From assembly GCA_977018835.1 (NCBI GenBank), contig OZ361256.1, positions 4,898,001 to 4,962,000 of the forward strand: 64,000 bases of DNA. The letters run 5' to 3'. Both the position numbers and the translations under genes were made by a program. The number at the start of each line of letters is the position of its first letter. Within the stretch, counting starts at the first letter, position 1. The notes beneath the pieces were generated by a model. The model was not told the origin of the DNA. It searched no databases and worked only from the letters and a program-made list of their open reading frames with translations. This DNA comes from Minutocellus sp. GHC0000111 (taxonomy: Eukaryota). This document shows positions 1 to 64,000 of this stretch, piece by piece.

Positions 1-516
1 ATCTTGGAAAAGTGGGAAATCAATTCAAAAGTGGGAAATGCTGCTACTTCGTCAGCGTCAGTGGCGAACACAATCGATCATGTGTTGTGAGGCTGAACAG
101 GAAAGTAGCCGGCGGTAAAAGGCCGAGATCATGAGTAAGTCCGGGATATGGTACAGGGCAAGCAGGCCAAACGGGCGTGCGTGCCTCTCCTTCGGCGCAT
201 CCGGCACTTTACTCGGTTGCTTTCCTTTTGTATTTATCATTTTTGCTCAACACCGGCCCCGCATCCCGAATTTGTCACAGGATCCTTGGTCCCACTTTCT
301 TTCGAGGCATTTGAGGTTTCTTTGGAGCCTGTTGCGGAATATTTTGAACTTCTTCGCAGTTCTTCCCACTCAAAATACATAATAAGCCTACAGCCTCATT
401 CATTCGTATTCAAGTATCGGCCTTGCGTGGATTTCTGAGAGAACGAGGTCAAGAGGACGCAAGAGCCGCAAAGACGCAAGAGCCGCAAAGTGCATGATGT
501 ACGGCCGTGTAGCGTA

Positions 517-538
517 CCTTTCGAGTTCAGAGGATTTG
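517..538. repeat. Left terminal inverted repeat of a Tc1/mariner-like element
   Basis: TA (515-516) followed by CCTTTCGAGTTCAGAGGATTTG; the reverse complement of 17505-17525 is identical except for one indel. Confidence 0.8.
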
Positions 539-841
539 AAAGTGACGTGATGATGACGTATTAGAAACACGACCACACCAGACCAAAAATCCAAGCTCAC
601 TTTTTCTAACTCCGAGGAATAAATGACGGCCAAGATGGAAGTCGGGGCAAGAACCAAGTTATGGTCACCAACTTCTACATATAGTCGAGAGATATTGTGC
701 ACCAGAACCAATAAATGTACATTATGTGATGATTTTTTTCGACATTTGCATTCCTCACCCCGGGAAAAAATAACATTTTTGGAAGCACCAAATCAAAATG
801 TAATGAATAGAAATGGACATGCTATGATAAGTTATAGCAAA

Positions 842-1005
842 TCAATGAATGACTCCATCGTCTTCATCATTTTCATCTATGTCGTCCTCAATGTCATCAT
901 CTTCGCCGGGAGCATCAATTGGCCAGAGTGGTTCACCATCCTCTTCAGCTTCTTCCTCGGCAATTTTTTCGAGAGAGTTGGTCCAGCCCAGCTTTAGGTG
1001 AGCCG
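842..1005 (-). pseudogene. Possible acidic C-terminal tail of the mariner transposase
   Basis: HLKLGWTNSLEKIAEEEAEEDGEPLWPIDAPGEDDDIEDD...GVIH* ends about 300 bp inside the left TIR on the same strand as the transposase fragment at 15280-17289; positional inference only. Confidence 0.3.
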
Positions 1006-1728
1006 CTCGACCCACAGCCCCATCTCGTCTTGTTTCGCCGGTCGGATGAAGCGTTTTTCGGCAGAAGACGAACACGTCACGAAGAAACCCACCAAAACCC
1101 AATCTCGTTCGTCACCCATTCTTTGACCGTCCAACACCATGGTGGTCCGTCGGCGTTGCGCCGGCGCACAACCATGTTTTCGTACCAAACACGCATTCAT
1201 TATCATGTTTGGATGTAGTTGAAGCTTACTGCATCCTCAGATTGGCCTCCGCTGCGTATCAACGCCACGAACCATCGGCCTACTTTTCCTCCATCTGTCG
1301 GCCGTTCGTTTCTCTGGGGTGGTGCCATTGCTCCGTCTTTGTGCTCGTCGTGCTCCCGTTGTGATGCCCCAGACCCTCTGGCACTTTCCCACGTTGTTGT
1401 TGATGATAAACTGCCAGGATTGCGCCGCACCCCCCGTATGACCGACTCTCGCTGATCCCGACCGATCGCATCCCCACTCGACCTCCCGGAATTCCGACAA
1501 CAATTTTGCGCCCGAGAGGAGACAGATGGTGTTGGGATAAGTTTATGCAACAATCAACCCGACAAAGGGACTTTTTGGTCTGGGAGAAAAATGGGTGAGT
1601 TAAGAAGGACGTGATGTGTTTGTTTGGGTGTGCTGTTTACTTTTTTGCTCAATCGCGATACTGTTTGTAAAAGTTGGATTATGCAATTCATTTTTTGTCA
1701 TTGTGTAGCAGCAGTGTAATTTCATTTT

Positions 1729-3365
1729 CTAATATTGTACATGCCCTGCTCCCATCTCTACATCCTCATCTCCATCGGTGGCCATCATGATCATTTGTTG
1801 GCGCTTGTCATCAGTTTCTGCTTTAACAGCTTCGGTCCTTGTCCTTTTCCTTGTTCTTGCCACCCAAGAGTTTCGCTCCCGCCTCTCGTCGACCTTTGGA
1901 TTGGATGCCCTCTCCTCAGCCTTGAACTGCGCCGTCTGTTGGGCCTCACATCCCTTGACGCCCTGAGTCCGACGATCTTCCTTAACGCCCTCTTGGTGGG
2001 CTCGCTCTACAAACGATTCGTCGAGCCAACAGATGCCGCCCCATCCATTCTTCACTAGCCAAATGTGTTGGTCCAAGATGTGATCTTCGAGTAAGTGCCA
2101 CTTGGGCGTTGTGCTAATGCCGATTGCCCGTGCTTGCTTGAGGGCACTTGCAATCAATGCTTCAAGCTCTCTCACAGCCTTCTTTGCCTCATCATCCCAT
2201 TTCATGTGCCATTTCAGAAACCTGGAACATGTTGCGTCAAGAGTGTGGAGCAAATTAGAGCAAGCTTTGCAGAGCTCTTTGATGTCGTCATCCGTCACAT
2301 GCCACCTTCCTCGCGATTGTGCTCTAGGAGAGCTCCTTTGGTGGAGGTGTTGTGGTGGATGAACTCTGTTGTCCTTGGTTTCTTCTTGTTGTTGCCATCA
2401 GAAATATTAATAGATAAAGCTCTCCAGCATTCTGCCAGCACTGCCCTTATTTTACCTGAGTCGGCCGCCTCAATGCCGGCCTTTTTCAGGAAATGGAAGT
2501 GAGGGGCATCGTCATCCTCGGCATCATCGACAGCTCCCATCTCTGGCTCGCCATCACCGTGCTTCTGACGATTCTTCTCAAAGCACTGCTGCATGTGTGC
2601 TTCATGTGCAGCGTCCTCTCTTGCAACATCAGCTTCGTCCTCATAACAGGGCACACAGTCCTCGTCTTCGTCGTCATCGTCCTCACTGATCTCGCCGGCC
2701 TCCGTCGTGGTCAGGGTGCCCACCGTCCCAACATCGTCGTCATTGTCCCACCCATCGTCCTGGCCATTGCACCCACCAGGGAACTTCTGGGCCTCGAGCA
2801 ACATCTGCCTGTTGATTTCGTAGTCCATCGCCGCATGTCCCACCGACACATGTGGTGCGACCGACTTGAGGAATGCATCACATGCCTTCGTCAAATTGAG
2901 CCGCGGCGGCGGCATTTCGAGGCGAAATTGTTGCTCGACCGTGACCATGTCGAAAGCCATCCATCCATCATCATGGAGAGCGTCGGCTGCACGAGGATTG
3001 ACAGAACCGAGGCGAACAAACATGCTCTTTTTGCATGGGGTTCGCTGAACGTCGTCGGCAAGGCAGTGTCTTGATACCATTTCATCCCATCCATTCTGGT
3101 TGTCTGTCCTCACAAAAAACACATCGCAGTCTTCGTGTTTCTTCTTCTTCAAACCCAAGATGCCCGCAGTGTGCATGACGGCGCCGTGCATGATGGGACT
3201 GCATCCCAACACATTCATCAAGGAGTCGTTGTTGCCGATGAAATTGTAGTAATGAAGTTCCTTTCTGCGAAGACGGACGAGTAGTTCAGCCAGGGCGTCC
3301 TGCGCACGCCGCAACTCTGTCTGCGGTGTTGACCGCGGGATTGCGGCCGCTGTTTTTTTGCTCAT
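1729..3365 (-). pseudogene. Degenerate RAG1/Transib/Chapaev-like DDE transposase (C-terminal part 1729-2298) plus upstream element ORF
   Basis: TPKWHLLEDH...GGICWLDESFVERAHQ parallels the RAG1 Hx4H zinc-ligand and catalytic Glu segment (YFHKTLAH...GSIGAWASEGNESGNK). The N-terminal catalytic Asps were not found and termini were not identified. Confidence 0.55.
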
Positions 3366-4507
3366 GGAGAGCTGTGGATCGAGACCAACGGGAATGTCAC
3401 CAGGATGTCGGGAGTACCTGGTTGGTCTCGTGCCGTAATTCTCCCACACCAGCGCGAGATATCGCCTTCGTTCTGCACGCAGCGGCGGCAATTTGAATTT
3501 TTGCCGCCATGGTGGCTCGCGTTGGGCGCGCCGGTCGGTTGCTTCGCGCGCCGGCCGGCCACCGAAAATGCGACCAAAAGTATGCGAGTCATCCGGCTGG
3601 CAGATGGTGCTGTGGACCCAAAAACTGGACATTCGTCTTTCCGTCGTCCGTGTTTCCAACGCGGCGAAGTACGGGAAAAGTCGCAATTTCCTGCCGGACC
3701 AACTTTTCCCCCTGAAATATGGCAAAAAGACTTGATCGAGCCGGCCTGCCTCGCTTACGTCCCCACTCTAGACACATTCAAGGTTGGGGACATCGAAGGT
3801 CCGGCTCGAAAATTCCGCACACAGGCTGAGCTATCGAGGGGGAAAAATCACGCACAAAAAACGATGACGACATACGAAAATTTGCTCTCATTGGCGGCCG
3901 ATTCGGGGGCGGATACGAACAAAAACCACAACAATCAACCATACAAACATTTTCATTCATATCTTGGGCGTGTGTCTCTGCATTTCTGGGTGGATTGGGC
4001 GGCTGTGGCTCTCACGGTATCACTATTAGAATAATTGTGAGCCAGTAGGAAATGGTTTATGCATTGTTTCCTCCCTTTCTCGCCCTCCCTTCCATCTTCT
4101 TTTTATTTTGGCTCTTTTTTCTCAATCTTCGACTTAACGAGAATGCCCTACCGGCATTCAATAGCTTTGCTGATTTTATTTTCTATCGGGATGACTAATA
4201 GAAATGCCTGGGTAGTAGCTAGAGGGTCGCAAGGGCCCTTGTATTACCTAGGCAAGCTTGCCTTGCATGTATCCAACTGATGACTTCAGCCATTGCATGT
4301 ATCAGAGCTCAGCGAAGAAGCCGACCGAGCCGAGCGAAAACTTCAGCCAGACACGAAAAGAGGAAAAGGCCTTCCTCGCATTGGATAGGCCAGAACTGGC
4401 TCTTCGAAGCTGGCTCTTCGGCTCTTTCCCCATTTTCCTCTTCTGTCATCCGTGTGCGCAACTTGCCACATTTCATAATACGACCGAGTTACAAAGTGAA
4501 AGAAGTC

Positions 4508-6450
4508 ATGTCTAATCCTTCTCCTGTCGTTCCCGTCACGGTTCTGTGAGTTGGTCTCTTCTCAACATTTTACTGCCGCTTAGTATCGTCTTATCGTCTT
4601 CACTCACAACATTATCGGCAGTCGATATCGGTGCCGGTTGCTATGTTGTTCCCCTTGGCACAATTGGCACCTTCTCACCTCCCAAACTCTATTCTTTCTC
4701 TCCTAATCTTACTGCTCAACTGATCGAACACAGGACCGGCTTTCTGTAAGTGTCTGTCTAGTCTATCTATATCTCGTTCTTCTCGTTGCTTCTTCAGCGC
4801 ATTTATTTGTACTACGTGCATGTATTGACATTACTTCTTCAGCACATTTATTTGTCTACTATTGACATCTCTAATTACTCATGGATATCTCCAATTTTGC
4901 ATGTCGGACCCTTTCTCATCTCAAACGATTCTATTGATCCATCTCCAACATTATCAAATTCAACAGGGGCTCGGGCAAGACCACTCTGCTCAACCACATT
5001 CTCAACGACAAGACTCATGGGATGAAATTCGCCGTCATCGAAAACGAGTTTGGAGACGTCGGAATCGACGAGAAAGTTCTGTCTGAGAACGTCGACGAGG
5101 AGGTCATCGAGGTCATGAACGGCTGTATCTGCTGCACCGTCCGTGGAGACCTCGTGGAGGCGCTCAAGAAGCTCTACAAGCGCGTGGAAAGCTTCGATGG
5201 GATCCTCATCGAGACGACTGGCCTTGCCGATCCCGCGCCTGTAATTCAGACCTTTTTCGTAGATGAGGACATTCAGAAGATGTACAAGCTGGACAGCGTC
5301 ATCACCGTCGTCGATGCGAAGCACATCATCCCCCGTCTCGATGAAAAGAAGCCCGAAGGGTGAGATTTCCTCAACATTTTTCACTTGTGTAGGATTGATT
5401 GCACGAACTGTATCTGTACGATTTGTAATATATACATCTGTATGATGTACATGCATTTATCATTTGTGACTAATCCCATCATCTTGACTACTACACATTC
5501 ATTTACTTGATCATGATTAAATAGGGTGGAGAACGAGGCCGTCGAGCAGGTTGTCTTTGCCGATAGGGTAAGTTATTATACATGTATTCTGAGATGTTTG
5601 ATAATATTTTTTCGTGTCCAGAACACCCACCATGTACTACATGTTACAAATCTCGAATGTACATGTATATCAAAATGTACCATTCAGATGTACGCACCAA
5701 ATATCCTTCTGACAAATACATCCTATTAAATTTGCTCCGCTCCCACCATAGATCATCCTCAACAAGACGGACATCGTCAAGGATGAAGCCGAGCTCAAGA
5801 ACATCGAGGATCGCCTTCGTAAGCTCACTCCCACGGCACCCATTCTTCGTGCCCAGCATGGCAAGATCTCTCCCAAGGATCTTCTCAACATTGGTGCCTT
5901 CGATCTCAAGCGCGTCTTGGAGTTCGAGCCAGAGTTCCTCGACGATCCTGATGCCGAGCATGAGCACGATAAGTCAATCGTGTCCACGTCCTCCAAGTTT
6001 GAAGGAGAGGTCAATATCTCCATGGTGGAGCGCTGGATTCAGCGTCTCATCATGGAGGACGGTGCCAACCTCTACCGCTACAAGGGTGTCATCGCTGTCA
6101 AGGGCAAAGACGAGAAGTTTGTCTTCCAAGGCGTTGGAATGATGTTCTCCGGAAATTTCCAGGGCGCGTGGAAGCCTGATGAAAAGCGTGGGAGCCGATT
6201 CGTCTTCATTGGCAAGAACCTCGATGTTGCCTTTCTGAAGGAGGGCTTTGAGGCCTGTAAAGTCACCGATGAGCTCCGCTTTGCGGTCGGCAGCACTGTC
6301 GAGGCCAACATCGGCCAGTGGGAGCGGGGCGTCGTCATCAAGCAGTGGGATGATGGCAACGCCTATCGCATCCAGCTTTATGCTGACAATACCCATTGCT
6401 GGGCGCCTCTGGACATCAATGCGTACGTCCGCCCCGTCCGTGGTGGATAG
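4508..6450 (+). CDS. COG0523/CobW family Zn/Co metallochaperone GTPase; exons 4508-4545, 4734-4745, 4967-5359, 5525-5567, 5752-6450
   Basis: Spliced product has VTVLTGFLGSGKTT, ENEFG, GCICC, ETTGLA, LNKTD and CobW_C (RYKG...FQGV...FVFIG); all introns are GT-AG and in phase. Confidence 0.95.
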
Positions 6451-6642
6451 ATTTGCTTGAGATAATACATGTAACACGAGCCATCCGGTTTAAGATCAGA
6501 TCAAGTTGCAATGAAAGAAAGCTTGGACATCATCTCTTTTCCAGTAGGCTAGCTAAGTTGCGCTCAGAAGAAAAGTAACAAATTAGTCTGGTCGATCTAG
6601 CATGATACTATATAATCGTACTAGTACCGTACGCAGTATTGG

Positions 6643-8900
6643 CTATATTTCCTCGTCGTCGTCGTATTCACCATCGTCATCCGACATAGAAGAAGCTCTC
6701 TCTGCGACAGCATCTAGATCCACCTCGGGCTCTTCCGCCAAGTCAAGCAGTGTTATGGTATCTTCAAGATATCTTCTCATTCTCTCGACCTCGCTGTCAT
6801 CACCATCACCGTTGTTGCCAGCGCCTTCTGTAGCCTCCGGTCCCTTGCTCATGCCACCCATAGAGGCAACGTCATCGTAGTTAAAGTCTGTGAAAGTAAA
6901 GCCAAGTTCTTGAGCCATATCGTCCATTTGATCTGCCTCTTCGGTCTTGAGAATAGAGGTAACTCGCCCTCCAACGCCCGATACACTGCCCATTTGGCCA
7001 ATCCTGCCGACACGGCCAGCCAAATCAAGGTATTCTCTCGGATCATCCGATGGAAGGTACATGGTGTAAACATGCGTCAGGTTGGCAAAGTCCAAACCTC
7101 GGACGGAGTTGGGCGTGGCGAGCATGACGCTGGTAGCATTGGACTTGAATTGTTCCATAATTTCGAGAGGATTCACGCCAATGTTGGGTAGCAGAACGCA
7201 CAATCTATGCTCGCCCCATAGAGCATCTCTCATGGGCTCGATCGCTGCCTTGGCCTCTTCCTCGCCAGGGAAGAAGGCCACGACGCGGGGACGCTGAATC
7301 TGCTTGCGAGCAGCGCCTTTATCTGCATCAGCCTCGGCGTTGGCCTTTCGGACGGCTTCGTCGTATTCTTGCAGCTCCTTGCGCAGCATTCGTACTAGAC
7401 ATAGCATGCCACGGTCGGCGGGAGCAATGACACGCTCGTGTCGGAGTCCAGGGTCCAAACACAAACCGAGATCCTTGAGCGATGCAGTTCTCGTTTCGCT
7501 CGCAGTATCGCCACTGGCAGAATCGGCATCGGACGTTGATAGCGGTGCAAATTGAGTAGCCGTTGCGATGAAGCTCTTGCCCTCCGGAAGGATACCATCT
7601 CGCACAACCAGCTTGCCCAATGATGGAGTAACAGTTGCCCCGACAACGTATGTAAGTCTGGAGAAGTTGCGCTCGTCCTCTGCATCGCTAAAGAGGGCTT
7701 TCAAATCATCCTCGGGGGTTTGCTCCAACGCTAGATCGGCCTCGTCATAGATGACAACTCGAAGATTCTCCGGAATGATGTCGCCATCCCGAATTAACTT
7801 GCCAAGATACTTGGGTGTGGTAATGGCCACGTCGGTCTGCAATTTGAGTCCAAATTTGGCCTCCTCGTCATCCAATACGCAACCAATTTTCACTCCCTTT
7901 GGTCCTTTGTATTTGAACATGTTGGCCAATCCAGGCATCTCGGTCTGCGTCTTTTTGGTGCTGCCACCGACACATTCATACAAAAGCAAGGCGGTCTGAA
8001 CGCCAAGCTCCCTCGTCGGCACCACAATGAGCGCAAGTGGAGATTTGACATCGGTACCAGACTTTCCGTGAGTGGACATGGCTGCTCCGGTGGCGATGGT
8101 ATTGCCACCTCCACCGCCGACTTGCTTTCGTCCCTGCCCTCGAATGGTCGGGCTGGTCTGTACGGCCACCCGAGCCAGCAAATCGTCCGACACATCGCCC
8201 ACATCTTCCTCGGCCTTGACACGGATGCGCTGCCGGGTGAAGAGCGAATCCGACAGAGTGGACAGCATGGGTACCAAATACGCAAGGGTCTTACCCGAAC
8301 CGGTACTTCCCGAGATGATGACGCCCATATTGCCAACGTTGGCGTTGCGCTGGATCAGCTCCTCCAACGTAGTCGGCGCATCTTCGCCGTTCATGGCCTC
8401 CTCCAGCGCTCCGAGCATGGTGTTGACGGCCTCAAAGGCGTTGATTTGGATCGTCGTGGGGAACTTGTAGTTGAGCGCATCGAGCCGATCCTCCAACCAC
8501 CGGGCCGTGCCCAGCCCTCTCCAACTAAGTCGCTTCATCTTGCGCCGGTCGATGTCCTTGCTGTCCGACGTGCCGGCGGGACGGTAGGCACCGGTCGATA
8601 CTCGATCGGCCAGCTCATCCCGATACTTCTTGGCCAGGAGGTAGTCCTCCGTCGACACGGCCTGCCGAAGGAGAGTTTGTAGCTCGTTGAGGCCCATGGA
8701 GGATATGCTATTGGTAGAAGTGGCTTCGTCATCATCTGGTGATGCAGAGGAGTACAGGATGCAGTGGCGGTGGCGGTGGCGGTGGCGAGTGGGTGATATC
8801 GAAGGGGGGGAGCTAACGACCCATGCCGTGCAGAAGGAATTGCGGGCGAGGCAGGAGAGGCAGGGGAGGGCAATGAGAAGATATTGGTGGAGTGAACATA
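6643..8900 (-). CDS. DEAD-box RNA helicase with N-terminal UVR motif, probably plastid-targeted; start uncertain
   Basis: Q motif (PTTIQ), GSTGSGKT, PTREL, DEAD, GAT, RGLD, GRVGR; LRQAVSTEDYLLAKKYRDEL is a UVR motif; signal-peptide-like stretch ends ...CTAW but has no in-frame ATG upstream. Confidence 0.85.
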
Positions 8901-9607
8901 GTTGGGAGGGTGGGTAAGGTGTGTGGGGAGGGGGCAAAGGCTGGAACACGAGTAGCGACGCGATTGGCACTTCCACTTCCACCTCACTGACGTGATGGAT
9001 TGTGGGAGCAGGTGAGAGCGAAATAAAGTGAAATCTGCGGCTGTGAGGATTAGTTTCGGCGTGACGTAAATTTCTGGGGGGGAAATGGGGAAACTCGCCC
9101 GACAAAAGCTCTTGGCCGGCAACAATGCCAAATCCACAACAATGGATACAACGGGGTCGGCAACGTGGGGTTGGTGTGGGGTGTGTATTGGGGGTTGGGT
9201 GTGGGGGGGGGGGGGCAAAACTGGCGACAAGCGCCAAGTTTCGCCAGGTCAAAAATTATAGGTTGACTTCCCGCTTTGCGAAAAGTGAGATGGGATCACG
9301 TACAGCCTGCAGTGTTTCATGCGTGAACGGACCAGCTCCTCCATCTCGCGACGCCCCTGTTTGATCGGACGCCTGCGAACCTAAGGTAAGTATGGGGCTT
9401 TTGAACGAACTTGGGAACTCCCCGATTTTTCGCTTGCTATCTTTCATGATTCCGAAACCAAGGCAAATTTGCATCACATTGCATTGGTACCTACCTACTC
9501 TAGCTACGTAGCTAGACTAGGCCTAGCTCTAGGTAGGCCTACGGTACTTGTGACAAAGCATCCACCACATCGCACATAGCAGTTTTTCGTGTATCGATAC
9601 CGTGGCG

Positions 9608-12600
9608 ATGAGGTCGCGTCGTTCCAGAAAAGCCCCTGCCGCCACAGCTGCCGCATCATTTCCCCCAGCAGCTGGTAACGTTGCTACTGATCCTATCGGT
9701 TCTGCTGGCATGAGCGGTAGCACTCGTCGCACATCGCCTCGGACGGCGGCATCAGCAGCAACACGATCGGCCGCCGCTACCGGTGATGGAGCACAGGCCA
9801 AGAGCAAGAGCAACACCATGGTAGCGATGGCAGAGGAGCAGAGACAAGCCTCAAAGTCAGGAGCAGACCCACCAGGTCGGAGATCGGCCAATACGAGGAA
9901 GCGAACTAGGACCACCTTCTACAATGCCGATGTGGGTACTGAAAAATCGACTGGGGGTTCAACGGCCAAAGCAGATGGTGCCGCTGAGGCAGAAGCTACG
10001 GGCGGTGCGACATCACGCTCATCGGAGGCTCAGTCGGATACGGCGGGTAGTGCTATCAGTGATAAATCAGCAAAGGCACGTGGCGATTCGAACGGTGGCA
10101 AAACGCAGAAAGCAAGTGCCAACACCGGTGCAACTGTCGGCAGGACCAGCAGACTGTCATTGACGAAGCGTCGGGCCGCTCGAGCACAAGCACAGACCCT
10201 GGCACAGACCAAGACGAAGGATCAAGTCCAAGTGCAGCCTTCACCTGGGAGGGCAAAGGGACAAAAGTACCGGGTCGGTACTGTCATATCCAAAGATTTT
10301 GATGGAGTTGGTAAGTGGATAGAATGCTTGACATGTCCTGAGTTAAATTGCAATGCTATGGAATGAATCATGCATCGTAAGATTTCGTTGGAACTTTACT
10401 TAATTATCCATCATTCGTTGAAAATTCCATCCAAACAAATTGCTGATTAGCGTATCGAAATGATATTATTTCGTACGATGCCAAGGCTCGGTATTACAAG
10501 GTCCGATATGTGGAGGATGGTGACGAGGAGGAGCTGGAGGAAGCCGAAATTGAGCGTTTCCTGGACCCACTGGATTGTTCTTCCGATGCCGATAGTAGCA
10601 TTGCCGTTTCTATTACAGCAGCAGCAGTGACTACTGATGTGACCACCGCTGGTAAAAAGACAAGTGCCGACGAGTCTGCAATAGGGTCCAAGGATGTTGC
10701 AGCAGCAAAGCCCGAGGGGAAGACTAGAGGCGCTACTGCTGCTGCTGCTCAGGAGGATGCGGTGACAGCAAAATCGACTGACCGTGGGAAAGGAGATGAG
10801 GCTGCTGCCGCAAAGGATGGGCCCAAGAAGAATCAAGAGACAAGTGATCTTTATCTAATTGGAACTGAAATATCCAAAGATTTTGATGGAGTCGGTAAGT
10901 GCATTCAGAGCGAGTACATTGCATTTTTCCAAATCTATGCCCATGTTTTACACTCGTTCAGAGCCGATCTTTAATTTCTCACCCAACCACAACAATAATC
11001 TTCTACCCAAATGCTACCAATAACATATCAGCCTATCGAGGAGAAGTTGTTTCGTATGACCAGGGTTCTAAATTCTACAAGATCCGATATTCCGATGGTG
11101 ATGAGGAGGAGATGGACGCGAAGGATATGAGAGTTCATGTCGTACATTCTACTGGAACGAAGACAGATGATGCAGGCGCCGCCACTAAGAATGGTGACGC
11201 CAAGAAGAAGTCCAATGGCAAAAAGGCCGGAGCGAAAATAGTTGATTCGTCGGAGATCAGTGTGAAGGCGGGCGATGATGCCGGCGCCGGCACCAAGAAG
11301 GGCGGTACGAAGAAGGCCAACGCCAAGAAGGGCGATTCCAAAAAGGCTGCGTCCTCGGAGGTCGGTGGGAAGATTGATGGCGGTACAAGTGAGAGTGCAG
11401 GCGATCATTCTGGCGCTTCTGCTGGTGATGACGGAGCTCAGAAGTCTAGTAAGAGTGCAAATAAGGGTGGCAGATCGAAAGAAGGCAAGAAGTCGGACGC
11501 AACAAATGAAGCGTCGAAGCCTTCGGATCCACCAATTTCGAGTCGAGATGATATCCTTCGGGCCGCAACGCAATTGGCTGCCACCAAAACGCCCGTCTCT
11601 GCAACCAGTACCAGTACTAGTACCATACCCAAGAAATCTGACGGGGGGCTGGAAGAAAAGGAGACGTTTCATCCCGGTCATGTATGCAGAGATGCACAAT
11701 TTTACACTACGCTGAATGATGAAACGCCATTCGATTGCTCCGAAAAGCTAGGTTGCGAGTGCAATGATCTCATTTCTGTCAATCGCAAACGATACAAGAG
11801 ATTGAATGCCAAATCAAAGCTACAGCAGGGTACAATCCTCCGAATTCCAGAGAAACGTGACGTTGAGAAGGTGCTACAACTTTACAAGTACAAGGATGGG
11901 GAGCCAAAGCTTGACTACTGTTACGTTTGCCTCGAGATTGAGAGTCCTGACGGTCCTGAGATGCTCCTGTGTGATGGTGATAGCTGTGATAAGGCCTGTC
12001 ACCTATCCTGCACGCACGATAAGCTCAATGCTGTTCCTGATGGCAATTGGTATTGCAAGAGCTGTCAAGACAAAAACAGTTCCAGTATCAGCAGTAAGCC
12101 AAAGAAGGACGAGACGAAGAAAAGATCAAAGCTAAAGCGTGTTCCCAAAGCAAGTAGATCAAAGGGCTCTGGTACGAGAACATCGGTATCCTCCTCAACC
12201 CCTAATTTGTCTTCTGTCCGGCCAGTCACTCCGGCTTCTTACGATGTGATGGATTCTCTTGCTTTTCTCGGGCAGAGTACGGCACCGGCATCGGCCTTGG
12301 CGTCAGCTCCATTACCAAGCAAGTCCCGCAGTGCCAAGTCCAAGCAAAAGCAGAAACAAACCAAGAGCCCTCCTCGTCCAAAGACTCCAAAAGATCAAGA
12401 ATCAATCTTATCGTCTCCTGCGAATCTCCCCAGCAAGAAGTTGCTCGCAGTGTTGGATGGACAAGTTGTCGAGGATTCGACTACTAGCGACAACGCTCAC
12501 GTGGCGACTACGACTGAGAGATCGGCCGCTAAGAAAATGAAAGGTGCTGCTGCTACTGCCACTGCCAGCAAGAAGAAGAAAAAGGGGAAAAACAAGGACA

Positions 12601-13916
12601 ATAACAATTCGACTCCTATGGATAGCATCGCATTGACTGTGGAAGAAGAGTTTAAGCAATTCGAAAGGACAAGGCTGAAGGGCGAGAGACAGACTATTGT
12701 CCTACGAATTCGCCGTCTCAAGGAAGAAATAACATCTCTGCAAGATCATGGCAGAGCTGCAGCTGCCAAAAAGGGAGGAGAGAAGCCCGAATCAGCCTTA
12801 TCTCGTACCAAGAAAATTACTTGGAAACAACTGGAGCTGAAGAATCTTGAAGGCGAGGAGAAGAGACTCACAAATCGTCTTGATGAACTCTCAGAAAATG
12901 CCTCTTCTTTATCATCTGCAATCGAGGAGGCCGATGACTCAGATGCTTCCGTCACAGCCAAGCCTTCTTCTAGCAATGGCAAGGCTATCAAGAAAAAGAA
13001 GGCTCGAGGATCTACGAATGGCAAAAAGAAGAAAGAGAGTGATAATGTCGCTTCTGACGCTCCAACGAAAGCAACTGCTGCCGATGCCAGCACCGCCAGC
13101 GGTATTGATGCCAAGAAGCGCTCTTCTTCAACAAAGTCTGGTCAGAAGAAACGAAAACAGCCATCGGGTAGCAGCGATGACGAAGATACTGAAAGTGATG
13201 ACCAACCAAAGACCAAGGCTAAGAAGAAGGCTAAAACCTCCGTAAAAAAAATATCAACGAAGAAGGGATTGAGCGACATCCAACGTAAGCGCGACCAAGC
13301 CCGAAGGAAACGTAAGCAGCTGAAGCTTTCTCGCCGTTCCTCGAAATCAAGCAGTGCTGGGGATAATGACGATGACAGCGATGAGGACTACTCACAGGTT
13401 TGGGTCAATAATGACGCAAATGATTCTACTGACCATAATCTTCCACCTGATATATCATCGGACGAACGTCCTGCGAAAAAAAAGAAGCGCCAAAGCCGCC
13501 GCCAGAGTGGTAATAGTACCGGGAGAGGCAGGGGGAGTAAGCCCCGATGGCTTCCCTGTGGATCCTGCCTTGGTTGCACACAGACCAAAGACTGCGGTCG
13601 TTGTCGCTCCTGCCTTGAGCGTCCTTCAGAAGCTACCAATGCTCGTTCCACTGGAAGCTTCCAGCGCTGCATATGCATACAGCGGCAATGCTTGGCGCCT
13701 ACGCACAGAGGTGGTTCCAGTGCTAATGGGGACGATGTCGATATTTCTACCCCGACACTACCACCAGCTACCGACGTCAGTAGCGCGAGCCAAGAAAAGG
13801 ATCTCCCGCAGCTATCTGGTGGGGTAAAGCGCAAGAATATGCCTGCCTTGGGCGGCGTGAAGACCAATACTTATTGCCAGCATCAACTTACTTTTATTAT
13901 CATCACTTTCTACTAA
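9608..13916 (+). CDS. Chromatin reader: 2x Tudor-like, LysM-like, PHD finger, coiled coil, CXXC zinc finger; exons 9608-10310, 10451-10894, 11032-13916 (3' end uncertain)
   Basis: Two repeats of GTxISKDFDGV/AYR...Y...YKxRYxxGDEEE; C4HC3 PHD (CYVC...CDGDSCDKACHLSC...WYCKSC); CGSCLGCTQTKDCGRCRSC...CIQRQC; in-phase GT-AG introns. Confidence 0.85.
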
Positions 13917-13957
13917 GTAAAGTATCGTACAACGCGTGTGTATCTTTTGTTTCGATT

Positions 13958-15165
13958 TCATCTTTTAAAAGCAACTAAATTGAATTCTCTCTTTCTCAAA
14001 AAGCGGAACAAGTCGGTGCATACGTTGAAGGGCGACCCATCCTCTTCATCCTCCACCTCAGTCTGTCCAATACTATCGGCCAACGTGTTGGCAGCGGGAG
14101 GGGAGTCAGTGTCCTCCACGATGACATCGGCATTCTTGGTGGCGTCGCCGCCAGACTGGAAATACTCGTCATCCTTGCCATTAGTAATGTCCTCGTCGTT
14201 GGAGACAACGTCCTTAGCTGAAGTAGAGTCCTTGGCGTTCTCGCCACCTTGATTTTTCTCCTCCATGCTGGGCCATGCAACAATAAGCCCACGACCATCC
14301 TTACTGGCATCATCATCCTTTTTGATAGTATCCTCCTCGCTCTCGTCCTCGTTGTTTTCTCCAATGGCCTTAATGCCGGCTTCACCAGCATTTCCTTCCA
14401 CAAGATGGTCACTAACAGCGTCATCCTTCTTCTCTTCTTCATTACCCTGCTTCTTTTCGCTCTGGATAGGGACAGGAGCAGTAGCAACACTCATAGTAGA
14501 CGACATGCGCTGGAACATGTTGGCGGCATCAGCGGCGGCCACAGCAAGTTGCTGAGAGAAAGAGGTGCTCTCGACAACGGGGACCTCGGCGTCGCTCTTG
14601 AGCTGCGATCCGTCGATAGTGCCATCGGTGTTGTACGAATTGAGAATGAAATCGTCACCGTTACCGTCAGTAGACGCACGAGAGATGTCTCCAAAGTCAA
14701 GCACATCGTCCTATACAATAGAGGAGTGAAGATGATGAGGGAGATGCCACAGGTGAGAGAGTTAGGATATGTGTGTTGTGTGGTATTCCAGCATGGTAGA
14801 TATTGGATCCCTATGTAGTAATTCAGTCACCAGCAATCATCGAGAATACGTGTACTGGCTGCCGCCGCCGCCTACAACGACTTACCCTCTTCTCGGTGGC
14901 ATCGTCAACAGTGCCATCGCTTCTGTTCCTCCTCTTCAATCACAGGGAGCTCGGTGCTGGCGAACTTGTTGCTGCCCTTGGTCTTCTTCTTGCCCCATTT
15001 GAACTTCTTCTTTCCTCCGGATCCCTTCTTGTTCTTGTTGCGCTTGTTGAAGATGAAAGCCCTGTCGATTGAGATAGAGCAAAGGATCAAAAGGACAAGT
15101 TAGCATGGAATCATTGGTGAGATGAATATGTTTTGATCCGTGGCGCCATTTGAAGATACGTACAT
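13958..15165 (-). CDS. Unknown protein with basic N-terminus and acidic body; exons 15165-15164, 15061-14886, 14710-13958; one frameshift near 14920
   Basis: Canonical donors (gtacgt, gtaagt), acceptors and branch point CTAAC; AT|G GCT TTC gives MAFIFNKR; exon 2 needs a frame change at CAG AAG C GAT to reach the phase-0 donor. Confidence 0.55.
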
Positions 15166-15279
15166 TGTTGACGATGCCGATGGGGTCGATTTGTAGGCAG
15201 TGAGTGCAGTGCGCAGGAAAACAAATAAATGAAAGTGAAAGTCAGAATGCGAGAATGCCGATAGCTCTACGTAGCTCAA

Positions 15280-17289
15280 TCGGGCCGTCGTTGACCTTAG
15301 CATCTGGAGAGAAACTCTGATTACGCGTAAGCTTTTCCACCTTCTGCTCCCTGGCGACTCTCTTGATCATGATGCGCCCATTGAAATCAACGTCTTTGGT
15401 TTCATCCTTCATTGGTCGGCCAACAACTCCAAGATGCACAACTTTGACAGGGTGTCTTCTGGATCGAATTTTCGGGCTTGCCTCGGAAGCATGGACAGAC
15501 GCGAGGTTCGGACTACTTAGTTCTTCGTCAGAAAGTGGCAACATCTTGATCTTTCGTCGCCGAGCAGCAGTGTAAAACCACTTTTCATCAAGATGCGCTA
15601 CAGGAATGTTGGGATCGGTCGTAATGTCCTCCCACTTTTCGATCCAATCAAGTCGCTTCCTGCAACATTCGGGGGTGAGCCTCGGCTTCTCGATCGACGA
15701 CTTCCATCTCCTTGCCGCCTTCTTGCTTTTTCCACCAGCGAAAAAGCTGAAGACGATGGAGACTAATTGTCAGCCTGTCTTCATCTGGAGCAGCTGATTT
15801 TGCGCTCACACAGTCAGCTAGCTCCTTAAAGGTTGCCATCGCACCCTTCATCCGAGCAGCATGCCGACACAGCTCGCGGAGATGTCCTGGCTCCTTCTCC
15901 TCGATCATGTCCGTGTGTGCCTTCCTTCCACGAACCGAACCTCCTTTCTGCCGATGGGATTGCTGATGCCATCAGCAAGGCTTTTGTAGAGCTGGTCTCT
16001 CCACTTGTAAAGCTGAGAACCACCGGTTGACTTGGCACAACCGTGATCGCACGCAACTTGCCGACACGCGGCAGTTGCAATTTGTTGCCGGTCTTCATGC
16101 GTGCGAGTTGGGTCGCCGCATCCCCACCAATCCGCGAGAGCCACGGCGCTGAACCGCATTCTTTCATTCGCCTGCTTTTCTTTTCTCTGATGATTGGCAT
16201 TGGTTCGGTGACGGTTGCATTGGGACGAGGAGGACGGAGCATGTCATCGTTGGCCATCCGAACAACAAAGTCGAGGCCGAGAGCGACCTTTGCCTGTTCA
16301 TCAATGTCACTGGAGGTGGCACAGACAACGGAAGTGTCGGCTCCTCCTAAACCTTCATCATTGGGGGAGGCTGCAGCTGCTTCAGTGGCGGAAGCATCAC
16401 CAGTTCCCTTTAGCATGCTGAGGAGACTTGCTGGCATCCAACCCAGTTTCTTGGCCTCGTCGACTAGTGATTTTACTCTTGCTTCGCAATGCGCTGACTG
16501 TGCACCTCCTTTCTGTGAGCTGACAACCTCTCACCTAGCTTAGCAGCTAAGACAGTCGAGCGCCCAGAGAACAGAACTTCATCGGGATTTCTTTTCTCGT
16601 GCACCTTCTGTCCCTCCGGTCCAGAGAATTTCGGGTGGTTGTCCTCCTTCTTTTTATGCAACCTGTGAGAGCACAAACACAAAGCGCCCTGCGTCTTGTC
16701 TTCCCTCTCGGCCGACACGTCGACAAGTGCAACTTCAAACTACAATGCTCCTTGAGATGTTGCTGCACATCCTTCCATTTTTCCTCGTTGTGCTGTAGCT
16801 CACACTTTCCTCCACCGACGGACTTGGAACGCAACAAGTCGGCCTCGATGAAAGCAGGGAGGACGTCTTCTTCCCATTTCTGCCGGCCGAGAGCCAACAC
16901 AAATGTCATCTTTGCCGCAGGAATCGGGGGTCACTCTCCACCACAGATCCTTACCAGCCCTTCGAATGACATCTGCTGCAAGGAGAAAGGCCATGGGGAC
17001 AGGAGGAGGGGCCGTCCTCTTCTTCGCCGACGACGGTGACGGTTTGGCGGGGGGGCGAATTTGACCGTGGCCGCTTCTTCGACGTGTTTGCGCTCGGCGA
17101 TGGTGTTTTCGGCTCAGCTGCCGCCTTTGCCGCCTTCCTGGATGCCTTGGTGTTGCCTCTCTTGCTCCCTGAGAACGAAGTTCTGCTGCTGCGTTTGTGT
17201 TTTTTGGGCGTGGTCTGGTTGGTCGTCGTCATCATCGTCACAAAATTTGCGGGTTGCGGTGAGGGTGTGCGGGGGACCAAAAAATGCAT
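15280..17289 (-). pseudogene. Tc1/mariner DD39D-like transposase, N-terminal half, frameshifted and truncated
   Basis: AHLDEKWFY (15572-15595) and KVVHLGVVGRP...FNGRI correspond to the plant-mariner HIDEKWFY and KVMFL...ARP...FDGKI motifs; the second and third Asp are missing. Confidence 0.8.
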
Positions 17290-17504
17290 GTGTTCCTGCC
17301 AGAATCTACTGGACCTGCGAATTCAGTGGATACTACTGGTCGGTGGCAACCTACTGAATGAGCAGGTCGAGCAGACATCCACGACGAGTTGAGGAGCATT
17401 TTTGCGTTCCTCCCGAAGAGAACATCGACTAACAAAACACGTGGTGGGAAATGAGAAATGGGTGCAAGAATGACCTTTTTTAGGGGTTATTGGTATACCC
17501 TCTA

Positions 17505-17525
17505 CAAATCCTCTGAACCGAAAGG
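17505..17525. repeat. Right terminal inverted repeat of the Tc1/mariner-like element
   Basis: CAAATCCTCTGAACCGAAAGG followed by TA (17526-17527), upstream of the minus-strand transposase. Confidence 0.8.
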
Positions 17526-17871
17526 TACCATGGTACCTCTAGCTAGTACTAGCACTAGGCCTAGTAGCTACGTAGCTACGTAGGTAGGACATCGAGCCGT
17601 CATGAATTTCAGAATAACAGGATTAAAGGAGATCGGGGAAAACCCTAGACAATTAACGGCAAAGACATTGTCCTTGTTTCTGTACTTCAACATTTGAGAT
17701 TTTCTTTTTTGCTCGCTGCAAGCGACGTTGGTGTGACTGCGTGGGTGACTGATGATGGCCCTTGCGTTCGTTACTGGCTTGAGCGATTGACCCCTTGCAA
17801 TTTGTGGCGGCAGCAGCAGTGGTATCGATCGAAATCACTCCTCGTTAGCTTTTTGCGATTGAAAGCTTGTC

Positions 17872-20442
17872 ATGAACGCAATAAGATCCACCGCGCTCCT
17901 AGCGGTTCTCTGTCTTTCTTGTGGCGGGGGCGCCCACGCGTTTGTACCGACAAGTCGTATCAGCAGTTCTACTCGTACTAGCAGTAGCACTGTCGCCAAG
18001 CGTCCCTTCCATGCATCGACGCTCGAGGAAACAGAAACTGCGAGCATTCTGGACAAGCCAGCAGAAGAGCTCGATGTGAAGGACCAGGCCAAGGTCGCCG
18101 AGAAGGCGGTAGTTGTTCTGGAGGACGACATCGCGGAGGCGCTGCAGGCCGAGGCCGAGGCGATGGCCGACGCGCTCATGGACGAGGAATGCGAGATCGA
18201 TGCCGAGGATGACCTCTGCCGCGACGAAGGCAAGCGCGCCAGGGCCAAGAAGATGCTCAAGAGCATCGTCGGGAGTACGCTTGGTCTCGTCCGACGGGGC
18301 GATGGTGGCGCCGGCGACACCGCTGCAGACGATGCGGATACAGAACACTTTTTCGATACTGGGGTGTTGGATGGTGATGATGTTCCAGAGGGTGAACTCT
18401 TGGAACGTGGATGGGAGCAGCGCGGCAGCTCATCGGCACTCGGGCGGAATGCCGAGGTGTGGAAGTTTGCCCTCAAATGCGTCTTCAAGGCACTCAAACC
18501 ACGGAAGCTGCGAAAGGCCGATGCGTCCGAGGAAGAAATTCAGGCGGCCAAGACGGAAGCGGCTGTTTTTATTCGCGATGGGCTGCTCCGTCTTGGACCT
18601 ACATTTGTCAAGCTGGGACAAGTCGTGTCGACTCGCACGGATGTGCTACCCGTTGAATATACGGATGTGCTCAAGACTTTGCAGGATGATGTTCCAGGGT
18701 TCTCAGGCGCTCGGGCCAAGGACATTGTTTCGCGAGAATTGGGCAAGCCTTGTGATGAGGTATTTCAGAACTTTTCGTCGGAGCCTCTGGCGGCCGCATC
18801 CCTCGGGCAGGTCCATACGGCCACATACAAGGGTAAAAAGGTAGCCATCAAGGTGCAACGTGCCGGATTAAAGGAGTTGTTCGATGTGGACCTCAAAAAT
18901 CTCAAGAAACTTGCAGTGCTGCTGGACAAGTTTGATCCCAAAACGGATGGTGCCGACCGTGATTGGGTGTCGATTTACGAGGAGAGTGAGCGCTTGTTGT
19001 ATCTGGAGATCGATTATCTCAATGAAGCAACCAATGCTGAACGTTTTGCACGTGACTTTGACGATGTTGAGTGGGTCCGCGTCCCTCAATTTTACCGGGA
19101 GGTTTCGACTCCTCGTGTTCTGACCATGGAGTTCCTGGAATCCTTCAAGCTTACCAATATCGAGCGCGTAGTGGAGCTTGGACTCGATAGAGAGCTGCTC
19201 GCAAAAAGAACAGCAGATGCCTTCCTTCGGCAGATCATTGAAACTGGATATTTCCATTGTGAGTGAAGGTTTGGCTTCTAATATTTCTGATGTTTTTGGG
19301 TATACATCTCTTACGAACCTCTCTCTTTCTTTCTCTCTCTCCTTCTTCTCTTTCTTCTCCCTCTTCTTCTCTCCCTCTCTCCCTCTCTCCAATCCAAGGC
19401 GATCCTCATCCCGTGAGTGGACACGTACACGTAGCTTCACCAGATATATATGTTTGCATCTACTTGAGACCAAGCTTTTCGTTTTCCTTCTTTTCTGCAT
19501 CTCACCTCTTGCTTCCATTTATTGCTTTTTATTTTGCAGGGTAATCTTTGTGTCGATACCGAGGGCAACCTTGTTTACTACGATTTCGGAATGATGGACG
19601 AACTAAAGCCGAATGTCCGTTCTGGATTTAGAAAATTTTGCACCGCACTTTTCGCTGGTGGACCCATGATTTCTGATATTGATTTGGCCAAAAATGCCAA
19701 AATGTTGGTTGATGGCGTTGAGGAGGCTGGAGTTCTTGCCCGCGGTGCCGATCGGCTTGCCGTAGAGAAGCTTGCACGATACTTTATGCGAACTTTCAAG
19801 GACAAGCAGCTTGGGAAGAAGGCGTCCAATATCAAAACAACAATCGGTACCGACCTGCAGACACTCACTGAAAATAATGTGTTCCGCTTTCCGAGCACGT
19901 TCACATTTATTTTCCGTTCGTTTGCCAGTATTGATGGCATTGGTAAGGGTCTGGACAAAGATTATGACATCGGAAAACTGGCACAGCCATTCGTTGAAAA
20001 ATTCACTGAGACTCAGAAGGGATACAAATCGGAGTCCGAGAAGCAACTTTCAATCTTTAGCAAGGCTACTGGTCTGAATGCTGATGATATCAATACTGCC
20101 GTCACATCGCCAAAAAAGATTCAGTACATCGAAGAAACTCTTCGAGCGATGGAAAATGGCACACTCAAGGTCCGTGTCCGTTCGTTGGAGAATGAGAAGG
20201 CTCTTGAAAGAATGTCCCTCTCGCAAGGGCGCATGGAAAATCTGCTTCTCGCCTCTGTCCTGCTCAATGTCGCCGGTGTTGCTTCTGGACCCATCCTCAC
20301 GGCAGCTGGATCGATCGGTGCCGCAGTCTTTGGCTTCCAAGCCTTTATGGCCAACGCCAAGATCAAAAAGTTTGACGAGACCCAGGCCAAATTCGTTTCG
20401 ACGAGCTTTGAGGATGGAGATACGGAATCATCCGAAGAGTAA
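17872..20442 (+). CDS. ABC1/UbiB atypical kinase, plastid-targeted (ABC1K7/8-like); exons 17872-19258, 19399-19412, 19540-20442
   Basis: Signal peptide plus AHA/FVP; LGPTFVKLGQ, AAASLGQVH, VAIKVQR, EIDY, HCDPHPGN (spliced), DFGM. Confidence 0.95.
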
Positions 20443-20602
20443 AATTAACATGTCGTTTTTTAACATATGTATTATCAATAGCATTGTGGGGTGAGACCGA
20501 TTTGATCATTATTCGAAGCTCCTACAAGAAGCCGCAATGATACAGCGCATTTCTCACCACAGAGGGCACGGAGTCTCCGTGCAGAGAGGACTCTCCGTGT
20601 TC

Positions 20603-22197
20603 TCAATCCATCGAATGCCGGCTCAGAAAATACTTCATCTGATCTCTGTTGAGGGAACGCGGTGGCAGGACAGCCCGATGCGAGGGCCGGCCAGTGGGAG
20701 CGGCCGAGCCACCGACGGACCACCCAGCCTTCTCCTCTCCGTGCTCACCGATGACGCCCAAACTTCCGCCGACGGACAGGGTCAACTCCTCGTCGCCGAT
20801 GGAGGACTGGCACGACATGTCACTACTTTGATAGTTGTGACTAACCACAACGCGGGAGGGCAGAGGCATGACCATGTCACTCATGGTGGAATTGGACGTG
20901 GAGGGAGTGTCTAGATCCTTCCCATGCTGGGAATGCGCCTTGAGGAGGGGATGGTGCGATCCACCACCCCCTGCCGCTGCGGGAGGGGTCATCACGTCCG
21001 ATCCGATGGCCTCAATAGTCAGGCCCTCGTTGGACGTGTCGATGGTCGATCGGGTCACGGCGCCCTTGGAGGCGGCCGTGCCGCCCCGTCCACCGGTGGC
21101 TGACGAAGCAGTCAGTCCCGCCTCCTCCAGTTCGGTCGGCCAAAACGTAGAAATATCATCGACGTGGATGGGACCGTGCGTCCCGTCCAGCGTCGTGCAG
21201 TCCTCGTCGCCCTCGCAGTACACGGCCGGCTTGGGCTCGTCGCATTCCTCCACCAGCCACTGATGCGGCAGGGGCGCGCCAGCGCCCAGACCGACCTTGT
21301 CGTCGGACCGGTAGTACTCCACGTCGACCGTGGCATACCCGTCCCTCTCCAAACAGCCAACGTTGACCTCCAGAGCGTCCATGGTGGAATCAGGAGCGCG
21401 CAGGAGGTTGACGCCACACCGACCGCAGAAGGTATGGGCCGCCATACAGGTCGTTCCAGTGGGACTTCCATCCTCGCTGACATTGTTGACCGTGACATAG
21501 TACATCCGTAGATGTCGGCTGCCCTTGGTCAGTTGGAACTTGTCGGCTGTTGTCGGATAATGCGGATATCTAATCTTTCCGCCGCAGTCCAGGGCCGCAA
21601 TGTTGCGAGGAGCGCACAGCTGTTGATATTAAGCAAAGAGGGAAAGAGTTTGAACGAACATTATGAGTAAGTACACGCATTCGGTCCAGTATCTTGTTGA
21701 TCTTGATTCATGGCACAGACGGCCATCAACATCAACAACTCCAAACTCACCGTGAAGCGGATCGAACCGCAGTGGCAGCTACCGCGGTGCTGCATGTCGG
21801 GCCCTGCCGAGTCGTCACCCTTGTTCTTCTTGCCGTTGCTGGTCTTGCCGTCCCGACCGTACGCCGCACGGTGGTACGAGTCTCCGTCCTGAATTTTGCG
21901 AAACAGCGCCGCTCGGAGGAACGTCAGCAGGAACGACGGAAGGCCGAGGATGCCGCCGCTGCCTCGGCTGCCGTCGTCGTCGACGGAGGACCGCCTGTCG
22001 CCGCCCCTCATCATGGCCGCGACCAGGCGGTAAACGGCAAGGGACAAGCCGAGGGTGGCCGCGTATCCCAGAGCCTGGTCGGTACCGACGACGATGCCCT
22101 GGCCGTCTGGCGATCGGCGGATCGGCTGAAACATGGCAGACACCACCCTGGCGACGGGGTCGGAAATAATTCCGGACGCCATGGCACCACCCGCCAT
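20603..22197 (-). CDS. GFA/CENP-V-like (Mss4-like) zinc protein with N-terminal membrane segment; exons 22197-21751, 21619-20603
   Basis: HRGSCHCGSIRF and HTFCGRCGV...VNVGCL motifs; in-phase GT-AG intron. Confidence 0.8.
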
Positions 22198-22694
22198 CAA
22201 TCGACTACTGGCTCTTTCGGGAGGGGGTGCCAGCTCTGGAACCTTTGCGGTTTGCTACTCTGCCGCAACACGTACAGCCAGTTATTTCAGCTGTGGCGAT
22301 GGCGATAAACGTGATGGGTTCAGACATCTTGCCGTTATTTACGGCGGAACCTCTCAAAGTACAACAAGTGAAGAATTTGCCGGGACTTGAAAACGAGCAC
22401 GTAGATCTGCAGATCTACGTACGTCATCAGAAAGGTCGGCATGTCGGCATGGCTGGCAAGCAAAGCGAAAGAAAGCGCTCTGCCTCTACATGTACATGTA
22501 GCTACGTACATGTAGCTACGTAGCTAGCTACGTAGATCTTCGCTCCGGCTCGCCTCTCTTCATAACCTTGAAATTAATACTATGACTTTTAGCTTTCTAT
22601 TAGACGGACACGAGCAGACAGGAATCCCATCTCGTGACATGCTAGAAATTGACATAAATCTTGAGAAAAAATATTAGCAAACGACGAGATTTTT

Positions 22695-24792
22695 TTACAG
22701 TGGAATTGTAAATCTCTCCTCGGTAAAGTCGCCCTCGACTCTACCAATCTCTTGAGCGTGGCCGTCGCTAAGGAGGTGAGAAATCAGAATATGCGACCCT
22801 TCCCCAAGCCCGTCCGACCAGGAGTCAGTAACGGTTACAACACACTGGCCAAGGACGTCAGAGGGAATGTAGGCCACCTCCGTTTCCGTCTCCCCGGCAA
22901 AGTCCCGCTGGCCATAGCGGCCAGAAGGGATGTCGGCAAGGTCGATCACATCGCTTTCGCCTCGGCCGCACTTGACGGACCATCCAATGTCTTCAGGGTG
23001 GTTGTCGAAGTGAAAGTCGACCCGCACTGACGAGCGGAAGACGGGTACGCTATCGCCCTCAAGAGCATCGTCTCTGCCAGCGTTGGTGCCACCCTTGTTG
23101 TTGCCAACATCGGTTGAAGTTGGGGCGGTGCTGGACGAAGGCGCAGATGAAATAGTTGGAGACTGGGTGGGAGCTGAAGTTGCGTCGGTAGCCTCGGCGT
23201 TCTTGCCAGATGCACCGTTCGTCTTGCCTTCGCACGCGAGGTAAGAGTCAGGCCAGAACTTGGAGTCGGTGCTGGTGCTCAGGTCGCAGATTTTTCCTGG
23301 AGCCAGCCAAAATGGGATGAGCGGGAGTAAACACCGGGGTAATGAGGATCCGCACAGCCAAATCCCCATGAGACGGTACCAATAAGAATAGGCTTGTTGT
23401 TCTGCTTCGTGGTGATCAACGGGCCTCCAGAGTCACTGTTGGGAGACGAAAAGAAGGAATGGATGAAATGGAATGGCAAAAGTTAGAAACCAAGTCTGAT
23501 GCATGAAAATGTATGTACGCTAGGAATAGGAGATGACGTCATCTCATCCATCCTGCGCGCGGAAAGAACACTCACCCCTGGCAGGCATCCTGTCCCGGTA
23601 GGATGGCGCAAAGCATGTCGGCCTTGACGTAGCGGCCGGAAAAAGCGGCGAGGCACTTCTCCTGGTTGACGTAGGCGACGTCGACCTCCATCTTCCAGTC
23701 GGTACCCTTGCCCTGCTGATTGAGGGAGCCATAGCCCATGGTCTTGAACACCTGCATTCCCACCGCGTTTTTGTCGAGTGATGGGTCGAGAGATGGGTCA
23801 AGGGGGAAACCGGGGTCGGTATTGATTTCGATGGGGGCGATGATCTTGGGGTCGATGGGGTCTTCCTCGATGGGACAGAGGCACGTATCGTGCAGATATC
23901 CCCGCTCCACGTAGTTGGGATGTGTCCGGCACTTGGCCGGGTCGATTGTACGGAACAGACTGTCGGGATCTCCGTGCTTGTTCAGAGTCTTGAGGATGGC
24001 CTCGTCGGCTCCCAAACGCCCGTTGGACATGCAGCAATGGCCGGCCGTCTGGATGACCTGCGGGGCCACCAGCACGCCGCCGCACCAGTGGACCCCCTTG
24101 GGGTGGAGGGCCACCGACCAGGGGTACTTGTTGTTGTCGGTGACGGGATTGCCGCCGACGATGCGCGCCTGCATCGGTGGTGCCGGCGGGAGGTAGTGCA
24201 TGTAGTCGTTCGAGGCATCTTCATCGCTAGCGCTGTCGAGTTCGCGGTTTTGGTTTTCGTCCCGATAATTATTGCCGGTGCTGACCATAGACGGCCGAGG
24301 CATGGCTGCTGCTGCTGCCGCGTCCGGAAAATTTAGCTCGAGCTCCTCGTCCAACCCCTGCGGCAGCTGGGGCAGCGACGGATGCCGGGACGAAGAGAAG
24401 TTCAGCACATCCATCTCAAACGGAGAGGATGAAGATAATACCATCTGGCCTCTCAAATTTTTACTGCGGTCACGGTAAATAGAGTCTTGGTCGGCACTAC
24501 CGGCATGTCTGTTACCATCAAGTGACGACGCAGTTTCGGCACATGCAGTCCCAACAGAAGAACAGTAGTGAACTACAACCGCTACGGCGGCGGCAGATGC
24601 AGCAGCGCGGTTCCCGTTGCGGCGACGGATACGACTTCTACTCGCTATTCTGTCCTTCATGGTTGGTTTAGTTATGCCGTGGGGAGGACTAAACCCAACA
24701 ATGGTGGAGGGAGGTGGTGGGGCAGCCCCGGCAAGAACGCTCTTTGATCGTGCCCGGGGATGAGAGTTGTGGTGGTTGTGAGTGGTGGACAT
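22695..24792 (-). CDS. Trypsin-family serine protease with long propeptide and C-terminal extension; intron 23575-23436; 1-nt frameshift near 23293
   Basis: [39 protein letters not shown]; one extra A in the A-run restores WLQEKICDLS. Confidence 0.9.
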
Positions 24793-26173
24793 CAGTCAGC
24801 TTCGCGCACCACCTGTTCTTCTTGGCTAATTTGGTCGAATTTTACTGCCGTGGCTTGCTTTCCATTCATTCTTGCGAAGATCAGTCGATTGAGTCAGTCA
24901 AATTGAGCCGCGGGAAAGTGGGGCAGCCATTCATGTGACGTCGAAGGGCTGTTGTTGTGCTCCGCATGAGCCGACCTTCAACGGTGGCATCGCCACAGAT
25001 TGGAAGGCCTCAACCCTCCGTGTTCAACACACAAGCTCTACTGATGCTGAACTGCAGACACACTGCATCGCGGCTCGAGGAGAAAACGTCAGTCAGTCAT
25101 CATCAGACCCATCCATGCAAAACTTCACTCATCATCGGCACACATCCATCCATCCATTGAAGGGCCCGTCCCAATCTACGAAGATGGTCGGCCTGCCATC
25201 AATAGCTTTAATTATTTTGCTAATGTGCTGCTGTTGAGTGTGTGCATGGTCAGTCGTCGTGCGGAGAGCCATCTGCCGCTGGTGGTGCCGTGTGTCGGTT
25301 ATCAGATCAAGAGTCGCGTTTGCCGGTTCTTGCAGCACGCTCGTGGTCGGCTGATCGCGCACTAGCATCAAGCGCCCAAGGAGGGCACTTCCTCGTCCAA
25401 GCGCAATGCCAACCACACGGACGGCAGGCGCCGATGGGTCAACACCACACCATCACCATCACAAAACATCACTCCGTCAAGACGATTAGGTTTACATCTA
25501 CTCAAAGAATCTGTCTCAAGCAACCAACAGAATGCAAAGAATAGGGGCGGGTAAGAGTTTACTGAACAGGGGCGGGATATCTGTCTTCTCATGATCTCTT
25601 CTGTCAATCTTTACACACGTCGATGATTGCAACCGTTTGAATCGACATTCGAAGAGGGGCGGGAGATGGAACCCGGAATGTTCAAGCGATGGCGACGGTC
25701 AGACGGCATTGCCATCTGTCTGCCGATCTCGATGGCAAGATTTGATTTGCTCATATTATTCCCATCTCTTCATCTTGGATTGTCTCCCGATACCTCAATA
25801 GTTAGTTATCGATAGACATTAGGAGAGATCTATACTCACGCTACTAGCTTTGTATATCTTTGAGCCTAAATATTATAGATATGTAATAAGTTGCACTGTT
25901 TTTTAATCAAACGGCTCTACCACATGTATGTATAATATATACTTTTTTAAGGGCTCCATCTTCCTTTTGGTATATAACAATCAAGTCTAAACATCGGTTT
26001 AGACTTGATTGTAATAGTTCCATTGCCGACTATCGGTATCGCGAGATCCGCTAACATTTGTCACTCTTTTGCGGTACCTTCACACTGCGAATAGCTAATA
26101 TAGATGCTATGCTCGTCGTATCGATACAAAGAACCCTCCTATATTTACTGTTTCTTTTGTACAATTGTACAAG

Positions 26174-28087
26174 CTAATTTTCAATGACAAGCCCCGGAAC
26201 ACCCTTCAGCCCCATTTTGCCGACAGTACGCTTCTGAAGGCTGGGAATCTGCCGCAAGCCGGTGAGGCGAGACCACTCATTCATCAACTGTACAAGCTCG
26301 GCCTTGGAGATCTTGCCGATTCTCTTGGTGTTGCTGTTGTAAAACCCAAGCATGGCTCTGTAGGCACCTTCTGCACTCTGGACGAGATCACGGTCGCCGC
26401 TATTGATCTTGTTGAAGACAGGATTCCATGCATTGATACTAGCCTGACTTGGGCTGGTCGCGAAGAGAGCCTTGAGCTCGCTGTCTTCCGGGCAGTCGAC
26501 GCTCTTGAGCTCCTTGAGGAATGACCGTTCGAAGGGGGCAAGAACGAGCCACCCCTTACCAGCACGTCCGGCGCGGCCGGTCCGGCCGAGACGGTGGATA
26601 TACTGCTCGCGATTGTCTGGCAAACCAATCTGAATGACGTGCGTGACGTCGGGATAATCGACGCCTCGGGCCGACACATCGGAGGAGAACAGCACGGCAC
26701 GCTTGCTCTTGCGAAACTTCTCGCTGGCCTTGTCGCGATGGCTCTGCGACTTGCGAGAATGAATCTCGATCACGGGGATGTTCATTCCCTTGTTGAACAT
26801 GTCGGAGTAGAATGCCGTCAGCTTGGCTGTAGAGAAGAATACGATAACCTTGTGATTGTCGGGTTCACGCCTCATGGCCTCGAGGACAACCTCCACGACG
26901 CCAATGAGGAGCCGGTCCATCGATGGGAGGATGACGTGACTTTGCTCGACGTGGATGTTCGTTTCGGCACCCTTGTCATGAATGCAGTCCACAGTAACAA
27001 AGTCAGCCTTCATAGACTGGGCCATCACAGCCTTGAGCTGCTTGGGCATGGTGGCAGAGAACAGCAGAGTCTGACGCTTCTCGATGGGAGGGAGGAAGGA
27101 GATGATCCGAGTGATATCAGGTCGGAAGCCCATCTCCAACAACTGGTCCGCTTCGTCGAGCACCAGCACCTGCAGCCCATTGAAGCAGTCCGCGAAGGGA
27201 CGGCCCGACGACAGGGTTGTGTTCTCCAGGTGATCCTTGAGCCTACCGGGCGTGGCAATGAGGATAGTGGGCAGCTGCCTCTCGAACAGACGAACGTCCT
27301 TCTTCATGTTGGTGCCTCCGTAGACCACCTGACTGCTGAGACGGAGCTTGGGCTTGTGGTACGTCAAGAGGGCCTCGGCCTGGACGGAGATCTGAGTTGC
27401 CAGCTCTCGCGTGGGGGAGATACAAAGGACCTTGATGGAGGGACCGCCGGCCGAAGACTTGCCCAGCCCGTTGATGACGGTCTGCAGGGCGGGAATGAGG
27501 AACGACACCGTCTTGCCGGTACCGGTACGAGCGCGGCCAAGGACGTCCACGCCTGCCGGGTGGGGCTTTCCAACGGCCTGCTGGTTCTGCTCTTCACCCT
27601 CTAGCACCGAGGGGGGGAGATATCCGACCGCCACCAGCGTCTTGAGCTGGATCTCGGTCAAACGGGCCAGCTTCATAATGTCCGTGACGGCACGGGTCGT
27701 GTCGGAACTGACGGCGCTGTTGGGCAACGAGGCAAAGGATTGCTTGGTCATGAAGGAGGGATCCTCGGTCTTGCCAGCGTGGCCAAAGGCCGGAGGAGGG
27801 AGCGAGCCCGACGAGTGGGCCGAGCTGTCCATCATGGCAGCATCGCTGTCCTCGCGAGGAGACTGCTCCTGACGCTTGTGGGGGAGACCGCCATCGTCCG
27901 AGAACGAGCCGTGACGCTTCGGCCCGCGGTTTCGGCGATTGTTGTTGTTGCCGCCCCTTCCGCCGCCTCCGCCTCGGCCGTTACCACCTCCGCGACCTCT
28001 TCCGCCTCGACCCCGGCTCCGTCCCCGGCCTCTTCCGCGTCCCCCGCCTCTTCCGCCGCCGCCGTAATTGCTTCTTGGTTGGTCCAT
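26174..28087 (-). CDS. DEAD-box RNA helicase (Mss116/CYT-19/RH25-31-like) with RGG N-terminus
   Basis: ARTGTGKT, PTRELA, TPGRL, DEAD, SAT, ARGVD, HRLGRTGR and C-terminal AYRAMLGFY. Confidence 0.93.
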   Translation of the reverse strand: MDQPRSNYGGGGRGGGRGRGRGRSRGRGGRGRGGGNGRGGGGGRGGNNNNRRNRGPKRHGSFSDDGGLPHKRQEQSPREDSDAAMMDSSAHSSGSLPPPAFGHAGKTEDPSFMTKQSFASLPNSAVSSDTTRAVTDIMKLARLTEIQLKTLVAVGYLPPSVLEGEEQNQQAVGKPHPAGVDVLGRARTGTGKTVSFLIPALQTVINGLGKSSAGGPSIKVLCISPTRELATQISVQAEALLTYHKPKLRLSSQVVYGGTNMKKDVRLFERQLPTILIATPGRLKDHLENTTLSSGRPFADCFNGLQVLVLDEADQLLEMGFRPDITRIISFLPPIEKRQTLLFSATMPKQLKAVMAQSMKADFVTVDCIHDKGAETNIHVEQSHVILPSMDRLLIGVVEVVLEAMRREPDNHKVIVFFSTAKLTAFYSDMFNKGMNIPVIEIHSRKSQSHRDKASEKFRKSKRAVLFSSDVSARGVDYPDVTHVIQIGLPDNREQYIHRLGRTGRAGRAGKGWLVLAPFERSFLKELKSVDCPEDSELKALFATSPSQASINAWNPVFNKINSGDRDLVQSAEGAYRAMLGFYNSNTKRIGKISKAELVQLMNEWSRLTGLRQIPSLQKRTVGKMGLKGVPGLVIEN

Positions 28088-28181
28088 GCTTTTCAGTTTT
28101 GCTTCCTCTGCCAATGCCGAGAAATGAAATAAGTGCGTGGCGTGGGCTGTGCATGTGCGTGGCGGGCTGCTACCTAGGCAT

Positions 28182-29386
28182 GGGGGTTGACCCGTGTACG
28201 TACACTAACAAAAATTTGGTCCGTCCGTCGTCCAATTTCACTCGTAAAATCTCCGTTTTGTTAGGAGTTTTCTCTCTCAACTTTGACTTCTTCTAAGTTG
28301 GTCAAAATCCAAAACCGCGTAGCCCCTTTCGGACACAGTGTTGGAATAGATGTGATTAGAGCATTGTGCAAGCTGGGCTTTCTGGTTCCAAAATCTCGTC
28401 GAGATACGGCACACGCCCAAACCATACCTCTTCGCGCGACGCTCATTTCGCCAACCTCTACCGTCCATGATGTGCCAAACAGCTCCAATGCCGCCCCCAC
28501 CTTGCAGACATCGAGCACTGTACATGTCCGATCATATGTGAGCTTTTGGGGTGAAACGGCGACCATTGAGGCCTCCTTCGTCGGCCATTGCCGCTGCCGA
28601 CGAAGCGTCAAACGACGCTTTTTTGGTGGTCATTTGCCATCATGTGCTGCACGCCAAGTCGATGACGCATCCCACCTACCGCCGCCAACACCTTCCAATA
28701 TGTCTACATGAGCGATTTGATGCCGGCGGCGCCACTGATAACAATTGTTATTGCCGTATCTTGGCTCAGCATCCGAGCCCTCGATAACGGCCGTTCGAAT
28801 ACGACCCCAACACTCATTTTTCGTATTCCAATTGGTCTGTCCGTCCATCCGTTCCCCCACCCTCCTCACGTGATGTGCTACCTTTCGCCACCCAACCATA
28901 ATTCGATACCGACCGCGCCACTTCTACCGATCAATTATGTCACAAGGGAGACTGTGTATCATTTTTGCTGCTTCCGGTCGTCGTGTTGTCGAGATTTTCT
29001 CGATGAAGCGAAGTGTTGGGGGTCGAAAAAATATTTTCGTATTCCAGAAACGATATTGGAGGTGGGATAGCAGCCGAAGGAAGAAGGCATACCGGCGAAG
29101 CAATGCATCAATCCGACCCTTATATATGGTAGTATCGTTGGTGTGGCGTGTGTCGATAGTTTTCGCTTGGAACATGGTTTCGGAGGTCTGTTTCAATTCG
29201 CTAGCATTTTGTTAGTGGCCAAAAAATAAGCTGGTAATAGAAACATCGATATCTCAACGAATAACTACAACTAGAAGTTCGTACCATTTGCATATCACTT
29301 CTCTAACATAGTAGTAGTGATATATGCAATAAAAGGTTGGTGTTTGAAAAATTTTTGTTAGTGAGTTTTACCACGGGTCAACCCCC
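28182..29386. mobile_element. Non-autonomous TIR DNA transposon (1.2 kb) with AT target-site duplication
   Basis: GGGGGTTGACCCGTG...CACTAACAAAAATTT at left and its reverse complement at right; AT at 28180-28181 and 29387-29388; no transposase ORF. Confidence 0.85.
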
Positions 29387-29487
29387 ATAGCTGCTGCAGG
29401 GCGGGCCCGCCAAAAAAACGCACGAAGCCAGACCACTCGACTGACTCCTCACTCGACTCGATCGACTCTCGAAAGCGGCAGACTTCA

Positions 29488-29683
29488 TGTTGAAACCGTG
29501 GGATACGTACGTACGTATACATACGTACGGTACGTACGGTGATCAGACCACTGACTCAGTGCCCTCTCCTGACCGTTGATCCATGGGCCAACGACATCTC
29601 CGATGGCCCATTTTTCATCTACGTAGGTCCTGTTAACCTCTACTAGCTATATCTATCTAGCTTAGCTTTAGGACCTCTTAGCA
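29488..29683 (+). repeat. 5' LTR
   Basis: Matches 35543-35738 with 3 mismatches in 196 bp. Confidence 0.97.
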
Positions 29684-29992
29684 GACCTACGTGATACATC
29701 TTTTCCACCCGTGCTCGCCCCATTTCGGTTCGCACCTCACCGGTTTGTCTTTTGGGTTTTCTCACTCGTCGTCACACGCAAGAAAAACCGACACATCTTC
29801 AATCGGCCAAAACGACCGTTTCTTTCGACAATATTGGAACGACGATCCAATCCCTTCCCCGAAAGTCCTGACCAGATCGACCCATCCAATCGATCACACT
29901 TCTCTGGATCGAACCTTCTGTCGATCACACGTCTCGCAGCAGCAACGCCGCCGTGCTGCCTGTCTTCGCTGCTGACTGACTGAAACACCAGC

Positions 29993-31287
29993 ATGAATCC
30001 CGACGCAGTTTTTGGCCAACCTCTCGGCGCAGCGCCGATTCTCCCCACCAAGTTAATCACACGTATGAATGACCCAGGACAACCTCCCCAACGCGAGCGT
30101 GTTGCCAAAGCGCTCAAGGAACTTCACAACAAGCGGCGGCCAGCACTGTTCTCCAGCAGGCAGGGTGCAATGACCACAACCTCGGCCATTTGGGCCTCGT
30201 CGTCAGCGATGCCGAACACACCACCAAAAGTAACGGCCGACCACATGTGCCTCCGGCAAATCCTGGCCCCAGCCCCACCATTCCCGCCGTGGCCAATCTA
30301 GACCAACAACGCGATTGTGCAATCCGGGGACGTTGCATCGAAAAGGGCCACTACAACTTGCACGAGCAAGTCAACACGGCGCTCAAGAATCTCCTCCTCG
30401 ACTCGATCGACGCCGTCTACATCAATCATCTCGAAGATGACATGCTCGGTTTCCAGCCAGTCACCATCCGCCAAATCATCGACAGCATTGCCGATCGCTG
30501 CTTGAAATTCAACGAGACTCAGAAGGAGGAATTAGAGAAGCAGCTCGAGAAGCAGCACGACGGGGGACCCATCGACACCCACATCGCCACATTCAACAAA
30601 GTCTTCAAGGCGTTTGAAACGGCCGGCGAACCCTTCACCAACAAGCAAAAGGTCTCCAAGTTCTGCCGCTCCGTGCGCAGGTTCTCATTGGCAAAGAAGG
30701 CATGCGAGGACTGGGACGACAGACCGGAGGCCGAACGCACGTGGGCCAACATGCAGTCGGACTTCCGCGATCGGTGTGATAAGAAGATGGCCAATGCCAC
30801 CACCGAAGCGGCAGGATATCATGGCGCGAATTTGGCCTCATCGGCCTCGGACGATCCATTTCTTTCTCGAGCCGATCTCCTTTTGGCTGACACCACCGAA
30901 GCCCTCAAGACCAACCAAGCCACGATGGCGATCCTCGCCAAAAAGAGCAACGAGAAGGATGACACCATTGCCAAACTTCGCCAAGAAATAGCTTCACTCA
31001 AGGCCGAGAACCGCGTTCTGCGTGAGGGACGCAACCATGCTGGTGGCAGTGGAGGCTGCCGCGGCGGTGGCCAGCAGAACGGCGCCGGCCACTTCCCAGG
31101 CCAAGGTCCTAACCTCAACCGCCAGGAGAAGCGGGAACTGCAGTCGATCCTCCCCAGAGGCCATTATTGCCACACGTGCGGCTATTCGTCCAACCACCCC
31201 AGCTTTGAATGCACTTGCAAAGGGCCCAACCACGTTGATAACGCCACCAAGTGCAATCCTTGCGGTGGTAGCTCGCGTCGTAACTGA
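29993..31287 (+). pseudogene. gag: Retrotransposon gag, frameshifted near 30130-30170
   Basis: GHLGLV motif, WxxxPEAERTWANMQ, C-terminal YCHTCGY...HPSFEC...H...AT..NP.GGS zinc-knuckle region. Confidence 0.85.
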
Positions 31288-34200
31288 GCGGGAGGGACGG
31301 TGGATATTAATCAGTATAAAATAGAGGACAGCATGTCTGAATCCACCTCCTCCCCGCCTTCGTTAGCTTTTCTTACGTCAAAAAGCAAACCTCCAACTCA
31401 AGAGCCAATCTTCCTCGCAGCAGACACTGGAACGACGGGACATTTTGTCCAGAAGCCCCAACACCCATCGTGCGATGGCCCTATTTTCAACGTCCAACAG
31501 ACAGCAATTCCTATCAGCGTCACCCTTCCGGATAACAGCACAATGACGAACACCCACGAGGCCACGCTTCGCCTCCCTGGGGTTTCCCCATCGGCTAGCA
31601 AGGCCTATATTTTCAACAACATGGCATCATCGCTCCTATCGATTGGGCAGCTGTGTGACGATGGATGCATTGCCACTTTCGATAAGGATTCGGTAGTCAT
31701 CGCCAAGGACAATGCCGTCATTTTGCAAGGTAAACGAGACCCCTCAACGAAATTGTGGATGGTAGATCTTAATTGCTCGCCCACCATGTCGCCGCTCCCC
31801 GGCCCCAACGTCATCCAACATGCTGCCAACGCCGCAATTGCCCAGGAGACGGTTCCGGAACGTGTAGCCTTTTTACATTGGTGCGCTGGCAGTCCTCAGC
31901 TATCTACCTGGTGCAAAGCAATCGATGCGGGATTTTATAGATCTTGGCCAGGCCTCACATCAAAGCTTGTACGTAAGCACATGCCACAGTCGATACCGAT
32001 GATTAAAGGTCACTTAGACCAGCAGCGCAAGAACATCAGGTCGACCAAGCCCAAACGGTCGATGGCTACGCCAAAATCTCTCCCTGGGGTGGACGAAACC
32101 GAGCAGGATCTCCACCCGGCACAACACCAACAGCGCACCAACTATGTCTTTGCTGATTGTCATGACATAACGGGCCAGATCTTCTCAGATCAGCCCGGCC
32201 GTTTCTTGGTATCGTCTATTTCTGGCCACCAGCACATAATGGTCGTCTATGACTATGACTCCAACAGCATCTTGGCCGAACCAAGGAAAAGCCGATCGGG
32301 AACGGAAATGCGCCGAGCGTACCAAACTATTTTCGAATACCTCTCCAAGCGAGGATTTCGCCCAAAATTGCAACGATTGGATAATGAAGTGAGTCGAGAG
32401 CTGAAGGAGTTCATGGAAGAAAAGGATGTAGATTTTCAATTGACCCCAACGCACTCCCACCGCCGAAATGCGGCCGAACGAGCCATTCGAACCTTTAAGA
32501 ATCATTTCATTGCGATTCTCTGTGGTGCCGATCCCGACTTTCCCCTCATCTTGTGGGATAAATTGCTGGAGCAGGCGGTAATGACCCTCAATTTCCTGAG
32601 AGCATCCCGAGTCAACCCTCGACTATCAGCGTACGAGCAACTCAATGGCGGCTTTGATTTCAATCGCACGCCTCTCGGCCCCCTCGGATGCAAGGTCATC
32701 TTTCACGAGATGCCCTCGGCACGCGGCTCTTGGTCCCCGCATGGCGTTGATGGGTACTATGTCGGTCCAGCCATGGAACACTACCGGTGTTACAAGGTTT
32801 GGATTGAGGAAACTCGGGTGGAACGCACTGGTAACACACTCGTCTGGCTCCCCAAAATGATTCCGGTGCCCAAAACGTCGTCGGCCGATGCAGCAATAGT
32901 CGCAGCTCATGAACTCCTGCACGCTCTACAGAATCCACATCCAGCGGCACCCCTTGCTCCCCTTCGAGACGAGCATCGTCAAGCTTTAGAAAAGCTCTCC
33001 GAGATTTTCAACAGCGTGACCCCAGCAGAATCTGCCACCTCCGCCTCTGATGAGACGATGCAGACAACCGCAGCTCCGAGGGTGCTGGAGAACGATGACG
33101 ACTCCCAACGATTCCGCCTCGGTACCATCGTCGCCAAAGTGTTTGGAGATCGCAATTACAAGGGTAGAGTCGTTGCATTTGACAAGAAGTATAAGTACTA
33201 CAAAATCAAATACGAGGACGACGACGTAGAAGAGATGAACGAGACTGAAGTAGGCCGTCACCTTGTCTCCAACCCCAACGCTCCGTTACCTCAGCCCCAG
33301 CAACCTCCGAGGGTGGCAAAATCCTCCACATGTGATGCAGCCACCACTAAAAGCCGTCGATCACGTCGATCCAACGCGCCACCTCGCTCGTCCGTTTCTT
33401 CCAACTACTACAATCCTTTGGCTGCAGCAGACGAGCCCAACGGCGACGATGATGATAATCATGACGACGATGCAACCGTCGTAACATCCAATCAAAGTTC
33501 CAATGCCCCCACCTCCCGTCGGCAACGTAAACGCAAGTCTCCAACGATCGATACCACTCCAACATTACCAGCTCCAGCAAAATCGACAAGCAAGTCCAAA
33601 CCATCGACCGCCAAACCACCTCGACGACGATCATGCCGTCAGCGAGGGTACATTCCACATCGGAACCCTCCCCCACGGCCATCATCTCGTCGTAGCACCC
33701 ACCACGTGGCCAACATGGCAGCTTTCTCGCCTTTACCAAACCTCCAACACTTTGCTAACGCCGTCGTCCATCCCGATACTGGTGCAATGCTTGAACACCG
33801 CGACCTCCTCAAAACGAACATGAGGGACCAATTCATTCAAGCAAACATCGATGAAATTGGACGGCTAACGGACGGCCGAGTTGGAAACAGTGCTAGCATT
33901 CCCTCCAATACAATGGCTTTCGTCCACTGGTCCGAACTGCCTCGGGGAAAAAAGCCACATACCTCCGCATTGTCGCCGACTATCGCTCCCATAAACCAAA
34001 TCCCAATCGAGTTCGATGGACTGCAGGAGGCGACAAAATTCATCACCCTGGTACAGTCTCGACCCCGACCGCTGAAATGTTGACTGCAAAGTTACTTTTC
34101 AACAGCGTCATCTCTACAGACAACGCTCGTTTCATGGGAATTGACATCAGTGACTTCTATCTCAGTAGCACCATGCCAGAGCCAGAATGGATGTGGGCGC

Positions 34201-35494
34201 CAGTAGCTCTCATCCCCGACGAAGTCATGGAAGCCTACGACCTCCACGACAAAGTAAAGAATGGTCGAGCATTGGTCAGAATCGATGGCGGAATGCATGG
34301 ATTACCCCAGGCAGGGCGCCTAGCCTACGATCAACTTGTCAAGCATCTCAAACCCCATGGCTATTTCCCTTGCAAGCTTGCTGCCGGCCTTTGGAGGCAC
34401 AAAATCCGCCCAATTACCTTTTGCCTAACCGTTGACGATTTTGGAGCAAAGCATGTCTCGGGAAAGAGCATGCAGACCATCTCATTCAGGCCCTCAACTC
34501 CAAGTATGAGATCACTGCCGATTGGGAAGGCCGACTTTATTGTGGCATTCAACTCGAGTGGAACTACGAGGCCAAATGGGTGGATCTATCTGTGCCTAAC
34601 TACGTCAAGGAGATGCGCCACAAGTTCCAACACGACCGCCCCTCACGGCCCGAGCATGCGCCACATCGATGGAATCGTCCGACGCATGGCCCGGGACCCC
34701 AGATGCCAGAACCGGAAGACGACTCACCACCACTCGACGCCAAAGGCATCAACGAAATTCAACAGGTGGTGGGCAGCTCCTTGCACTGTGGTCGAGCAAT
34801 TGATTCAACAATTTCACCGGCGCTCAATGGCATCTCAGCGGAACAATCCAAAGCTACCGAGCGCACTCGACAAGATGCCAAGAAGCTTCTAGATTACCTT
34901 GCAACCCATCCCGACGCAGTCATTCGATGCGTCAAGTCAGACATGATCCCACATGCACATGGCGACGCCTCCTGCTTGTCAGCCCCGAAATCAAGAAGCA
35001 AGCTCGGAGGGTGCTTCTACCTAAGCTCCCGACCTAAGGACCCGCACCGCCAGCCTGACTCAAGTGATCCCATGCCACCAATGAATGGAGCCATCCTCGT
35101 CAATGCCAATGTCATCAAGCATGTAATGTCCTCAGCCAGCCGCTGAAGCCGAATTGGGAGGATTGTTTTTCAACATGAAAGAAAGATGCATGCAGCACCA
35201 ATCCGGGCAGCACTAGAAGAAATGGGTCACCCGCAGCCCCCTACTGCTATCGTCGTTGACAACTCTACAGCATCTGGAATCGCCAATAAAACCGTCAAGC
35301 AAAGACGGTCTAAGGCCATGGACATGAGATTCCACTGGGTCCAAGATCGCACAGAGCAACGACAACTCCATCCAGGTGTGCCTAGGCACTGGAGGAAAGG
35401 AGCGCAAAATTTGGCCGATTATTTTACAAAGCACCATCCCGCCCGCTACCATGTCGACATGCGACCAGTCTACTTACATGTAGATTCCAATTAG
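31288..35494 (+). pseudogene. pol: Retrotransposon pol (PR-IN-Tudor-RT-RNaseH) with several frameshifts (about 33950, 34460, 35140-35190)
   Basis: ADTGTTGHF; SDQPGRF, LDNE, NAAERAIRTFKNHF; GIDISDFYL, GLPQAG, VDDFG; DAS, EAELGG, DNSTA, ADYFTK. Confidence 0.93.
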
Positions 35495-35542
35495 GACTCT
35501 ACATGTAGATTCAATGGCACTAGTCATTGATCTGCGAGGGTG

Positions 35543-35738
35543 TGTTGATGCCGTGGGATACGTACGTACGTATACATACGTACGGTACGTACGGTGATCA
35601 GACCACTGACTCAGTGCCCTCTCCTGACCGTTGATCCATGGGCCAACGACATCTCCGATGGCCCATTTTTCATCTACGTAGGTCCTATTAACCTCTACTA
35701 GCTATATCTATCTAGCTTAGCTTTAGGACCTCTTAGCA
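35543..35738 (+). repeat. 3' LTR
   Basis: Copy of 29488-29683, followed by TSD CTTCA. Confidence 0.97.
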
Positions 35739-35866
35739 CTTCAGTCAGTCAGCCATGCCAAGCGGGATCTGCAGAACTACATGTACCGGTACTGCAGATC
35801 TAAACACATGTACAGCCAGGTTCTACATCAAGTACACATTGTAATACTCTAAAAATAAGATTCACC

Positions 35867-37884
35867 CTATGTTTTTCTCTTGGGTGGCAAGCTCTTTCCT
35901 CTCTGCCTCACGGTGCTTCTCGTGACACTACCGGTAGGAACTCTATGTACGCCTCCACTGTTACCGGTGCTCAGCAAACTCCTTGAACTTTCATCTGGGC
36001 TCAAACATTTCAAGTTCATTTTCTTTGCGGCCAATTGAATCTCCTTGGGCTGTTGGGCAAACCACCCTCGAAGAGCAATTCGAGCATCTTGAGCTGGTAA
36101 CACATCGTCCAAAAGATGTGCACTAGTATCACCACCAGCCTTCTCATTGTCCGCATTACAAAGGAGGTAGCGAGTCAAAACCTGGCAAGCATCCTCCTTG
36201 CTGCCTTCTCGCTTCCCACCAAAGCCTGCAATGTGAAGTGAAAGCCGAATCTGCCTCAATTCCGAGGAAGGTAGCGAACAGAATACTCTTTCGAAAGGAC
36301 TCTGCTCCTCAAGGCTGGCGCCAAAATCACAAACAAGACAGCGCAGAAGCTCAATGGCTCCATGTGATCGCCAGCGCCTTGATGATTCTTCGAGGGGACG
36401 CCGCACGCTCGGAGCAAGCCAGGAAGGTTTCGATCGCAATCATCAGAGGTCCCCAAAAGGAGTAAGGTAATGTCAGCGTCTACAAAGTTTGGCGGTACCC
36501 CATCGGTGTACTTCCCATCGACATAGGATCGAAACTTTGCCAGTCGATTTGCTCTTTCCTTGCCTTTGTGAAAGTTATCTCCTCGCGGATCGAGCGCTCT
36601 TAGAACCTTCAAGATTTTGTGGCGGTTCGGGTTGGCTTCTTGCGATGGCGATATTTCAATAACTGGGACTTCCTCAATCGGTGGCGGCGACGGGGATGTC
36701 TCCAGTTCACGGAGTTTGATAAGCTCTTCAGCACTAAATGTAAGGCTGGATTGTCGTCGCCCCAGTCGCAGAACACGCTTGGAGTCTTCTGTCGTGGTAG
36801 ACACCATCGATGGCCGCCGACTTAATTGTTCAAAGGCAATAGAGTCATCGTCTTCGTCAATGTCCTTTCTGGGCATATCTGCATCTTCGCTGCCAATTCT
36901 GTCATTCTCGTTCGACAAAGCGGACGGCGGCGCAAAGATAATTCCGGCCTTCTCCATGATTGTTTGGGTGTCTACATAGACATAATACATCAGCCGAGCC
37001 GTCAAAGCCAGGGCCGCGAGGTGAACAATTGGTCGATCAGAAACCTTGGACGTTATGCTGACAATCAGCAATATCATCATGGCATATAAGCTCCCGACGA
37101 AAGTCTTGAAGCCATGATACCTTTGCAATCCCGTCCCGGCAAAGAATATCTCCAATGCGTCGTCCCGTTCCATTCCCAGGGCGGTTCGACCGTACATCGT
37201 GACTAAACTGAATGTGAAAATGCAGTGAAGACCACATATTATGCCGATAGAGCCTGAAACCAAAAAAATAAATCATACCAGCACCTCCAGGTATCGACCC
37301 TGATAAAACAGGTCGATGATATCGCCAGGGTGATAGGAATCAAAGACTGCCACGAGGGTACCGGCTGTGACTGCGGAAACCACGGCATAAACCTCCAGGC
37401 CATCCAAGCGAACCTGCTTTCGGTCAAGTCCATCTGCGTGAGGGACGTTTGGTGGAGAATCATCACCATCGAGCAACTCTGATATTGCATCGTCGTTGCC
37501 ATTTGCATCTGAAAATTTGCTCGGTCGCATTCTTTCCTGTTGCGCCGACATGACGGCGACGGACATTTTGTCCACAGTGTTCTCCAAGCGACATATCGTG
37601 ACATTGTTGGAATCGACCGCCGAACTGAGCTTCTGAACTGCCGCGGAGAGCTGGCGGATGGCTTCCATCTGCTCCGCGGCAATAGTCACATCACTCGTGG
37701 AGGATGTGCCGTTGTGCTGGGCATTCCTGTTCTGGTTTGTGTTCGACCCATGGATGAGGGATGGGTCTTGTTGCATTTGTGCGACACCGATGAGGTGCTC
37801 GATGAAGTGTTGGCCCTGCTTCTCATGCTGTTGGTCAGCAGAAGAGGTTGGCTCGGCCTGGTTGGCTTCGTAGCTAATCGGCAT
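35867..37884 (-). pseudogene. Multi-pass membrane protein of unknown function, with in-frame TGA (37273-37275) and downstream frameshifts near 36350-36470
   Basis: ORFs 37273-37884 and 36256-37263 are in the same frame with hydrophobic helices continuing across the stop; the C-terminal part switches frames. Confidence 0.6.
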
Positions 37885-38327
37885 GGCACGACGAGACTAC
37901 TCTAGCTAGTCTAGAGTAGGCTACAGATGTGCAACTGAACCTGCTGCAGGAAGGGAGCCCTGTGGCTGGCATGGTCCTCAGCCTGACGCCTGACTTCGCT
38001 CAAGCGTCATGCTCGTCAAAAAAGACCCGAGGGGGGTACTTCGAGGTTGCAGCACAAGTGCGAGAATAATTGGTCGCCCAGACTGAGTTTTCATGTCGAG
38101 GTTTGTCGAGGTTGGTAGATCTACCTCTTCAAGATTGCAAGATGACAATTCGATAAAATTTACGCAGATTTTATTTATGTATATACATGTATCGCGGCAG
38201 GTATCGAAAGAGGTCTTCAGGGGGCAAGGTTAGGGTTTAAATCTACAGTACATTGAAGCCACCAAAGCTGCACTTCGATCGGTGGCAACACGCATTGTAA
38301 TCGCATGTGTCTCCTTCCTCTCAATAT

Positions 38328-39353
38328 CTAGCTAGCACACGGATACAAGTCGGTAATAGCGCACCTCTCTTCTCGGGTTAGGTCTGGGTGCCATAGATCG
38401 ACTATCAGTACCACACGGCAATCCATGCCATCCTTATCATTCCATTGTTCACTCAATGCGTCGTCCCCAAACGTCACAGAATGAACAATCGAGTCATCAA
38501 ATACAAAGCATTTTCCTTCCTTCCAAGTTGCCCTTTCCTCTGCGACACAGAGTTGTGGTGCTTCCACCCCCTCTTTCCCCGTTGGTACTTGCAATGGAAA
38601 ATGAAGTCGATGACGAACATTCGAGGGTCCGCAATGAGGATCGATGACGGTGCCTGGATGAAGAACTGATACAAAGACGTTGCCAAAGATGCACCCATCC
38701 ATTATCTTTCCGTCTCCTAAAGATCTCAACACCTCCATGGTCTTGGGACACAATGTAACATTTGACTTTACCCATTCCCCTTGATTCATTAGATGCAGGA
38801 CTTGCCATGTCCCCGTTGCCACATCGTTCTCCAAAGCGCTTGCCGACGAAGAACTTAAAGCCTCGATGTATTCGTTCCATAAAACATTTCTGCCGACATT
38901 ATGGAGCACATTGCAGGCATCTTGGTGCAGTTCGGTGACAAAGGGGCAGGATAACAATCCTCTCACAAGCAATACGTTTGGTCTTTGCCTTTGCACAGGT
39001 GATATATCTTCGGCACGGCGGCTTTCATCGTCATCCGTCGCAACATCCGGCCCAGCAATTATGGCGTGTCGTATTCTTTGCAGCGCCTCTCCCTTTGCTA
39101 CATACGGCAAACGCCTTTGAGCCGATCGATTCAATTCAGCATATCTGCTGCATCGTGCACAGTTTGGGTTTGGACATTTGGTGATCTTGTACTCTTGGTT
39201 GTCATCGGTGCCGCCACTTTTGGAGAATGGTTGAAGCCAGACGAGCATGCTCGTTGCGACCAAAATTGAAGCAACGACGCTGATGAGGAAGGGTTGGTTT
39301 ATCAGGAGAGGGTAAAGGTCGTGGATGGCCTCCAAGATACTGCTGGTCATCAT
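38328..39353 (-). CDS. Aspartyl/asparaginyl beta-hydroxylase domain protein with N-terminal anchor
   Basis: LHPGTVIDPHCGP...RLHFPL, WKEGKCFVFDDSIVHSV, RVVLIVDLWHPDL. Confidence 0.92.
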   Translation of the reverse strand: MMTSSILEAIHDLYPLLINQPFLISVVASILVATSMLVWLQPFSKSGGTDDNQEYKITKCPNPNCARCSRYAELNRSAQRRLPYVAKGEALQRIRHAIIAGPDVATDDDESRRAEDISPVQRQRPNVLLVRGLLSCPFVTELHQDACNVLHNVGRNVLWNEYIEALSSSSASALENDVATGTWQVLHLMNQGEWVKSNVTLCPKTMEVLRSLGDGKIMDGCIFGNVFVSVLHPGTVIDPHCGPSNVRHRLHFPLQVPTGKEGVEAPQLCVAEERATWKEGKCFVFDDSIVHSVTFGDDALSEQWNDKDGMDCRVVLIVDLWHPDLTREERCAITDLYPCAS

Positions 39354-39812
39354 GTTACAAATCCTTCACTCAGCCACACATCATCTTGAAATCTTGCTCC
39401 CCACTCGCCATGCGTCACTCGCTCGGCGCCCTGCGGTGGTGGTGGCTGGTGGCTGGTGGCTGCGGTGGCTGAAGAATGAGGCGGCTTGCGATAAAATATG
39501 GTGGGAATCGAGGAATCGAATCCGGGACCCCCCCCCTTACTTACGATGCTCACTGCTTACTGCTTAGGCCTACTGGGCCCCAGTACGAGTACCTAGGTAC
39601 ATGTATCAGCAGAGAACAAGTTATCAACGGAGTGCTATTGCTTGTTCCATCGTATTAGTCTGCATTTCGCCCAGATTGTGCCGGATACGACTATATTTCG
39701 TCAGGAAAGAGCGCCGGCCGCGAAGGTTGAGGCCGTGCCGTTTTGCGTTGAGCGGCTTGATTGCTTGATTTTTTAGGCTGGCATTCCAGCATCCCCTGTG
39801 AGCCTGTGAACC

Positions 39813-40910
39813 ATGATGAGAGCAATTCGATGCCACCGCTTCGCTGCTCTCGATTCCAGCGGGCGGATTCTAAAAGATGTCTCGGCCTATTCTCCCCTCA
39901 GGTCAGTGTTGGCCGTTGAGCATGTTCCTCGGCCGCTCATCGAACGACCAAATGATGTTCTCATCGCAACTCATTATGCTGGCGTTCAATATCCAGATGC
40001 GTTGCAGGCGCAGGGGCTTTATCAGCATCGACCTCCCCTGCCGTATGTTCCAGGGCTAGATGTGTCTGGGACGGTGCTTGAGGTTGGAAGTCGGGTGTCA
40101 ACTTTCCGGGTCGGTGATCGGGTGATTGCTCAGGCTCCGCTGGATCTTGGATGTTTGGCGGATGTCGTTCGAGTTGACGCGAACGATGTGTATCATGCGC
40201 CAGACAACATCGCCTTGTCTCGGTTGGCCAACATTGGCCGCAATTATTTTGCATCGTATCATTCGCTCAAGGTCATCGGTAATGTCAAAAGGGGAGATCT
40301 CGTCCTGGTTGATGGAGCGTCGGGAGGAGTAGGAATGGCAACGATTGAGCTTGCCAAGGCAATGGGAGCCACGGTCGTTGCTGGTGTGAGCTCGAAAGAA
40401 AAGGCTCAATACCCAAAGGATGTTGGAGCAGACGCCGTCCTATGCTATGGTCGAGACAAGGAAAGCTACAAGAACTTCAAGAAGAATGAATTTCGGAAAG
40501 TGTCGAAAGAACTGGGGCACCCTCAAGGAGCCGATGATGTGGTCGATGTAGTCCAGGGCGGACTCTTTGAAGATGCACTCATGTCCTGCGTAAAGCCGTT
40601 AGGAACAATATCCTTGGTTGGCTTTACCGCTGGCCAAAAGCCGATTAGGCCAGGCCTTGTCCTTATCAAAGAAGCCAAGATTGTTGGCAGTCTCTGGGGT
40701 CGATGGGCAAGAGAGAATCCGGAAGGTCATCGTCAAAATGTCCAAGAGATGCTGAATTTTATGGAATCGGGCGCCATTAGACCCAGGGCCGACAGAATAT
40801 TTTCCGTTGAGGATGCCATCGAGGCCTTTGAGTTGTTTGAATCTAACAAAGGTCGAGGGAATACGGTCGTTGATTTTACAACTGGCCGGGATCCAAGATC
40901 GAGGCTGTAA
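39813..40910 (+). CDS. NADPH:quinone oxidoreductase (zeta-crystallin/MDR family), probably peroxisomal
   Basis: [30 protein letters not shown]-terminal SRL is a PTS1 signal. Confidence 0.92.
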
Positions 40911-41014
40911 ATTTAGCAGAGTAGAGACACATATTAGATATTCAACCATATCAAGACTTAATTTTAAGTTAAGCTCCATTGCTAGCTAGCACTAGACTAG
41001 CTAGTAGATCTAGA

Positions 41015-44000
41015 CTAGAGGCCGCCAGGAGGAGGCCACTCCCAGACGCTCTTGTTAGTCTTGGTGTCAAAGAAATACCAGCGTTTCTGTGACTTGGACC
41101 AAACACACATCCATCCTTGTGGTAAATTGATGGCCGGCTTGACACTTGGATTTTGTAGATCAACAGCAGCGGGCTCGGGGGTCGACGACGTCGCTGCTCC
41201 TGCTGCCATTTTGCTATCTGATGGCCGCTTTTCGAGACCGGGACGTGGTACTGGGGACGCTCCTTGAGCTGCATTCATCTTTCCATCGGACGGCCGCTTC
41301 TCCAAACCAGGTCGAGGAGGCGGGGGTCGCTTCTGTTGCTGGTTGTCGGCCATTGAGGGGGGTGCAGGCTTCGCCCTTTCCCCTGAAGACAATGGGGGAG
41401 GAGGTCTCTTCTTGGACTCGGTCGGTGGTGGAGCTGCAGGTGACGATGGGGAGTTCTCTTGTGCCGACGGTGACGGAGAGGGTGTTTTGAATGCCACAGC
41501 TCCCTCCAAATCACCATCTCCGGCCAGTATTTCCGTCGAAGATGCCCTCTTCACACGCTTCGACCGAGGGGTGAGCTTGGGCAGTCCACCGAGCTTGTGC
41601 TTGCGATCATCTGCATGGTGAGGAGATCTTCTCGAGATGCCAGCAAACGCTGCTTCGCCTTCTCCTTCTACAGGAGAGGAATATCCCCCATCGTGTGGAG
41701 GAGATCCCGGTGGTGATACATCAGGCGTCTCATGATGAAGAGGAGGGCGCTGGCTGGAGAAATCCTCGGGAATGAGCGAATCCCCTCTTCTGTCTTTGTA
41801 GGGGTTGCCAAAGTTGATCATCAGGCGTGTCTTGACTCTCGTTTGCACAGAATCGACGAACTCTCCCGTTTTGGGGTCAAAGAATGTTGTGGGCAATGCA
41901 TCATCGTCGACACTCCAGTTCGGGGAACCATCTGGTGCGGTTGTGGCCGCAGAACCGGTAGAATCATTACAACCATAACCGACGACGGGCTTCCGACTCC
42001 AAAGCAATCGCTCGCGATAGTCGCCCATCTCACTGATTTTGGACTTGTTGAGCATGGAGGCCCCCACACCGCAAAGAGATATAAGTGACTCATCGTCAAT
42101 AGAGTGATTTGCTTCGTAGTAATGACAGTTTCCACCATCATTGTTTACCCCTTCGACCGACAATCCTCGTGTTGTGAGTCCAGAACCACCAAAGATCCAT
42201 CTCCTTCTGGATTCAAAATAAGCAAGTAGGCATTCCGCTGGAAGATCTCCCAGAGATTCGGTAGCTGGGGGTGGAGTGCTTCTACCGATGAATTTCTCGT
42301 CATCTTTTCCATTTTCATCGCCATCTCCATTCCCACCGCCACCCTTCTTCTTTGCCTTGGCAGCACCGGCTCTCCAAGGTGGTGGCATGTTTCGCAATGC
42401 CGCCAGATAACTATGCACAGATGCCCTGGGATCGTACTGACCATATCCAATTACTGGTGCCGCCGCAGCGTCAAGGCCCTGGCGTCTGCCATCGTGGTTG
42501 TGAGTCTCAATTTGCTGGACGCCTCGGCGACGGAGCTCGGCCTCCTGGCGTTCGAGCCTTTCGTTGGTTTCACGTGCCACCTTTTCGCCCTGGCGAATCT
42601 TTTGAAGACAAGAACGAGAGAAGCACTGCGCTGCGATGCTTTCGTAGCTATCGGTACTTAGAAGTGATTGTGCCGAGGATGGAAGAATAGGACGAAGGCA
42701 ACGTCGGAGAGCATGTTGATAATAGGGTGGAATGCGAAAGAGATATGCTCGGAAATCAGATCGCCATTGCTCATCCAGGGGTACATTCCGAGAAGTAACG
42801 GTGCTGGAACTTTGCTGTTGCTTCTTGATGAATCCAGCCGTAGAACCTCCCTTGGCAGCAGCAGAACTGGACGCTGCAGCCTCCTTTGATTGGACTGATT
42901 TCTTCAGTTGCATGTTCTCCAACTCGGCAGCACGAACCAAGAGCGGCAGCAGTATGTGAGGCTCTGGTGGTAGGAGCGTGATGGATGATAGAGCACCACC
43001 AGATTCCGATGAGAATTCTCCAGCCGATTGGTCCGATAAAGCGACTCTATTGTGGGGTAGGTGCAATATCCCAATGTTGAGCACATTTGAATTGTCGTCC
43101 TCTGATAGGCCAGTCGACCCGCACCACGCACAGATACCAGAAAGTGCTCATGGCCGCGTTGAGACTTGGGAGCGACGCCGCCCCTCTTGCCATCCTTGCT
43201 GATCCAATCGCAAACGTAGACATCCCTGGACAGCAGCTTAAGCGAGGCTTGCATCTGACTCGATGCGTTGGCGTCGGCGAGCAATTGCTTGTTGGAAGTG
43301 ACCAACTGATCCAATCTATGGAGCAAATTCATGACTTCGAGAGGGTCAAAGGTGTTGAGAGTACCCACGTGGTGCTGCGGATGTCGAGAGAAGGTCAACA
43401 CCGGCTGTCCTGTCCTCGGCGGTAGTGTATCCAGCTTCTTGTCGGGAAAGAAAGACTCTGGGATGCAAAAGATTGGTGCAGCATAAATCTGCGCTTCGTT
43501 GGCGGTATCGGTCCTCGAGGGCACGTGCAGCAGTAAAGCTCTATGCATGGATGTTTCGCCGCCCTCAAGCTGCTGGAACGAGCAGACAGGCCCGGCGTTC
43601 ACAAAGACGCCAGATACGTTCATAGACCCCTCCGCCTGCTCTTCCGAAGTAGGAGGAGCCATGGAAGGGTGGCGGAGCGGATTCGGTATTGGCATCTTCT
43701 GGGGCAGAGATGGAGCGATAATTTGAAGCAGCCGTTCCGATACTTGCGATAGGGCCGACGAGGACTGAATCGAGGTGTAGCAGCCACCCGTCACCTCACA
43801 GAATGCCTGAAGGGACGGATGGAGGGAACGCGAGGCGTTGCTTCCAACTCCAACGCAAAATATCCTCTGATCCCAGCGGAATGGCTCGCGGTAGAAGTCC
43901 CTAAGTGGGGCGCTACCAAATTGAAGTTGCAGATTCCCACCACCCTCGGTGGGTGGCTTCCGCAGGCACTCTCCGTCCGTGAGAAGTACCAGACAAGCCG

Positions 44001-44733
44001 GTTGCAGAGCATACGTTGCCGTCGCCTTTTGCTTGTTGGCGCCGCCTGCTTGCTGTCCCTTCCCCGCCGCAGCTGCAGCCGAGGCCGAAAGCATGGTGCT
44101 TGAGGGCAATCTTCCCATGCCAAAGTTCTCGGTCGCACGATTTTTTAGCCTGTATCGCGACAAAAGTTGCAGGCCCGTGGATAGGGCGGCATTCAATCCA
44201 ACCGCTCCACCGCCATCCTCTGGGAAGGGCCGTCTCTTGGGCTGCTGCTGCGGCTGCCCTCCCACGGCACTCGCTGCAGGAGGGGCATCGGCAGCCGTCG
44301 GCGTCGGAGACCAATCCGTGGCACGAAGCCTCTTGAGCTCCCGCTCAAACTCCCCGTGGTTGATGCTGAACGATGGCTGCTGGTGCAGATCCTGCGCCGT
44401 TTCCGCTTCGCCGTGATAGTCGCCGGCGAACCCCACCAGCAACCGACCCCCCGCCCCACAGGCCGCCAGGGCCAGCTGCTGCGCGTACTGCCGCCCGGTC
44501 GATAGCAGAAGGAACTGGTCCTTGGAGCAGTATCCCAGGCCGAGGTTGTGCAGCGACTGCTGCGCCGTTGGCTTCTCCTGCTGGAACTCCCGGTTGTGTG
44601 CTTGGACGCGCTGGTCCAGACCCTTGGATAATTTTTCCACCATCATCTTGCCAAGGTCCAATTTGCTCATTCCACCGCCGCCGACCTTTTCCGCCATGGA
44701 CGGCGACGTATCAACGACGAACACCACAATCAT
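41015..44733 (-). CDS. INTS6: Integrator complex subunit 6-like (vWA) with C-terminal WW domain; 1-nt frameshift near 43112
   Basis: FVVDTSPSM, ENFGMGR, LLTDG, EPFRWDQR, CEVTGG, PESFF, IPPYY, FGNPYK; LPQGW...YFFDTKTNKSVWEWP. Confidence 0.85.
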
Positions 44734-45093
44734 GGTGGACAAGCCAAGACGTAGCTAGGCAGCAAGATACGCCGGAGGGGAAGCGGAACTGGAAACTGGA
44801 AATGAGCACAGCAGCTGGCATGGCGGCATGGCATGATGGCGATGGCGCGATGCATGGCGCATGCATGCATCGCGCCATCGCATCGTCCTTGAAATCGGAA
44901 GCCACTAACTTTTGAAAATAGTGCTTTGCAAGCCGGCTCATTTTCGATTTCCGCGCCATTTCCCCGCTCCCCGCCCCGTTGTATCGGCGCCGAGCGAAGC
45001 CTCCTGCCGAAGTTTCAAAGTCAGCCGCGCTCGCTCGGTGCTGAGGCAGGTCAGCAGTAATACTAACTTTCCCTCCCTTGGTGCATTGCCGGC

Positions 45094-48000
45094 ATGTCCT
45101 CCCAAGCCAGTGGTGCCGGCAGTAGCAGCGCAATCGCGTCGCCCCTTGGCGATGGTGGCGATAGCGGCAGTCACCCTCCTCTCCACCAGACTCTGCCAGA
45201 TGGCCACGGCTCGTGGGGAGAAAGTCGCAGGCACGATGGAAGCGCCTCGAGTGGCCGCAAGAGCGATGGTCAGGGCAACAGCAGTATGGGCACGCCGGCG
45301 AATTCTTCCGAACGAAAGAGATTGTTCCAGTCTCCCTGTCCTTCCAATGCCAGTGGCAACGCGTCTCAATCATCTCCCATGGTCCAAAGGAAGGATATTC
45401 CCAGCCATGACAAAAATAATGACGATGATGATGGTGGTGATTTTGATGATGAAGAGCCCATGTTATCCATCCTCAACGTTGTGGTCGATCATGTCATGGT
45501 ACCTCCTACGCCTATGGAACCGGAAGAATTTGACATATTTTGTCGGCAGAGACGGCACGAATTGAAGAAGCAGGAAGCAGAGGAGGGACGAAGGAAACTG
45601 AAGGAGGAGGACTCCAAGGTTAATTCAAGTGCGGCGGATGAGGCTGGTGGTCATCGTGGTGGTGATGATGAACCAATGTTGTTCCCACTCTCGCAGCAGT
45701 CTGTGCGGTCGGATCCATCGACTCCTGGATTCGGCGGCGCTTTGGCATCTGCAGAACAATCACAATCATTCCTGGAACAAACTCCTACGGTGCCAAAAGA
45801 GAAAGTTTTGGTCCCCGTCCTTCGATTCTTTGGCCCTGTCATACGAGGAGATCCTGCAACTGTGCGGGCCACCCCCCGTCAGTCGGGGTGTTTGCATGTG
45901 CATGGTGCCTTCCCATATTTGGTAGCGAGGCCAGTGACAGCAGGTCCAGATGGGAGCTCGTATCGAAGGCCGGGCGATTCCAGCAGGGCGTCCGTATCAT
46001 CTCGGATCGATTGGGATGACGCCGAGTCTGTTTCCTACATTGTGGATGAGATCCATGTCAAGCTCGAAGCGGCTCTCCGAGCTACCGACGAATGGAAAGA
46101 AAAGCGTGATACCATGGACGGAGGGGGTGCCAATAGTTCCACCAACAACGCCGGGGGTAATAATGGCGATGGTTTGGGTGGCAATTTGGATTCACTGAAA
46201 CTGCCCATTCGTTATATTCGGCAAGTGACTGTCGTCAAGGGAAAAGGCTGGCAAGTGACTGTCGTCAAGGGAAAAGGCTTCTACTCCTACTGCTCTGGAC
46301 CGCCAGCTCCATTTCTTCGGGTCGAGTACTATGATCCCAAATCGAAGTGGAAGGTCAAGCTCATGCTAGAGAGGGGGCTTGATGTAGATGAGGTATACCA
46401 CCCCGATGGTCGTTTCTATGACTATGGGGGGGATGATTCGGAAAATGCTGCTGCTAAAGACGATGTCGGCAACAATGACGAGGATGGAGAAGGCGAAGTT
46501 TATGGCGAGGGGGGAATGCGCCAATCATCTCCGCCTCTAAAATTTCGCTGTTATGAGGCGCACATCCCTTTCACTATGCAAGTGTTCAAAGACCTGAACC
46601 TGTCCGGAACGTCCTACATTAAGGTGAAGAGGGGTATGTTTCGCCAATCGCTGCCAAAGAAGGAACGAAAGAGGGTACAGAGTTCAAATGTTGATGAAGG
46701 TGGCAACGAGAGACTATTTCTCGAGGGCAATGTTTCGGATCGATTTCAATGGGGGGAACCATCCGTTACTGATATCAATGCCACTCCATGCAATCCAAGT
46801 GCTGAAGGCCTTGGTAGCGATGACACCTAATATTGTTCATACTCTTTTGTTGGTCTCCGTCGTGAGGATCAATTCTGGACCACGAAGGAAAGTTTGTGTG
46901 ATGTAGAGCTCGACGCAAGTAGTACGGAACTATTGAATGTTCGAGATGTGATGACGAGCTTACCAGATGATCCCGCTGAGCGAGCACGGGTACATTGGAG
47001 GGCCGTGCCTAGTCTGCGGGAGATTTGGGAGCTAGAGCGAAGACGAATGGCATCTCTTCTTAGCAAGGAAGATAATTTTCTGAACTCGGCGCCAGACGAT
47101 GAGGAAGAGGGCGTAACTACCCTTCAATCGGCTGTGAAGGACGGTCCTTCTCTTCCCGGATCTCGACTCGCCGTGCGGGGTAGTAAGCGCCTTTATGACC
47201 CAAGTCCTGGTCTTGAAGATGATTATCGGCGAGCGCTTGGTAATATTGCAACGAGGCACTCAAATTTTGTGCAGCGAGTGGATAGTGCTTTCAAAGGTGA
47301 TGGGCCAGCAGTCTTCTCTCCAAAGACACAGGCACAGACAGACAGCTTGGGCTTGTCAACCCCTTCGTCGTCGCAAGATGAGGCCCTTGCCGCTCTCAAC
47401 GCTCTCGGCGAACAATTTGGCGGTGATTTCGAGCAAATTAATCTGCGATCTCAAGTGGTGGCTCAAGCTTCCCAGCTTTTATCTCTATCACCCCAAACTC
47501 CTAACAGCCGATTGAATGGGGGCTCTCTTCGCAGCTCTCCCCTCAGCCAGGTAGCTCCGCTAGCACAAGCAGACATCGAGGAAATACAGGAAGCTACAGC
47601 ATTTGGACATAGTCTAGAGCGTGGAGAGTCTGTACTGGGAGATTTAACTGCTGGGTCGTCATCCGTGGATCCATTTACGTTGACGCCGCATGAAAATGAA
47701 TACGATAGTGATGAGGATGTTTTTCACGAAGAAGAAAAGCTCGGTGAAGAGGGGTTTGCGCGATCCTTGAGATCCGGGTGGGGGTGAAGCCATCGAAATT
47801 CTAGAACGCGGAGTTTTGTTTACCCCGGTTGAAGCTGAGATCGTCGGAAACGCAAGTGAGGACATCAATCGATTTGTTCGTAAATCTCTTGGGATCAGTA
47901 TAGATCGGGCCAAGGTAGAAATGCTCCGAAGTGAACGCCAGCTTCTCCTTCGACTAGCTTCAATTGTCAAGTACAAAGATCCAGATGCGCTTATGTCATG

Positions 48001-51000
48001 GGATACTCAAGGGGCTGGACTGGGTTATCTCATCGAACGAGGTGTAGCAATTGCAAAAGGTCCGGCTACTTCAAATAATGGAGATGCCAACGAGAATAAT
48101 GCCCCCAGAAGAGGGAAAGAAATCGATATGGTGAAATTACTTGGGAGAATCATTAAAAAGACTACCACCTCGTCGTCATCATCGTTGGTCCCCCATGAGC
48201 AGCAGCAGGAAGGTGGAGAGAATGGTAATGAGTGGAGCGGTAGTGGCTTAGGCTCTGACTGGGACGAGCGCGTTGGTGCCGGTGCTGCAGCTGCGTCCAT
48301 TGTAAGTGTTTGCTTGTTTATTTCCGCTTAAAAATATATTGCTGTCCATCCTCCTTTTACCTAGGTATGTCATCTTACCTCACCCAACTCACACTCTCAT
48401 AATAATTTGTTGTTTTGGATTGTCACCAATTGTAGGAAGGAAGATTGGTGATATGCGGATGGAAAATGATTGCAGAGGAAGTGAAGCATCCCAATTCATC
48501 CTATCTGCCAGCCATGGTGGCGACAATTCGCAGCAAGAGGATACCTCATCACGACGATCTCATTCTTACCCGATGGTATAGCTCCGAGGGCGGGAGACAT
48601 CGTCGCCGAGTCCTTGAGCATAGACTCGCCCAGGCCAGTGCTACCCTTCTTCTCTTTGATGCGCTTGATATTATTGGACGCGCTGGTGAAGCCGCGCGAC
48701 TAAGTGGAGTTGAATTCAGTCAGAGCTTGCCCGGAATCCGCGGGTCTCAATACAAGGTCGAAGGATGTCTCTTGCGTGCCCTTCAAAGTGTATGGTCAGA
48801 CGAGAGAGGAGAGAAACGGGGAAAGAACAAGGTCAAAACGTCTTCAACTTCGACACAGGCACAGCAAAGTCACTTTAGTAAAAATTCAGCTTCCCTAAGC
48901 AACGAGTCCTCTTCCCAGAAAGAAAGCCCATGGAAACTTCAGCGTGGTCTTGTCTCTCGTAACGTTGCCGCCAAATTTCCAAATGGACCCCATGTCGCCT
49001 CACAACAAACAACCCAATCTAGTGTTGTCGACCACTCTGATAGAGGCTACTTCTTCTTCTCTCCTTCGAAAGATGACTGCACCAATCAAGAGGCTCTGGA
49101 ATGTCAAGCAATGACCCTCGGTGAGTGGCGATATCTAGTGCTGGCATGGCGTATGTAGTTTTTTGCTTTCTCAAATTTATTTCATCTACTGCTTCTCTTA
49201 TCGCGCTTCTCTACTATTCAATCAATTCTCGATTCATTTGTCACGCCCTTCATAGAACCCCAAAGTGGATTTCACTTTGATCCAATTGTCGTCTGTGATT
49301 TCACCGCTCTTTATCCATCTCTCGTTATTGCCTACAATCTGTGCTATTCGAGCTGTGCCGGGAAGTTGGACTATCATTCAACACGCCAGGAAATGCAACG
49401 CGAGGGTCAAACCACAGGCCGCATAGGCCCGTTTCAATACGCAGAGAGAAGAACCGCTTCCGTCATCAACCATCACATGAAGTCAATATCATCAAGCTCA
49501 AAGGTCGGCAAGAAGGATAAGGACAGAGCATACGTAATACCCACCGGATCACTATTTGTCTCGGAGACAGTCGTCAAGGGCGTTCTACCTCAAGTCCTCG
49601 ATGAAATCCTCGCAACGCGAGCAATGTTGAAGCGAGCAGCAAAGACGTACAAAATGAGCGCAAAGAATGTTCCTCCTTCCGTTCTACGAAGCCTTGAGGC
49701 CAAACAGCTTGCCGTAAGATGGCTGATATCATTTTTTTTTATGCTCGTCAATTTTTTTTTTTTTTTTTTTTTTTTTGGCAGCTGCTCGAAACTCATAGAA
49801 CTCCCTTCCCCTACTACCCCCTTTCTTGCTTTCTTCTTACCGTCCCACCCACAGCTAAAGTATGTGGCCAATGTCTCCTACGGCTATACCTCGGCGACAT
49901 TTTCAGGACGCTCCGCAATGCCGTTACTGGCCGATGCCATCGTTGAGTGCGGCCGGCGCACTTTGACAAATGCCATCGAACTCGCCAATAGCTGGGGTCG
50001 AAAGGAAAACGGCCGGTGGAAGGGAGCTCATGTGGTCTACGGCGACACAGACTCGGTCTTTATCAAACTTCCCAACCGATCTGTGGAGGAGGCGTTTGCA
50101 TTCGGTGAGCAATTTTGTAAGGCTGTCACTGCAGCCAATCCGCCTCCCGTTCAGATCAAGCTCGAAAAGGTTTACGTTGCAAGTCTTCTCCAGACTAAGA
50201 AAAAATACTGCGGTATGAAGTATGAATCACCGAATGACAAGCGCCCAGTCTTTGAAGCGAAAGGAATTGAGACTGTCCGGCGGGATCAGTGCGCATTGAC
50301 GCAAAAGGTGTTGAGGAATGCTCTTATATCTGTTTTTCAGAATGGGCTGACTGGTAATCTCGAGTCGACCAGGGCATATTTGCAACGCCAATGGGCTCTT
50401 ATCCACGCCGGAAGACTTCCCGTATCTGATTATATATTGACAGGAAGGGTGAGAAGTCACTACAGAGGAGGAAAGATTGGGCCTGTGCAGGCTGCGCTCG
50501 CGAGGCGCTTGGCGGAGGCCGATCCGGGTCGAACGGTTCGGCATAAGGAAAGAATACCATATGTCATTGTTGCTGCGCCCGGCCTTAATTTCAAGCTGCG
50601 GGACTGTGTCCTCACTCCCACCGAGTGCCTCGAACAGTGGGATGCCCACACAATTCATGCTGCGTATTACATAAAGAAACATGTCAATGCCGCCCTGCAA
50701 CGATGCTTTGGTCTTCCACCGTTCAGAGTCGACATCAATGCTTGGTACGAAGCCGCGCCTAAGCCAAGGAAGCGCATCCACCATTGGCCTGTGACAAGAA
50801 CCGGGGCCAGTGCGATGATTACAGCCCACTTTGGTAGTGATTCCTGTGCTTTGTGCGGGGCCAAGTGCAAGGCCAAGGGAAGTGCTCGGGCCGTCGTGTG
50901 TGCCAAATGCAGCCAGGATAAAGTTTCAGCGGCATTCCTTGGGATGGGACGTCTGAATGCCGCCGAAGAAGATGCCGATGCTGTTGCCAGGGTGTGTGCT

Positions 51001-51288
51001 ATATGCAATGGCTGCCCCGAATCTTCTTCTACATTTGCAATGGACAAGATTTCCTCAGCGAACGATTCGAACAGGGGCGGTTCGGGGAGAGGAAAATCAT
51101 CCACTACTGGGAGTAATAGCGGGCTTGGTGGCCTTTTCCGCAAGTCCGCCGCTAAAGTTTCCACCGGCGTCGTGACTCCTCTCGCAGCATGTGTATGCAT
51201 CGACTGTCCCATTACATATGAGAGGCATCGGCTTCGAGAGGCCCAGATCGAAGCAGAAGCATTGTGCAAAGCAATAGACATACTGTAG
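45094..51288 (+). pseudogene. REV3: DNA polymerase zeta catalytic subunit, disrupted; introns 48302-48435, 49121-49255, 49714-49854
   Basis: CLHVHGAFPY, YEAHIPF, IRGSQYKVE, DFTALYPS, KYVANVSYGYT...SGR, YGDTDS, KKKYCG, AKGIETVRRD, C-terminal Cys clusters; in-frame TAA at 46828-46830 and frame break near 47770. Confidence 0.9.
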
Positions 51289-51355
51289 AGATGGAGGACA
51301 GTAGACAAACAACAAAATGAGTCGATTTTATTCGTATTTCAGTTGGAGTAAGCAT

Positions 51356-52750
51356 CTACCAGTTAGTATCTCTGTGCTCCTTTTCATGCGTAAACTTGTT
51401 TTTCAGCTCTTCGATTACAGCGCCATGGAGCCACTCGGGTGCCTGATGGACTGCGCCTTCCTCCTGTGAGGCTCGCTTTTTATGAGAATTTGATCTTGAT
51501 GTGATTGGCGCCTGATTGCTTTTGCGGAGGAAAAATTGGTTTGGGGTTTCGGCAGCCAATACTAGTAATGGATCGTGGCCGGCAGAGGAATTAGACATGT
51601 TCTCAGAAGGCATCTCCTCGACCCAATTTTGCTCTGCATCTCCAAATAAATCATTCTTGTCATGCGTGGAACAAAGAGGGCCCGCAGATATTGTCGCTGA
51701 AGATTGCTCATACAATTGTTCTTCGATAATATTTTGCCGCCTCTCCAATCTGCATAGGCGCTCCGACGCCTTTTCTTTCGCAATCATAGTCTGTAATTCA
51801 TCTCTACGATCATACATGTACAGAGAATCCATCCTTTCGGACACATCATTCTGCAAATCATTTGCGAGCTGAAACAATGTCTCACTTTCTTTGGAGCTTT
51901 CCTTTGCCTGAGACAGATGAATAGTAATATCATTGTTTACGATCTTGTCCACGGCAGAAGTTACACGTCGTTCTAGGGCATCCATATCTTTGCTAATGAT
52001 ATCGCTCTGATCTTTGGCATCAGATTCAAGTTTTTGAATTGACTGTGCTGTTGCTCTTTCGAGTTCCGACGAATGAGTCGCGACTGCAGCCGCAACAATT
52101 GTTTTAATCCGATCATTGAGTGTTACAATAGGAGAACAAGAAAAAGGCTGATTAACTCCAACGGCGTCTAGTTGTTCTTTCATCAGAGCATTATCATCTC
52201 GTAAAACCTGGACATTCGCCTTCAAATCGGATAGCTCTTGCTGCATCTGGCAAAATAGACTTGCAGTCAATTCTTTGGTCTCGCTTTGCTGCCGTTGAAG
52301 AATGGTGATATCAGATGCTACAGCCTTTAGACGCATCTTTGTGGTATTTTCCTCACTCTGTAAGCTCTTGAGTAGGCGTCCATGCGAAGATATCTTTGCA
52401 TCAAAGCTCTCAGCTGTCAGGCGATTGGAACTGAATTCGTTCGAGAAGGCAGCAAGCTGACCCCTCACGATGTCCATCACATTTCCCTGTTTTTCCACCT
52501 CCTTTCTGACCATGGAGAGGGCGCGATCGGTCCTTGACTGCTGCTTCGAGCCTTCTAGAGACTCAGGCTTTAGCTGTGAAGCACTTGTTGGACTCACGGT
52601 ATTCGGCATGTCCCAATGTTGATGGGGGTGTGGCTGTGAAAAGTGGCATGATGGTGTGGTTGGACTTGCCTCTCGAATTGTAGAGTTGCGAGCAATAAGA
52701 CCTTGTAGTTGCAACTCCCAATCGGGCACTTGGTATTGCTGGCTCAACAT
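51356..52750 (-). CDS. Hypothetical coiled-coil protein
   Basis: 464-codon ATG ORF with heptad-rich composition; no recognisable motif. Confidence 0.6.
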   Translation of the reverse strand: MLSQQYQVPDWELQLQGLIARNSTIREASPTTPSCHFSQPHPHQHWDMPNTVSPTSASQLKPESLEGSKQQSRTDRALSMVRKEVEKQGNVMDIVRGQLAAFSNEFSSNRLTAESFDAKISSHGRLLKSLQSEENTTKMRLKAVASDITILQRQQSETKELTASLFCQMQQELSDLKANVQVLRDDNALMKEQLDAVGVNQPFSCSPIVTLNDRIKTIVAAAVATHSSELERATAQSIQKLESDAKDQSDIISKDMDALERRVTSAVDKIVNNDITIHLSQAKESSKESETLFQLANDLQNDVSERMDSLYMYDRRDELQTMIAKEKASERLCRLERRQNIIEEQLYEQSSATISAGPLCSTHDKNDLFGDAEQNWVEEMPSENMSNSSAGHDPLLVLAAETPNQFFLRKSNQAPITSRSNSHKKRASQEEGAVHQAPEWLHGAVIEELKNKFTHEKEHRDTNW

Positions 52751-52952
52751 TGCTCTTCACTTTCCAGGTGTTTCCAAGAGTAAGCTACAAACTACAGCTG
52801 CAACTACAGGTCAGGGATCAAGTGTCACTCCGTTGAGGTGCAATTCTATTGAGCCCGAGGATGTTATAGTTTGTTGATGCTATTTTAGAATTTTGGATCG
52901 AAACCGTAGCTTGAGAAAACAGTAGATCTAACCCTTTTACCAAATTGATATC

Positions 52953-55900
52953 TCAACAACGTCTTTTCCACTCTTTTGGTACATTATCATAAGATAATTC
53001 GCCAGTTTTGGACACCGCCGGTCGCAAGATATCGTAAGCAACCTTGTTCGTCAAACACCGCCTAAGAGCACTGTAAACATAATATGAAACGCAACCCTCG
53101 TTTTTCGCTTTTTTGAATATTCGAATCAGCAACGCTTCGCGACGCTTATCTGTCTTAGGCAGTTGATTACCGATGGTATTCATCAGATGCGAATACGTCA
53201 CGGCGCTCGGCTGAAACGTGCCGTCTCTATTGGCTTCCAATAAGGCATAGGCGTCAAGTGCAGTTTGGAGAACAATACTAGTATTGGATTCTAGCTCACA
53301 CCTGGCACAATATTGTAAAATGATATCGTAATGGCGTGTGGTAATGATATCTCCATGAGTCTTTGTCATTCTCTCGAGAAAGGCATTCAATTGACAGCGC
53401 ATCGGGTTGCTCGAGCTGTGCCAACATTACGCTGAAAAGTACGACATGTTATTTGGTGAAAAAAATGGGTAAGGAATCGGGAGCGGAGATTTTTGAGGTG
53501 CAGAACACATGCTTTTGCATGCGCAAAAAGGGATTCCGCCAAAAAATTGTATACTCACTACTCCACGACTTTGGGATCTGGCCGAATGTCCGCCGCGACC
53601 ATTTCATCAAATAATTCCATAGCTCGGACACCATTATTGGCTCTCCCATATCCGCTGATGAGAATTGAGTACGACCACAAATCTTTTGATGGCATTATGG
53701 CGAAAAATTCATCAGCCTTTGTCAGTTTGCCTTCTCTGACAAATGCCTTGAGAACATCGTTGAAAATCACGGAGTCGATGGTTATCTTGCCGTCGCTGGA
53801 TCCTACTACATGTCTGAGAAATTTTGTAGCCTTTGACCCGAGTCCATCTGAATTATCGTCGTCGTCGGGGGCCGAGGTGAGCAGAGTCAAGAGAGTGCTT
53901 ACCGTGTATTTGTCTGGTTTGCAGTACTTCTTCATCCTTGAAAGGACAGTTTCAGCCCTTGCCCATGCTTCGACTTTATCATCCATACTGCGGTAACTCG
54001 AAATCAAAATGTTGTAAATGAGGCAGTTGGGTCTGACTTTTGCCCTTTTGACTACTGGTACCGATGACTTTTCCAAAGTAGATTCGTGCAGCTGCTCGAT
54101 CTTGTCTACCAAGGACTCTATTCGTCTTATGTAGGACTCTGTGTTTTCGGGGTCGCGAGAGGATTGCTTTAGGAGGTAAGAAATAATGGACGCAAACGAA
54201 TGGACATTTGGTTTCGCACATCGTACGATCTGGTCACCATTCGCTTTTGCTTCTTCCGCTGCAACTTTATACCGATCAATAAGCTCAAAGAGGACTGCCT
54301 CTGCTTGCTCTACTTCTCCTGACCGACAAAAGCCGTCGATCACAGCATTGTATTGTTGTGTCCCATCTTGATGATCGTACCTGCGTCGACTTTCAGGAAT
54401 TGAATCCTCGAACTCTCTGAGCCAACGGAGCTTGTCGGCATTGTTTCCATGCGCGTCAATAACGATGGCGTATGAAGTAGAATCTGGTAGAGGAGTAACA
54501 GGATGATTCTTCTTGACATATTGCAATAGCTCTTCCGCTTCCAAGGGCATTCGGGCTGCTCTATAGGCACCTAAAACATCGTTGACATAGTGTAAAGACA
54601 CCCGAGATGCCTCTCCATAATGGCGTCGCATGTAAATAAGTTCATCGAGGTAGTGACGGGAGCGCTCGGCACAGTTTCTCAAAATTTCCAGGGACACCTT
54701 CTTCGACGCGTCCCTTGCCGCAAGTGTCCATGCAATTAAAGCCGTTCCGTACGTAATCTCATCAGGTGCTCTCTCATAAATTTTGTTGTCATCTTCAAGA
54801 GATCCAATAGAAGCAGATGTAGGCATATTGTTGATAATCTCATCGATTCGCTCACAGCTTCGGTAGCGATCAGACCAACTGCGCTTCTTCACAACAGCGT
54901 GGATCCCCACCAATGTGTTGTAAACAACTGTGTTCACATACTCCCTTGGCATTTCAGCAACAAGGCGATCAGCTCGTTCCACTGCGTCAGGCAAGTTTGC
55001 TTTGGAATAAGCTGACAGAACAGTGGAGTATATACGAGGATTGGTGGCAATATTTTGCTCCTTAATCTGTTCCAAGAGCCTCTCGATGTTGTCGACTGCA
55101 CTCGCTTGACCACATCTAGACCAAGCCTGCATGACTAAACCAAAGCTAAGAGCGGTGGGACCTGCACGAGAGACGTCTTTGGTACTATTGCATTCCTCTT
55201 CGGTGCGAAGATCTACCATCAATTGTAGGATTGCATCTGCCCGCTCAGCGGCATCATCTTCATGCTCGTTTTGGCGGGCGCTGCGACCACCCGTATCCCT
55301 CCGACGGCCGCCACCCGCCCCACGTTCCCGTCTCAAGCTATTGGTCCAAGCAGATATCACAGTATTGAAGGAAACTGAATCAGGCCGTACGAATTCCATG
55401 AGCGCCACGCTCTCTCGTTGTTGTTTCGGCGACTTCAAACCCAGCCATTCATCCTCTTCTAAACCGGCCTGGCCTTCTGCCCCCGCATTCGCCATCTCCA
55501 GTAACAATCTCTCAGCCCGAAGAGCTGCTTCCCTGGAGACTTCACGGCCTGCACCTGTGTTAGTTGAAGATGCAGCAGCTGCCCAAGAACTCATTGCCAT
55601 ATTGTAAAGTTTCGTCATACTGTAGCAAATCCGATCACACTCGAGATCGTCCGCCGAAACGTGCACTTCTGCTGTAATCAAACGCCGTAAGCATTCATCA
55701 ACCAGCTTGGCATTTCGGAGAGGATCACGGCGCTGCTTGTTAGATGCAAACGATGCAGCAGCTGCGTCGCCTTCGCTACCCAATCTCAAGTCCTTGCCTG
55801 CCTTGCTTTCCCTTGATAGAGCCTGAATCGTCAGCCCAACCAAATGAATTGTATTGCTCACATCCTTGGCAAGTAGCTGTGTTGAACGCTCCATGGGCAA

Positions 55901-56533
55901 AATATGAAAGGTTAATATCGAGTAGCACAATCCAGCGGGAGTTAGCCTCACTTTCTCCATACTCGAGGACGTAATCATCATGATACCAGGTGGTATGAGC
56001 AATCGATTTTCTCGTTTTGCTGCCACAATGTTATCCGTCGATTCTCGCTCAAGCAGACGGAGGGACGTGCGATCGCCGCGAGTTCCCCCGTAGTGTCGAA
56101 TAACGGCACGCGCTTCATCAAATCTTGCAGGCGTTTGCGCCATTTCACTGCTGGTGGATACCTCTTGAACATTCTCAGCAACAAATCCGCCAATTCCAAA
56201 TGAGTGAGGTTTGAGCCTGAGCTTGCCCTTGTAATTATGATCGACTGCATTATTTGGTGGCCGGATCAGAAGCGAACGAGCCACTTCCTCAACATTTTCA
56301 GTGCTCCTCCCCGGTACTCCTTCGATTCTAGTAGGTCTATCTCTGCCTCGACTTGCAAATGTCCGGCGGCGTGAGGATAGATCTGATGCAATGGACGCAA
56401 TGACCATCGCCGGATGGGTCGGGGGGCAGACGCAGCATCGGGTACTGCCCGAGATCGTCACATGACGAACGGACGCATGAGTCGCTGGTAATGCTCTCGA
56501 GGACGACCGGCGAAGTAAAATATGCCGAATCAT
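52953..56533 (-). CDS. Pentatricopeptide repeat protein, probably mitochondrial; intron about 53556-53432 and an apparent frameshift in the last exon
   Basis: Repeats such as PDSVSFNTVISAW, NTVVYNTLV, PDEITYGTAL, QYNAVIDGFCRSGEVEQAE, WSYSILISGYGR; Arg/Ser-rich N-terminus. Confidence 0.9.
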
Positions 56534-56848
56534 GTTAGCCTAGCTACCTAGCGGTTGCGATGCTGTCGATGCCGACGACTGTTGCGCCGTTGTAATGTCC
56601 ATTGTGGTCCTTCGGCCCCGCTCCGAAAAATCAATGGTCATCTTTCCGTCGTCCGTCAAAGGCCCTGCAGCAGAAGCTGATGCGCCTGACTGTACCTAGG
56701 TACATGTATTACCGGTAGATCTACCGGTAGCTAGGGATTCCTAGCTTCTACATGTGTAGCTCGCTAGAGTCTACCGGTCGGTACATGTACCGGTAGAGAG
56801 ACTAGAGATCTAGATCTAGATTTTCTACAAATGTACCGGTAAATTCTG

Positions 56849-57997
56849 TTACTTCTGGTTCTTTTCCCAGACATCTGAGTAAGCCCTCAAACTGGAGGCC
56901 AATCGGCGCATGCATAGACTCTTTATTACAATGCATCGTGGCTCCAGTGCATAGCTCAGTCCATCGATCAATGAAAGTGATTCCAGGATACCATCCGGTC
57001 CAGATAGACCACCTATATCGGCGTACAATACGTCAAAGCCCCTCAATATGCTTTCTGCTGAAACCAACGCGGCCAATTCCTCGATGCTAATGAACCTTTC
57101 TTGATCCTGAGCATGTCCAGTGATCTCCACGCGTCACCAACAGCAAAGTACATATCTGGATGTTCCTCCTTTGCAGCCAACTTCCAAACACTCATCACTA
57201 TCTCGGACGACATAAGGTATTGTTCGTCGATACTCCTCAACTCCAACCCCAGCAATAATATATGGGCGACCATCGCGACTTGGACTCTTGAAATCTCGCT
57301 GTACGGTCCCATCAAAGAGCCGTTGAGCATGAACGAGGCGACGAGAGAGCGAGGCGATGGTCTTGCTCTTCACTATTACCGCCCTCGGTCGCTTGTTTCC
57401 CCTTCGTGTCATGTCATCTACGAATTCGAATATAGTTGATAGGGCAGTAAGCTCCAAATCGTTGCCGAGCATTGCGGTGATATCCAACACTAGAACATCG
57501 AACGGGCTCTCGATATTCTCGTCCAAGATAGTTTTGAAATGAGAGAACTGCTCCAGCTCAACGTAGCATGCATTTGCTTCATTACTACCACTGCTGTCTT
57601 GAAACATGTTAGGATCCCTCGATCCCTGACCACTTCTGCCAGAAGTGGTCTCTGTGCGTTTGACATCAACAAACACACCGTGCCCTTCTTCCCCAATCGC
57701 GCCTCGAATTGTTTCTGTACACGAATCCAGCTGCGTGCCGAGCTCCAAAACGCGATCACCTTGTCGAATGTACTGCGATAACGCTCGGCTGTGTTCTACC
57801 GTTGAGGTTGTGGCGATGTATGGGATGGGCTTGACTCGGCTTTTACTCGTACTGCTGCTACTACTAGAAGTTGCTGGTGCTGATGCTGATGCCGATGATG
57901 CCACTTTCGATTTTTGAGGTGACGAGATCTGAAATGCCTGAACTAAGCACACAAAACGCCACAGCGCTACGGCGAGAGCGATGGTTTGTTTCCTCAT
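56849..57997 (-). pseudogene. Plastid-targeted protein with tandem SAM-methyltransferase-like domains, disrupted near 57170 and 57050-57090
   Basis: Signal peptide plus VQA/F; RVLELG...FDVLVLD...IVKS repeated as CLEVGC...FDVLYAD...IVIKS; the second repeat is split over three frame segments. Confidence 0.65.
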
Positions 57998-58297
57998 TAT
58001 AGCCTGAACAAGCAATACACTTATACTGATCACCGCAATGCAAACGGCAGTGAGCGAGCCAACCGAACCTGCAACTTGCAAACTGCTGAGTGACGCCTGA
58101 GCGGCGATGCGATGGAGACGGCTAGGTTCCTACGGACGAAGGAAAGAGCACATGATGGCGCTAGCGCTGGCGCGGCGGCTCGCGTCGCTGGACTGGCCAA
58201 CGTTGAACGCTGGGTATTGCATTTTGAATGAGCGGCATTGGCCAGCGAGGAGGAGTCAAGTCAACCGCCACAACAACCAAAGAAGTACAGGCGACTC

Positions 58298-60268
58298 ATG
58301 GAGGGTGACGATCAGTTGCGAGAGAGGTGGTCCTCCGACGGGGAAGATGACTACAGCAGTCGCAATGCCTCATCCGACAATGACAGCCACAGCAGCAGCG
58401 GTGGCTCATCCTCAAGCGCAAGCGCAAGTGGGAGCAGTTATTATTATTCGAGTGACGATGACTCCTACTCATCGTCGTCGTCTTTTGATAGTGCAAGGCA
58501 TCGGCATAACGTAGGCTTGGCAGATCAACTTGGTGCCTTCCGAGATACGCTAGTTCGAGGTCTTCGCCATCGACGAAATTCGCGAACCCCGGCCAACAGT
58601 CGGCATGGCAGCGACCACGCTGGTGATGTTCACTTGCGGATTGACGAGCGTGATAGTTATAATGGTAGCGAGAATATCAACGACGAAGACGACGATGACT
58701 CACCGTACCATTACAATCGAAAAAGAAGACGCCCTGGTCTGGGGTACACGTACACACGGGGTCCAGATGATGGAAAGATGGGCAAGCTTCGGAGGATAAT
58801 TTGTCTCATATTTCGCGTTGTCGAGCATCACGCTCCAGCTATCTGCGGAAGCAAGAAGGCAACTATTGGTTTGCTGTGTTCAGTGTTGCTTTGGGTACTT
58901 GCCCGGATCAGTGCAGACAGTGACGATTTGGGTGGTTCCACGTTGGCGTCGGCATCGGACGAAGATTCAACAAGCAGTCTATTGGACAAATTAAAGTTAT
59001 TGCGACAAGAGAATGATCGGGATTCTCACCATGCCTTGGGATCAGCTGCAGGCGACAGGAACAAGAAGGGCCCAAAAAATCGTAAAGGGGGAAAAAGAAA
59101 GGATGGCGTCAATGATAAACTGCCGGCGGGTTGTGCCTATCCGTTGGATAGCTGGGTGAGGTCATCATATCCCAATTGTAATGAGATTCATGAAATTGAT
59201 TTGCGACAGGGCTACAACCCAAGACGGAGAAATATTGATTCAGTAGCCATGGCAGCAGCTGCTGAGGGCGGTAAATTGACAGGCTACGTCGGGTCAGGTT
59301 TGTGGCGGGATGTCTGGAAAGTTGATCCGCGAGGAGAAGCTGCAGTGATTGGATCTGACCAAAACAAGGAAGATGATTATGATGATGTTGCACCACCCGC
59401 CGTTCTCAAGGCGATGAAACAGGAACATCCATACGATTTCCGCAATAATGATCGGCACCGAAGAGATGCGCTTGTCATGGAACGCCTATCATCATCTAAA
59501 TATGTTGTGGACATTTACGCATATTGTGGGAACTCTGTCCTCAGTGAGTACGTTGGCCGTACACTAGACGACTTTATATACCTCGATGACGAGGTAGAAG
59601 CGGAAGGAGAAAAAGAAGAAGCAGCAGAAGACAAAGAATTGAAAGGACTTCTTGATACGCTGCCAGAGTTGACAAGGGATACTTCTGCTGGACGAATAAG
59701 ACTCGCACTCGATGTGTTTCGAGGCATCGCAGAATTGCACGAAATCGATGGTGGTCCAATAGTTCATGCTGATCTCCAAGCGAAGCAATTTCTTCTTGAC
59801 CCATTGGCGAAAACCATTCGAATAAACGACTTCAATCGTTGCAGAATGTTGCCACGCAAGGATGGTGACAAGGATGGCGAAACATGCCCCGTAAAGATTC
59901 CGTCGGCCCCCGGTGCCAATCGTTCTCCAGAAGAGTACAGTCAAATGAAGCTTACCGAAAAGATTGACGTCTATTCTGGCGCGAACGTTTTATATGGCAT
60001 CCTCACGGGTCGTAGACATTTTGCCGATAGCAATAATCGTTCGATTAAGAAGTTGGTGATGAATGGCCAAAAGCCACCAATACCTGACGAATTCAAGGTA
60101 GAACCAAGCGACAAGGCGTTGGCAGATTTGATTGGTAGGGCATACGAGAGAAATCCTCAGCGGAGAATATCAGCGAGTGAAATGGTCCAAGAGTTGGAAA
60201 AGCTTTTGCTCATGGCACAAGATGGAAGTGAAGACAATAGAGCGAAAGATTCGTTACGAAAGAAGTAA
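58298..60268 (+). CDS. Type II membrane protein kinase-like (PKDCC/VLK-like luminal kinase)
   Basis: TM segment IGLLCSVLLWVLA, then CNEIHE, GSGLWRDVW, VLK, HADLQAKQFL, INDFNRC, RSPEE, KIDVYS. Confidence 0.85.
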   Translation: MEGDDQLRERWSSDGEDDYSSRNASSDNDSHSSSGGSSSSASASGSSYYYSSDDDSYSSSSSFDSARHRHNVGLADQLGAFRDTLVRGLRHRRNSRTPANSRHGSDHAGDVHLRIDERDSYNGSENINDEDDDDSPYHYNRKRRRPGLGYTYTRGPDDGKMGKLRRIICLIFRVVEHHAPAICGSKKATIGLLCSVLLWVLARISADSDDLGGSTLASASDEDSTSSLLDKLKLLRQENDRDSHHALGSAAGDRNKKGPKNRKGGKRKDGVNDKLPAGCAYPLDSWVRSSYPNCNEIHEIDLRQGYNPRRRNIDSVAMAAAAEGGKLTGYVGSGLWRDVWKVDPRGEAAVIGSDQNKEDDYDDVAPPAVLKAMKQEHPYDFRNNDRHRRDALVMERLSSSKYVVDIYAYCGNSVLSEYVGRTLDDFIYLDDEVEAEGEKEEAAEDKELKGLLDTLPELTRDTSAGRIRLALDVFRGIAELHEIDGGPIVHADLQAKQFLLDPLAKTIRINDFNRCRMLPRKDGDKDGETCPVKIPSAPGANRSPEEYSQMKLTEKIDVYSGANVLYGILTGRRHFADSNNRSIKKLVMNGQKPPIPDEFKVEPSDKALADLIGRAYERNPQRRISASEMVQELEKLLLMAQDGSEDNRAKDSLRKK

Positions 60269-60320
60269 ATTGTAAATTAGTGTGAAATCTTGACGAGTAC
60301 CTAAATGGTATTTCTAGCCA

Positions 60321-61979
60321 CTATAGTTCTGATGATATTCCCTCTTCCACGCCCTCTGGAGCATTTTCAGACGCCTTTGGAAGGGAATTGGATTGCAATA
60401 AAATTTCTGTGCCCTCTTCCATGTCTTGTGCTGCGACAATATCCAAAGATAGCGCAAAGGGGAAATCCTCGCTTGCCTTCGCAACACCCAATTCCCTTAC
60501 AAGATTATGCGACGGATTCCAGGATGACCAATTGTACGCGGCGTTTGGACATCCTTCACATTTGTCTCCTCTCTCCGACTCGACCGACGCATTCAGTTCT
60601 GTGTACCTAACAATTGCTCCGACCTTAGACAATGAACAAAGGAAAGATGACGAATCATCATCATCATCAATTTTGAAGCAAGCATGCTTGGCGCTTGTGC
60701 CCGCCTTTTCAACAGCAAGCAAAGGGATCGACATGATTATTTCGCCCTTTGTCGCATTTCGCTTTAATATTGCCCCCCTTCTTTCCTCATCAATGGATAT
60801 GCCAGCAATGGGCTTCGCACCATCAAAGCACTGTCCCTGACGATACACTTGGGGCATTGTGCGATTGTTCAGTACTGCTGCGTCGATGCCGAATGTCTTG
60901 GCCACTTCCAGCTTCGCCGACGTTTCTGGAAGGAGCAGAGAAGCCAAGTGATCAAAGCGAGCAACAATTTTTTGGATCAAACGCAACGACTTTTCATCAA
61001 CCTTTTCTGTATTGTCTCTCCGTTTCGGCTTTTTGTTTGGGCCCCGAGATCTCTGCGATCTCGCCGGCATAATTTTATCCTTGGAGGATGCCTCTGGAGA
61101 ATTCTTCTTTGTCAGATCATCCAATTCATTTGTCAGTATTTCTTGCGCAAGACGATAACTTTCACGAGTTGGAAGATGTTCGAATAAAGAAAAGTAGACC
61201 GATTCTGACGACGGCATGTCGACAAATAATTCTTCTCCTGGCCGAATGTTTCTGAGAGCAATATAATGCTGCTCGTTGGCCACAAACTGAACATTCGACG
61301 CCGTGGGATGAGGCTTAATTATCATTGCATGCTGCGGCATTTGGTACCTCTCACCATCTACACCGGCAGTAAGCTGAACACCAGCATCTACCACCACTTC
61401 TCCCTCTCGAATAGTTTTCCCTGCATACAATCCATATCCATATCCAGGTCCAGCTCCGAATCCCTCCAACAGCTTCAAATTTTCATCATCGACACCGACA
61501 CCAACACCAACAGGGATCGACGAATCGGCAACGTAGAGCTTGCACCGTTCCTCTTCCTCGGGCATATAATCCAGGTCCTTTATGATTTGTCCCATCCAAG
61601 TACTCCACTCACTGTACCCCGCTTTGATGCGCTGTCCGGGCCACATGCGCGCCTTGGAAGTGCCATCCTTGGCCTTTTCTAATCGCTTTTTGAGCGTTTC
61701 TTCATCAACATTGCCAACTCCTCCCAGGGAGAGGGACACCACGACCAGCCCAACGAGAAGCAGCGCAAATATTCCCAGATCCCGACCGAGGTTGGCCTCC
61801 ACCTTAATCTTTGTAGCCCGCTCACTTCGGAGGACAGTGCCAGGAACGAGCGGTTGGTGATGCGGTGCCGATGCCGATGCCGGCGGTCGGGTTTGGTCAG
61901 CCTCAGCATCTAGGGGCGATGGCGATGAATCACCATCATTTCCTGACGAATTGCTGCTCCCTTTCCTTTTCGAGGGCAT
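60321..61979 (-). CDS. Membrane-anchored protein with divergent tandem SET-like domains
   Basis: TM helix then CKLYVADSSIP...GYGLYAGKTIREGE, ALRNIRPGEELFVD, AAQDMEEGTEILL. Confidence 0.7.
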   Translation of the reverse strand: MPSKRKGSSNSSGNDGDSSPSPLDAEADQTRPPASASAPHHQPLVPGTVLRSERATKIKVEANLGRDLGIFALLLVGLVVVSLSLGGVGNVDEETLKKRLEKAKDGTSKARMWPGQRIKAGYSEWSTWMGQIIKDLDYMPEEEERCKLYVADSSIPVGVGVGVDDENLKLLEGFGAGPGYGYGLYAGKTIREGEVVVDAGVQLTAGVDGERYQMPQHAMIIKPHPTASNVQFVANEQHYIALRNIRPGEELFVDMPSSESVYFSLFEHLPTRESYRLAQEILTNELDDLTKKNSPEASSKDKIMPARSQRSRGPNKKPKRRDNTEKVDEKSLRLIQKIVARFDHLASLLLPETSAKLEVAKTFGIDAAVLNNRTMPQVYRQGQCFDGAKPIAGISIDEERRGAILKRNATKGEIIMSIPLLAVEKAGTSAKHACFKIDDDDDSSSFLCSLSKVGAIVRYTELNASVESERGDKCEGCPNAAYNWSSWNPSHNLVRELGVAKASEDFPFALSLDIVAAQDMEEGTEILLQSNSLPKASENAPEGVEEGISSEL

Positions 61980-62328
61980 AATTCACTTTGCAATTGCAAC
62001 TTGAGTTCAATCTATGCTAGCTATTATGCATCGCTGCCTTCCAAGCGACTTCCAAGCGAATCGAAGCTTTCAGAACGGACGGCGGACGAACTCATTGAAG
62101 CGCGCCATGCGCCATGATATGATCGAATGATGCGACGATGGCGGTGACGAAGACGAAAAACGCACTTCGACATTCGCCTGCAACTTGCGAAGACTTACCA
62201 CGAAATGAATATCCTTCAACCCAAACCCCTCACCTTTCCTTCACAATCTCTCATGGAATGAATCAAATCAATTACTAATTATTTTTCAGAGATTATGAAC
62301 CGTGATGACCGCTTCCCGTTAGCCAATC

Positions 62329-62423
62329 ACGCTGATAGCTCAGTTGGTAGAGCGGTGGACTGTAGAGGCGCCAACAGGCGAAAAGTTATCCATCGGTCGG
62401 AGGTTCGATTCCTCCTCAGCGGA
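62329..62423 (+). tRNA. tRNA-Tyr(GTA) with 22-nt intron (62366-62387); A1:G72 mismatch
   Basis: D arm GCTC/GAGC, anticodon stem GTGGA/TCCAT, CTGTAG loop, T arm GGAGG-TTCGATT-CCTCC, discriminator A, downstream T-run. Confidence 0.93.
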
Positions 62424-62680
62424 ATTTTGTGGCTCTTTCTTTTGTCTTCCTGCACATTCTTCATCAAGTATGATTTTTATGCACGGCTGCTCTTTTAGCG
62501 TGCCCGCCTTTGCGATACATGCTCTTCCCTTAGTTTTTAGCTAATAGGGTAGACTACAGATAAGCATAAAAACCAATCAGCGATTCCTCACGTAAAATTA
62601 GAACGTTCACTCTTTGCAATACGATGCATTGATAAAACCGATGTCACCTATTCCTCCAGCATGCTCTCGTCATTCTAGAT

Positions 62681-64000
62681 CTATCCTTCCTCGCCCAGCT
62701 CAATCGCATCCTCTTCCTCACTGGAAATATCGCTGCCGCTGGATCTACTGGAAGCTGCGGAGTCACTGCCGGCCGGCTTTGCACACTTTACTCGCGGCAC
62801 CCACTCATCCGCCAATGGAGTCGCAGCTTCTAAATCACCACTTTCCTCGGCATCGATAATACCTCGCAATGCTTTCATGCACGATTGATAGACACCAATG
62901 GCGCCACCGACAAGCTCCTTCTTCAATTTCATTTCCTCCACTCGACTAGGATCATCAATAAGCTTACGCATCTTGACGAATTCTCCCACCTGGCCAAATT
63001 TCAAGACGCTAATAGCCCTGCCCTCCTTGCCCGCTCGTGCGGTTCTACCACATCTGTGGACATAGGTTTTGGCGTATCGAGGGACATCATAATTGATGAC
63101 TGCACCGACGTTCGGTAGATCCATTCCTCTTGACATACCATCCGAGCAGATTATAACAGATACTCGATTCTGATCTTCGCCCGAGGAACCCACCGGAACA
63201 GCGCACCGTCTCATGAGCTTTGATCGTTGTTTTTGCGAAAGAGCACTCGAGAATTCTGCGATCGCAGTGGTAGGTCCATATCCGGCCGCACTCCACAGAA
63301 GCTGCAGCAGACGTGCCAGCCGATGGGTGGAATCCAGACTGGACGTAAAGACCACAACCATGTTGCCCAGTCCGTTTTTAGTTTGCCTCGCTTCAGATAT
63401 ATGTTGAAGCAAAAGCGCCATGAGAACCAGTGGCTTCTGTTCTGCAGTACAAACGAGCTTATGCTCCGATAAACTTGGAGGTACGGAATATCTCTGAGTA
63501 GAGGCATGCACGTGGTGGTCCATACCCATATCACCCCCACCCTTGGCCTCCATCCCAGCCTTGACATTCAAATGGTGAGCATCAAAATGCTTTGGATTGA
63601 CAAGTCCAAGAGAAGCAAGTTTCTGAGGATCACGAGTGAGTGTCGCCGAGAAGAGCATCTTCCGCAATGGGACTGGACGGCTGACTGATGCAGCTATCGA
63701 ATTAGACCGATCGTTGGTCATGCTTTTTCTCCAGGTAACGGGATCAAGGGCAAGGGAGACACCATTACGAACTGTGGCTTGATGAGTTGGATTCGTTTGG
63801 TGTCCAATGGTATTGGATGATGTGGCTGCAGTGGTTACACGATGGATCCAGCCCTGATAGGACTGGTTGAGAAGCCTATCAGCTTCGTCGATGACAAGGA
63901 AACGGAGATGCTGCAAGGTGAATCCAGGCGTCTTGTCCAAATGATCGATGAGCCGACCGGGCGTTGCAACGAGAATATCAACAGCACTGCGCCCGCCCAG
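62681..64000 (-). CDS. DDX51: DEAD-box helicase DDX51/Dbp6-like, 5' end outside the window
   Basis: [11 protein letters not shown]...[50 protein letters not shown]. Confidence 0.88.

What the first reader, a model, noticed from the sequence alone, without database searches (positions are those of the whole stretch)
517..17525. Mariner TIRs enclose 17 kb with four host genes: giant cargo-carrying or split transposon
Seen: TA-flanked 21/22-bp inverted repeats at 517 and 17525. The transposase starts near the right end and stops abruptly at about 15280, before the second catalytic Asp; a possible C-terminal tail lies near the left end. Between them are a RAG-like relic and intron-containing genes for a COG0523 metal chaperone, a DEAD helicase, a PHD/CXXC reader and an unknown protein. 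Inference: a Pack-type element that captured about 14 kb and could be mobilised in trans, or a rearrangement between two copies. A TA TSD cannot distinguish these.
Basis: partly seen in the sequence, partly recalled or inferred. Interest (0 to 1): 0.7.

Follow-up and report, generated by a model that had tools for sequence, protein, structure and literature searches.

The report
Mariner ends around four relocated genes
In a diatom-like alga, the two broken halves of a cut-and-paste jumping gene enclose four host genes that sit at a spot where relatives have different neighbours, so the 17-kb unit was likely moved here as one piece, which would be a route for shuffling several genes at once, though the move itself is inferred and not seen.

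Summary
TA-flanked 22/21-bp TIRs at 517 and 17525 end two collinear, non-overlapping pieces of one DD39D mariner family; about 790 bp with the 2nd and 3rd catalytic Asp are missing. The interior is a separate high-copy repeat (977-4024, 'RAG-like' is a lead only) plus an 11.3-kb block of four host genes at single-copy depth, so this is no amplified Pack family.

In two related lineages ABC1 is preceded by eIF2B-gamma, and no block gene occurs in 52 ABC1 loci. Contig lengths put eIF2B-gamma on the window's own contig, separate block genes from ABC1 in a ~97.5% sister, and place a 99.6-99.9% second copy of 3 of 3 block ORFs (0 of 4 ABC1-side genes) on another contig.

The block is probably foreign here (~0.6): most likely two neighbouring copies lost their inner ends and jumped as one unit (0.38), or one copy captured it during repair (0.22). 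Two independent relics beside native genes remain possible (0.3). No empty site, donor flank or junction-spanning read was seen. New variant of a known kind (ToxTA, Pack-TYPE fusion).

The parts
515..516 (.). TA dinucleotide, left putative target-site duplication
   Evidence: sequence
517..538 (.). left TIR, 22 bp (3' end of the mariner)
517..976 (-). 3' piece of DD39D mariner: last ~43 codons (973-845), 3' UTR and TIR; broken at 974-976
   Evidence: loose ends in X1 and X13 run on into the family's missing part (table 7)
977..4024 (-). separate high-copy repeat with a frameshifted ORF (3365-1732), motif PKxH..H..G..E..E..HQ; cut at 4024. RAG1/Transib/Chapaev-like is a lead only
   Evidence: X1 depth about 1.8e5-1e6 against ~500 for host DNA; loose ends at 988 and 4024; 152 homologues; motif; atlas lead 0.89; no Pfam/PDB support
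4025..15285 (.). 11.3-kb host block, single-copy depth; about 1-2 bp of overlap with the repeats at its edges, no TA or TIR there
   Evidence: tables 2, 7, 8
4508..6450 (+). COG0523/CobW metal-chaperone GTPase, 5 exons, open spliced frame
6643..8900 (-). DEAD-box helicase with UVR motif; 684-aa ORF from 8697; the presequence-like N-terminus has no in-frame ATG
9608..13916 (+). Tudor-Tudor-PHD-CXXC chromatin-reader-like gene, 3 exons, open spliced frame of 1343 aa
13958..15165 (-). unknown acidic low-complexity protein; exons inferred by eye
15286..17525 (-). 5' half of the same DD39D mariner family: promoter, N-terminus and first catalytic Asp; frameshifted; ends at P0007 residue 544
17505..17525 (.). 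right TIR, 21 bp
17526..17527 (.). TA dinucleotide, right putative target-site duplication, in a TAG/CTA-rich intergenic tract
17872..20442 (+). ABC1 atypical kinase, outside the unit; preceded by eIF2B-gamma in relatives

Best explanation
The 17-kb stretch is two same-orientation pieces of one DD39D mariner family around a second repeat and an 11.3-kb block of four host genes, and it likely arrived here as one non-autonomous unit: two neighbouring copies probably lost their inner ends at another locus, and a transposase made elsewhere would then have cut at the two outer TIRs and pasted the unit into a TA upstream of ABC1. Shown: TIRs, TAs, one family, collinear halves, loss of D2/D3, single-copy depth of the block, and a different upstream neighbour of ABC1 in relatives. 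Inferred from equal contig lengths: that the block's home is another chromosome and that eIF2B-gamma lies on this contig. Inferred from precedent only: the fusion, the jump and the trans-acting enzyme. With the repair-capture rival, the chance that the block is foreign here is about 0.6.
For: (1) One family: both pieces match P0007/P0006; identical tail peptides P0160/P0162 lie on contigs of the same lengths as N-terminal copies P0024/P0001; a 3551-nt contig of run X15 aligns from 15824 to 15286 and has 1270 further letters, about the 790+460 expected, and a contig of equal depth (52.9) covers position 844. (2) Synteny break at the right TIR: eIF2B-gamma lies directly upstream of ABC1 in 3 of 17 loci whose upstream DNA was compared (L029; L001 and L002, near-identical to each other), RPAC40 lies upstream in 5 of 17, the downstream neighbour is kept in L029 and L001, and 0 of 52 loci hold a block gene. 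(3) The eIF2B-gamma orthologue P0323 is on a 2,909,337-nt contig, the window's contig length, but not in the window. (4) In a ~97-98.5% sister, block genes (P0029, P0309) are on a 721,601-nt contig, while ABC1 and 3 genes further right (P0295, P0315, P0351/P0353, P0368) are on a 1,010,602-nt contig. (5) 3 of 3 block ORFs found have a 99.6-99.9% copy on a 1,206,057-nt contig; 0 of 4 ABC1-side genes show a second megabase-contig copy at that level. (6) Haplotype-level divergence with private changes in both helicase copies and block depth about equal to ABC1 fit cut-and-paste from one homologue. (7) In X13 a single-copy contig aligns down to 4024 and has 96 further letters not listed as aligned there. 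(8) The anatomy matches the neighbour-fusion scheme in PMC8903248 section 9.
Against: No empty site, no DNA left of the window, no donor flank and no listed contig bridging any junction (one search shows 15 of 60 joints and 31 of 10568 pieces). Equal contig length is a fingerprint, not a coordinate. The 1,206,057-nt contig may be a partial alternate haplotype, and the two sister contigs may be pieces of one chromosome. Clusters are incomplete: P0027-29 are singletons at >98%; lists showed 15 of 16, 15 of 19 and 15 of 21 members, and the sister's eIF2B-gamma was not among those listed. 14 of 17 upstream stretches lack eIF2B-gamma (more distant diatoms). Window 1-516 shows no similarity above shuffles to the eIF2B-gamma-ABC1 spacer of relatives. 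Both halves are decayed and the TIRs differ by an indel; no intact transposase was seen on the megabase contigs. A chance pair of this shape is expected 0.01-1.8 times per genome under assumed copy numbers.
Confidence: 0.38

Rival explanations
1. Two independent relics: the four genes are native to this chromosome; the left cluster (mariner 3' piece plus second repeat) and the right mariner half are separate, truncated insertions, and the new neighbour of ABC1 comes from an inversion or similar rearrangement with a breakpoint at or near the right copy.
For: The family is very abundant (X1 depth 1.6e5-2.4e5 against ~500); such pairs can arise by chance; local same-orientation hopping is reported for plant elements; block depth equals ABC1 depth; an inversion also keeps eIF2B-gamma on this contig.
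Against: It needs three coincidences: complementary halves, a synteny break at the outer TIR, and a partial alternate haplotype that holds 3 of 3 block ORFs but 0 of 4 ABC1-side genes.
Confidence: 0.3
2. Repair capture (split element): one mariner with a nested second repeat sat between eIF2B-gamma and ABC1; a break in it was repaired by copying 11.3 kb from another chromosome, which replaced ~790 bp of transposase and the 5' end of the second repeat. The unit has never moved.
For: The halves do not overlap and add up to one element less 790 bp; short overlaps at the block edges; in X13 the block's edges seem to run on into other DNA (96 letters left, 6 right); decayed repeats surround an undecayed block (TA o/e 0.28 and 0.34 against 0.64); the other PHD copy seems to carry a 1-base shift (P0305).
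Against: An extra copy should raise block depth 1.5-2x if X1 carries it; it is ~0.9x (mean of 14 block bins, 2 motif-inflated bins left out). An 11-kb non-homologous capture is long compared with the 58-280 bp captures in PMC8903248.
Confidence: 0.22
3. Assembly chimera: two loci were joined through the 460-bp and 2.2-kb repeat pieces.
For: No junction-bridging piece is listed; both outer parts are high-copy.
Against: The contig is 2.9 Mb, so presumably long-read (inference); two mis-joins would be needed within 17 kb, and the inner junctions would still have to be real somewhere.
Confidence: 0.07
4. An amplified, currently mobile Pack-mariner family of 17 kb.
For: Both TIRs and both TAs are present.
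Against: Block depth is single-copy in X1, X14 and X15 and patchy in X13; only two helicase copies at 99% or more among the 120 best of 339 hits.
Confidence: 0.03

Closest known systems
ToxTA (formerly ToxhAT) of Bipolaris sorokiniana (PMC12506042, passages read)
   Same: single-copy, ~14-kb, TA-flanked, non-autonomous, probably Tc1/mariner unit with a host-acting gene and nested elements
   Different: ToxTA has 74-bp TIRs and a shown empty site and move; here the ends are halves of the cognate transposon, the cargo is four housekeeping-type genes, and movement is only inferred
Pack-TYPE elements, neighbour-fusion model incl. Pack-Mariner (PMC8903248, passages and section 9 read)
   Same: two same-orientation copies, inner TIRs deleted, enclosed unique DNA, transposase needed in trans
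   Different: captures described there are 58-280-bp gene fragments in multi-copy plant families; here 11.3 kb with several whole genes, not amplified, in a diatom
Maize Ac/Ds macrotransposons and alternative transposition (PMC8225341 passages; Huang and Dooner 2008 seen only as a reference title)
   Same: linked copies in direct orientation that can move or rearrange the DNA around them (macrotransposition itself recalled, not read)
   Different: hAT elements with active Ac; here a mariner with both inner ends lost
PlantMar / DD39D (Guest) family of Tc1/mariner (PMC7325037 passages)
   Same: DD39D spacing, short TIRs, 2-6 kb length (about 3.5 kb here), TA flanks
   Different: reported there from angiosperms and a few oomycetes; the diatom proteins are longer (850-970 aa); phylogenetic placement was not tested

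Membership tests
Tc1/mariner (ITm) | mariner-type DDD transposase | tested here: met
   model of P0007 hits Mos1, E 5e-7; IS630 HMM 7 of 12, HTH_Tnp_Tc3_2 5 of 12, DDE_3 3 of 12 members; no sequence-profile hit in PDB
Tc1/mariner (ITm) | short TIRs flanked by TA | tested here: met
   duplication of TA not shown without an empty site
DD39D/PlantMar | 39 residues between D2 and D3 | tested here: met
   P0007 D693-D733; this part is missing from the window copy
DD39D/PlantMar | placement inside the PlantMar clade | not tested
   no tree was built
Pack-TYPE / cargo TIR element | non-autonomous, both outer TIRs kept | tested here: met
Pack-TYPE / cargo TIR element | internal DNA derived from another host locus | tested here: inconclusive
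   favoured by synteny and contig-length evidence; donor not seen as DNA
Pack-TYPE / cargo TIR element | several copies of the cargo-bearing unit | tested here: not met
   single-copy depth
Macrotransposon / composite transposon | moved as one unit (empty site or second location) | not testable with these tools
   no genome held; joints table cut
RAG1-like/Transib (repeat 977-4024) | RAG1-core profile or CAC-type TIRs | tested here: inconclusive
   atlas nearest named cluster RAG1_ZnH2 at 0.89; no Pfam RAG hit in 26 of 150 listed homologues scanned; no PDB hit; ends truncated

The most novel reading that the evidence does not exclude
A diatom DD39D mariner has formed a 17-kb macrotransposon that recently carried four host genes, including a zinc/metal chaperone and a PHD/CXXC chromatin reader, from one chromosome to another, making mariner-driven relocation of multi-gene blocks a working route of diatom genome rearrangement.
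Probability: 0.38. Interest if true: 0.7.

Novelty: new variant of a known kind. Interest (0 to 1): 0.55.

Why it matters
If true, a plain cut-and-paste element moved a block of several intron-containing genes with their promoters between chromosomes. That is far larger than the fragments typical of Pack elements, and it is in a lineage where five searches of the held library found no such report (open-access library only). It gives a concrete, testable case for how synteny breaks in diatoms: both donor and target are predicted. It is one event in one assembly and not an amplified family, and similar units are known from fungi and plants, which caps the interest. The TpA-directed A:T to G:C decay of repeats seen in passing may be the more surprising lead.

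Tried and rejected
No own genome is held, so the DNA left of the window was not readable. Viral and prokaryotic collections gave nothing for the transposase, the helicase or the TIR pattern. Whole-record searches of five metagenome loci were not possible. Joints 17570/17582 to 9495 were considered as an inversion junction and rejected: they read as allelic variants of the TAG/CTA tract at 9480-9540, which is an inverted near-match to 17555-17578. My first idea, that the TAG/CTA tracts on both sides of the right half prove native adjacency of the unknown gene and ABC1, was dropped. Window 1-516 against the relatives' spacer: no score above 100 shuffles. No eIF2B-gamma-cluster and ABC1-cluster members share a short-contig length among those listed. 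13 of 30 sequences given to cluster look-up were not in the collection (1 of 10, 6 of 10, 6 of 10), among them the COG0523 and unknown-gene ORFs, so these two genes have no contig evidence. The absence of cover over 16101-16744 in X15 is not used as evidence. An apparent frameshift in exon 2 of the unknown gene was not accepted: X1 and X13 carry the same letters and another donor keeps the frame. The RAG label could not be confirmed. Earlier scan notes held nothing for this genome or look-alikes. Two macrotransposition papers were not held. No supplements were read.
Full report
Observation. The inverted repeats are real: 517-538 and 17505-17525, each flanked by TA, one 1-bp indel apart. None of 40 simulated windows gave a match this good. 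The ungapped repeat finder did not list it among its 25 longest pairs. The organism is a diatom by its helicase homologues. No whole genome is held.

The mariner. A search with the catalytic fragment found 26 relatives among 205 candidates; many are broken copies at 80-92% on megabase contigs, and some are full-length proteins of 837-971 aa. Against P0007 (852 aa), 15287-16946 covers residues 1-544 in several frames and 848-973 covers 808-849. The 264 residues between them, with D2 and D3 spaced by 39, are missing. The family folds like Mos1 and matches IS630/Tc3 profiles. Laid contigs fix the breaks: at 974-976 other copies run on into the missing coding part, and an X15 contig of 3551 nt runs past 15286 for 1270 letters, about what the missing 790 bp and the 460-bp left piece require. 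Both pieces are therefore one family, collinear and non-overlapping.

The interior. Depth is summed contig depth and no copy number, but the contrast is 100-fold or more. In X1, bins within 517-3864 and 15457-17388 lie at 1.6e5-1e6; the block lies at 207-714 in 14 bins (2 bins near the C-rich/TAG tract at ~1600 were left out), and ABC1 at 490-521. X14 and X15 also give the block and ABC1 similar depth; X13 is patchy for both. So 977-4024 is a second repeat, cut at 4024, and 4025-15285 is unique DNA. It holds COG0523 and Tudor/PHD/CXXC genes with open spliced frames, a DEAD helicase and an unknown gene. The second repeat has 152 homologues with a conserved PKxH..H..G..E..E..HQ motif. That motif resembles RAG1/Transib/Chapaev transposases from recall, and the atlas lead is 0.89, but Pfam and PDB gave no support.

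Is the block native here? A metagenome scan with ABC1 exon 1 gave 52 loci. None holds a block gene, though most are short. In the closest, L029 (83-84% DNA identity in ABC1), and in L001/L002, the gene directly upstream is eIF2B-gamma. L029 and L001 continue with aprataxin-like, RPAC40 and PDZ genes, and keep the downstream neighbour. RPAC40 is also upstream in L032, L033 and L038; the other 11 of 17 upstream stretches show neither gene. The ancestral order in this lineage is thus broken where the right TIR stands. How recent the break is cannot be told from these loci.

Contig-length evidence (indirect). The window's proteins sit on a 2,909,337-nt contig. The eIF2B-gamma orthologue P0323 is on a contig of that length and is absent from the window. 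In a sister at 93-98.5% protein identity, helicase and Tudor exon are on 721,601 nt, while ABC1 and three genes further right are on 1,010,602 nt. A 99.6-99.9% copy of helicase, Tudor exon and PHD ORF lies on 1,206,057 nt, a contig that also carries a decayed copy of the mariner family (P0021). No such megabase copy appears for 4 ABC1-side genes (two lists complete, two showing 15 of 16 and 15 of 19) or for eIF2B-gamma (15 of 21). The clustering is leaky and the contig could be a partial haplotype, so this is support, not proof. In X13, a single-copy contig aligns to 4024 with 96 letters left over, and another aligns to 15287 with 6 left over (and 10 at its other end). This is a hint that the block has other neighbours there; where those letters belong was not shown.

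Mechanism. I put about 0.6 on the block being foreign inside the mariner ends. The preferred route (0.38) is neighbour fusion and a jump. It has precedent (PMC8903248 section 9), needs no long non-homologous copying, and fits both the ~0.9x depth in X1 and two helicase copies with private changes (1 in the window, 2 in P0028). Repair capture into one resident element (0.22) explains the non-overlap better but predicts extra depth if X1 carries it. Two independent relics plus a rearrangement (0.3) is not excluded, since chance pairs are expected 0.01-1.8 times per genome under assumed numbers. A chimera gets 0.07 and an amplified family 0.03. The unit cannot move itself; whether the TIR indel or the lack of an intact transposase blocks further moves is untested.

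Comparison. It would work like ToxTA (14 kb, TA, non-autonomous; PMC12506042 passages) and like fused Pack-TYPE neighbours. It fails the multi-copy feature of a Pack family, and the move is not shown, so it is filed as a probable cargo unit and not as a member. PMC7325037 (passages) reports DD39D from plants and oomycetes; PMC8225341 and PMC10175614 were read as passages for context. Searches found no diatom report in the held library (46 listed one ciliate paper). An earlier scan note on a fungal pogo cargo element was seen and not tested.

Side finding. The repeats are depleted in TpA (o/e 0.28 and 0.34 against 0.59-0.64 in host stretches; one short host exon is also low, 0.26, and the Copia is at 0.57). 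Tyr positions of intact P0159 read His or Cys in 130 of 209 aligned cases over 14 copies, and 10 of 11 listed window C/G versus family T/A sites are in TpA context. This points to repeat-directed A:T to G:C change, opposite in direction to fungal RIP. The block is not affected.

Verdict. Real feature, new variant of a known kind, interest 0.55; the decisive data are the DNA left of the window, the donor locus and the long reads.

Noticed in passing
window 977-4024 and 15286-17525; proteins P0001-P0005, P0012, P0021, P0022, P0024, P0164-P0168: TpA-directed T>C / A>G decay of repeats: TA o/e 0.28-0.34 against ~0.6; Tyr read as His/Cys in 130 of 209 positions over 14 copies; 10 of 11 listed sites in TpA context. 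Looks like a repeat-targeted mutation process opposite to RIP; one paper search found nothing.
   Followed up: partly
window 29488-35738: Copia-type LTR retrotransposon with 196-bp direct repeats at 98% identity, RVT_2 match, and a PTM/DIR17-like Tudor domain late in the long ORF 31300-34080 (E 9e-12); not TpA-depleted.
   Followed up: partly
window 3615-4024: This part of the second repeat is the most repeated in relatives X14/X15; a joint 1008 to 3615 is seen in 4 of 4 runs (deletion derivative), and in X15 one contig has telomere-type repeats next to 3908.
   Followed up: no
window 8700-8900 minus: The helicase's presequence-like N-terminus has no in-frame ATG; the nearest ATG is out of frame, whereas relatives P0148 and P0031 have an open presequence. 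Possible lesion or error.
   Followed up: partly
P0305 (1,206,057-nt contig) against window ~11050: The second copy of the PHD gene seems to carry a 1-base shift in exon 3: decay of one copy or an assembly error.
   Followed up: no
window 13872-13907: X1 has an allele with 550 other letters here: a polymorphic insertion at the 3' end of the PHD gene.
   Followed up: no
window ~9480-9540, 17530-17590, 22460-22540, 37870-37930, 40960-41020, 56670-56730: Recurrent TAG/CTA/GTAC-rich palindromic tracts between genes; the right TIR sits in one.
   Followed up: no
window 844, 15703, 15931, 16186, 16866, 17049: Both mariner pieces carry private 3-5-bp insertions relative to other copies (table 4).
   Followed up: no
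L001 and L029, upstream of ABC1: The aprataxin-like/RPAC40 pair is inverted between the two relatives while eIF2B-gamma-ABC1 is kept.
   Followed up: no

Follow-up and report, generated by a model that had tools for sequence, protein, structure and literature searches.

The window (the whole stretch of 64,000 nucleotides that was analysed) carries at 29488-35738 a complete and young LTR retrotransposon of the copia type, in the order gag, protease, integrase, Tudor domain, reverse transcriptase and RNase H. Relics of two other repeat families and a single-copy host region were compared with it. The features are as follows.

1729..3350, minus strand: multi-copy repeat relic, earlier called RAG-like (ends approximate); TpA rho 0.27
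15275..17200, minus strand: truncated mariner-like transposase relic (ends approximate); RTAY makes up 0 of 24 surviving TA
29483..29487, plus strand: 5' target-site duplication, sequence CTTCA; the same 5 bp are found again at 35739-35743
29488..29683, plus strand: 5' LTR, 196 nt, TG...CA, with 10 RTAY sites kept
29991..31287, plus strand: gag, with a frameshift near its start, TpA-depleted (rho 0.27; RTAY is 2 of 16 surviving TA)
31288..33300, plus strand: protease, integrase and PTM/DIR17-like Tudor domain (PF21743); integrase hit less, Tyr kept 13/15
33801..35494, plus strand: reverse transcriptase (RVT_2) and RNase H, with frameshifts near 33950, 34460 and 35135-35185
35543..35738, plus strand: 3' LTR; TA retained at 35687 where the 5' LTR has TG
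35739..35743, plus strand: 3' target-site duplication CTTCA
35900..55800, no strand assigned: single-copy host region used as control, with no TpA excess among its polymorphisms

All of the Ty1/copia features were present (LTRs, target duplication, the order protease-integrase-reverse transcriptase-RNase H, and the RVT_2 domain). The CoDi Ty1/copia elements of diatoms, as characterized in the accessible part of PMC2806351, likewise have TG...CA LTRs, a 5-bp target duplication and the order gag-PR-INT-RT-RH; unlike them, the element here has the PF21743 Tudor domain after the integrase. This domain (33120-33260) showed a 46% match to the host gene at 10447-13916, in which a PF21743 Tudor domain occurs together with PHD and CXXC fingers; the domain common to both is possibly a chromatin-targeting module or a capture. 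The nearest named homologues of the element were Cyclotella proteins; no relatives of pol were found in the viral collection, and an exact DNA pattern search of the JGI metagenomes returned 0 stretches.

The LTR pair was mismatched at 3 of 196 positions (7, 8 and 145). A contig of run X5 connects 29481 to 35754 with the whole element absent, and because this empty-site allele exists the insertion is polymorphic and young. Read depth was in the thousands over the element versus ~100 in the flanking DNA, which is not a copy number; the gag protein cluster had 71 members, and 14 gag sibling proteins showed mixtures of Tyr, His and Cys (Y/H/C). The RNase H, gag and kinase ORFs of the window were recorded together on one contig of 2,909,337 bases, and the long contigs that bear cluster members recur; we take them to be further loci of this assembly. 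Within 31285-31335 the gag stop is TGA and pol runs on in the identical frame; the codon corresponding to the first Met of pol in the relatives is GTG in the window. Many insertions of 1-8 nt, often tandem duplications, produce frameshifts at 29750-30310, 35133 and 35182; several are common to part of the family, and by eye they had no evident tie to TA sites. RNA libraries from two studies contained contigs of the family with TA>TG/CA variants of their own, such contigs not being proof of transcription.

The mariner-like relic gave no Pfam hit, and the PDB comparison gave it no name; its relative P0070 has DD39D spacing, as counted by eye. For the repeat at 1729-3350 there was no Pfam hit and no relevant PDB hit, and RAG-like is used as a candidate label; its TPKWH...E..H motif may resemble that of RAG1/Transib-like proteins. 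Terminal inverted repeats of the two relics were looked for and not found. The first-pass annotation had reported no Tyr in 306 residues of the mariner-like pieces and 1 in 189 of the RAG-like ORF; these counts were near to those obtained here, 1 Tyr in 409 residues (taken over three stop-to-stop pieces) and 1 in 222, respectively. Raw low Tyr content was set aside as weak evidence, host ORFs spanning 0.9 to 3.8%. At 840-990 on the minus strand lies the C-terminal end of a mariner-like transposase that is distinct from the 15-17 kb relic. A scan for mariner-like loci yielded 24 loci of 27-71% identity, too distant for base-level comparison.

Codon changes in pol and their polarity

Nine codons at which copia motifs appeared to carry the TG or CA version of a TA-containing codon had been pointed out in the first-pass annotation, along with one LTR mismatch (CCTATT/CCTGTT), and all were read in the sequence as claimed. 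When three intact relatives were taken as reference for pol, giving 857 conserved columns, the window copy deviated at 56, and 28 of these were single TA>TG/CA changes; from 34044 on, TpA transitions made up 20 of 25 conserved-column changes, and no RTAY sites remained in 34601-35494. Conserved Tyr was lost at 15 of 43 positions in the window element, every one to His or Cys.

Seven of the codon changes are derived, because sister families keep Tyr or Val and siblings vary Y/H/C at the same codons: YPG>HPG (34044), DDFGV>DDFGA (34446), KY>KH (34452), LYY>LHC (34784-9), IRY>IRC (34928), DASY>DASC (34973) and GGYF>GGCF (35012). The LYY motif, for one, read variously LCY, LCH, LHY, LYH, LHC, LCC or LYY in sibling copies. 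At the two other codons the residue belongs to the family consensus and does not represent a change in this copy: WTA (34023) is a family residue, present in both of the covering siblings as well as in P0006 and P0138, two intact relatives, and GMHG (34296) was inherited from the family progenitor, being found in 6/6 siblings although the Tyr of GMYG is present in 42 of 45 homologues having the motif. GMHG and PHG are fixed in 6/6 siblings, and a few hits were therefore inherited. Reversed polarity, with His/Cys ancestral, was ruled out, as the outgroups have Tyr.

Substitution spectrum, flanking bases and the single-copy control

Substitutions were counted in a codon-aware manner over 118 sibling-copy proteins (12 copia, 39 mariner-like and 67 "RAG-like") and the three window copies; such a count detects solely amino-acid-changing hits within called ORFs. 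P0114, P0120 and P0235 (likely duplicates) and P0179 (short contig) were removed, no column could be assigned to three mariner-like proteins, and columns that were near-fixed or had no outgroup were excluded. The clusters were listed in part (15 of up to 275 members), and the counts that follow are for the listed copies of the three families.

A>G changes were found at TpA in 566 of 2169 cells and in other A contexts in 48 of 11550 (AA 21/3143, CA 25/3424, GA 2/4983), a 63-fold excess for the TA context. Per site, 74 of 110 TA adenines were hit versus 24 of 572 other A>G sites (Fisher p 5e-50). The strands were alike (sense 291/1125, antisense 275/1044), in full agreement with the original suggestion of A>G at 5'-TA on either strand. 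C>T of the RIP type was not in evidence (CG 25/3395, CH 19/9699), and transversions stood at 174/52298. The fraction of TA adenines changed was 17-29% per family, a partial state. Among 41 mariner-like proteins Tyr was lost in 254 of 397 cells (131 His, 121 Cys, 2 other), and in 6 copia siblings in 55 of 103; the intact short-contig relatives had lost 0/46 and 0/215. CpG decay was rejected, as was GC-biased conversion, for which no context is expected. Also rejected was 6mA at ApT as a trigger, TAC (220/734) being hit like TAT (264/776) with GA and CA near zero.

An error-prone polymerase or repair patch in transposon heterochromatin that puts G opposite T at TpA would act at the DNA level and symmetrically on the strands with no need for a new enzyme class, and short tandem duplications are common in the element. 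Errors of the Pol eta type, however, fall on WA and so on AA as well, whereas AA was 39-fold below TA in the listed copies, and transversions and other transitions were near background; we consider a patch of this kind unlikely.

The bases flanking TA had a marked influence on A>G in the listed copies: RTAY was changed in 380 of 938 cells (41%; 38/39 sites), YTAY in 104/572 and RTAR in 82/475 (both ~18%), and YTAR in 0/184 cells and 0/11 sites. The rate was 0.32 for TAY vs 0.12 for TAR, and TAG was the lowest trinucleotide (12/257). Nucleotide variants of the element agreed, with 17 RTAY, 10 YTAY, 1 RTAR and 0 YTAR among the best 40 of 194 rows. Surviving RTAY accounted for 0/24 TA in the mariner-like ORF and 0/21 in RNase H, versus 211/698 in single-copy DNA, and a map of RTAY in 500-base bins marked all three relics. 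The four-base ranking RTAY > YTAY/RTAR > YTAR is new here.

That the flank rule is near-symmetric over the duplex would suit a lesion on thymine, where T at TpA within transposon chromatin would be enzymatically altered, as by oxidation to 5-hydroxymethyl- or 5-formyluracil, and the product would mispair with G; as TA is palindromic, the print left by such a lesion would be identical. Oxidised thymines serve as genomic marks in some protists; we know of no thymine oxidase with a strict TpA preference, and judge a thymine lesion improbable.

The first-pass annotation had described the effect as patchy, with Tyr kept across the integrase. Integrase Tyr was kept at 13/15 positions vs 15/29 elsewhere (p 0.045), as judged from the window and from siblings P0089 and P0093, which have hits within the integrase. 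The observation stands, and part of it is context, many integrase Tyr codons lying in the weaker YTAY, because p rises to 0.07 when RTAY codons are taken alone. The LTRs, unlike the integrase, are a real exception to the hypermutation: each kept 9-10 RTAY sites and there was one certain TA hit, perhaps with a second at LTR position 8 (p 1e-4 at a 50% site rate, p 0.03 at 30%).

Element ends at 29488-29683, 35543-35738 and 17400-17700 were TA-rich with RTAY kept (TpA rho 1.0-1.7), and the interiors were stripped. Upstream of a trypsin-like gene, 25001-25500 (within tract 24900-25500) had 0 RTAY vs 31 RTGY/RCAY, like the mutated relics; this tract had no match among the compared proteins, the loci or the remaining window, and is possibly a further hit repeat. 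RTAY was low too (1 vs 24) at 37501-38000, inside a host-like ORF.

Transitions in the TA context were 28 of 33 in the element variants (best 40 of 194 rows) and 8 of 28 in single-copy 35900-55800 (best 40 of 393 rows), the latter being at chance (expected 0.21, p 0.23); the Fisher p of 2e-5 for this difference compares best-supported subsets of rows, called at unequal thresholds (1% share for the element and 20% for the control). Element rows 30591 and 31467 were opposite-strand hits on TA already changed in the window, and would give 30/33. Over all places, Ts/Tv was 7.6-9.1 for the element vs 1.8-2.0 for single-copy DNA. The spectrum of the element was thus absent from unique sequence in the one 19.9-kb region compared. 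In the host kinase exon Tyr was kept in 98/98 cells across 14 close homologues, the gene being under selection; a second long-contig copy of this ABC1-type kinase exon (P0242, 96.7%), which may be the other allele, had 12 differences and 0 of the TpA type. Small presence/absence polymorphisms (about 120-530 nt) at 39514-39789 and 51877-52412 within the control region are perhaps short mobile elements. The gene at 45067-51288 is presumably, from its motifs, similar to the catalytic subunit of DNA polymerase zeta; its position near the element is probably a coincidence.

An explanation by neutral decay of the ordinary kind, by residues specific to the family or by errors of assembly could draw on WTA and GMHG, which are family-level, and on the low TpA of the genome as a whole (rho 0.58). 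The 63-fold context bias, the replacement of Tyr by His or Cys in 252 of 254 mariner-like losses, the recurrence of the element's contig variants in four runs from four studies, and the negative single-copy control speak against it; we regard this entire group of explanations as extremely improbable.

Timing and origin of the changes

Copies having both His and Cys numbered 9/13, 30/31 and 48/51 in the three families. His-versus-Cys agreement between copies was at the level of within-column shuffles (p 0.16, 0.31, 0.37), and Arg, for which a codon already without its TA would have to be hit again, occurred in 1 of 1036 cells. Full Y/H/C agreement across copies was more variable than in shuffles (p 0-0.015), which fits unequal copy loads and could include some shared ancestry, a point against the independence of all hits. 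From comparison of the sequences, most hits look independent between copies. Because the His/Cys choice looks independent and most copies have both residues, we infer that the hits were acquired at the DNA level by copies already inserted.

If the changes had come from ADAR-type RNA editing or reverse-transcriptase error and been fixed upon retrotransposition, then the fixed GMHG and PHG, which mark some changes that went through a round of transposition, would be accounted for; a 5' U is favoured by ADAR, according to the accessible text of 10.64898/2026.01.13.699255. The mariner-like DNA transposon, however, was hit as hard as the retroelement (Tyr lost 254/397), both strands were hit within single copies (30/31 mariner-like copies), and one LTR has a change absent from the other LTR. 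TAG, moreover, is the optimum of ADAR and was the weakest trinucleotide here (12/257). This origin is very unlikely, and the earlier view that the change is in DNA and not in RNA is upheld by the DNA-transposon copies and by the hits on both strands. RNA editing and neutral decay are for practical purposes excluded, and we have high confidence that the pattern is real, DNA-level and repeat-restricted.

The most likely source of the TpA A:T>G:C changes is a DNA adenine deaminase of the host, which would be directed to mobile DNA that is silenced, a reading to which we give about even credence. Adenine at TpA would be deaminated to hypoxanthine, which would pair with C and be fixed at replication; targeting would be by a chromatin or small-RNA mark, not by duplication as such, and hits would build up over many generations. 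Conserved Tyr, Ile, Val, Thr and Met codons would be lost and the elements crippled, and stop codons could not arise.

The strict TpA context and single substitution type favour such a deaminase. In the accessible portion of PMC12528748, engineered variants of the TadA/ADAT2 family likewise make A>G changes in DNA, and ABE8e-YA ranks YAY > YAR, resembling TAY > TAR here; ABE8e-YA also accepts CA, whereas the hits here are at TA only, with CA spared and C>T at background. The natural DNA-editing ADAT2 of amphioxus (BjADAT2), from what is given in the accessible part of PMC10354150, differs in preferring GAA/TCG and hairpin loops and in editing C as well. Several properties of the data also weigh against a deaminase: with a palindromic TA, A>G after T is indistinguishable from T>C before A; the adenines of both strands were about equally hit in mixed sites (YTAY 104/572, RTAR 82/475), which is more like duplex recognition than the action of a deaminase on single strands; and both LTRs keep their 9-10 RTAY sites. 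A defence role is plausible but leaky, because the family has been inserting until recently, and GMHG was present even in its progenitor.

Related systems and significance

A preprint by Mettrop et al. (bioRxiv 10.64898/2026.01.13.699255) deals with Bigelowiella natans, in which integrated DNA of NCLDV and virophages undergoes TpA>TpG/CpA hypermutation. According to its accessible text, the change was measured de novo in mutation-accumulation lines, at about 1000-fold the genome rate and in some lines only; a single-copy region was hit too, RT and DDE Pfams were among the TpA-poor genes, and ADAT2/3 was proposed as candidate enzyme. The statement in the first-pass annotation that no named pathway exists is therefore outdated, and the identical change arising de novo in DNA favours a host DNA process here. 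The process in the window is a real variant of this just-described, mechanistically open hypermutation. As in B. natans (again from the accessible text), the substitution and dinucleotide are the same, both strands are affected, and the change is at the DNA level and confined to foreign or mobile DNA. Unlike B. natans, which belongs to Rhizaria, the organism here is likely a diatom, judging by the Cyclotella homologues of the element and by the gene content, and so of another supergroup; the targets here are multi-copy retrotransposons and DNA transposons, hit copy by copy, and there large viral inserts; and the rate there was measured directly whereas here the process is inferred from standing copies. 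In its main text the preprint names TpA alone and no RTAY > mixed > YTAR ranking, although its Fig. 2B or Table S2 may show flanks. A search of open-licence PMC and bioRxiv found no paper on TpA hypermutation in diatoms.

Fungal RIP resembles the present process in that transitions at particular dinucleotides affect repeats on both strands, with single-copy DNA spared; RIP, however, changes C:G>T:A, generating TpA and stops, whereas TpA is removed here. It also has a homology trigger, premeiotic timing in the sexual cycle and dependence on RID/DIM-2.

The finding extends an observation from a one-species preprint to another eukaryotic supergroup and to transposons of the ordinary kind, with copy-level evidence that the process acts on the DNA of elements already inserted. 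From the partial state of the families comes the four-base target rule, an enzyme fingerprint. TpA hypermutation will bias LTR dating, the building of transposable-element consensus sequences and GC content in diatom genomes. A natural A-to-G enzyme acting on chromosomal DNA would matter for genome defence and for base editing. We can suggest only tentatively an ancient, SAR-wide defence, possible though doubtful, in which diatoms and chlorarachniophytes would share a natural adenine editor of double-stranded DNA that is directed to transposons and viruses under silencing and rewrites the RTAY palindrome; if true, this would be a natural means of A-to-G editing in duplex DNA and a counterpart, for adenine, of RIP/APOBEC.

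Follow-up and report, generated by a model that had tools for sequence, protein, structure and literature searches.

The window analysed in this study, a 64,000-nucleotide stretch of DNA from Minutocellus sp. GHC0000111 (contig OZ361256.1), contains a Ty1/copia LTR retrotransposon of 6,251 nt at 29488–35738 on the forward strand and a host gene of chromatin type. The element has TG..CA LTRs, a 5-bp target-site duplication and the domain order PR-IN-RT-RH, and its integrase tail carries a Tudor domain. The features referred to below are as follows.

9608–13916, +: host chromatin-type gene with two intron-split PF21743 Tudors, a PHD (~11919–12065; 25 bits, cut-off 24) and a CXXC-like domain (~13542–13691; 25.3 bits, just below the cut-off of 26.5)
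10265–10310 joined to 10451–10566, and 10852–10894 joined to 11032–11144, +: host Tudor repeats
29483–29487, +: 5′ target-site duplication CTTCA, repeated at 35739–35743
29488–29683, +: 5′ LTR, 196 nt, TG...CA, 3 mismatches to the 3′ LTR
30073–31287, +: open part of the gag ORF, its 5′ end apparently out of frame, its TGA stop in frame with pol
31288–35527, +: pol (PR-IN-RT-RH), with frameshifts near 33945–33954 and 34457–34475; three segments by tblastn against the intact 1399-aa Pol P0007
31288–34083, +: pol ORF P0001, 931 aa, holding the Tudor in frame
32173–32856, +: integrase core (32173 to ~32650) and SH3-like C-terminal domain (32680–32856), common to CoDi-I relatives
33112–33267, +: PTM/DIR17-type Tudor (PF21743) in the integrase tail, between PRV motifs at 33070 and 33301
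33268–33744, +: low-complexity basic linker after the Tudor
33700–33768, +: AN-M/AN-A motifs directly before RT (which starts at ~33745), the inferred IN/RT cleavage region
35543–35738, +: 3′ LTR

The window copy is dead, since its Pol is frameshifted twice in RT (the three alignment segments against P0007), and its gag has indels relative to other copies near 30125. The gag TGA is followed directly by pol in the same frame (31285–31290), which suggests readthrough. The element is young. A contig of run X2 holds the empty site with a single CTTCA, indicating that the insertion is polymorphic, and the one known insertion site is intergenic. Contigs from an RNA run (X7) span the Tudor at 32951–33318 with 0 differences, such contigs being no measure of transcription, and the runs with element contigs are labelled sponge, marine metagenome or coded organisms. 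On contigs of runs X7, X10 and X1, position 33037 is joined to the 3′ end of the LTR and a new flank, a junction that marks a derivative copy from which Tudor and RT are missing. The element is placed in CoDi-I provisionally: over the IN region it is 60% identical to P. tricornutum proteins, with which it shares a tree, those proteins themselves carrying no CoDi group name. The named species among the 120 nearest Pol relatives are Phaeodactylum tricornutum and Fragilaria crotonensis, and a neighbouring gene has its best Atlas cluster most often in Bacillariophyta, both of which indicate that the host is probably a diatom.

Both the genomic copies and the window element show TpA-to-CpA/TpG hypermutation. 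In the genomic copies (P0126–P0139), 79 of 222 conserved Tyr were changed (45 to Cys, 33 to His) compared with 3 of 199 Phe and none of 78 Trp. At 20 of 57 Tyr codons the window copy has His or Cys, all five Tyr of the Tudor are intact, and 15 of the 18 listed G/C variants lie in a TpA context. The same TpA signature is reported in the accessible part of a study of Bigelowiella natans (bioRxiv 10.64898/2026.01.13.699255).

The first-pass annotation had proposed that the integrase C-terminus, between IN and RT, carries a Royal-family reader that is not a chromodomain, and had expected an HMM check to return a PTM/DIR17-like Tudor; both proposals were borne out. The peptide that it pointed out reads from 33112 in frame in the pol ORF, after the integrase core and the SH3-like domain and before RT, and a closing helix extends the domain to ~33267. 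The full ORF matched Pfam PF21743 (PTM_DIR17_Tudor) at 45 bits (E 9e-12) and the domain alone did so at 50.9 bits, against a cut-off of 27.2, and a Pfam scan of the full pol ORF gave no match to Chromo families at E<=1. The identity of the domain as a PTM/DIR17-type Tudor is confirmed. Duplication of the integrase SH3-like domain, which matched SH3_retrovirus at E 2.5e-4, under the cut-off, was ruled out as its source (HHalign probability 0.1%).

The anticipated Tudor fold was also recovered. AlphaFold2 with a 53-row alignment predicted a barrel of four long strands with a C-terminal helix at pLDDT 85.1, and the top Foldseek rows for this model were Tudor domains (probability 1.0, none at E<=0.001), with SMN and TDRD3 among the matches. 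A wide structure search gave Z values up to 6.6, the Z of 6.5 to RDM15 being tied with those to PWWP, PHF19, SMN and a designed SH3 barrel. By PDB profile search the nearest domain was the lamin-B receptor (LBR) Tudor (E 2.9e-5), and the RDM15 Tudor (7de9) was found at E 5.8e-4. From a single sequence the Tudor folded poorly (pLDDT 58), and the corresponding PDB search returned chance matches only. The ligand of the LBR Tudor is not known to be an H3K4me1 mark.

The RDM15 Tudor binds H3K4me1 through W616, Y623 and Y641 with D643 and D645, and H3R2 through E647, as described in the accessible part of the report (PMC8184781). The pocket predicted for ORF P0001 comprises F619, Y624, Y642, D644, D646 and E648 (codons at 33142, 33157, 33211, 33217, 33223 and 33229), so that by alignment spacing a three-residue aromatic cage, two Asp and one Glu of the RDM15 type are all present. 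The last five of these are spaced as in RDM15, with two Tyr 18 apart followed by Asp, Asp and Glu, and the match of F619 to the W616 column is drawn through the LBR alignment. The two domains superpose with an rmsd of 2.4 over 54 residues at 20% identity. They differ in that RDM15/PDS5C (PDB 7DE9) is a host RdDM factor, that its Trp616 is Phe in the element and that its Gln654 is without a clear equivalent. All six positions are kept in 5 of 8 Tudors of the window element's group, in 30 of 50 element-linked Tudors and in 180 of 235 others; the pocket is thus a family trait retained by the element rather than an element-specific one. The Y623 equivalent is His in 8 of 25 Tudors of the second CoDi-I group described below.

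To place the domain among its relatives we examined the best 120 of 998 Pol relatives. The Tudor was present in only four of these 120 (P0006–P0009) and missing from both P. tricornutum proteins among them, and no degraded Tudor was seen in the 116 that lack it. Since 116 of the best 120 of 998 do without it, the lineage does not require the domain. In the unrooted Pol tree the five Tudor rows group together on one branch (SH-aLRT 99) amid Tudor-less relatives. No other globular insert was found among the 119 IN–RT linkers examined, and no Pfam Chromo match in the Pol proteins scanned. As to the earlier concern that the domain might be unique to one copy or unconstrained, four element families carry it intact and conserved, at 63–88% identity with 30 of 51 columns invariant. 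This is about twice the conservation of the flanking linker (52 of 174 columns; Fisher p 2.4e-4) and not different from that of the protease (80/123) or the RT start (57/91), while the IN core is better conserved (129/161, p 0.005). The Tudor was present in 28 of the 52 proteins examined from the four families; in the remaining 24, either the piece stops short of the Tudor region or the best alignments fall elsewhere.

The two Tudor repeats of the host gene are each interrupted by an intron, of 140 nt at 10311–10450 and of 137 nt (GT-AG) at 10895–11031, both after the same DFDGV motif; their second exons score 31.7 and 36.7 bits, above the cut-off of PF21743. The host peptide quoted earlier arises only after splicing of the intron at 10895–11031. 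An orthologue-like locus matches the gene at 65% over 491 aa. The resemblance between element and host protein noted in the first pass stands as common membership of one family beyond chance, with alignment scores of 120 and 113 that were reached in 0 of 2000 shuffles each (maximum 67). No special tie accompanies it, as at 42% and 39% identity the two repeats rank only 90 and 138 of 287 Tudors, and thus the host gene is not shown to be the donor. A recent capture from its spliced mRNA could account for the shared family, the shared window, this degree of identity and the lack of an intron in the element Tudor. It is hardly credible, however, and already largely refuted: beyond the ranks, there is no appreciable DNA similarity (best local DNA scores 19 and 24), element and host Tudors are not neighbours in the Tudor tree, and the four families, which shared the domain before they split, have diverged by up to 14% in their IN cores.

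The Tudor family has further carriers, both mobile and host. In representative and longer-protein searches, 24 of 152 proteins matched the CoDi-I Pol profile together with the Tudor, a few of them only by weak linker matches. Placing 11 fragments on the Pol tree, from which five short fragments had been dropped because they filled too few columns and another two because they fell under the 45-column limit, yielded a second Tudor-bearing CoDi-I group (n=8), with 3 changes needed. A search for full-length Pol of this group added one new partial protein (P0323). Tudor class labels were assigned partly by eye (7 of 25 for the second CoDi-I group, 9 of 10 for distant copia, 2 of 3 for LINE and 1 of 3 for integrase).

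The domain scan covered 20 ORFs from 27 metagenome loci. One locus (L023, 1–3570) is a distant copia with gag_pre-integrase, SH3, Tudor and RVT_2, its RT being 21% identical to that of P0007 and its Tudor at the same place. A PDZ-like stretch after this Tudor was seen by eye only and a further check did not confirm it; several short matches (P0234, P0283) apparently have the Tudor and the PDZ-like stretch in reverse order. Two other loci (L012, 1664–3319; L014, 1671–3332) are rve integrases with a C-terminal Tudor whose 3.6-kb contigs show no RT, and P0265 is another RT-less rve integrase ending in a Tudor. Integrases of Polintons and mavirus have a chromodomain at that C-terminal place. When viral contigs were scanned using the L014 integrase or the Tudor alignment as query, neither gave a match, so that a Polinton/virophage identity of L012 and L014 is only a possibility. 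LINE-type ORF2 proteins carry the domain at two loci, L013 and L011 (801–7523), the latter with endonuclease, Tudor after the RT region and weak zf-RVT, and P0296 is a resolvase-recombinase with an N-terminal Tudor. Most other scanned ORFs are host-type (cyclin, MBD, CXXC, PHD, bromodomain, amine oxidase, EF-hand, RCC1).

These carriers bear on how the window element's branch came by its Tudor. Instead of an independent capture by that branch, the domain could be old in CoDi-I copia and repeatedly lost, a history that we consider possible if somewhat doubtful. Two separate CoDi-I groups do carry it, the Pol tree is unrooted, and the Tudor-only tree (162 rows, 53 columns) has 9 of 159 branches starred, so that groups are not separable on it and no donor can be named. 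On the other side, a single Tudor-bearing clade was rejected (AU p 0.011; 9 rows vs 40), with fragments that are short, fill 10–43% of columns and in part sit on long branches, and there is no degraded Tudor in the 116 relatives. Because several Tudor-less branches lie between the two groups, an old Tudor would need many losses.

Tudor-bearing elements of another superfamily have been described. We take cd20401 to be the AtPTM-like Tudor. The Tudor of Gypsy-10_Ec32 of Ectocarpus, which is called the first transposable element with a Tudor and has a homologue in Tribonema, was aligned to cd20401 in the accessible part of the report (PMC12477816, 2025) and, likened through that label, is probably of the same family as the window element's. 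Both are stramenopile LTR retrotransposons whose integrase C-terminus carries a Tudor; the Ectocarpus element is Ty3/Gypsy with the domain at the Pol end, whereas the window element is Ty1/copia with the domain inside Pol, between IN and RT. The Tudor-bearing copia thus adds to the known reader-bearing retrotransposons, and the idea of a reader on the integrase has a precedent in Gypsy-10_Ec32. In diatoms, CoDi-A copia have been reported with a putative chromodomain at the IN C-terminus (PMC2774666, 2009; PMC2806351; PMC5348765). By similarity these CoDi-A/CoDi-I copia probably belong to the same lineage as the window element, and a reader-like module has been reported in them at this position, but all 7 CoDi-A rows were scored chromo-positive in the accessible portions of those papers, whereas the Tudor occurs in 4 of the best 120 of 998 relatives. 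Compared by description, the published CoDi-A module may correspond to the common SH3-like domain or to some other insert. Chromoviruses and Chronos (Gao et al. 2008, as cited in PMC6673714 and PMC5348765) likewise have a Royal-family reader on the integrase tail with a targeting model, although they represent another superfamily and fold class, and their chromodomains lead to heterochromatin whereas the RDM15-like pocket of the element is predicted to read a monomethyl mark. The window element itself is not a chromovirus, as IN precedes RT and the domain is a PF21743 Tudor with no Chromo match. CopiaMBD of arthropods is, like the window element as interpreted here, a copia Pol with a captured host chromatin reader; it reads methyl-CpG DNA and its binding was shown experimentally (PMC6673714, accessible part), whereas the window Tudor is known from sequence and model. 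In the literature covered, which left most subscription journals and Repbase outside, no published description of a Tudor in a copia element was found, and the accessible portions of bioRxiv 2024.10.15.618488, bioRxiv 2025.10.24.684338 and PMC3441728 held nothing further on the subject.

We propose, at a probability of roughly 60% and by analogy with these systems, that an ancestor of the window element's copia branch took up a PTM/DIR17-type Tudor that would bind a lower-methylated histone lysine and tether the integration complex to chosen chromatin. The domain would stay on the mature integrase after Pol processing, its pocket, matching that of RDM15, is predicted to bind an H3K4me1-like mark, and the tethered integrase may bias insertion as chromodomains do in chromoviruses. 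AN-type boundary motifs occur in the ORF only at residues 180, 808 and 823, the PR/IN and IN/RT ends, with none between the IN core and the Tudor, which suggests that the Tudor remains on integrase. In a family-wide test of this cleavage motif 78 of 121 were anchored, a loose form of it also matching 34 linkers. Weighing against the proposal are the absence of the Tudor from most relatives, its lower conservation than the IN core, a pocket common to the wider Tudor family, the closer sequence match to the LBR Tudor, and a structural score to RDM15 no higher than to several other small barrels.

The main rival to a histone-reading tether is a functional Tudor with another binding role, in which it would act while particles assemble, in nuclear import or in evading silencing, by recognising unmodified histones, nucleic acid, or a methyl-arginine or methyl-lysine protein of the host. 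That the LBR Tudor is the closest sequence match, that SMN and TDRD3 are among the fold matches, and that the domain also occurs in LINE ORF2 and in a resolvase-recombinase, which use no DDE integrase, are all consistent with such a role, and an alternative of this kind is also raised for the captured domain of CopiaMBD in the accessible part of that paper (PMC6673714). We nevertheless judge it unlikely, since the host carriers are largely of chromatin type (PHD, CXXC, MBD, bromodomain, amine oxidase; also cyclins, EF-hand and RCC1), the RDM15-type acidic pair is kept, and in copia and RT-less integrases the Tudor sits at the chromodomain position. A neutral passenger of a variable linker would explain why most relatives do without the domain and why genomic copies gather changes in it, yet it is very improbable: the Tudor is conserved like the protease and the RT start and twice as well as the linker, and the changes in genomic copies follow the TpA mutation process across the whole element.

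It is important to understand how copia elements choose their insertion sites in compact, gene-dense algal genomes, where this choice is largely unknown. A domain of ~50 residues with a named predicted pocket offers a direct test of the tethering proposal, and sister families, some having the Tudor and others lacking it, provide a natural control. If the Tudor does read a monomethyl mark, reader-guided integration would extend beyond chromodomains and heterochromatin. That the Tudor is found in four kinds of element suggests that one host module was put to use convergently. A broader and rather unlikely extension, which we put forward tentatively, is that one host Tudor family was recurrently recruited as a targeting module, independently by at least two CoDi-I branches, distant copia, LINE, RT-less integrase and the brown-algal Gypsy, all of which would have kept a pocket for monomethyl-lysine that directs insertion by reading H3K4me1-like rather than heterochromatin marks.

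The variable regions of CoDi-I Pol hold other short features. A (P/L)RV motif occurs 223 times in 116 of 119 IN–RT linkers (P0001, P0006–P0125), against a mean of 21.6 and a maximum of 34 after shuffling, and two copies flank the Tudor at window positions 33070 and 33301; it may be a short linear motif recognised by a host partner. Another CoDi-I Pol, P0044, has a CCCH zinc finger between PR and IN, at residues 177–198.

Follow-up and report, generated by a model that had tools for sequence, protein, structure and literature searches.

What writes the short palindromes, each bounded by TA, that crowd the spaces between genes in this stretch of diatom DNA? The DNA analysed, 64 kb in all and called here the window, is gene-dense and about 51% GC, and its focal cluster is a run of 22 short segments with common TA dinucleotides. 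An earlier note had ascribed such clusters to repeated inverted micro-duplication at TA sites, by hairpin opening, snap-back synthesis or Tc1/mariner excision, perhaps with a TpA-directed lesion in common with the hypermutation of local transposons, or else to promoter or terminator elements. We compared these readings on the window and on related DNA; the features concerned are listed in Table 1.

TA-anchored palindromes are enriched between genes

We counted perfect TA-anchored palindromes of 6, 8 and 10 nt under an approximate mask drawn by hand from the ORF lists, in which intergenic DNA totals 7,044 bp, and compared them with dinucleotide shuffles of each interval. The sample was the 64-kb window together with some 9.5 kb of sister-species DNA, and all P-values in this work are uncorrected for multiple tests. 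The enrichment over shuffled controls that the earlier note had proposed to look for was found in the window: intergenic DNA carried 64 palindromes against 8.1 ± 2.8 expected (maximum 16 in 200 shuffles), an approximately eightfold excess. The corresponding values were 11 versus 3.5 ± 1.9 in introns (maximum 13), 20 versus 11.9 ± 3.3 in coding DNA (maximum 18 in 30 shuffles), 6 versus 2.7 in transposon interiors and 9 versus 0.7 in one LTR. Over the whole window TACATGTA occurred 14 times, with 0.29-0.57 expected under order-1 and order-2 Markov models, and every one of the ten most enriched palindromic 8-mers contained TA. When 16 anchors were ranked, TA reached a z of 18, and the signals of AC (8.2), CT (4.8) and AG (4.5) consisted mostly of words overlapping the TA clusters. 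Intergenic density was about 7 units per kb (49 in 7,044 bp).

Clusters of TA palindromes between genes are real. The four palindromes quoted in the earlier note are all perfect and lie where it had placed them, at 56710, 9499, 17523 and 22402, and the clusters that it listed, including the one in the LTR, are all present. Perfect 8-mers numbered 37, against an excess of about 20 forms with one mismatch; this low load suggests that the units are young or maintained and, by our own arithmetic, suggests an age near 6-7% divergence if they are neutral.

Clusters are chains of short segments with common TAs

The clusters are best described as chains of the form TA-s-TA-s-TA, in which short segments are joined via common TAs. 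In the focal chain, segments 1-11 are CC, GG, CATG, T, CCGG, GATC, CCGG, GC, GGGATTCC, GCTTC and CATGTG, followed in segments 12-22 by GCTCGC, GAGTC, CCGGTCGG, CATG, CCGG, GAGAGAC, GAGATC, GATC, GATTTTC, CAAATG and CCGG. The vocabulary is small (CATG, GATC, CCGG, GGCC, GC, CG and CC/GG), and as spacers between consecutive TAs its words stood well above expectation: CATG 9 versus 0.07, GC 20 versus 2.1, CCGG 5 versus 0.03, GGCC 4 versus 0.08, GATC 4 versus 0.13, CC/GG 11 versus 2.0 and CG 7 versus 1.0, with TCGA at 3 versus 0.08. Complementary ends were present in 89 of 106 segments of at least 2 nt, and 115 of 121 segments started with C or G, in 14 clusters picked by hand and eye, a choice by which these figures overstate the genome rate. 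The unselected spacer table gave complementary ends in 29/55 two-nt and 32/48 four-nt spacers, about 4.8 being expected in each. In the window, cores starting with G were as common as those starting with C, and TACCWGGTA was found 0 times. GC/CG alternation was favoured, intergenic TAGCTACGTA being present 9 times and TAGCTAGCTA once.

Each cluster has its own sub-vocabulary, and a pooled null lies far lower. When the segments of each cluster were shuffled among themselves, palindromes of at least 16 nt were nearly as frequent as observed (8 versus 6.9, P = 0.36) and those of at least 12 nt showed a mild excess (22 versus 15.1, P = 0.03). Long palindromes therefore largely follow from chaining. 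The 'nested' palindromes of the earlier note are thus real as TA-anchored words, but at 16 nt or more show no excess beyond the segment shuffle. Adjacent identical segments were not enriched (7 versus 9.5).

Two simple origins of the chains were rejected: that the clusters are homologous copies of a MITE or dispersed repeat family, since most of 28 cluster pairs lay at the segment-shuffle null, and that they grew from stop codons, since most of 18 gene ends start no unit. Five of the 28 pairs were clearly above the null (P ≤ 0.05) and one more stood at 0.05, uncorrected. As separate observations, an exact phrase of 18 nt is common to the clusters at 39589-39606 and 56692-56709, and three rare asymmetric spacers are common to the focal cluster and the sister-species locus L042, in the same relative orientation, with overall similarity at the null.

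Table 1. Positions in the window of the TA clusters, mobile elements and genes discussed in the text.
Feature	Position	Strand	Remarks
Transposon-like end, 24 nt	515..540	+	Matched at 17503-17527 (-)
Internally deleted transposase gene	~1738-3365	-	End 515..540 lies 3′ of the gene
Cluster	6550..6637	.	Convergent gap, 3′ of DEAD-box helicase stop
Cluster	9489..9547	.	Divergent intergenic region
Cluster	17526..17588	.	Abuts transposon-like end; upstream of ABC1 kinase gene
Two clusters	22399..22540	.	Tandem intergenic region
Element, terminal inverted repeats in two parts, start G(G/C)(C/T)	28177..29391	.	Flanked by TA and TG
(TACG)n cluster	29504..29536	.	Inside 5′ LTR (29488-29683); identical in 3′ LTR (35543-35738)
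Cluster	35778..35812	.	~40 nt from copia 3′ LTR
Cluster	37898..37925	.	Outer CTC...GAG pair, asymmetric interior
Cluster	39565..39605	.	Divergent promoter
Quinone reductase	39813-40910		Relatives 97% identical; Odontella aurita relative 69%
Cluster	40983..41017	.	Convergent gap; its end is the TA of the INTS6-like gene stop codon
PPR gene	53558..56533	-	Likely ATG 56533, ~160 nt after the focal chain
Focal chain, 22 segments via common TA	56693..56841	.	
Host gene upstream of focal chain	56849..58000	-	No Pfam family

Flank tests separate excision scars from copying

We give about an even chance to the reading that cut-and-paste transposons of the Tc1/mariner type, which target TA, left the clusters behind as piled-up scars of their excision, lengthened afterwards by slippage and fold-back. 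An element would insert at a TA and duplicate it, and excision would leave on each flank a few unpaired letters of its ends, which are identical. Where these 2-nt overhangs cannot pair with each other (CA, CC, GA, GG), fill-in and joining would yield TA-XY-Y'X'-TA; overhangs that are self-complementary (GC, CG) would anneal and yield TA-GC-TA or TA-CG-TA. The new TAs of a scar, standing in a C/G context, could be hit again, each hit making TA-s-TA out of TA and lengthening the chain, and hits inside scars that contain TA would leave an interior unrelated to the outer pair (C...G, CC...GG or CTC...GAG) that encloses it. Slippage may account for duplicated or stretched forms (CCGACCGG, GAGATC, GATTTTC), messy excision would remove whole clusters and leave filler, and the only places where the events would persist are intergenic DNA, introns and LTRs. 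The TA anchor and the common TAs have the shape of inserts bounded by a duplicated TA, the duplication being inferred from that form.

A doubtful though possible alternative dispenses with transposons and holds that a pre-existing TA-X(Y) was repeatedly reverse-copied during replication or end-joining repair, by fold-back or template switch or by hairpin opening. Local template switches are a documented class of mutation, and short ones produce local inverted repeats and hairpins like those seen here; the excerpts of that work give no dinucleotide anchor or fixed vocabulary, unlike the clusters (Loytynoja and Goldman 2017, PMC5453318). Such copying does occur in the window, at the non-TA hairpins of 44839-44881 and the GFA 3′ end, but it leaves the specificity for TA without a reason.

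The flanks bear on this alternative in several ways. The core was repeated in the flank of 32 of 78 units, compared with 34.9 by permutation, and for 4-nt cores in 9 of 37 compared with 8.5. Flanks thus repeat the core no more often than chance, which leaves duplication of a staggered cut, as well as fold-back that returns at TA, unsupported; the flank test is also compatible with a half-core copied from a pre-existing TA-XY. Nor was TATA enriched (39 versus 47 expected), so hairpin opening of the TA flank is unsupported. With neither the predicted copy of the core nor an excess of TATA, the hairpin-opening and snap-back routes of the earlier note are not supported as such. Copying of whatever comes after TA is rejected because the vocabulary departs from the supply of TA-XY, to which it is not proportional (chi2 68, P = 1e-8). 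GCGC/CGCG cores (TAGCGCTA and TACGCGTA) were nearly absent, at 1 versus 14 expected, with TAGCTA present 25 times and TACGTA 16 times, the TAGC and TACG starts coming largely from the TAGCTA and TACGTA 6-mers themselves. This gap, a further point against fold-back, would fit two identical ends joined by annealing of self-complementary overhangs. The lack of enrichment of adjacent identical segments also speaks against fold-back.

Other features favour it. Mirror symmetry of the flanks continued past the TA in 42 of 78 units versus 29 expected, over 2 bp in 18 versus 8.3 and over 3 bp in 13 versus 4.9. The arms are of variable length and run into the flanks, and the focal strand folds well (-30 kcal/mol, z -4.7 versus 200 shuffles). 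The mild excess of palindromes of at least 12 nt, the cluster-specific sub-vocabularies and the GC/CG alternation point the same way. The flank symmetry is also predicted if insertions nest at the central TA of a scar that contains TA, and examples of this form are TA-C-TA[...]TA-G-TA in the sister-species loci L001 and L042 and CTC[...]GAG at 37898. Outer symmetric pairs enclosing asymmetric interiors that consist of TA-chain units only, as at L001 231-265, count against fold-back. As to the inverted micro-duplication inferred in the earlier note, symmetry does extend beyond TA, and fold-back may contribute, but the predicted copy of the core in the flank is absent.

Comparison with known excision footprints also gave a divided result. 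The likeness to Tc1/mariner lies in a duplicated TA around a few letters, and TACATGTA itself is on record as a rare Tc1 footprint (PMC3520976, in an excerpt citing Eide and Anderson 1988); the Sleeping Beauty footprint is described in part of another source as cag/ctg between TAs (PMC5224488). In the soma of C. elegans, by the part of the report consulted, one-sided TATGTA/TACATA makes up 73-78% of Tc1 footprints (bioRxiv 10.1101/2025.10.09.681459). In contrast, window units do not match this one-sided predominance, their cores being mostly two-sided and symmetric: one-sided CA/TG (9 versus 6.3) and GA/TC (4 versus 6.5) were unenriched, and CC/GG was enriched (14 versus 3.7). The window further differs in its cores, of which there are six or more, several G-starting, and in chains up to 22 deep; the scar reading needs at least six different end sequences, half of them with G as first letter. 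Ends that start with G are unusual for Tc1/mariner elements.

The resident transposase has a predicted RAG1 fold

The earlier note had derived a possible TA-CC-GG-TA footprint from a local terminal inverted repeat starting with CC. One copy of this end, at 17503-17527, directly abuts the cluster at 17526-17588, and the other, judged by its position, would belong to the internally deleted transposase gene. A full-length relative of that transposase, P0149, is 96% identical to it. Pfam and PDB sequence searches left P0149 unclassified, and its fold, predicted from an alignment of 53 sequences (pLDDT 83), gave as best Foldseek matches RAG1 (E = 4e-13), RAG1L and Transib; an Atlas search also listed RAG1 clusters at 0.87-0.90. 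For P0154, folding from its sequence alone gave a model too poor for use (pLDDT 49). The modelled structure thus indicates that the resident transposase is probably of RAG1 fold and not of the Tc1/mariner type, and the CC-starting end, adjoining it, lends the TA-CC-GG-TA derivation no support. The RAG1-fold element is multi-copy, with clusters of 9, 57 and 23 members. Its transposase has a long coiled-coil insertion and no Pfam family, and its ends do not start with CAC. Since both copies of the CC-starting end are preceded by GTA, the first base of the end is not fixed; the other ends of the two elements were not found, and a search of viral and prokaryotic collections with the end pattern gave 0 matches.

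That the clusters are hairpin scars of this RAG1/Transib-fold transposon is highly improbable. The element is present in many copies and one matching end touches a cluster, but hairpins formed by the flanks of a TA target predict TATA, and those of a 4-bp TA-XY target predict XY behind the unit, and neither form is enriched. By established chemistry the RAG1-fold class makes hairpins of the flanks and keeps no letters of its ends there, as part of a review of the field describes for hAT and V(D)J (PMC5224488), a point against excision scars from the CC-starting end.

A Pfam scan of 35 window ORFs showed no Tc1/mariner transposase as a source of the scars that we prefer. The element at 28177-29391 is about 1.2 kb long, has no ORF of at least 150 aa, is unclassified and directly adjoins the copia element; from its ends, TA-flanked G-ended elements may exist. 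The copia LTR element has the target duplication CTTCA. Among smaller structures, a hairpin element of 36 bp at 25977-26012 (16-bp perfect arms, 4-nt loop, TAA-rich context) is possibly a minimal MITE. Hairpins without TA stand at 44839-44881 (18-bp arms, 7-nt loop) and at about 20560-20600 (8-bp arms, a direct repeat nearby), and both look like templated repair products. We also observed a PTM/DIR17-like Tudor domain both in the copia polyprotein (33120-33260) and in a host PHD/CXXC gene (11030-11140).

Clusters differ between sister species and between haplotypes

Among the 42 loci that a metagenome scan yielded, two were close and syntenic, L001 and L042, and both come from a sister species with 76-86% nucleotide identity to the window. 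The sister species uses matching words (GATC 7, CG 7, GC 5, CATG 3 and CCGG 2), and in the three orthologous gaps compared the segments differ from those of the window. L001 and L042 overlap in one promoter, where they are nearly identical save for two blocks: both TA clusters of L001 are absent from L042, one of them replaced by a filler of about 11 nt, a presence/absence difference that carries no direction of gain or loss. In one X14 contig, 31 other letters replace 39518-39659, removing the 39565 cluster. The part of a rice study that we used describes deletion with filler as a common outcome of excision (PMC4423477).

Contigs of four runs were aligned over 19.8 kb. Among the 12 of 330 indels and 40 of 1,946 substitutions listed, X2 and X5 contigs align inside the focal cluster (56801, 56804) and carry there two one-base insertions that fall outside the grammar. 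The proposed comparison of alleles and strains therefore came out both ways among the differences listed: whole clusters are polymorphic, but the two focal insertions are off the TA-anchored pattern. A clean empty-site allele, with plain TA against TA-s-TA, was found neither in L001/L042 nor among the indels listed. Joints in X2/X5 (39514-39631, side 25) and in X10 (40926-41014) hint at cluster loss; their alignments are uncertain and they were not counted, and neither was a CATG unit at the stop TA of the upstream gene in a loose end of X5, a single contig of doubtful origin.

These alignments make an assembly or amplification artefact scarcely credible. The sequence is palindromic and of low complexity, and contigs were compared, not raw reads, which would favour an artefact; however, contigs of other runs align within the cluster among the rows listed, the independent metagenome contigs L001 and L042 carry the same grammar, and the words are for the most part kept out of coding DNA. 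The cluster patterns, searched for in viral and prokaryotic collections, gave 0 matches or 30 isolated chance matches, with no clusters.

The same comparisons bear on selected cis-elements, that is, sites for homodimeric transcription factors or chromatin or 3′-end signals kept by site turnover, a reading that we consider unlikely. It draws support from the oomycete Phytophthora: excerpts of promoter studies there list TACATGTA (M93/motif-1/AM-20) and TACCGGTA (M94) as abundant motifs (PMC3597505, PMC3520976), and part of a further paper reports that PsMyb37 binds TACATGTA (PMC11134190). These are identical words, abundant in the non-coding DNA of another stramenopile. They are treated there as factor-binding sites, and unlike our clusters no chained multi-core grammar or loss from a haplotype is described in the excerpts (PMC3597505, PMC3520976, PMC11134190). 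A low mismatch load could likewise reflect selection, the copia LTR retains its (TACG)n cluster while the interior of the element is TA-poor, and both species preserve TACAATTGTA 3′ of the DEAD-box stop. Against selection, whole clusters are missing from one promoter haplotype, the clusters are present in divergent, convergent and tandem gaps and in introns, different cores share TAs at zero spacing, and the positions expected to be conserved in orthologous promoters are not, the segments differing in a small sample of three gaps. Two or more units were present in 2/4 divergent, 2/6 convergent and 3/4 tandem gaps, with no clear preference for an orientation. The promoter or terminator elements suggested earlier are thus disfavoured by orientation and by presence/absence between haplotypes, and secondary use of the clusters as promoters or terminators is possible. 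As a local observation, TACAATTGTA lies just 3′ of the helicase stop at 26160-26169 and at L042 609-618, in surroundings that have diverged, and is a possible 3′-end signal.

TpA hypermutation appears separate from cluster formation

The transposons of the window show TpA to TpG/CpA change on both strands. Their rho(TA) is 0.35 (516-3700), 0.28 (15800-17525) and 0.47 (29488-35738), the 0.28-0.35 of the first two comparing with 0.46-0.62 in host genes. Amino-acid differences reachable through TpA number 40 of 81 distinct ones among transposase copies versus 18 of 82 in a host control, Tyr to His/Cys swaps recur among transposase copies that are 95% identical, and each of the three LTR differences is readable as a change at a TA step. 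The TAs of the clusters are mostly intact: of 180 words consisting of TA and a core, 98 are followed by TA and 18 by CA/TG.

It is very unlikely that the palindromes are written by repair of breaks at TA in unique DNA, made by the TpA-directed lesion to which the transposons owe their hypermutation. The change itself is real here, and transitions at the TA site show a small excess among one-mismatch units (11 versus 2.3), but the process destroys TAs and the clusters create them, and staggered-cut duplication around TA is not supported. In Bigelowiella natans, a preprint consulted in part reports TpA hypermutation of integrated viral DNA that is substitution-only, and the term 'palindrom' is absent from its main text (10.64898/2026.01.13.699255). 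Its TA to CA/TG signature is identical to that of the window transposons, but hypermutation of this kind is substitutional and removes TAs, which makes it a neighbour of the clusters and not their cause. The shared lesion of the earlier note thus holds as regards the hypermutation of transposons but not as regards the clusters, from which TpA hypermutation appears separate. No report of TpA hypermutation in diatoms was found in the literature outside subscription journals.

Clusters as a possible pile of excision footprints

The best reading is that the clusters work like a pile of excision footprints, putatively of the Tc1/mariner type with both overhangs kept. TA dominance, complementary ends, absent copies of the core, a vocabulary not proportional to supply and deletions with filler all fit scars. 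Against them stand the failure to find a Tc1/mariner element or a clean empty site, the mirror excess in the flanks and the unenriched one-sided CA/TG. The Tc1/mariner footprints of the earlier note are accordingly the mechanism that best fits the grammar, but no such transposase was found in the 35 ORFs scanned and no empty site among the alleles compared.

We tentatively propose a broader picture, which could well be wrong, in which many TA-targeting families, G-ended ones included, seed themselves in each other's scars and leave filled-in two-sided footprints as fast-turning palindromic promoter and terminator DNA; the oomycete TACATGTA/TACCGGTA motifs would be the same scars, later adopted by factors such as PsMyb37. 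The excerpts of one Phytophthora study raise a footprint origin of TACATGTA and dismiss it without a test (PMC3520976), those of another source make no mention of footprints (PMC13469147), and no description of chained TA palindromes in diatoms was found in the literature outside subscription journals. If the clusters are scars, transposon traffic with no recognisable element would be one of the chief sources of a compact algal genome's regulatory DNA, the vocabulary would record which families were active, and motif-finding in diatoms and oomycetes would take products of mutation for binding sites, some of which factors may have adopted later. Were fold-back the cause, it would be a TA-specific mutation process not yet described.

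Genes around the focal chain

The stop codon TAA of the host gene upstream of the focal chain occupies 56849-56851, 7 nt before the chain. Within this gene, at about 57100-57180, we noted an in-frame stop and a change of frame near 57134 with no obvious intron, and one X10 contig skips 57062-57177. Farther along the window, ARAGORN gave no assignment to a tRNA gene with an intron at 62329-62423, which by eye is likely Tyr.
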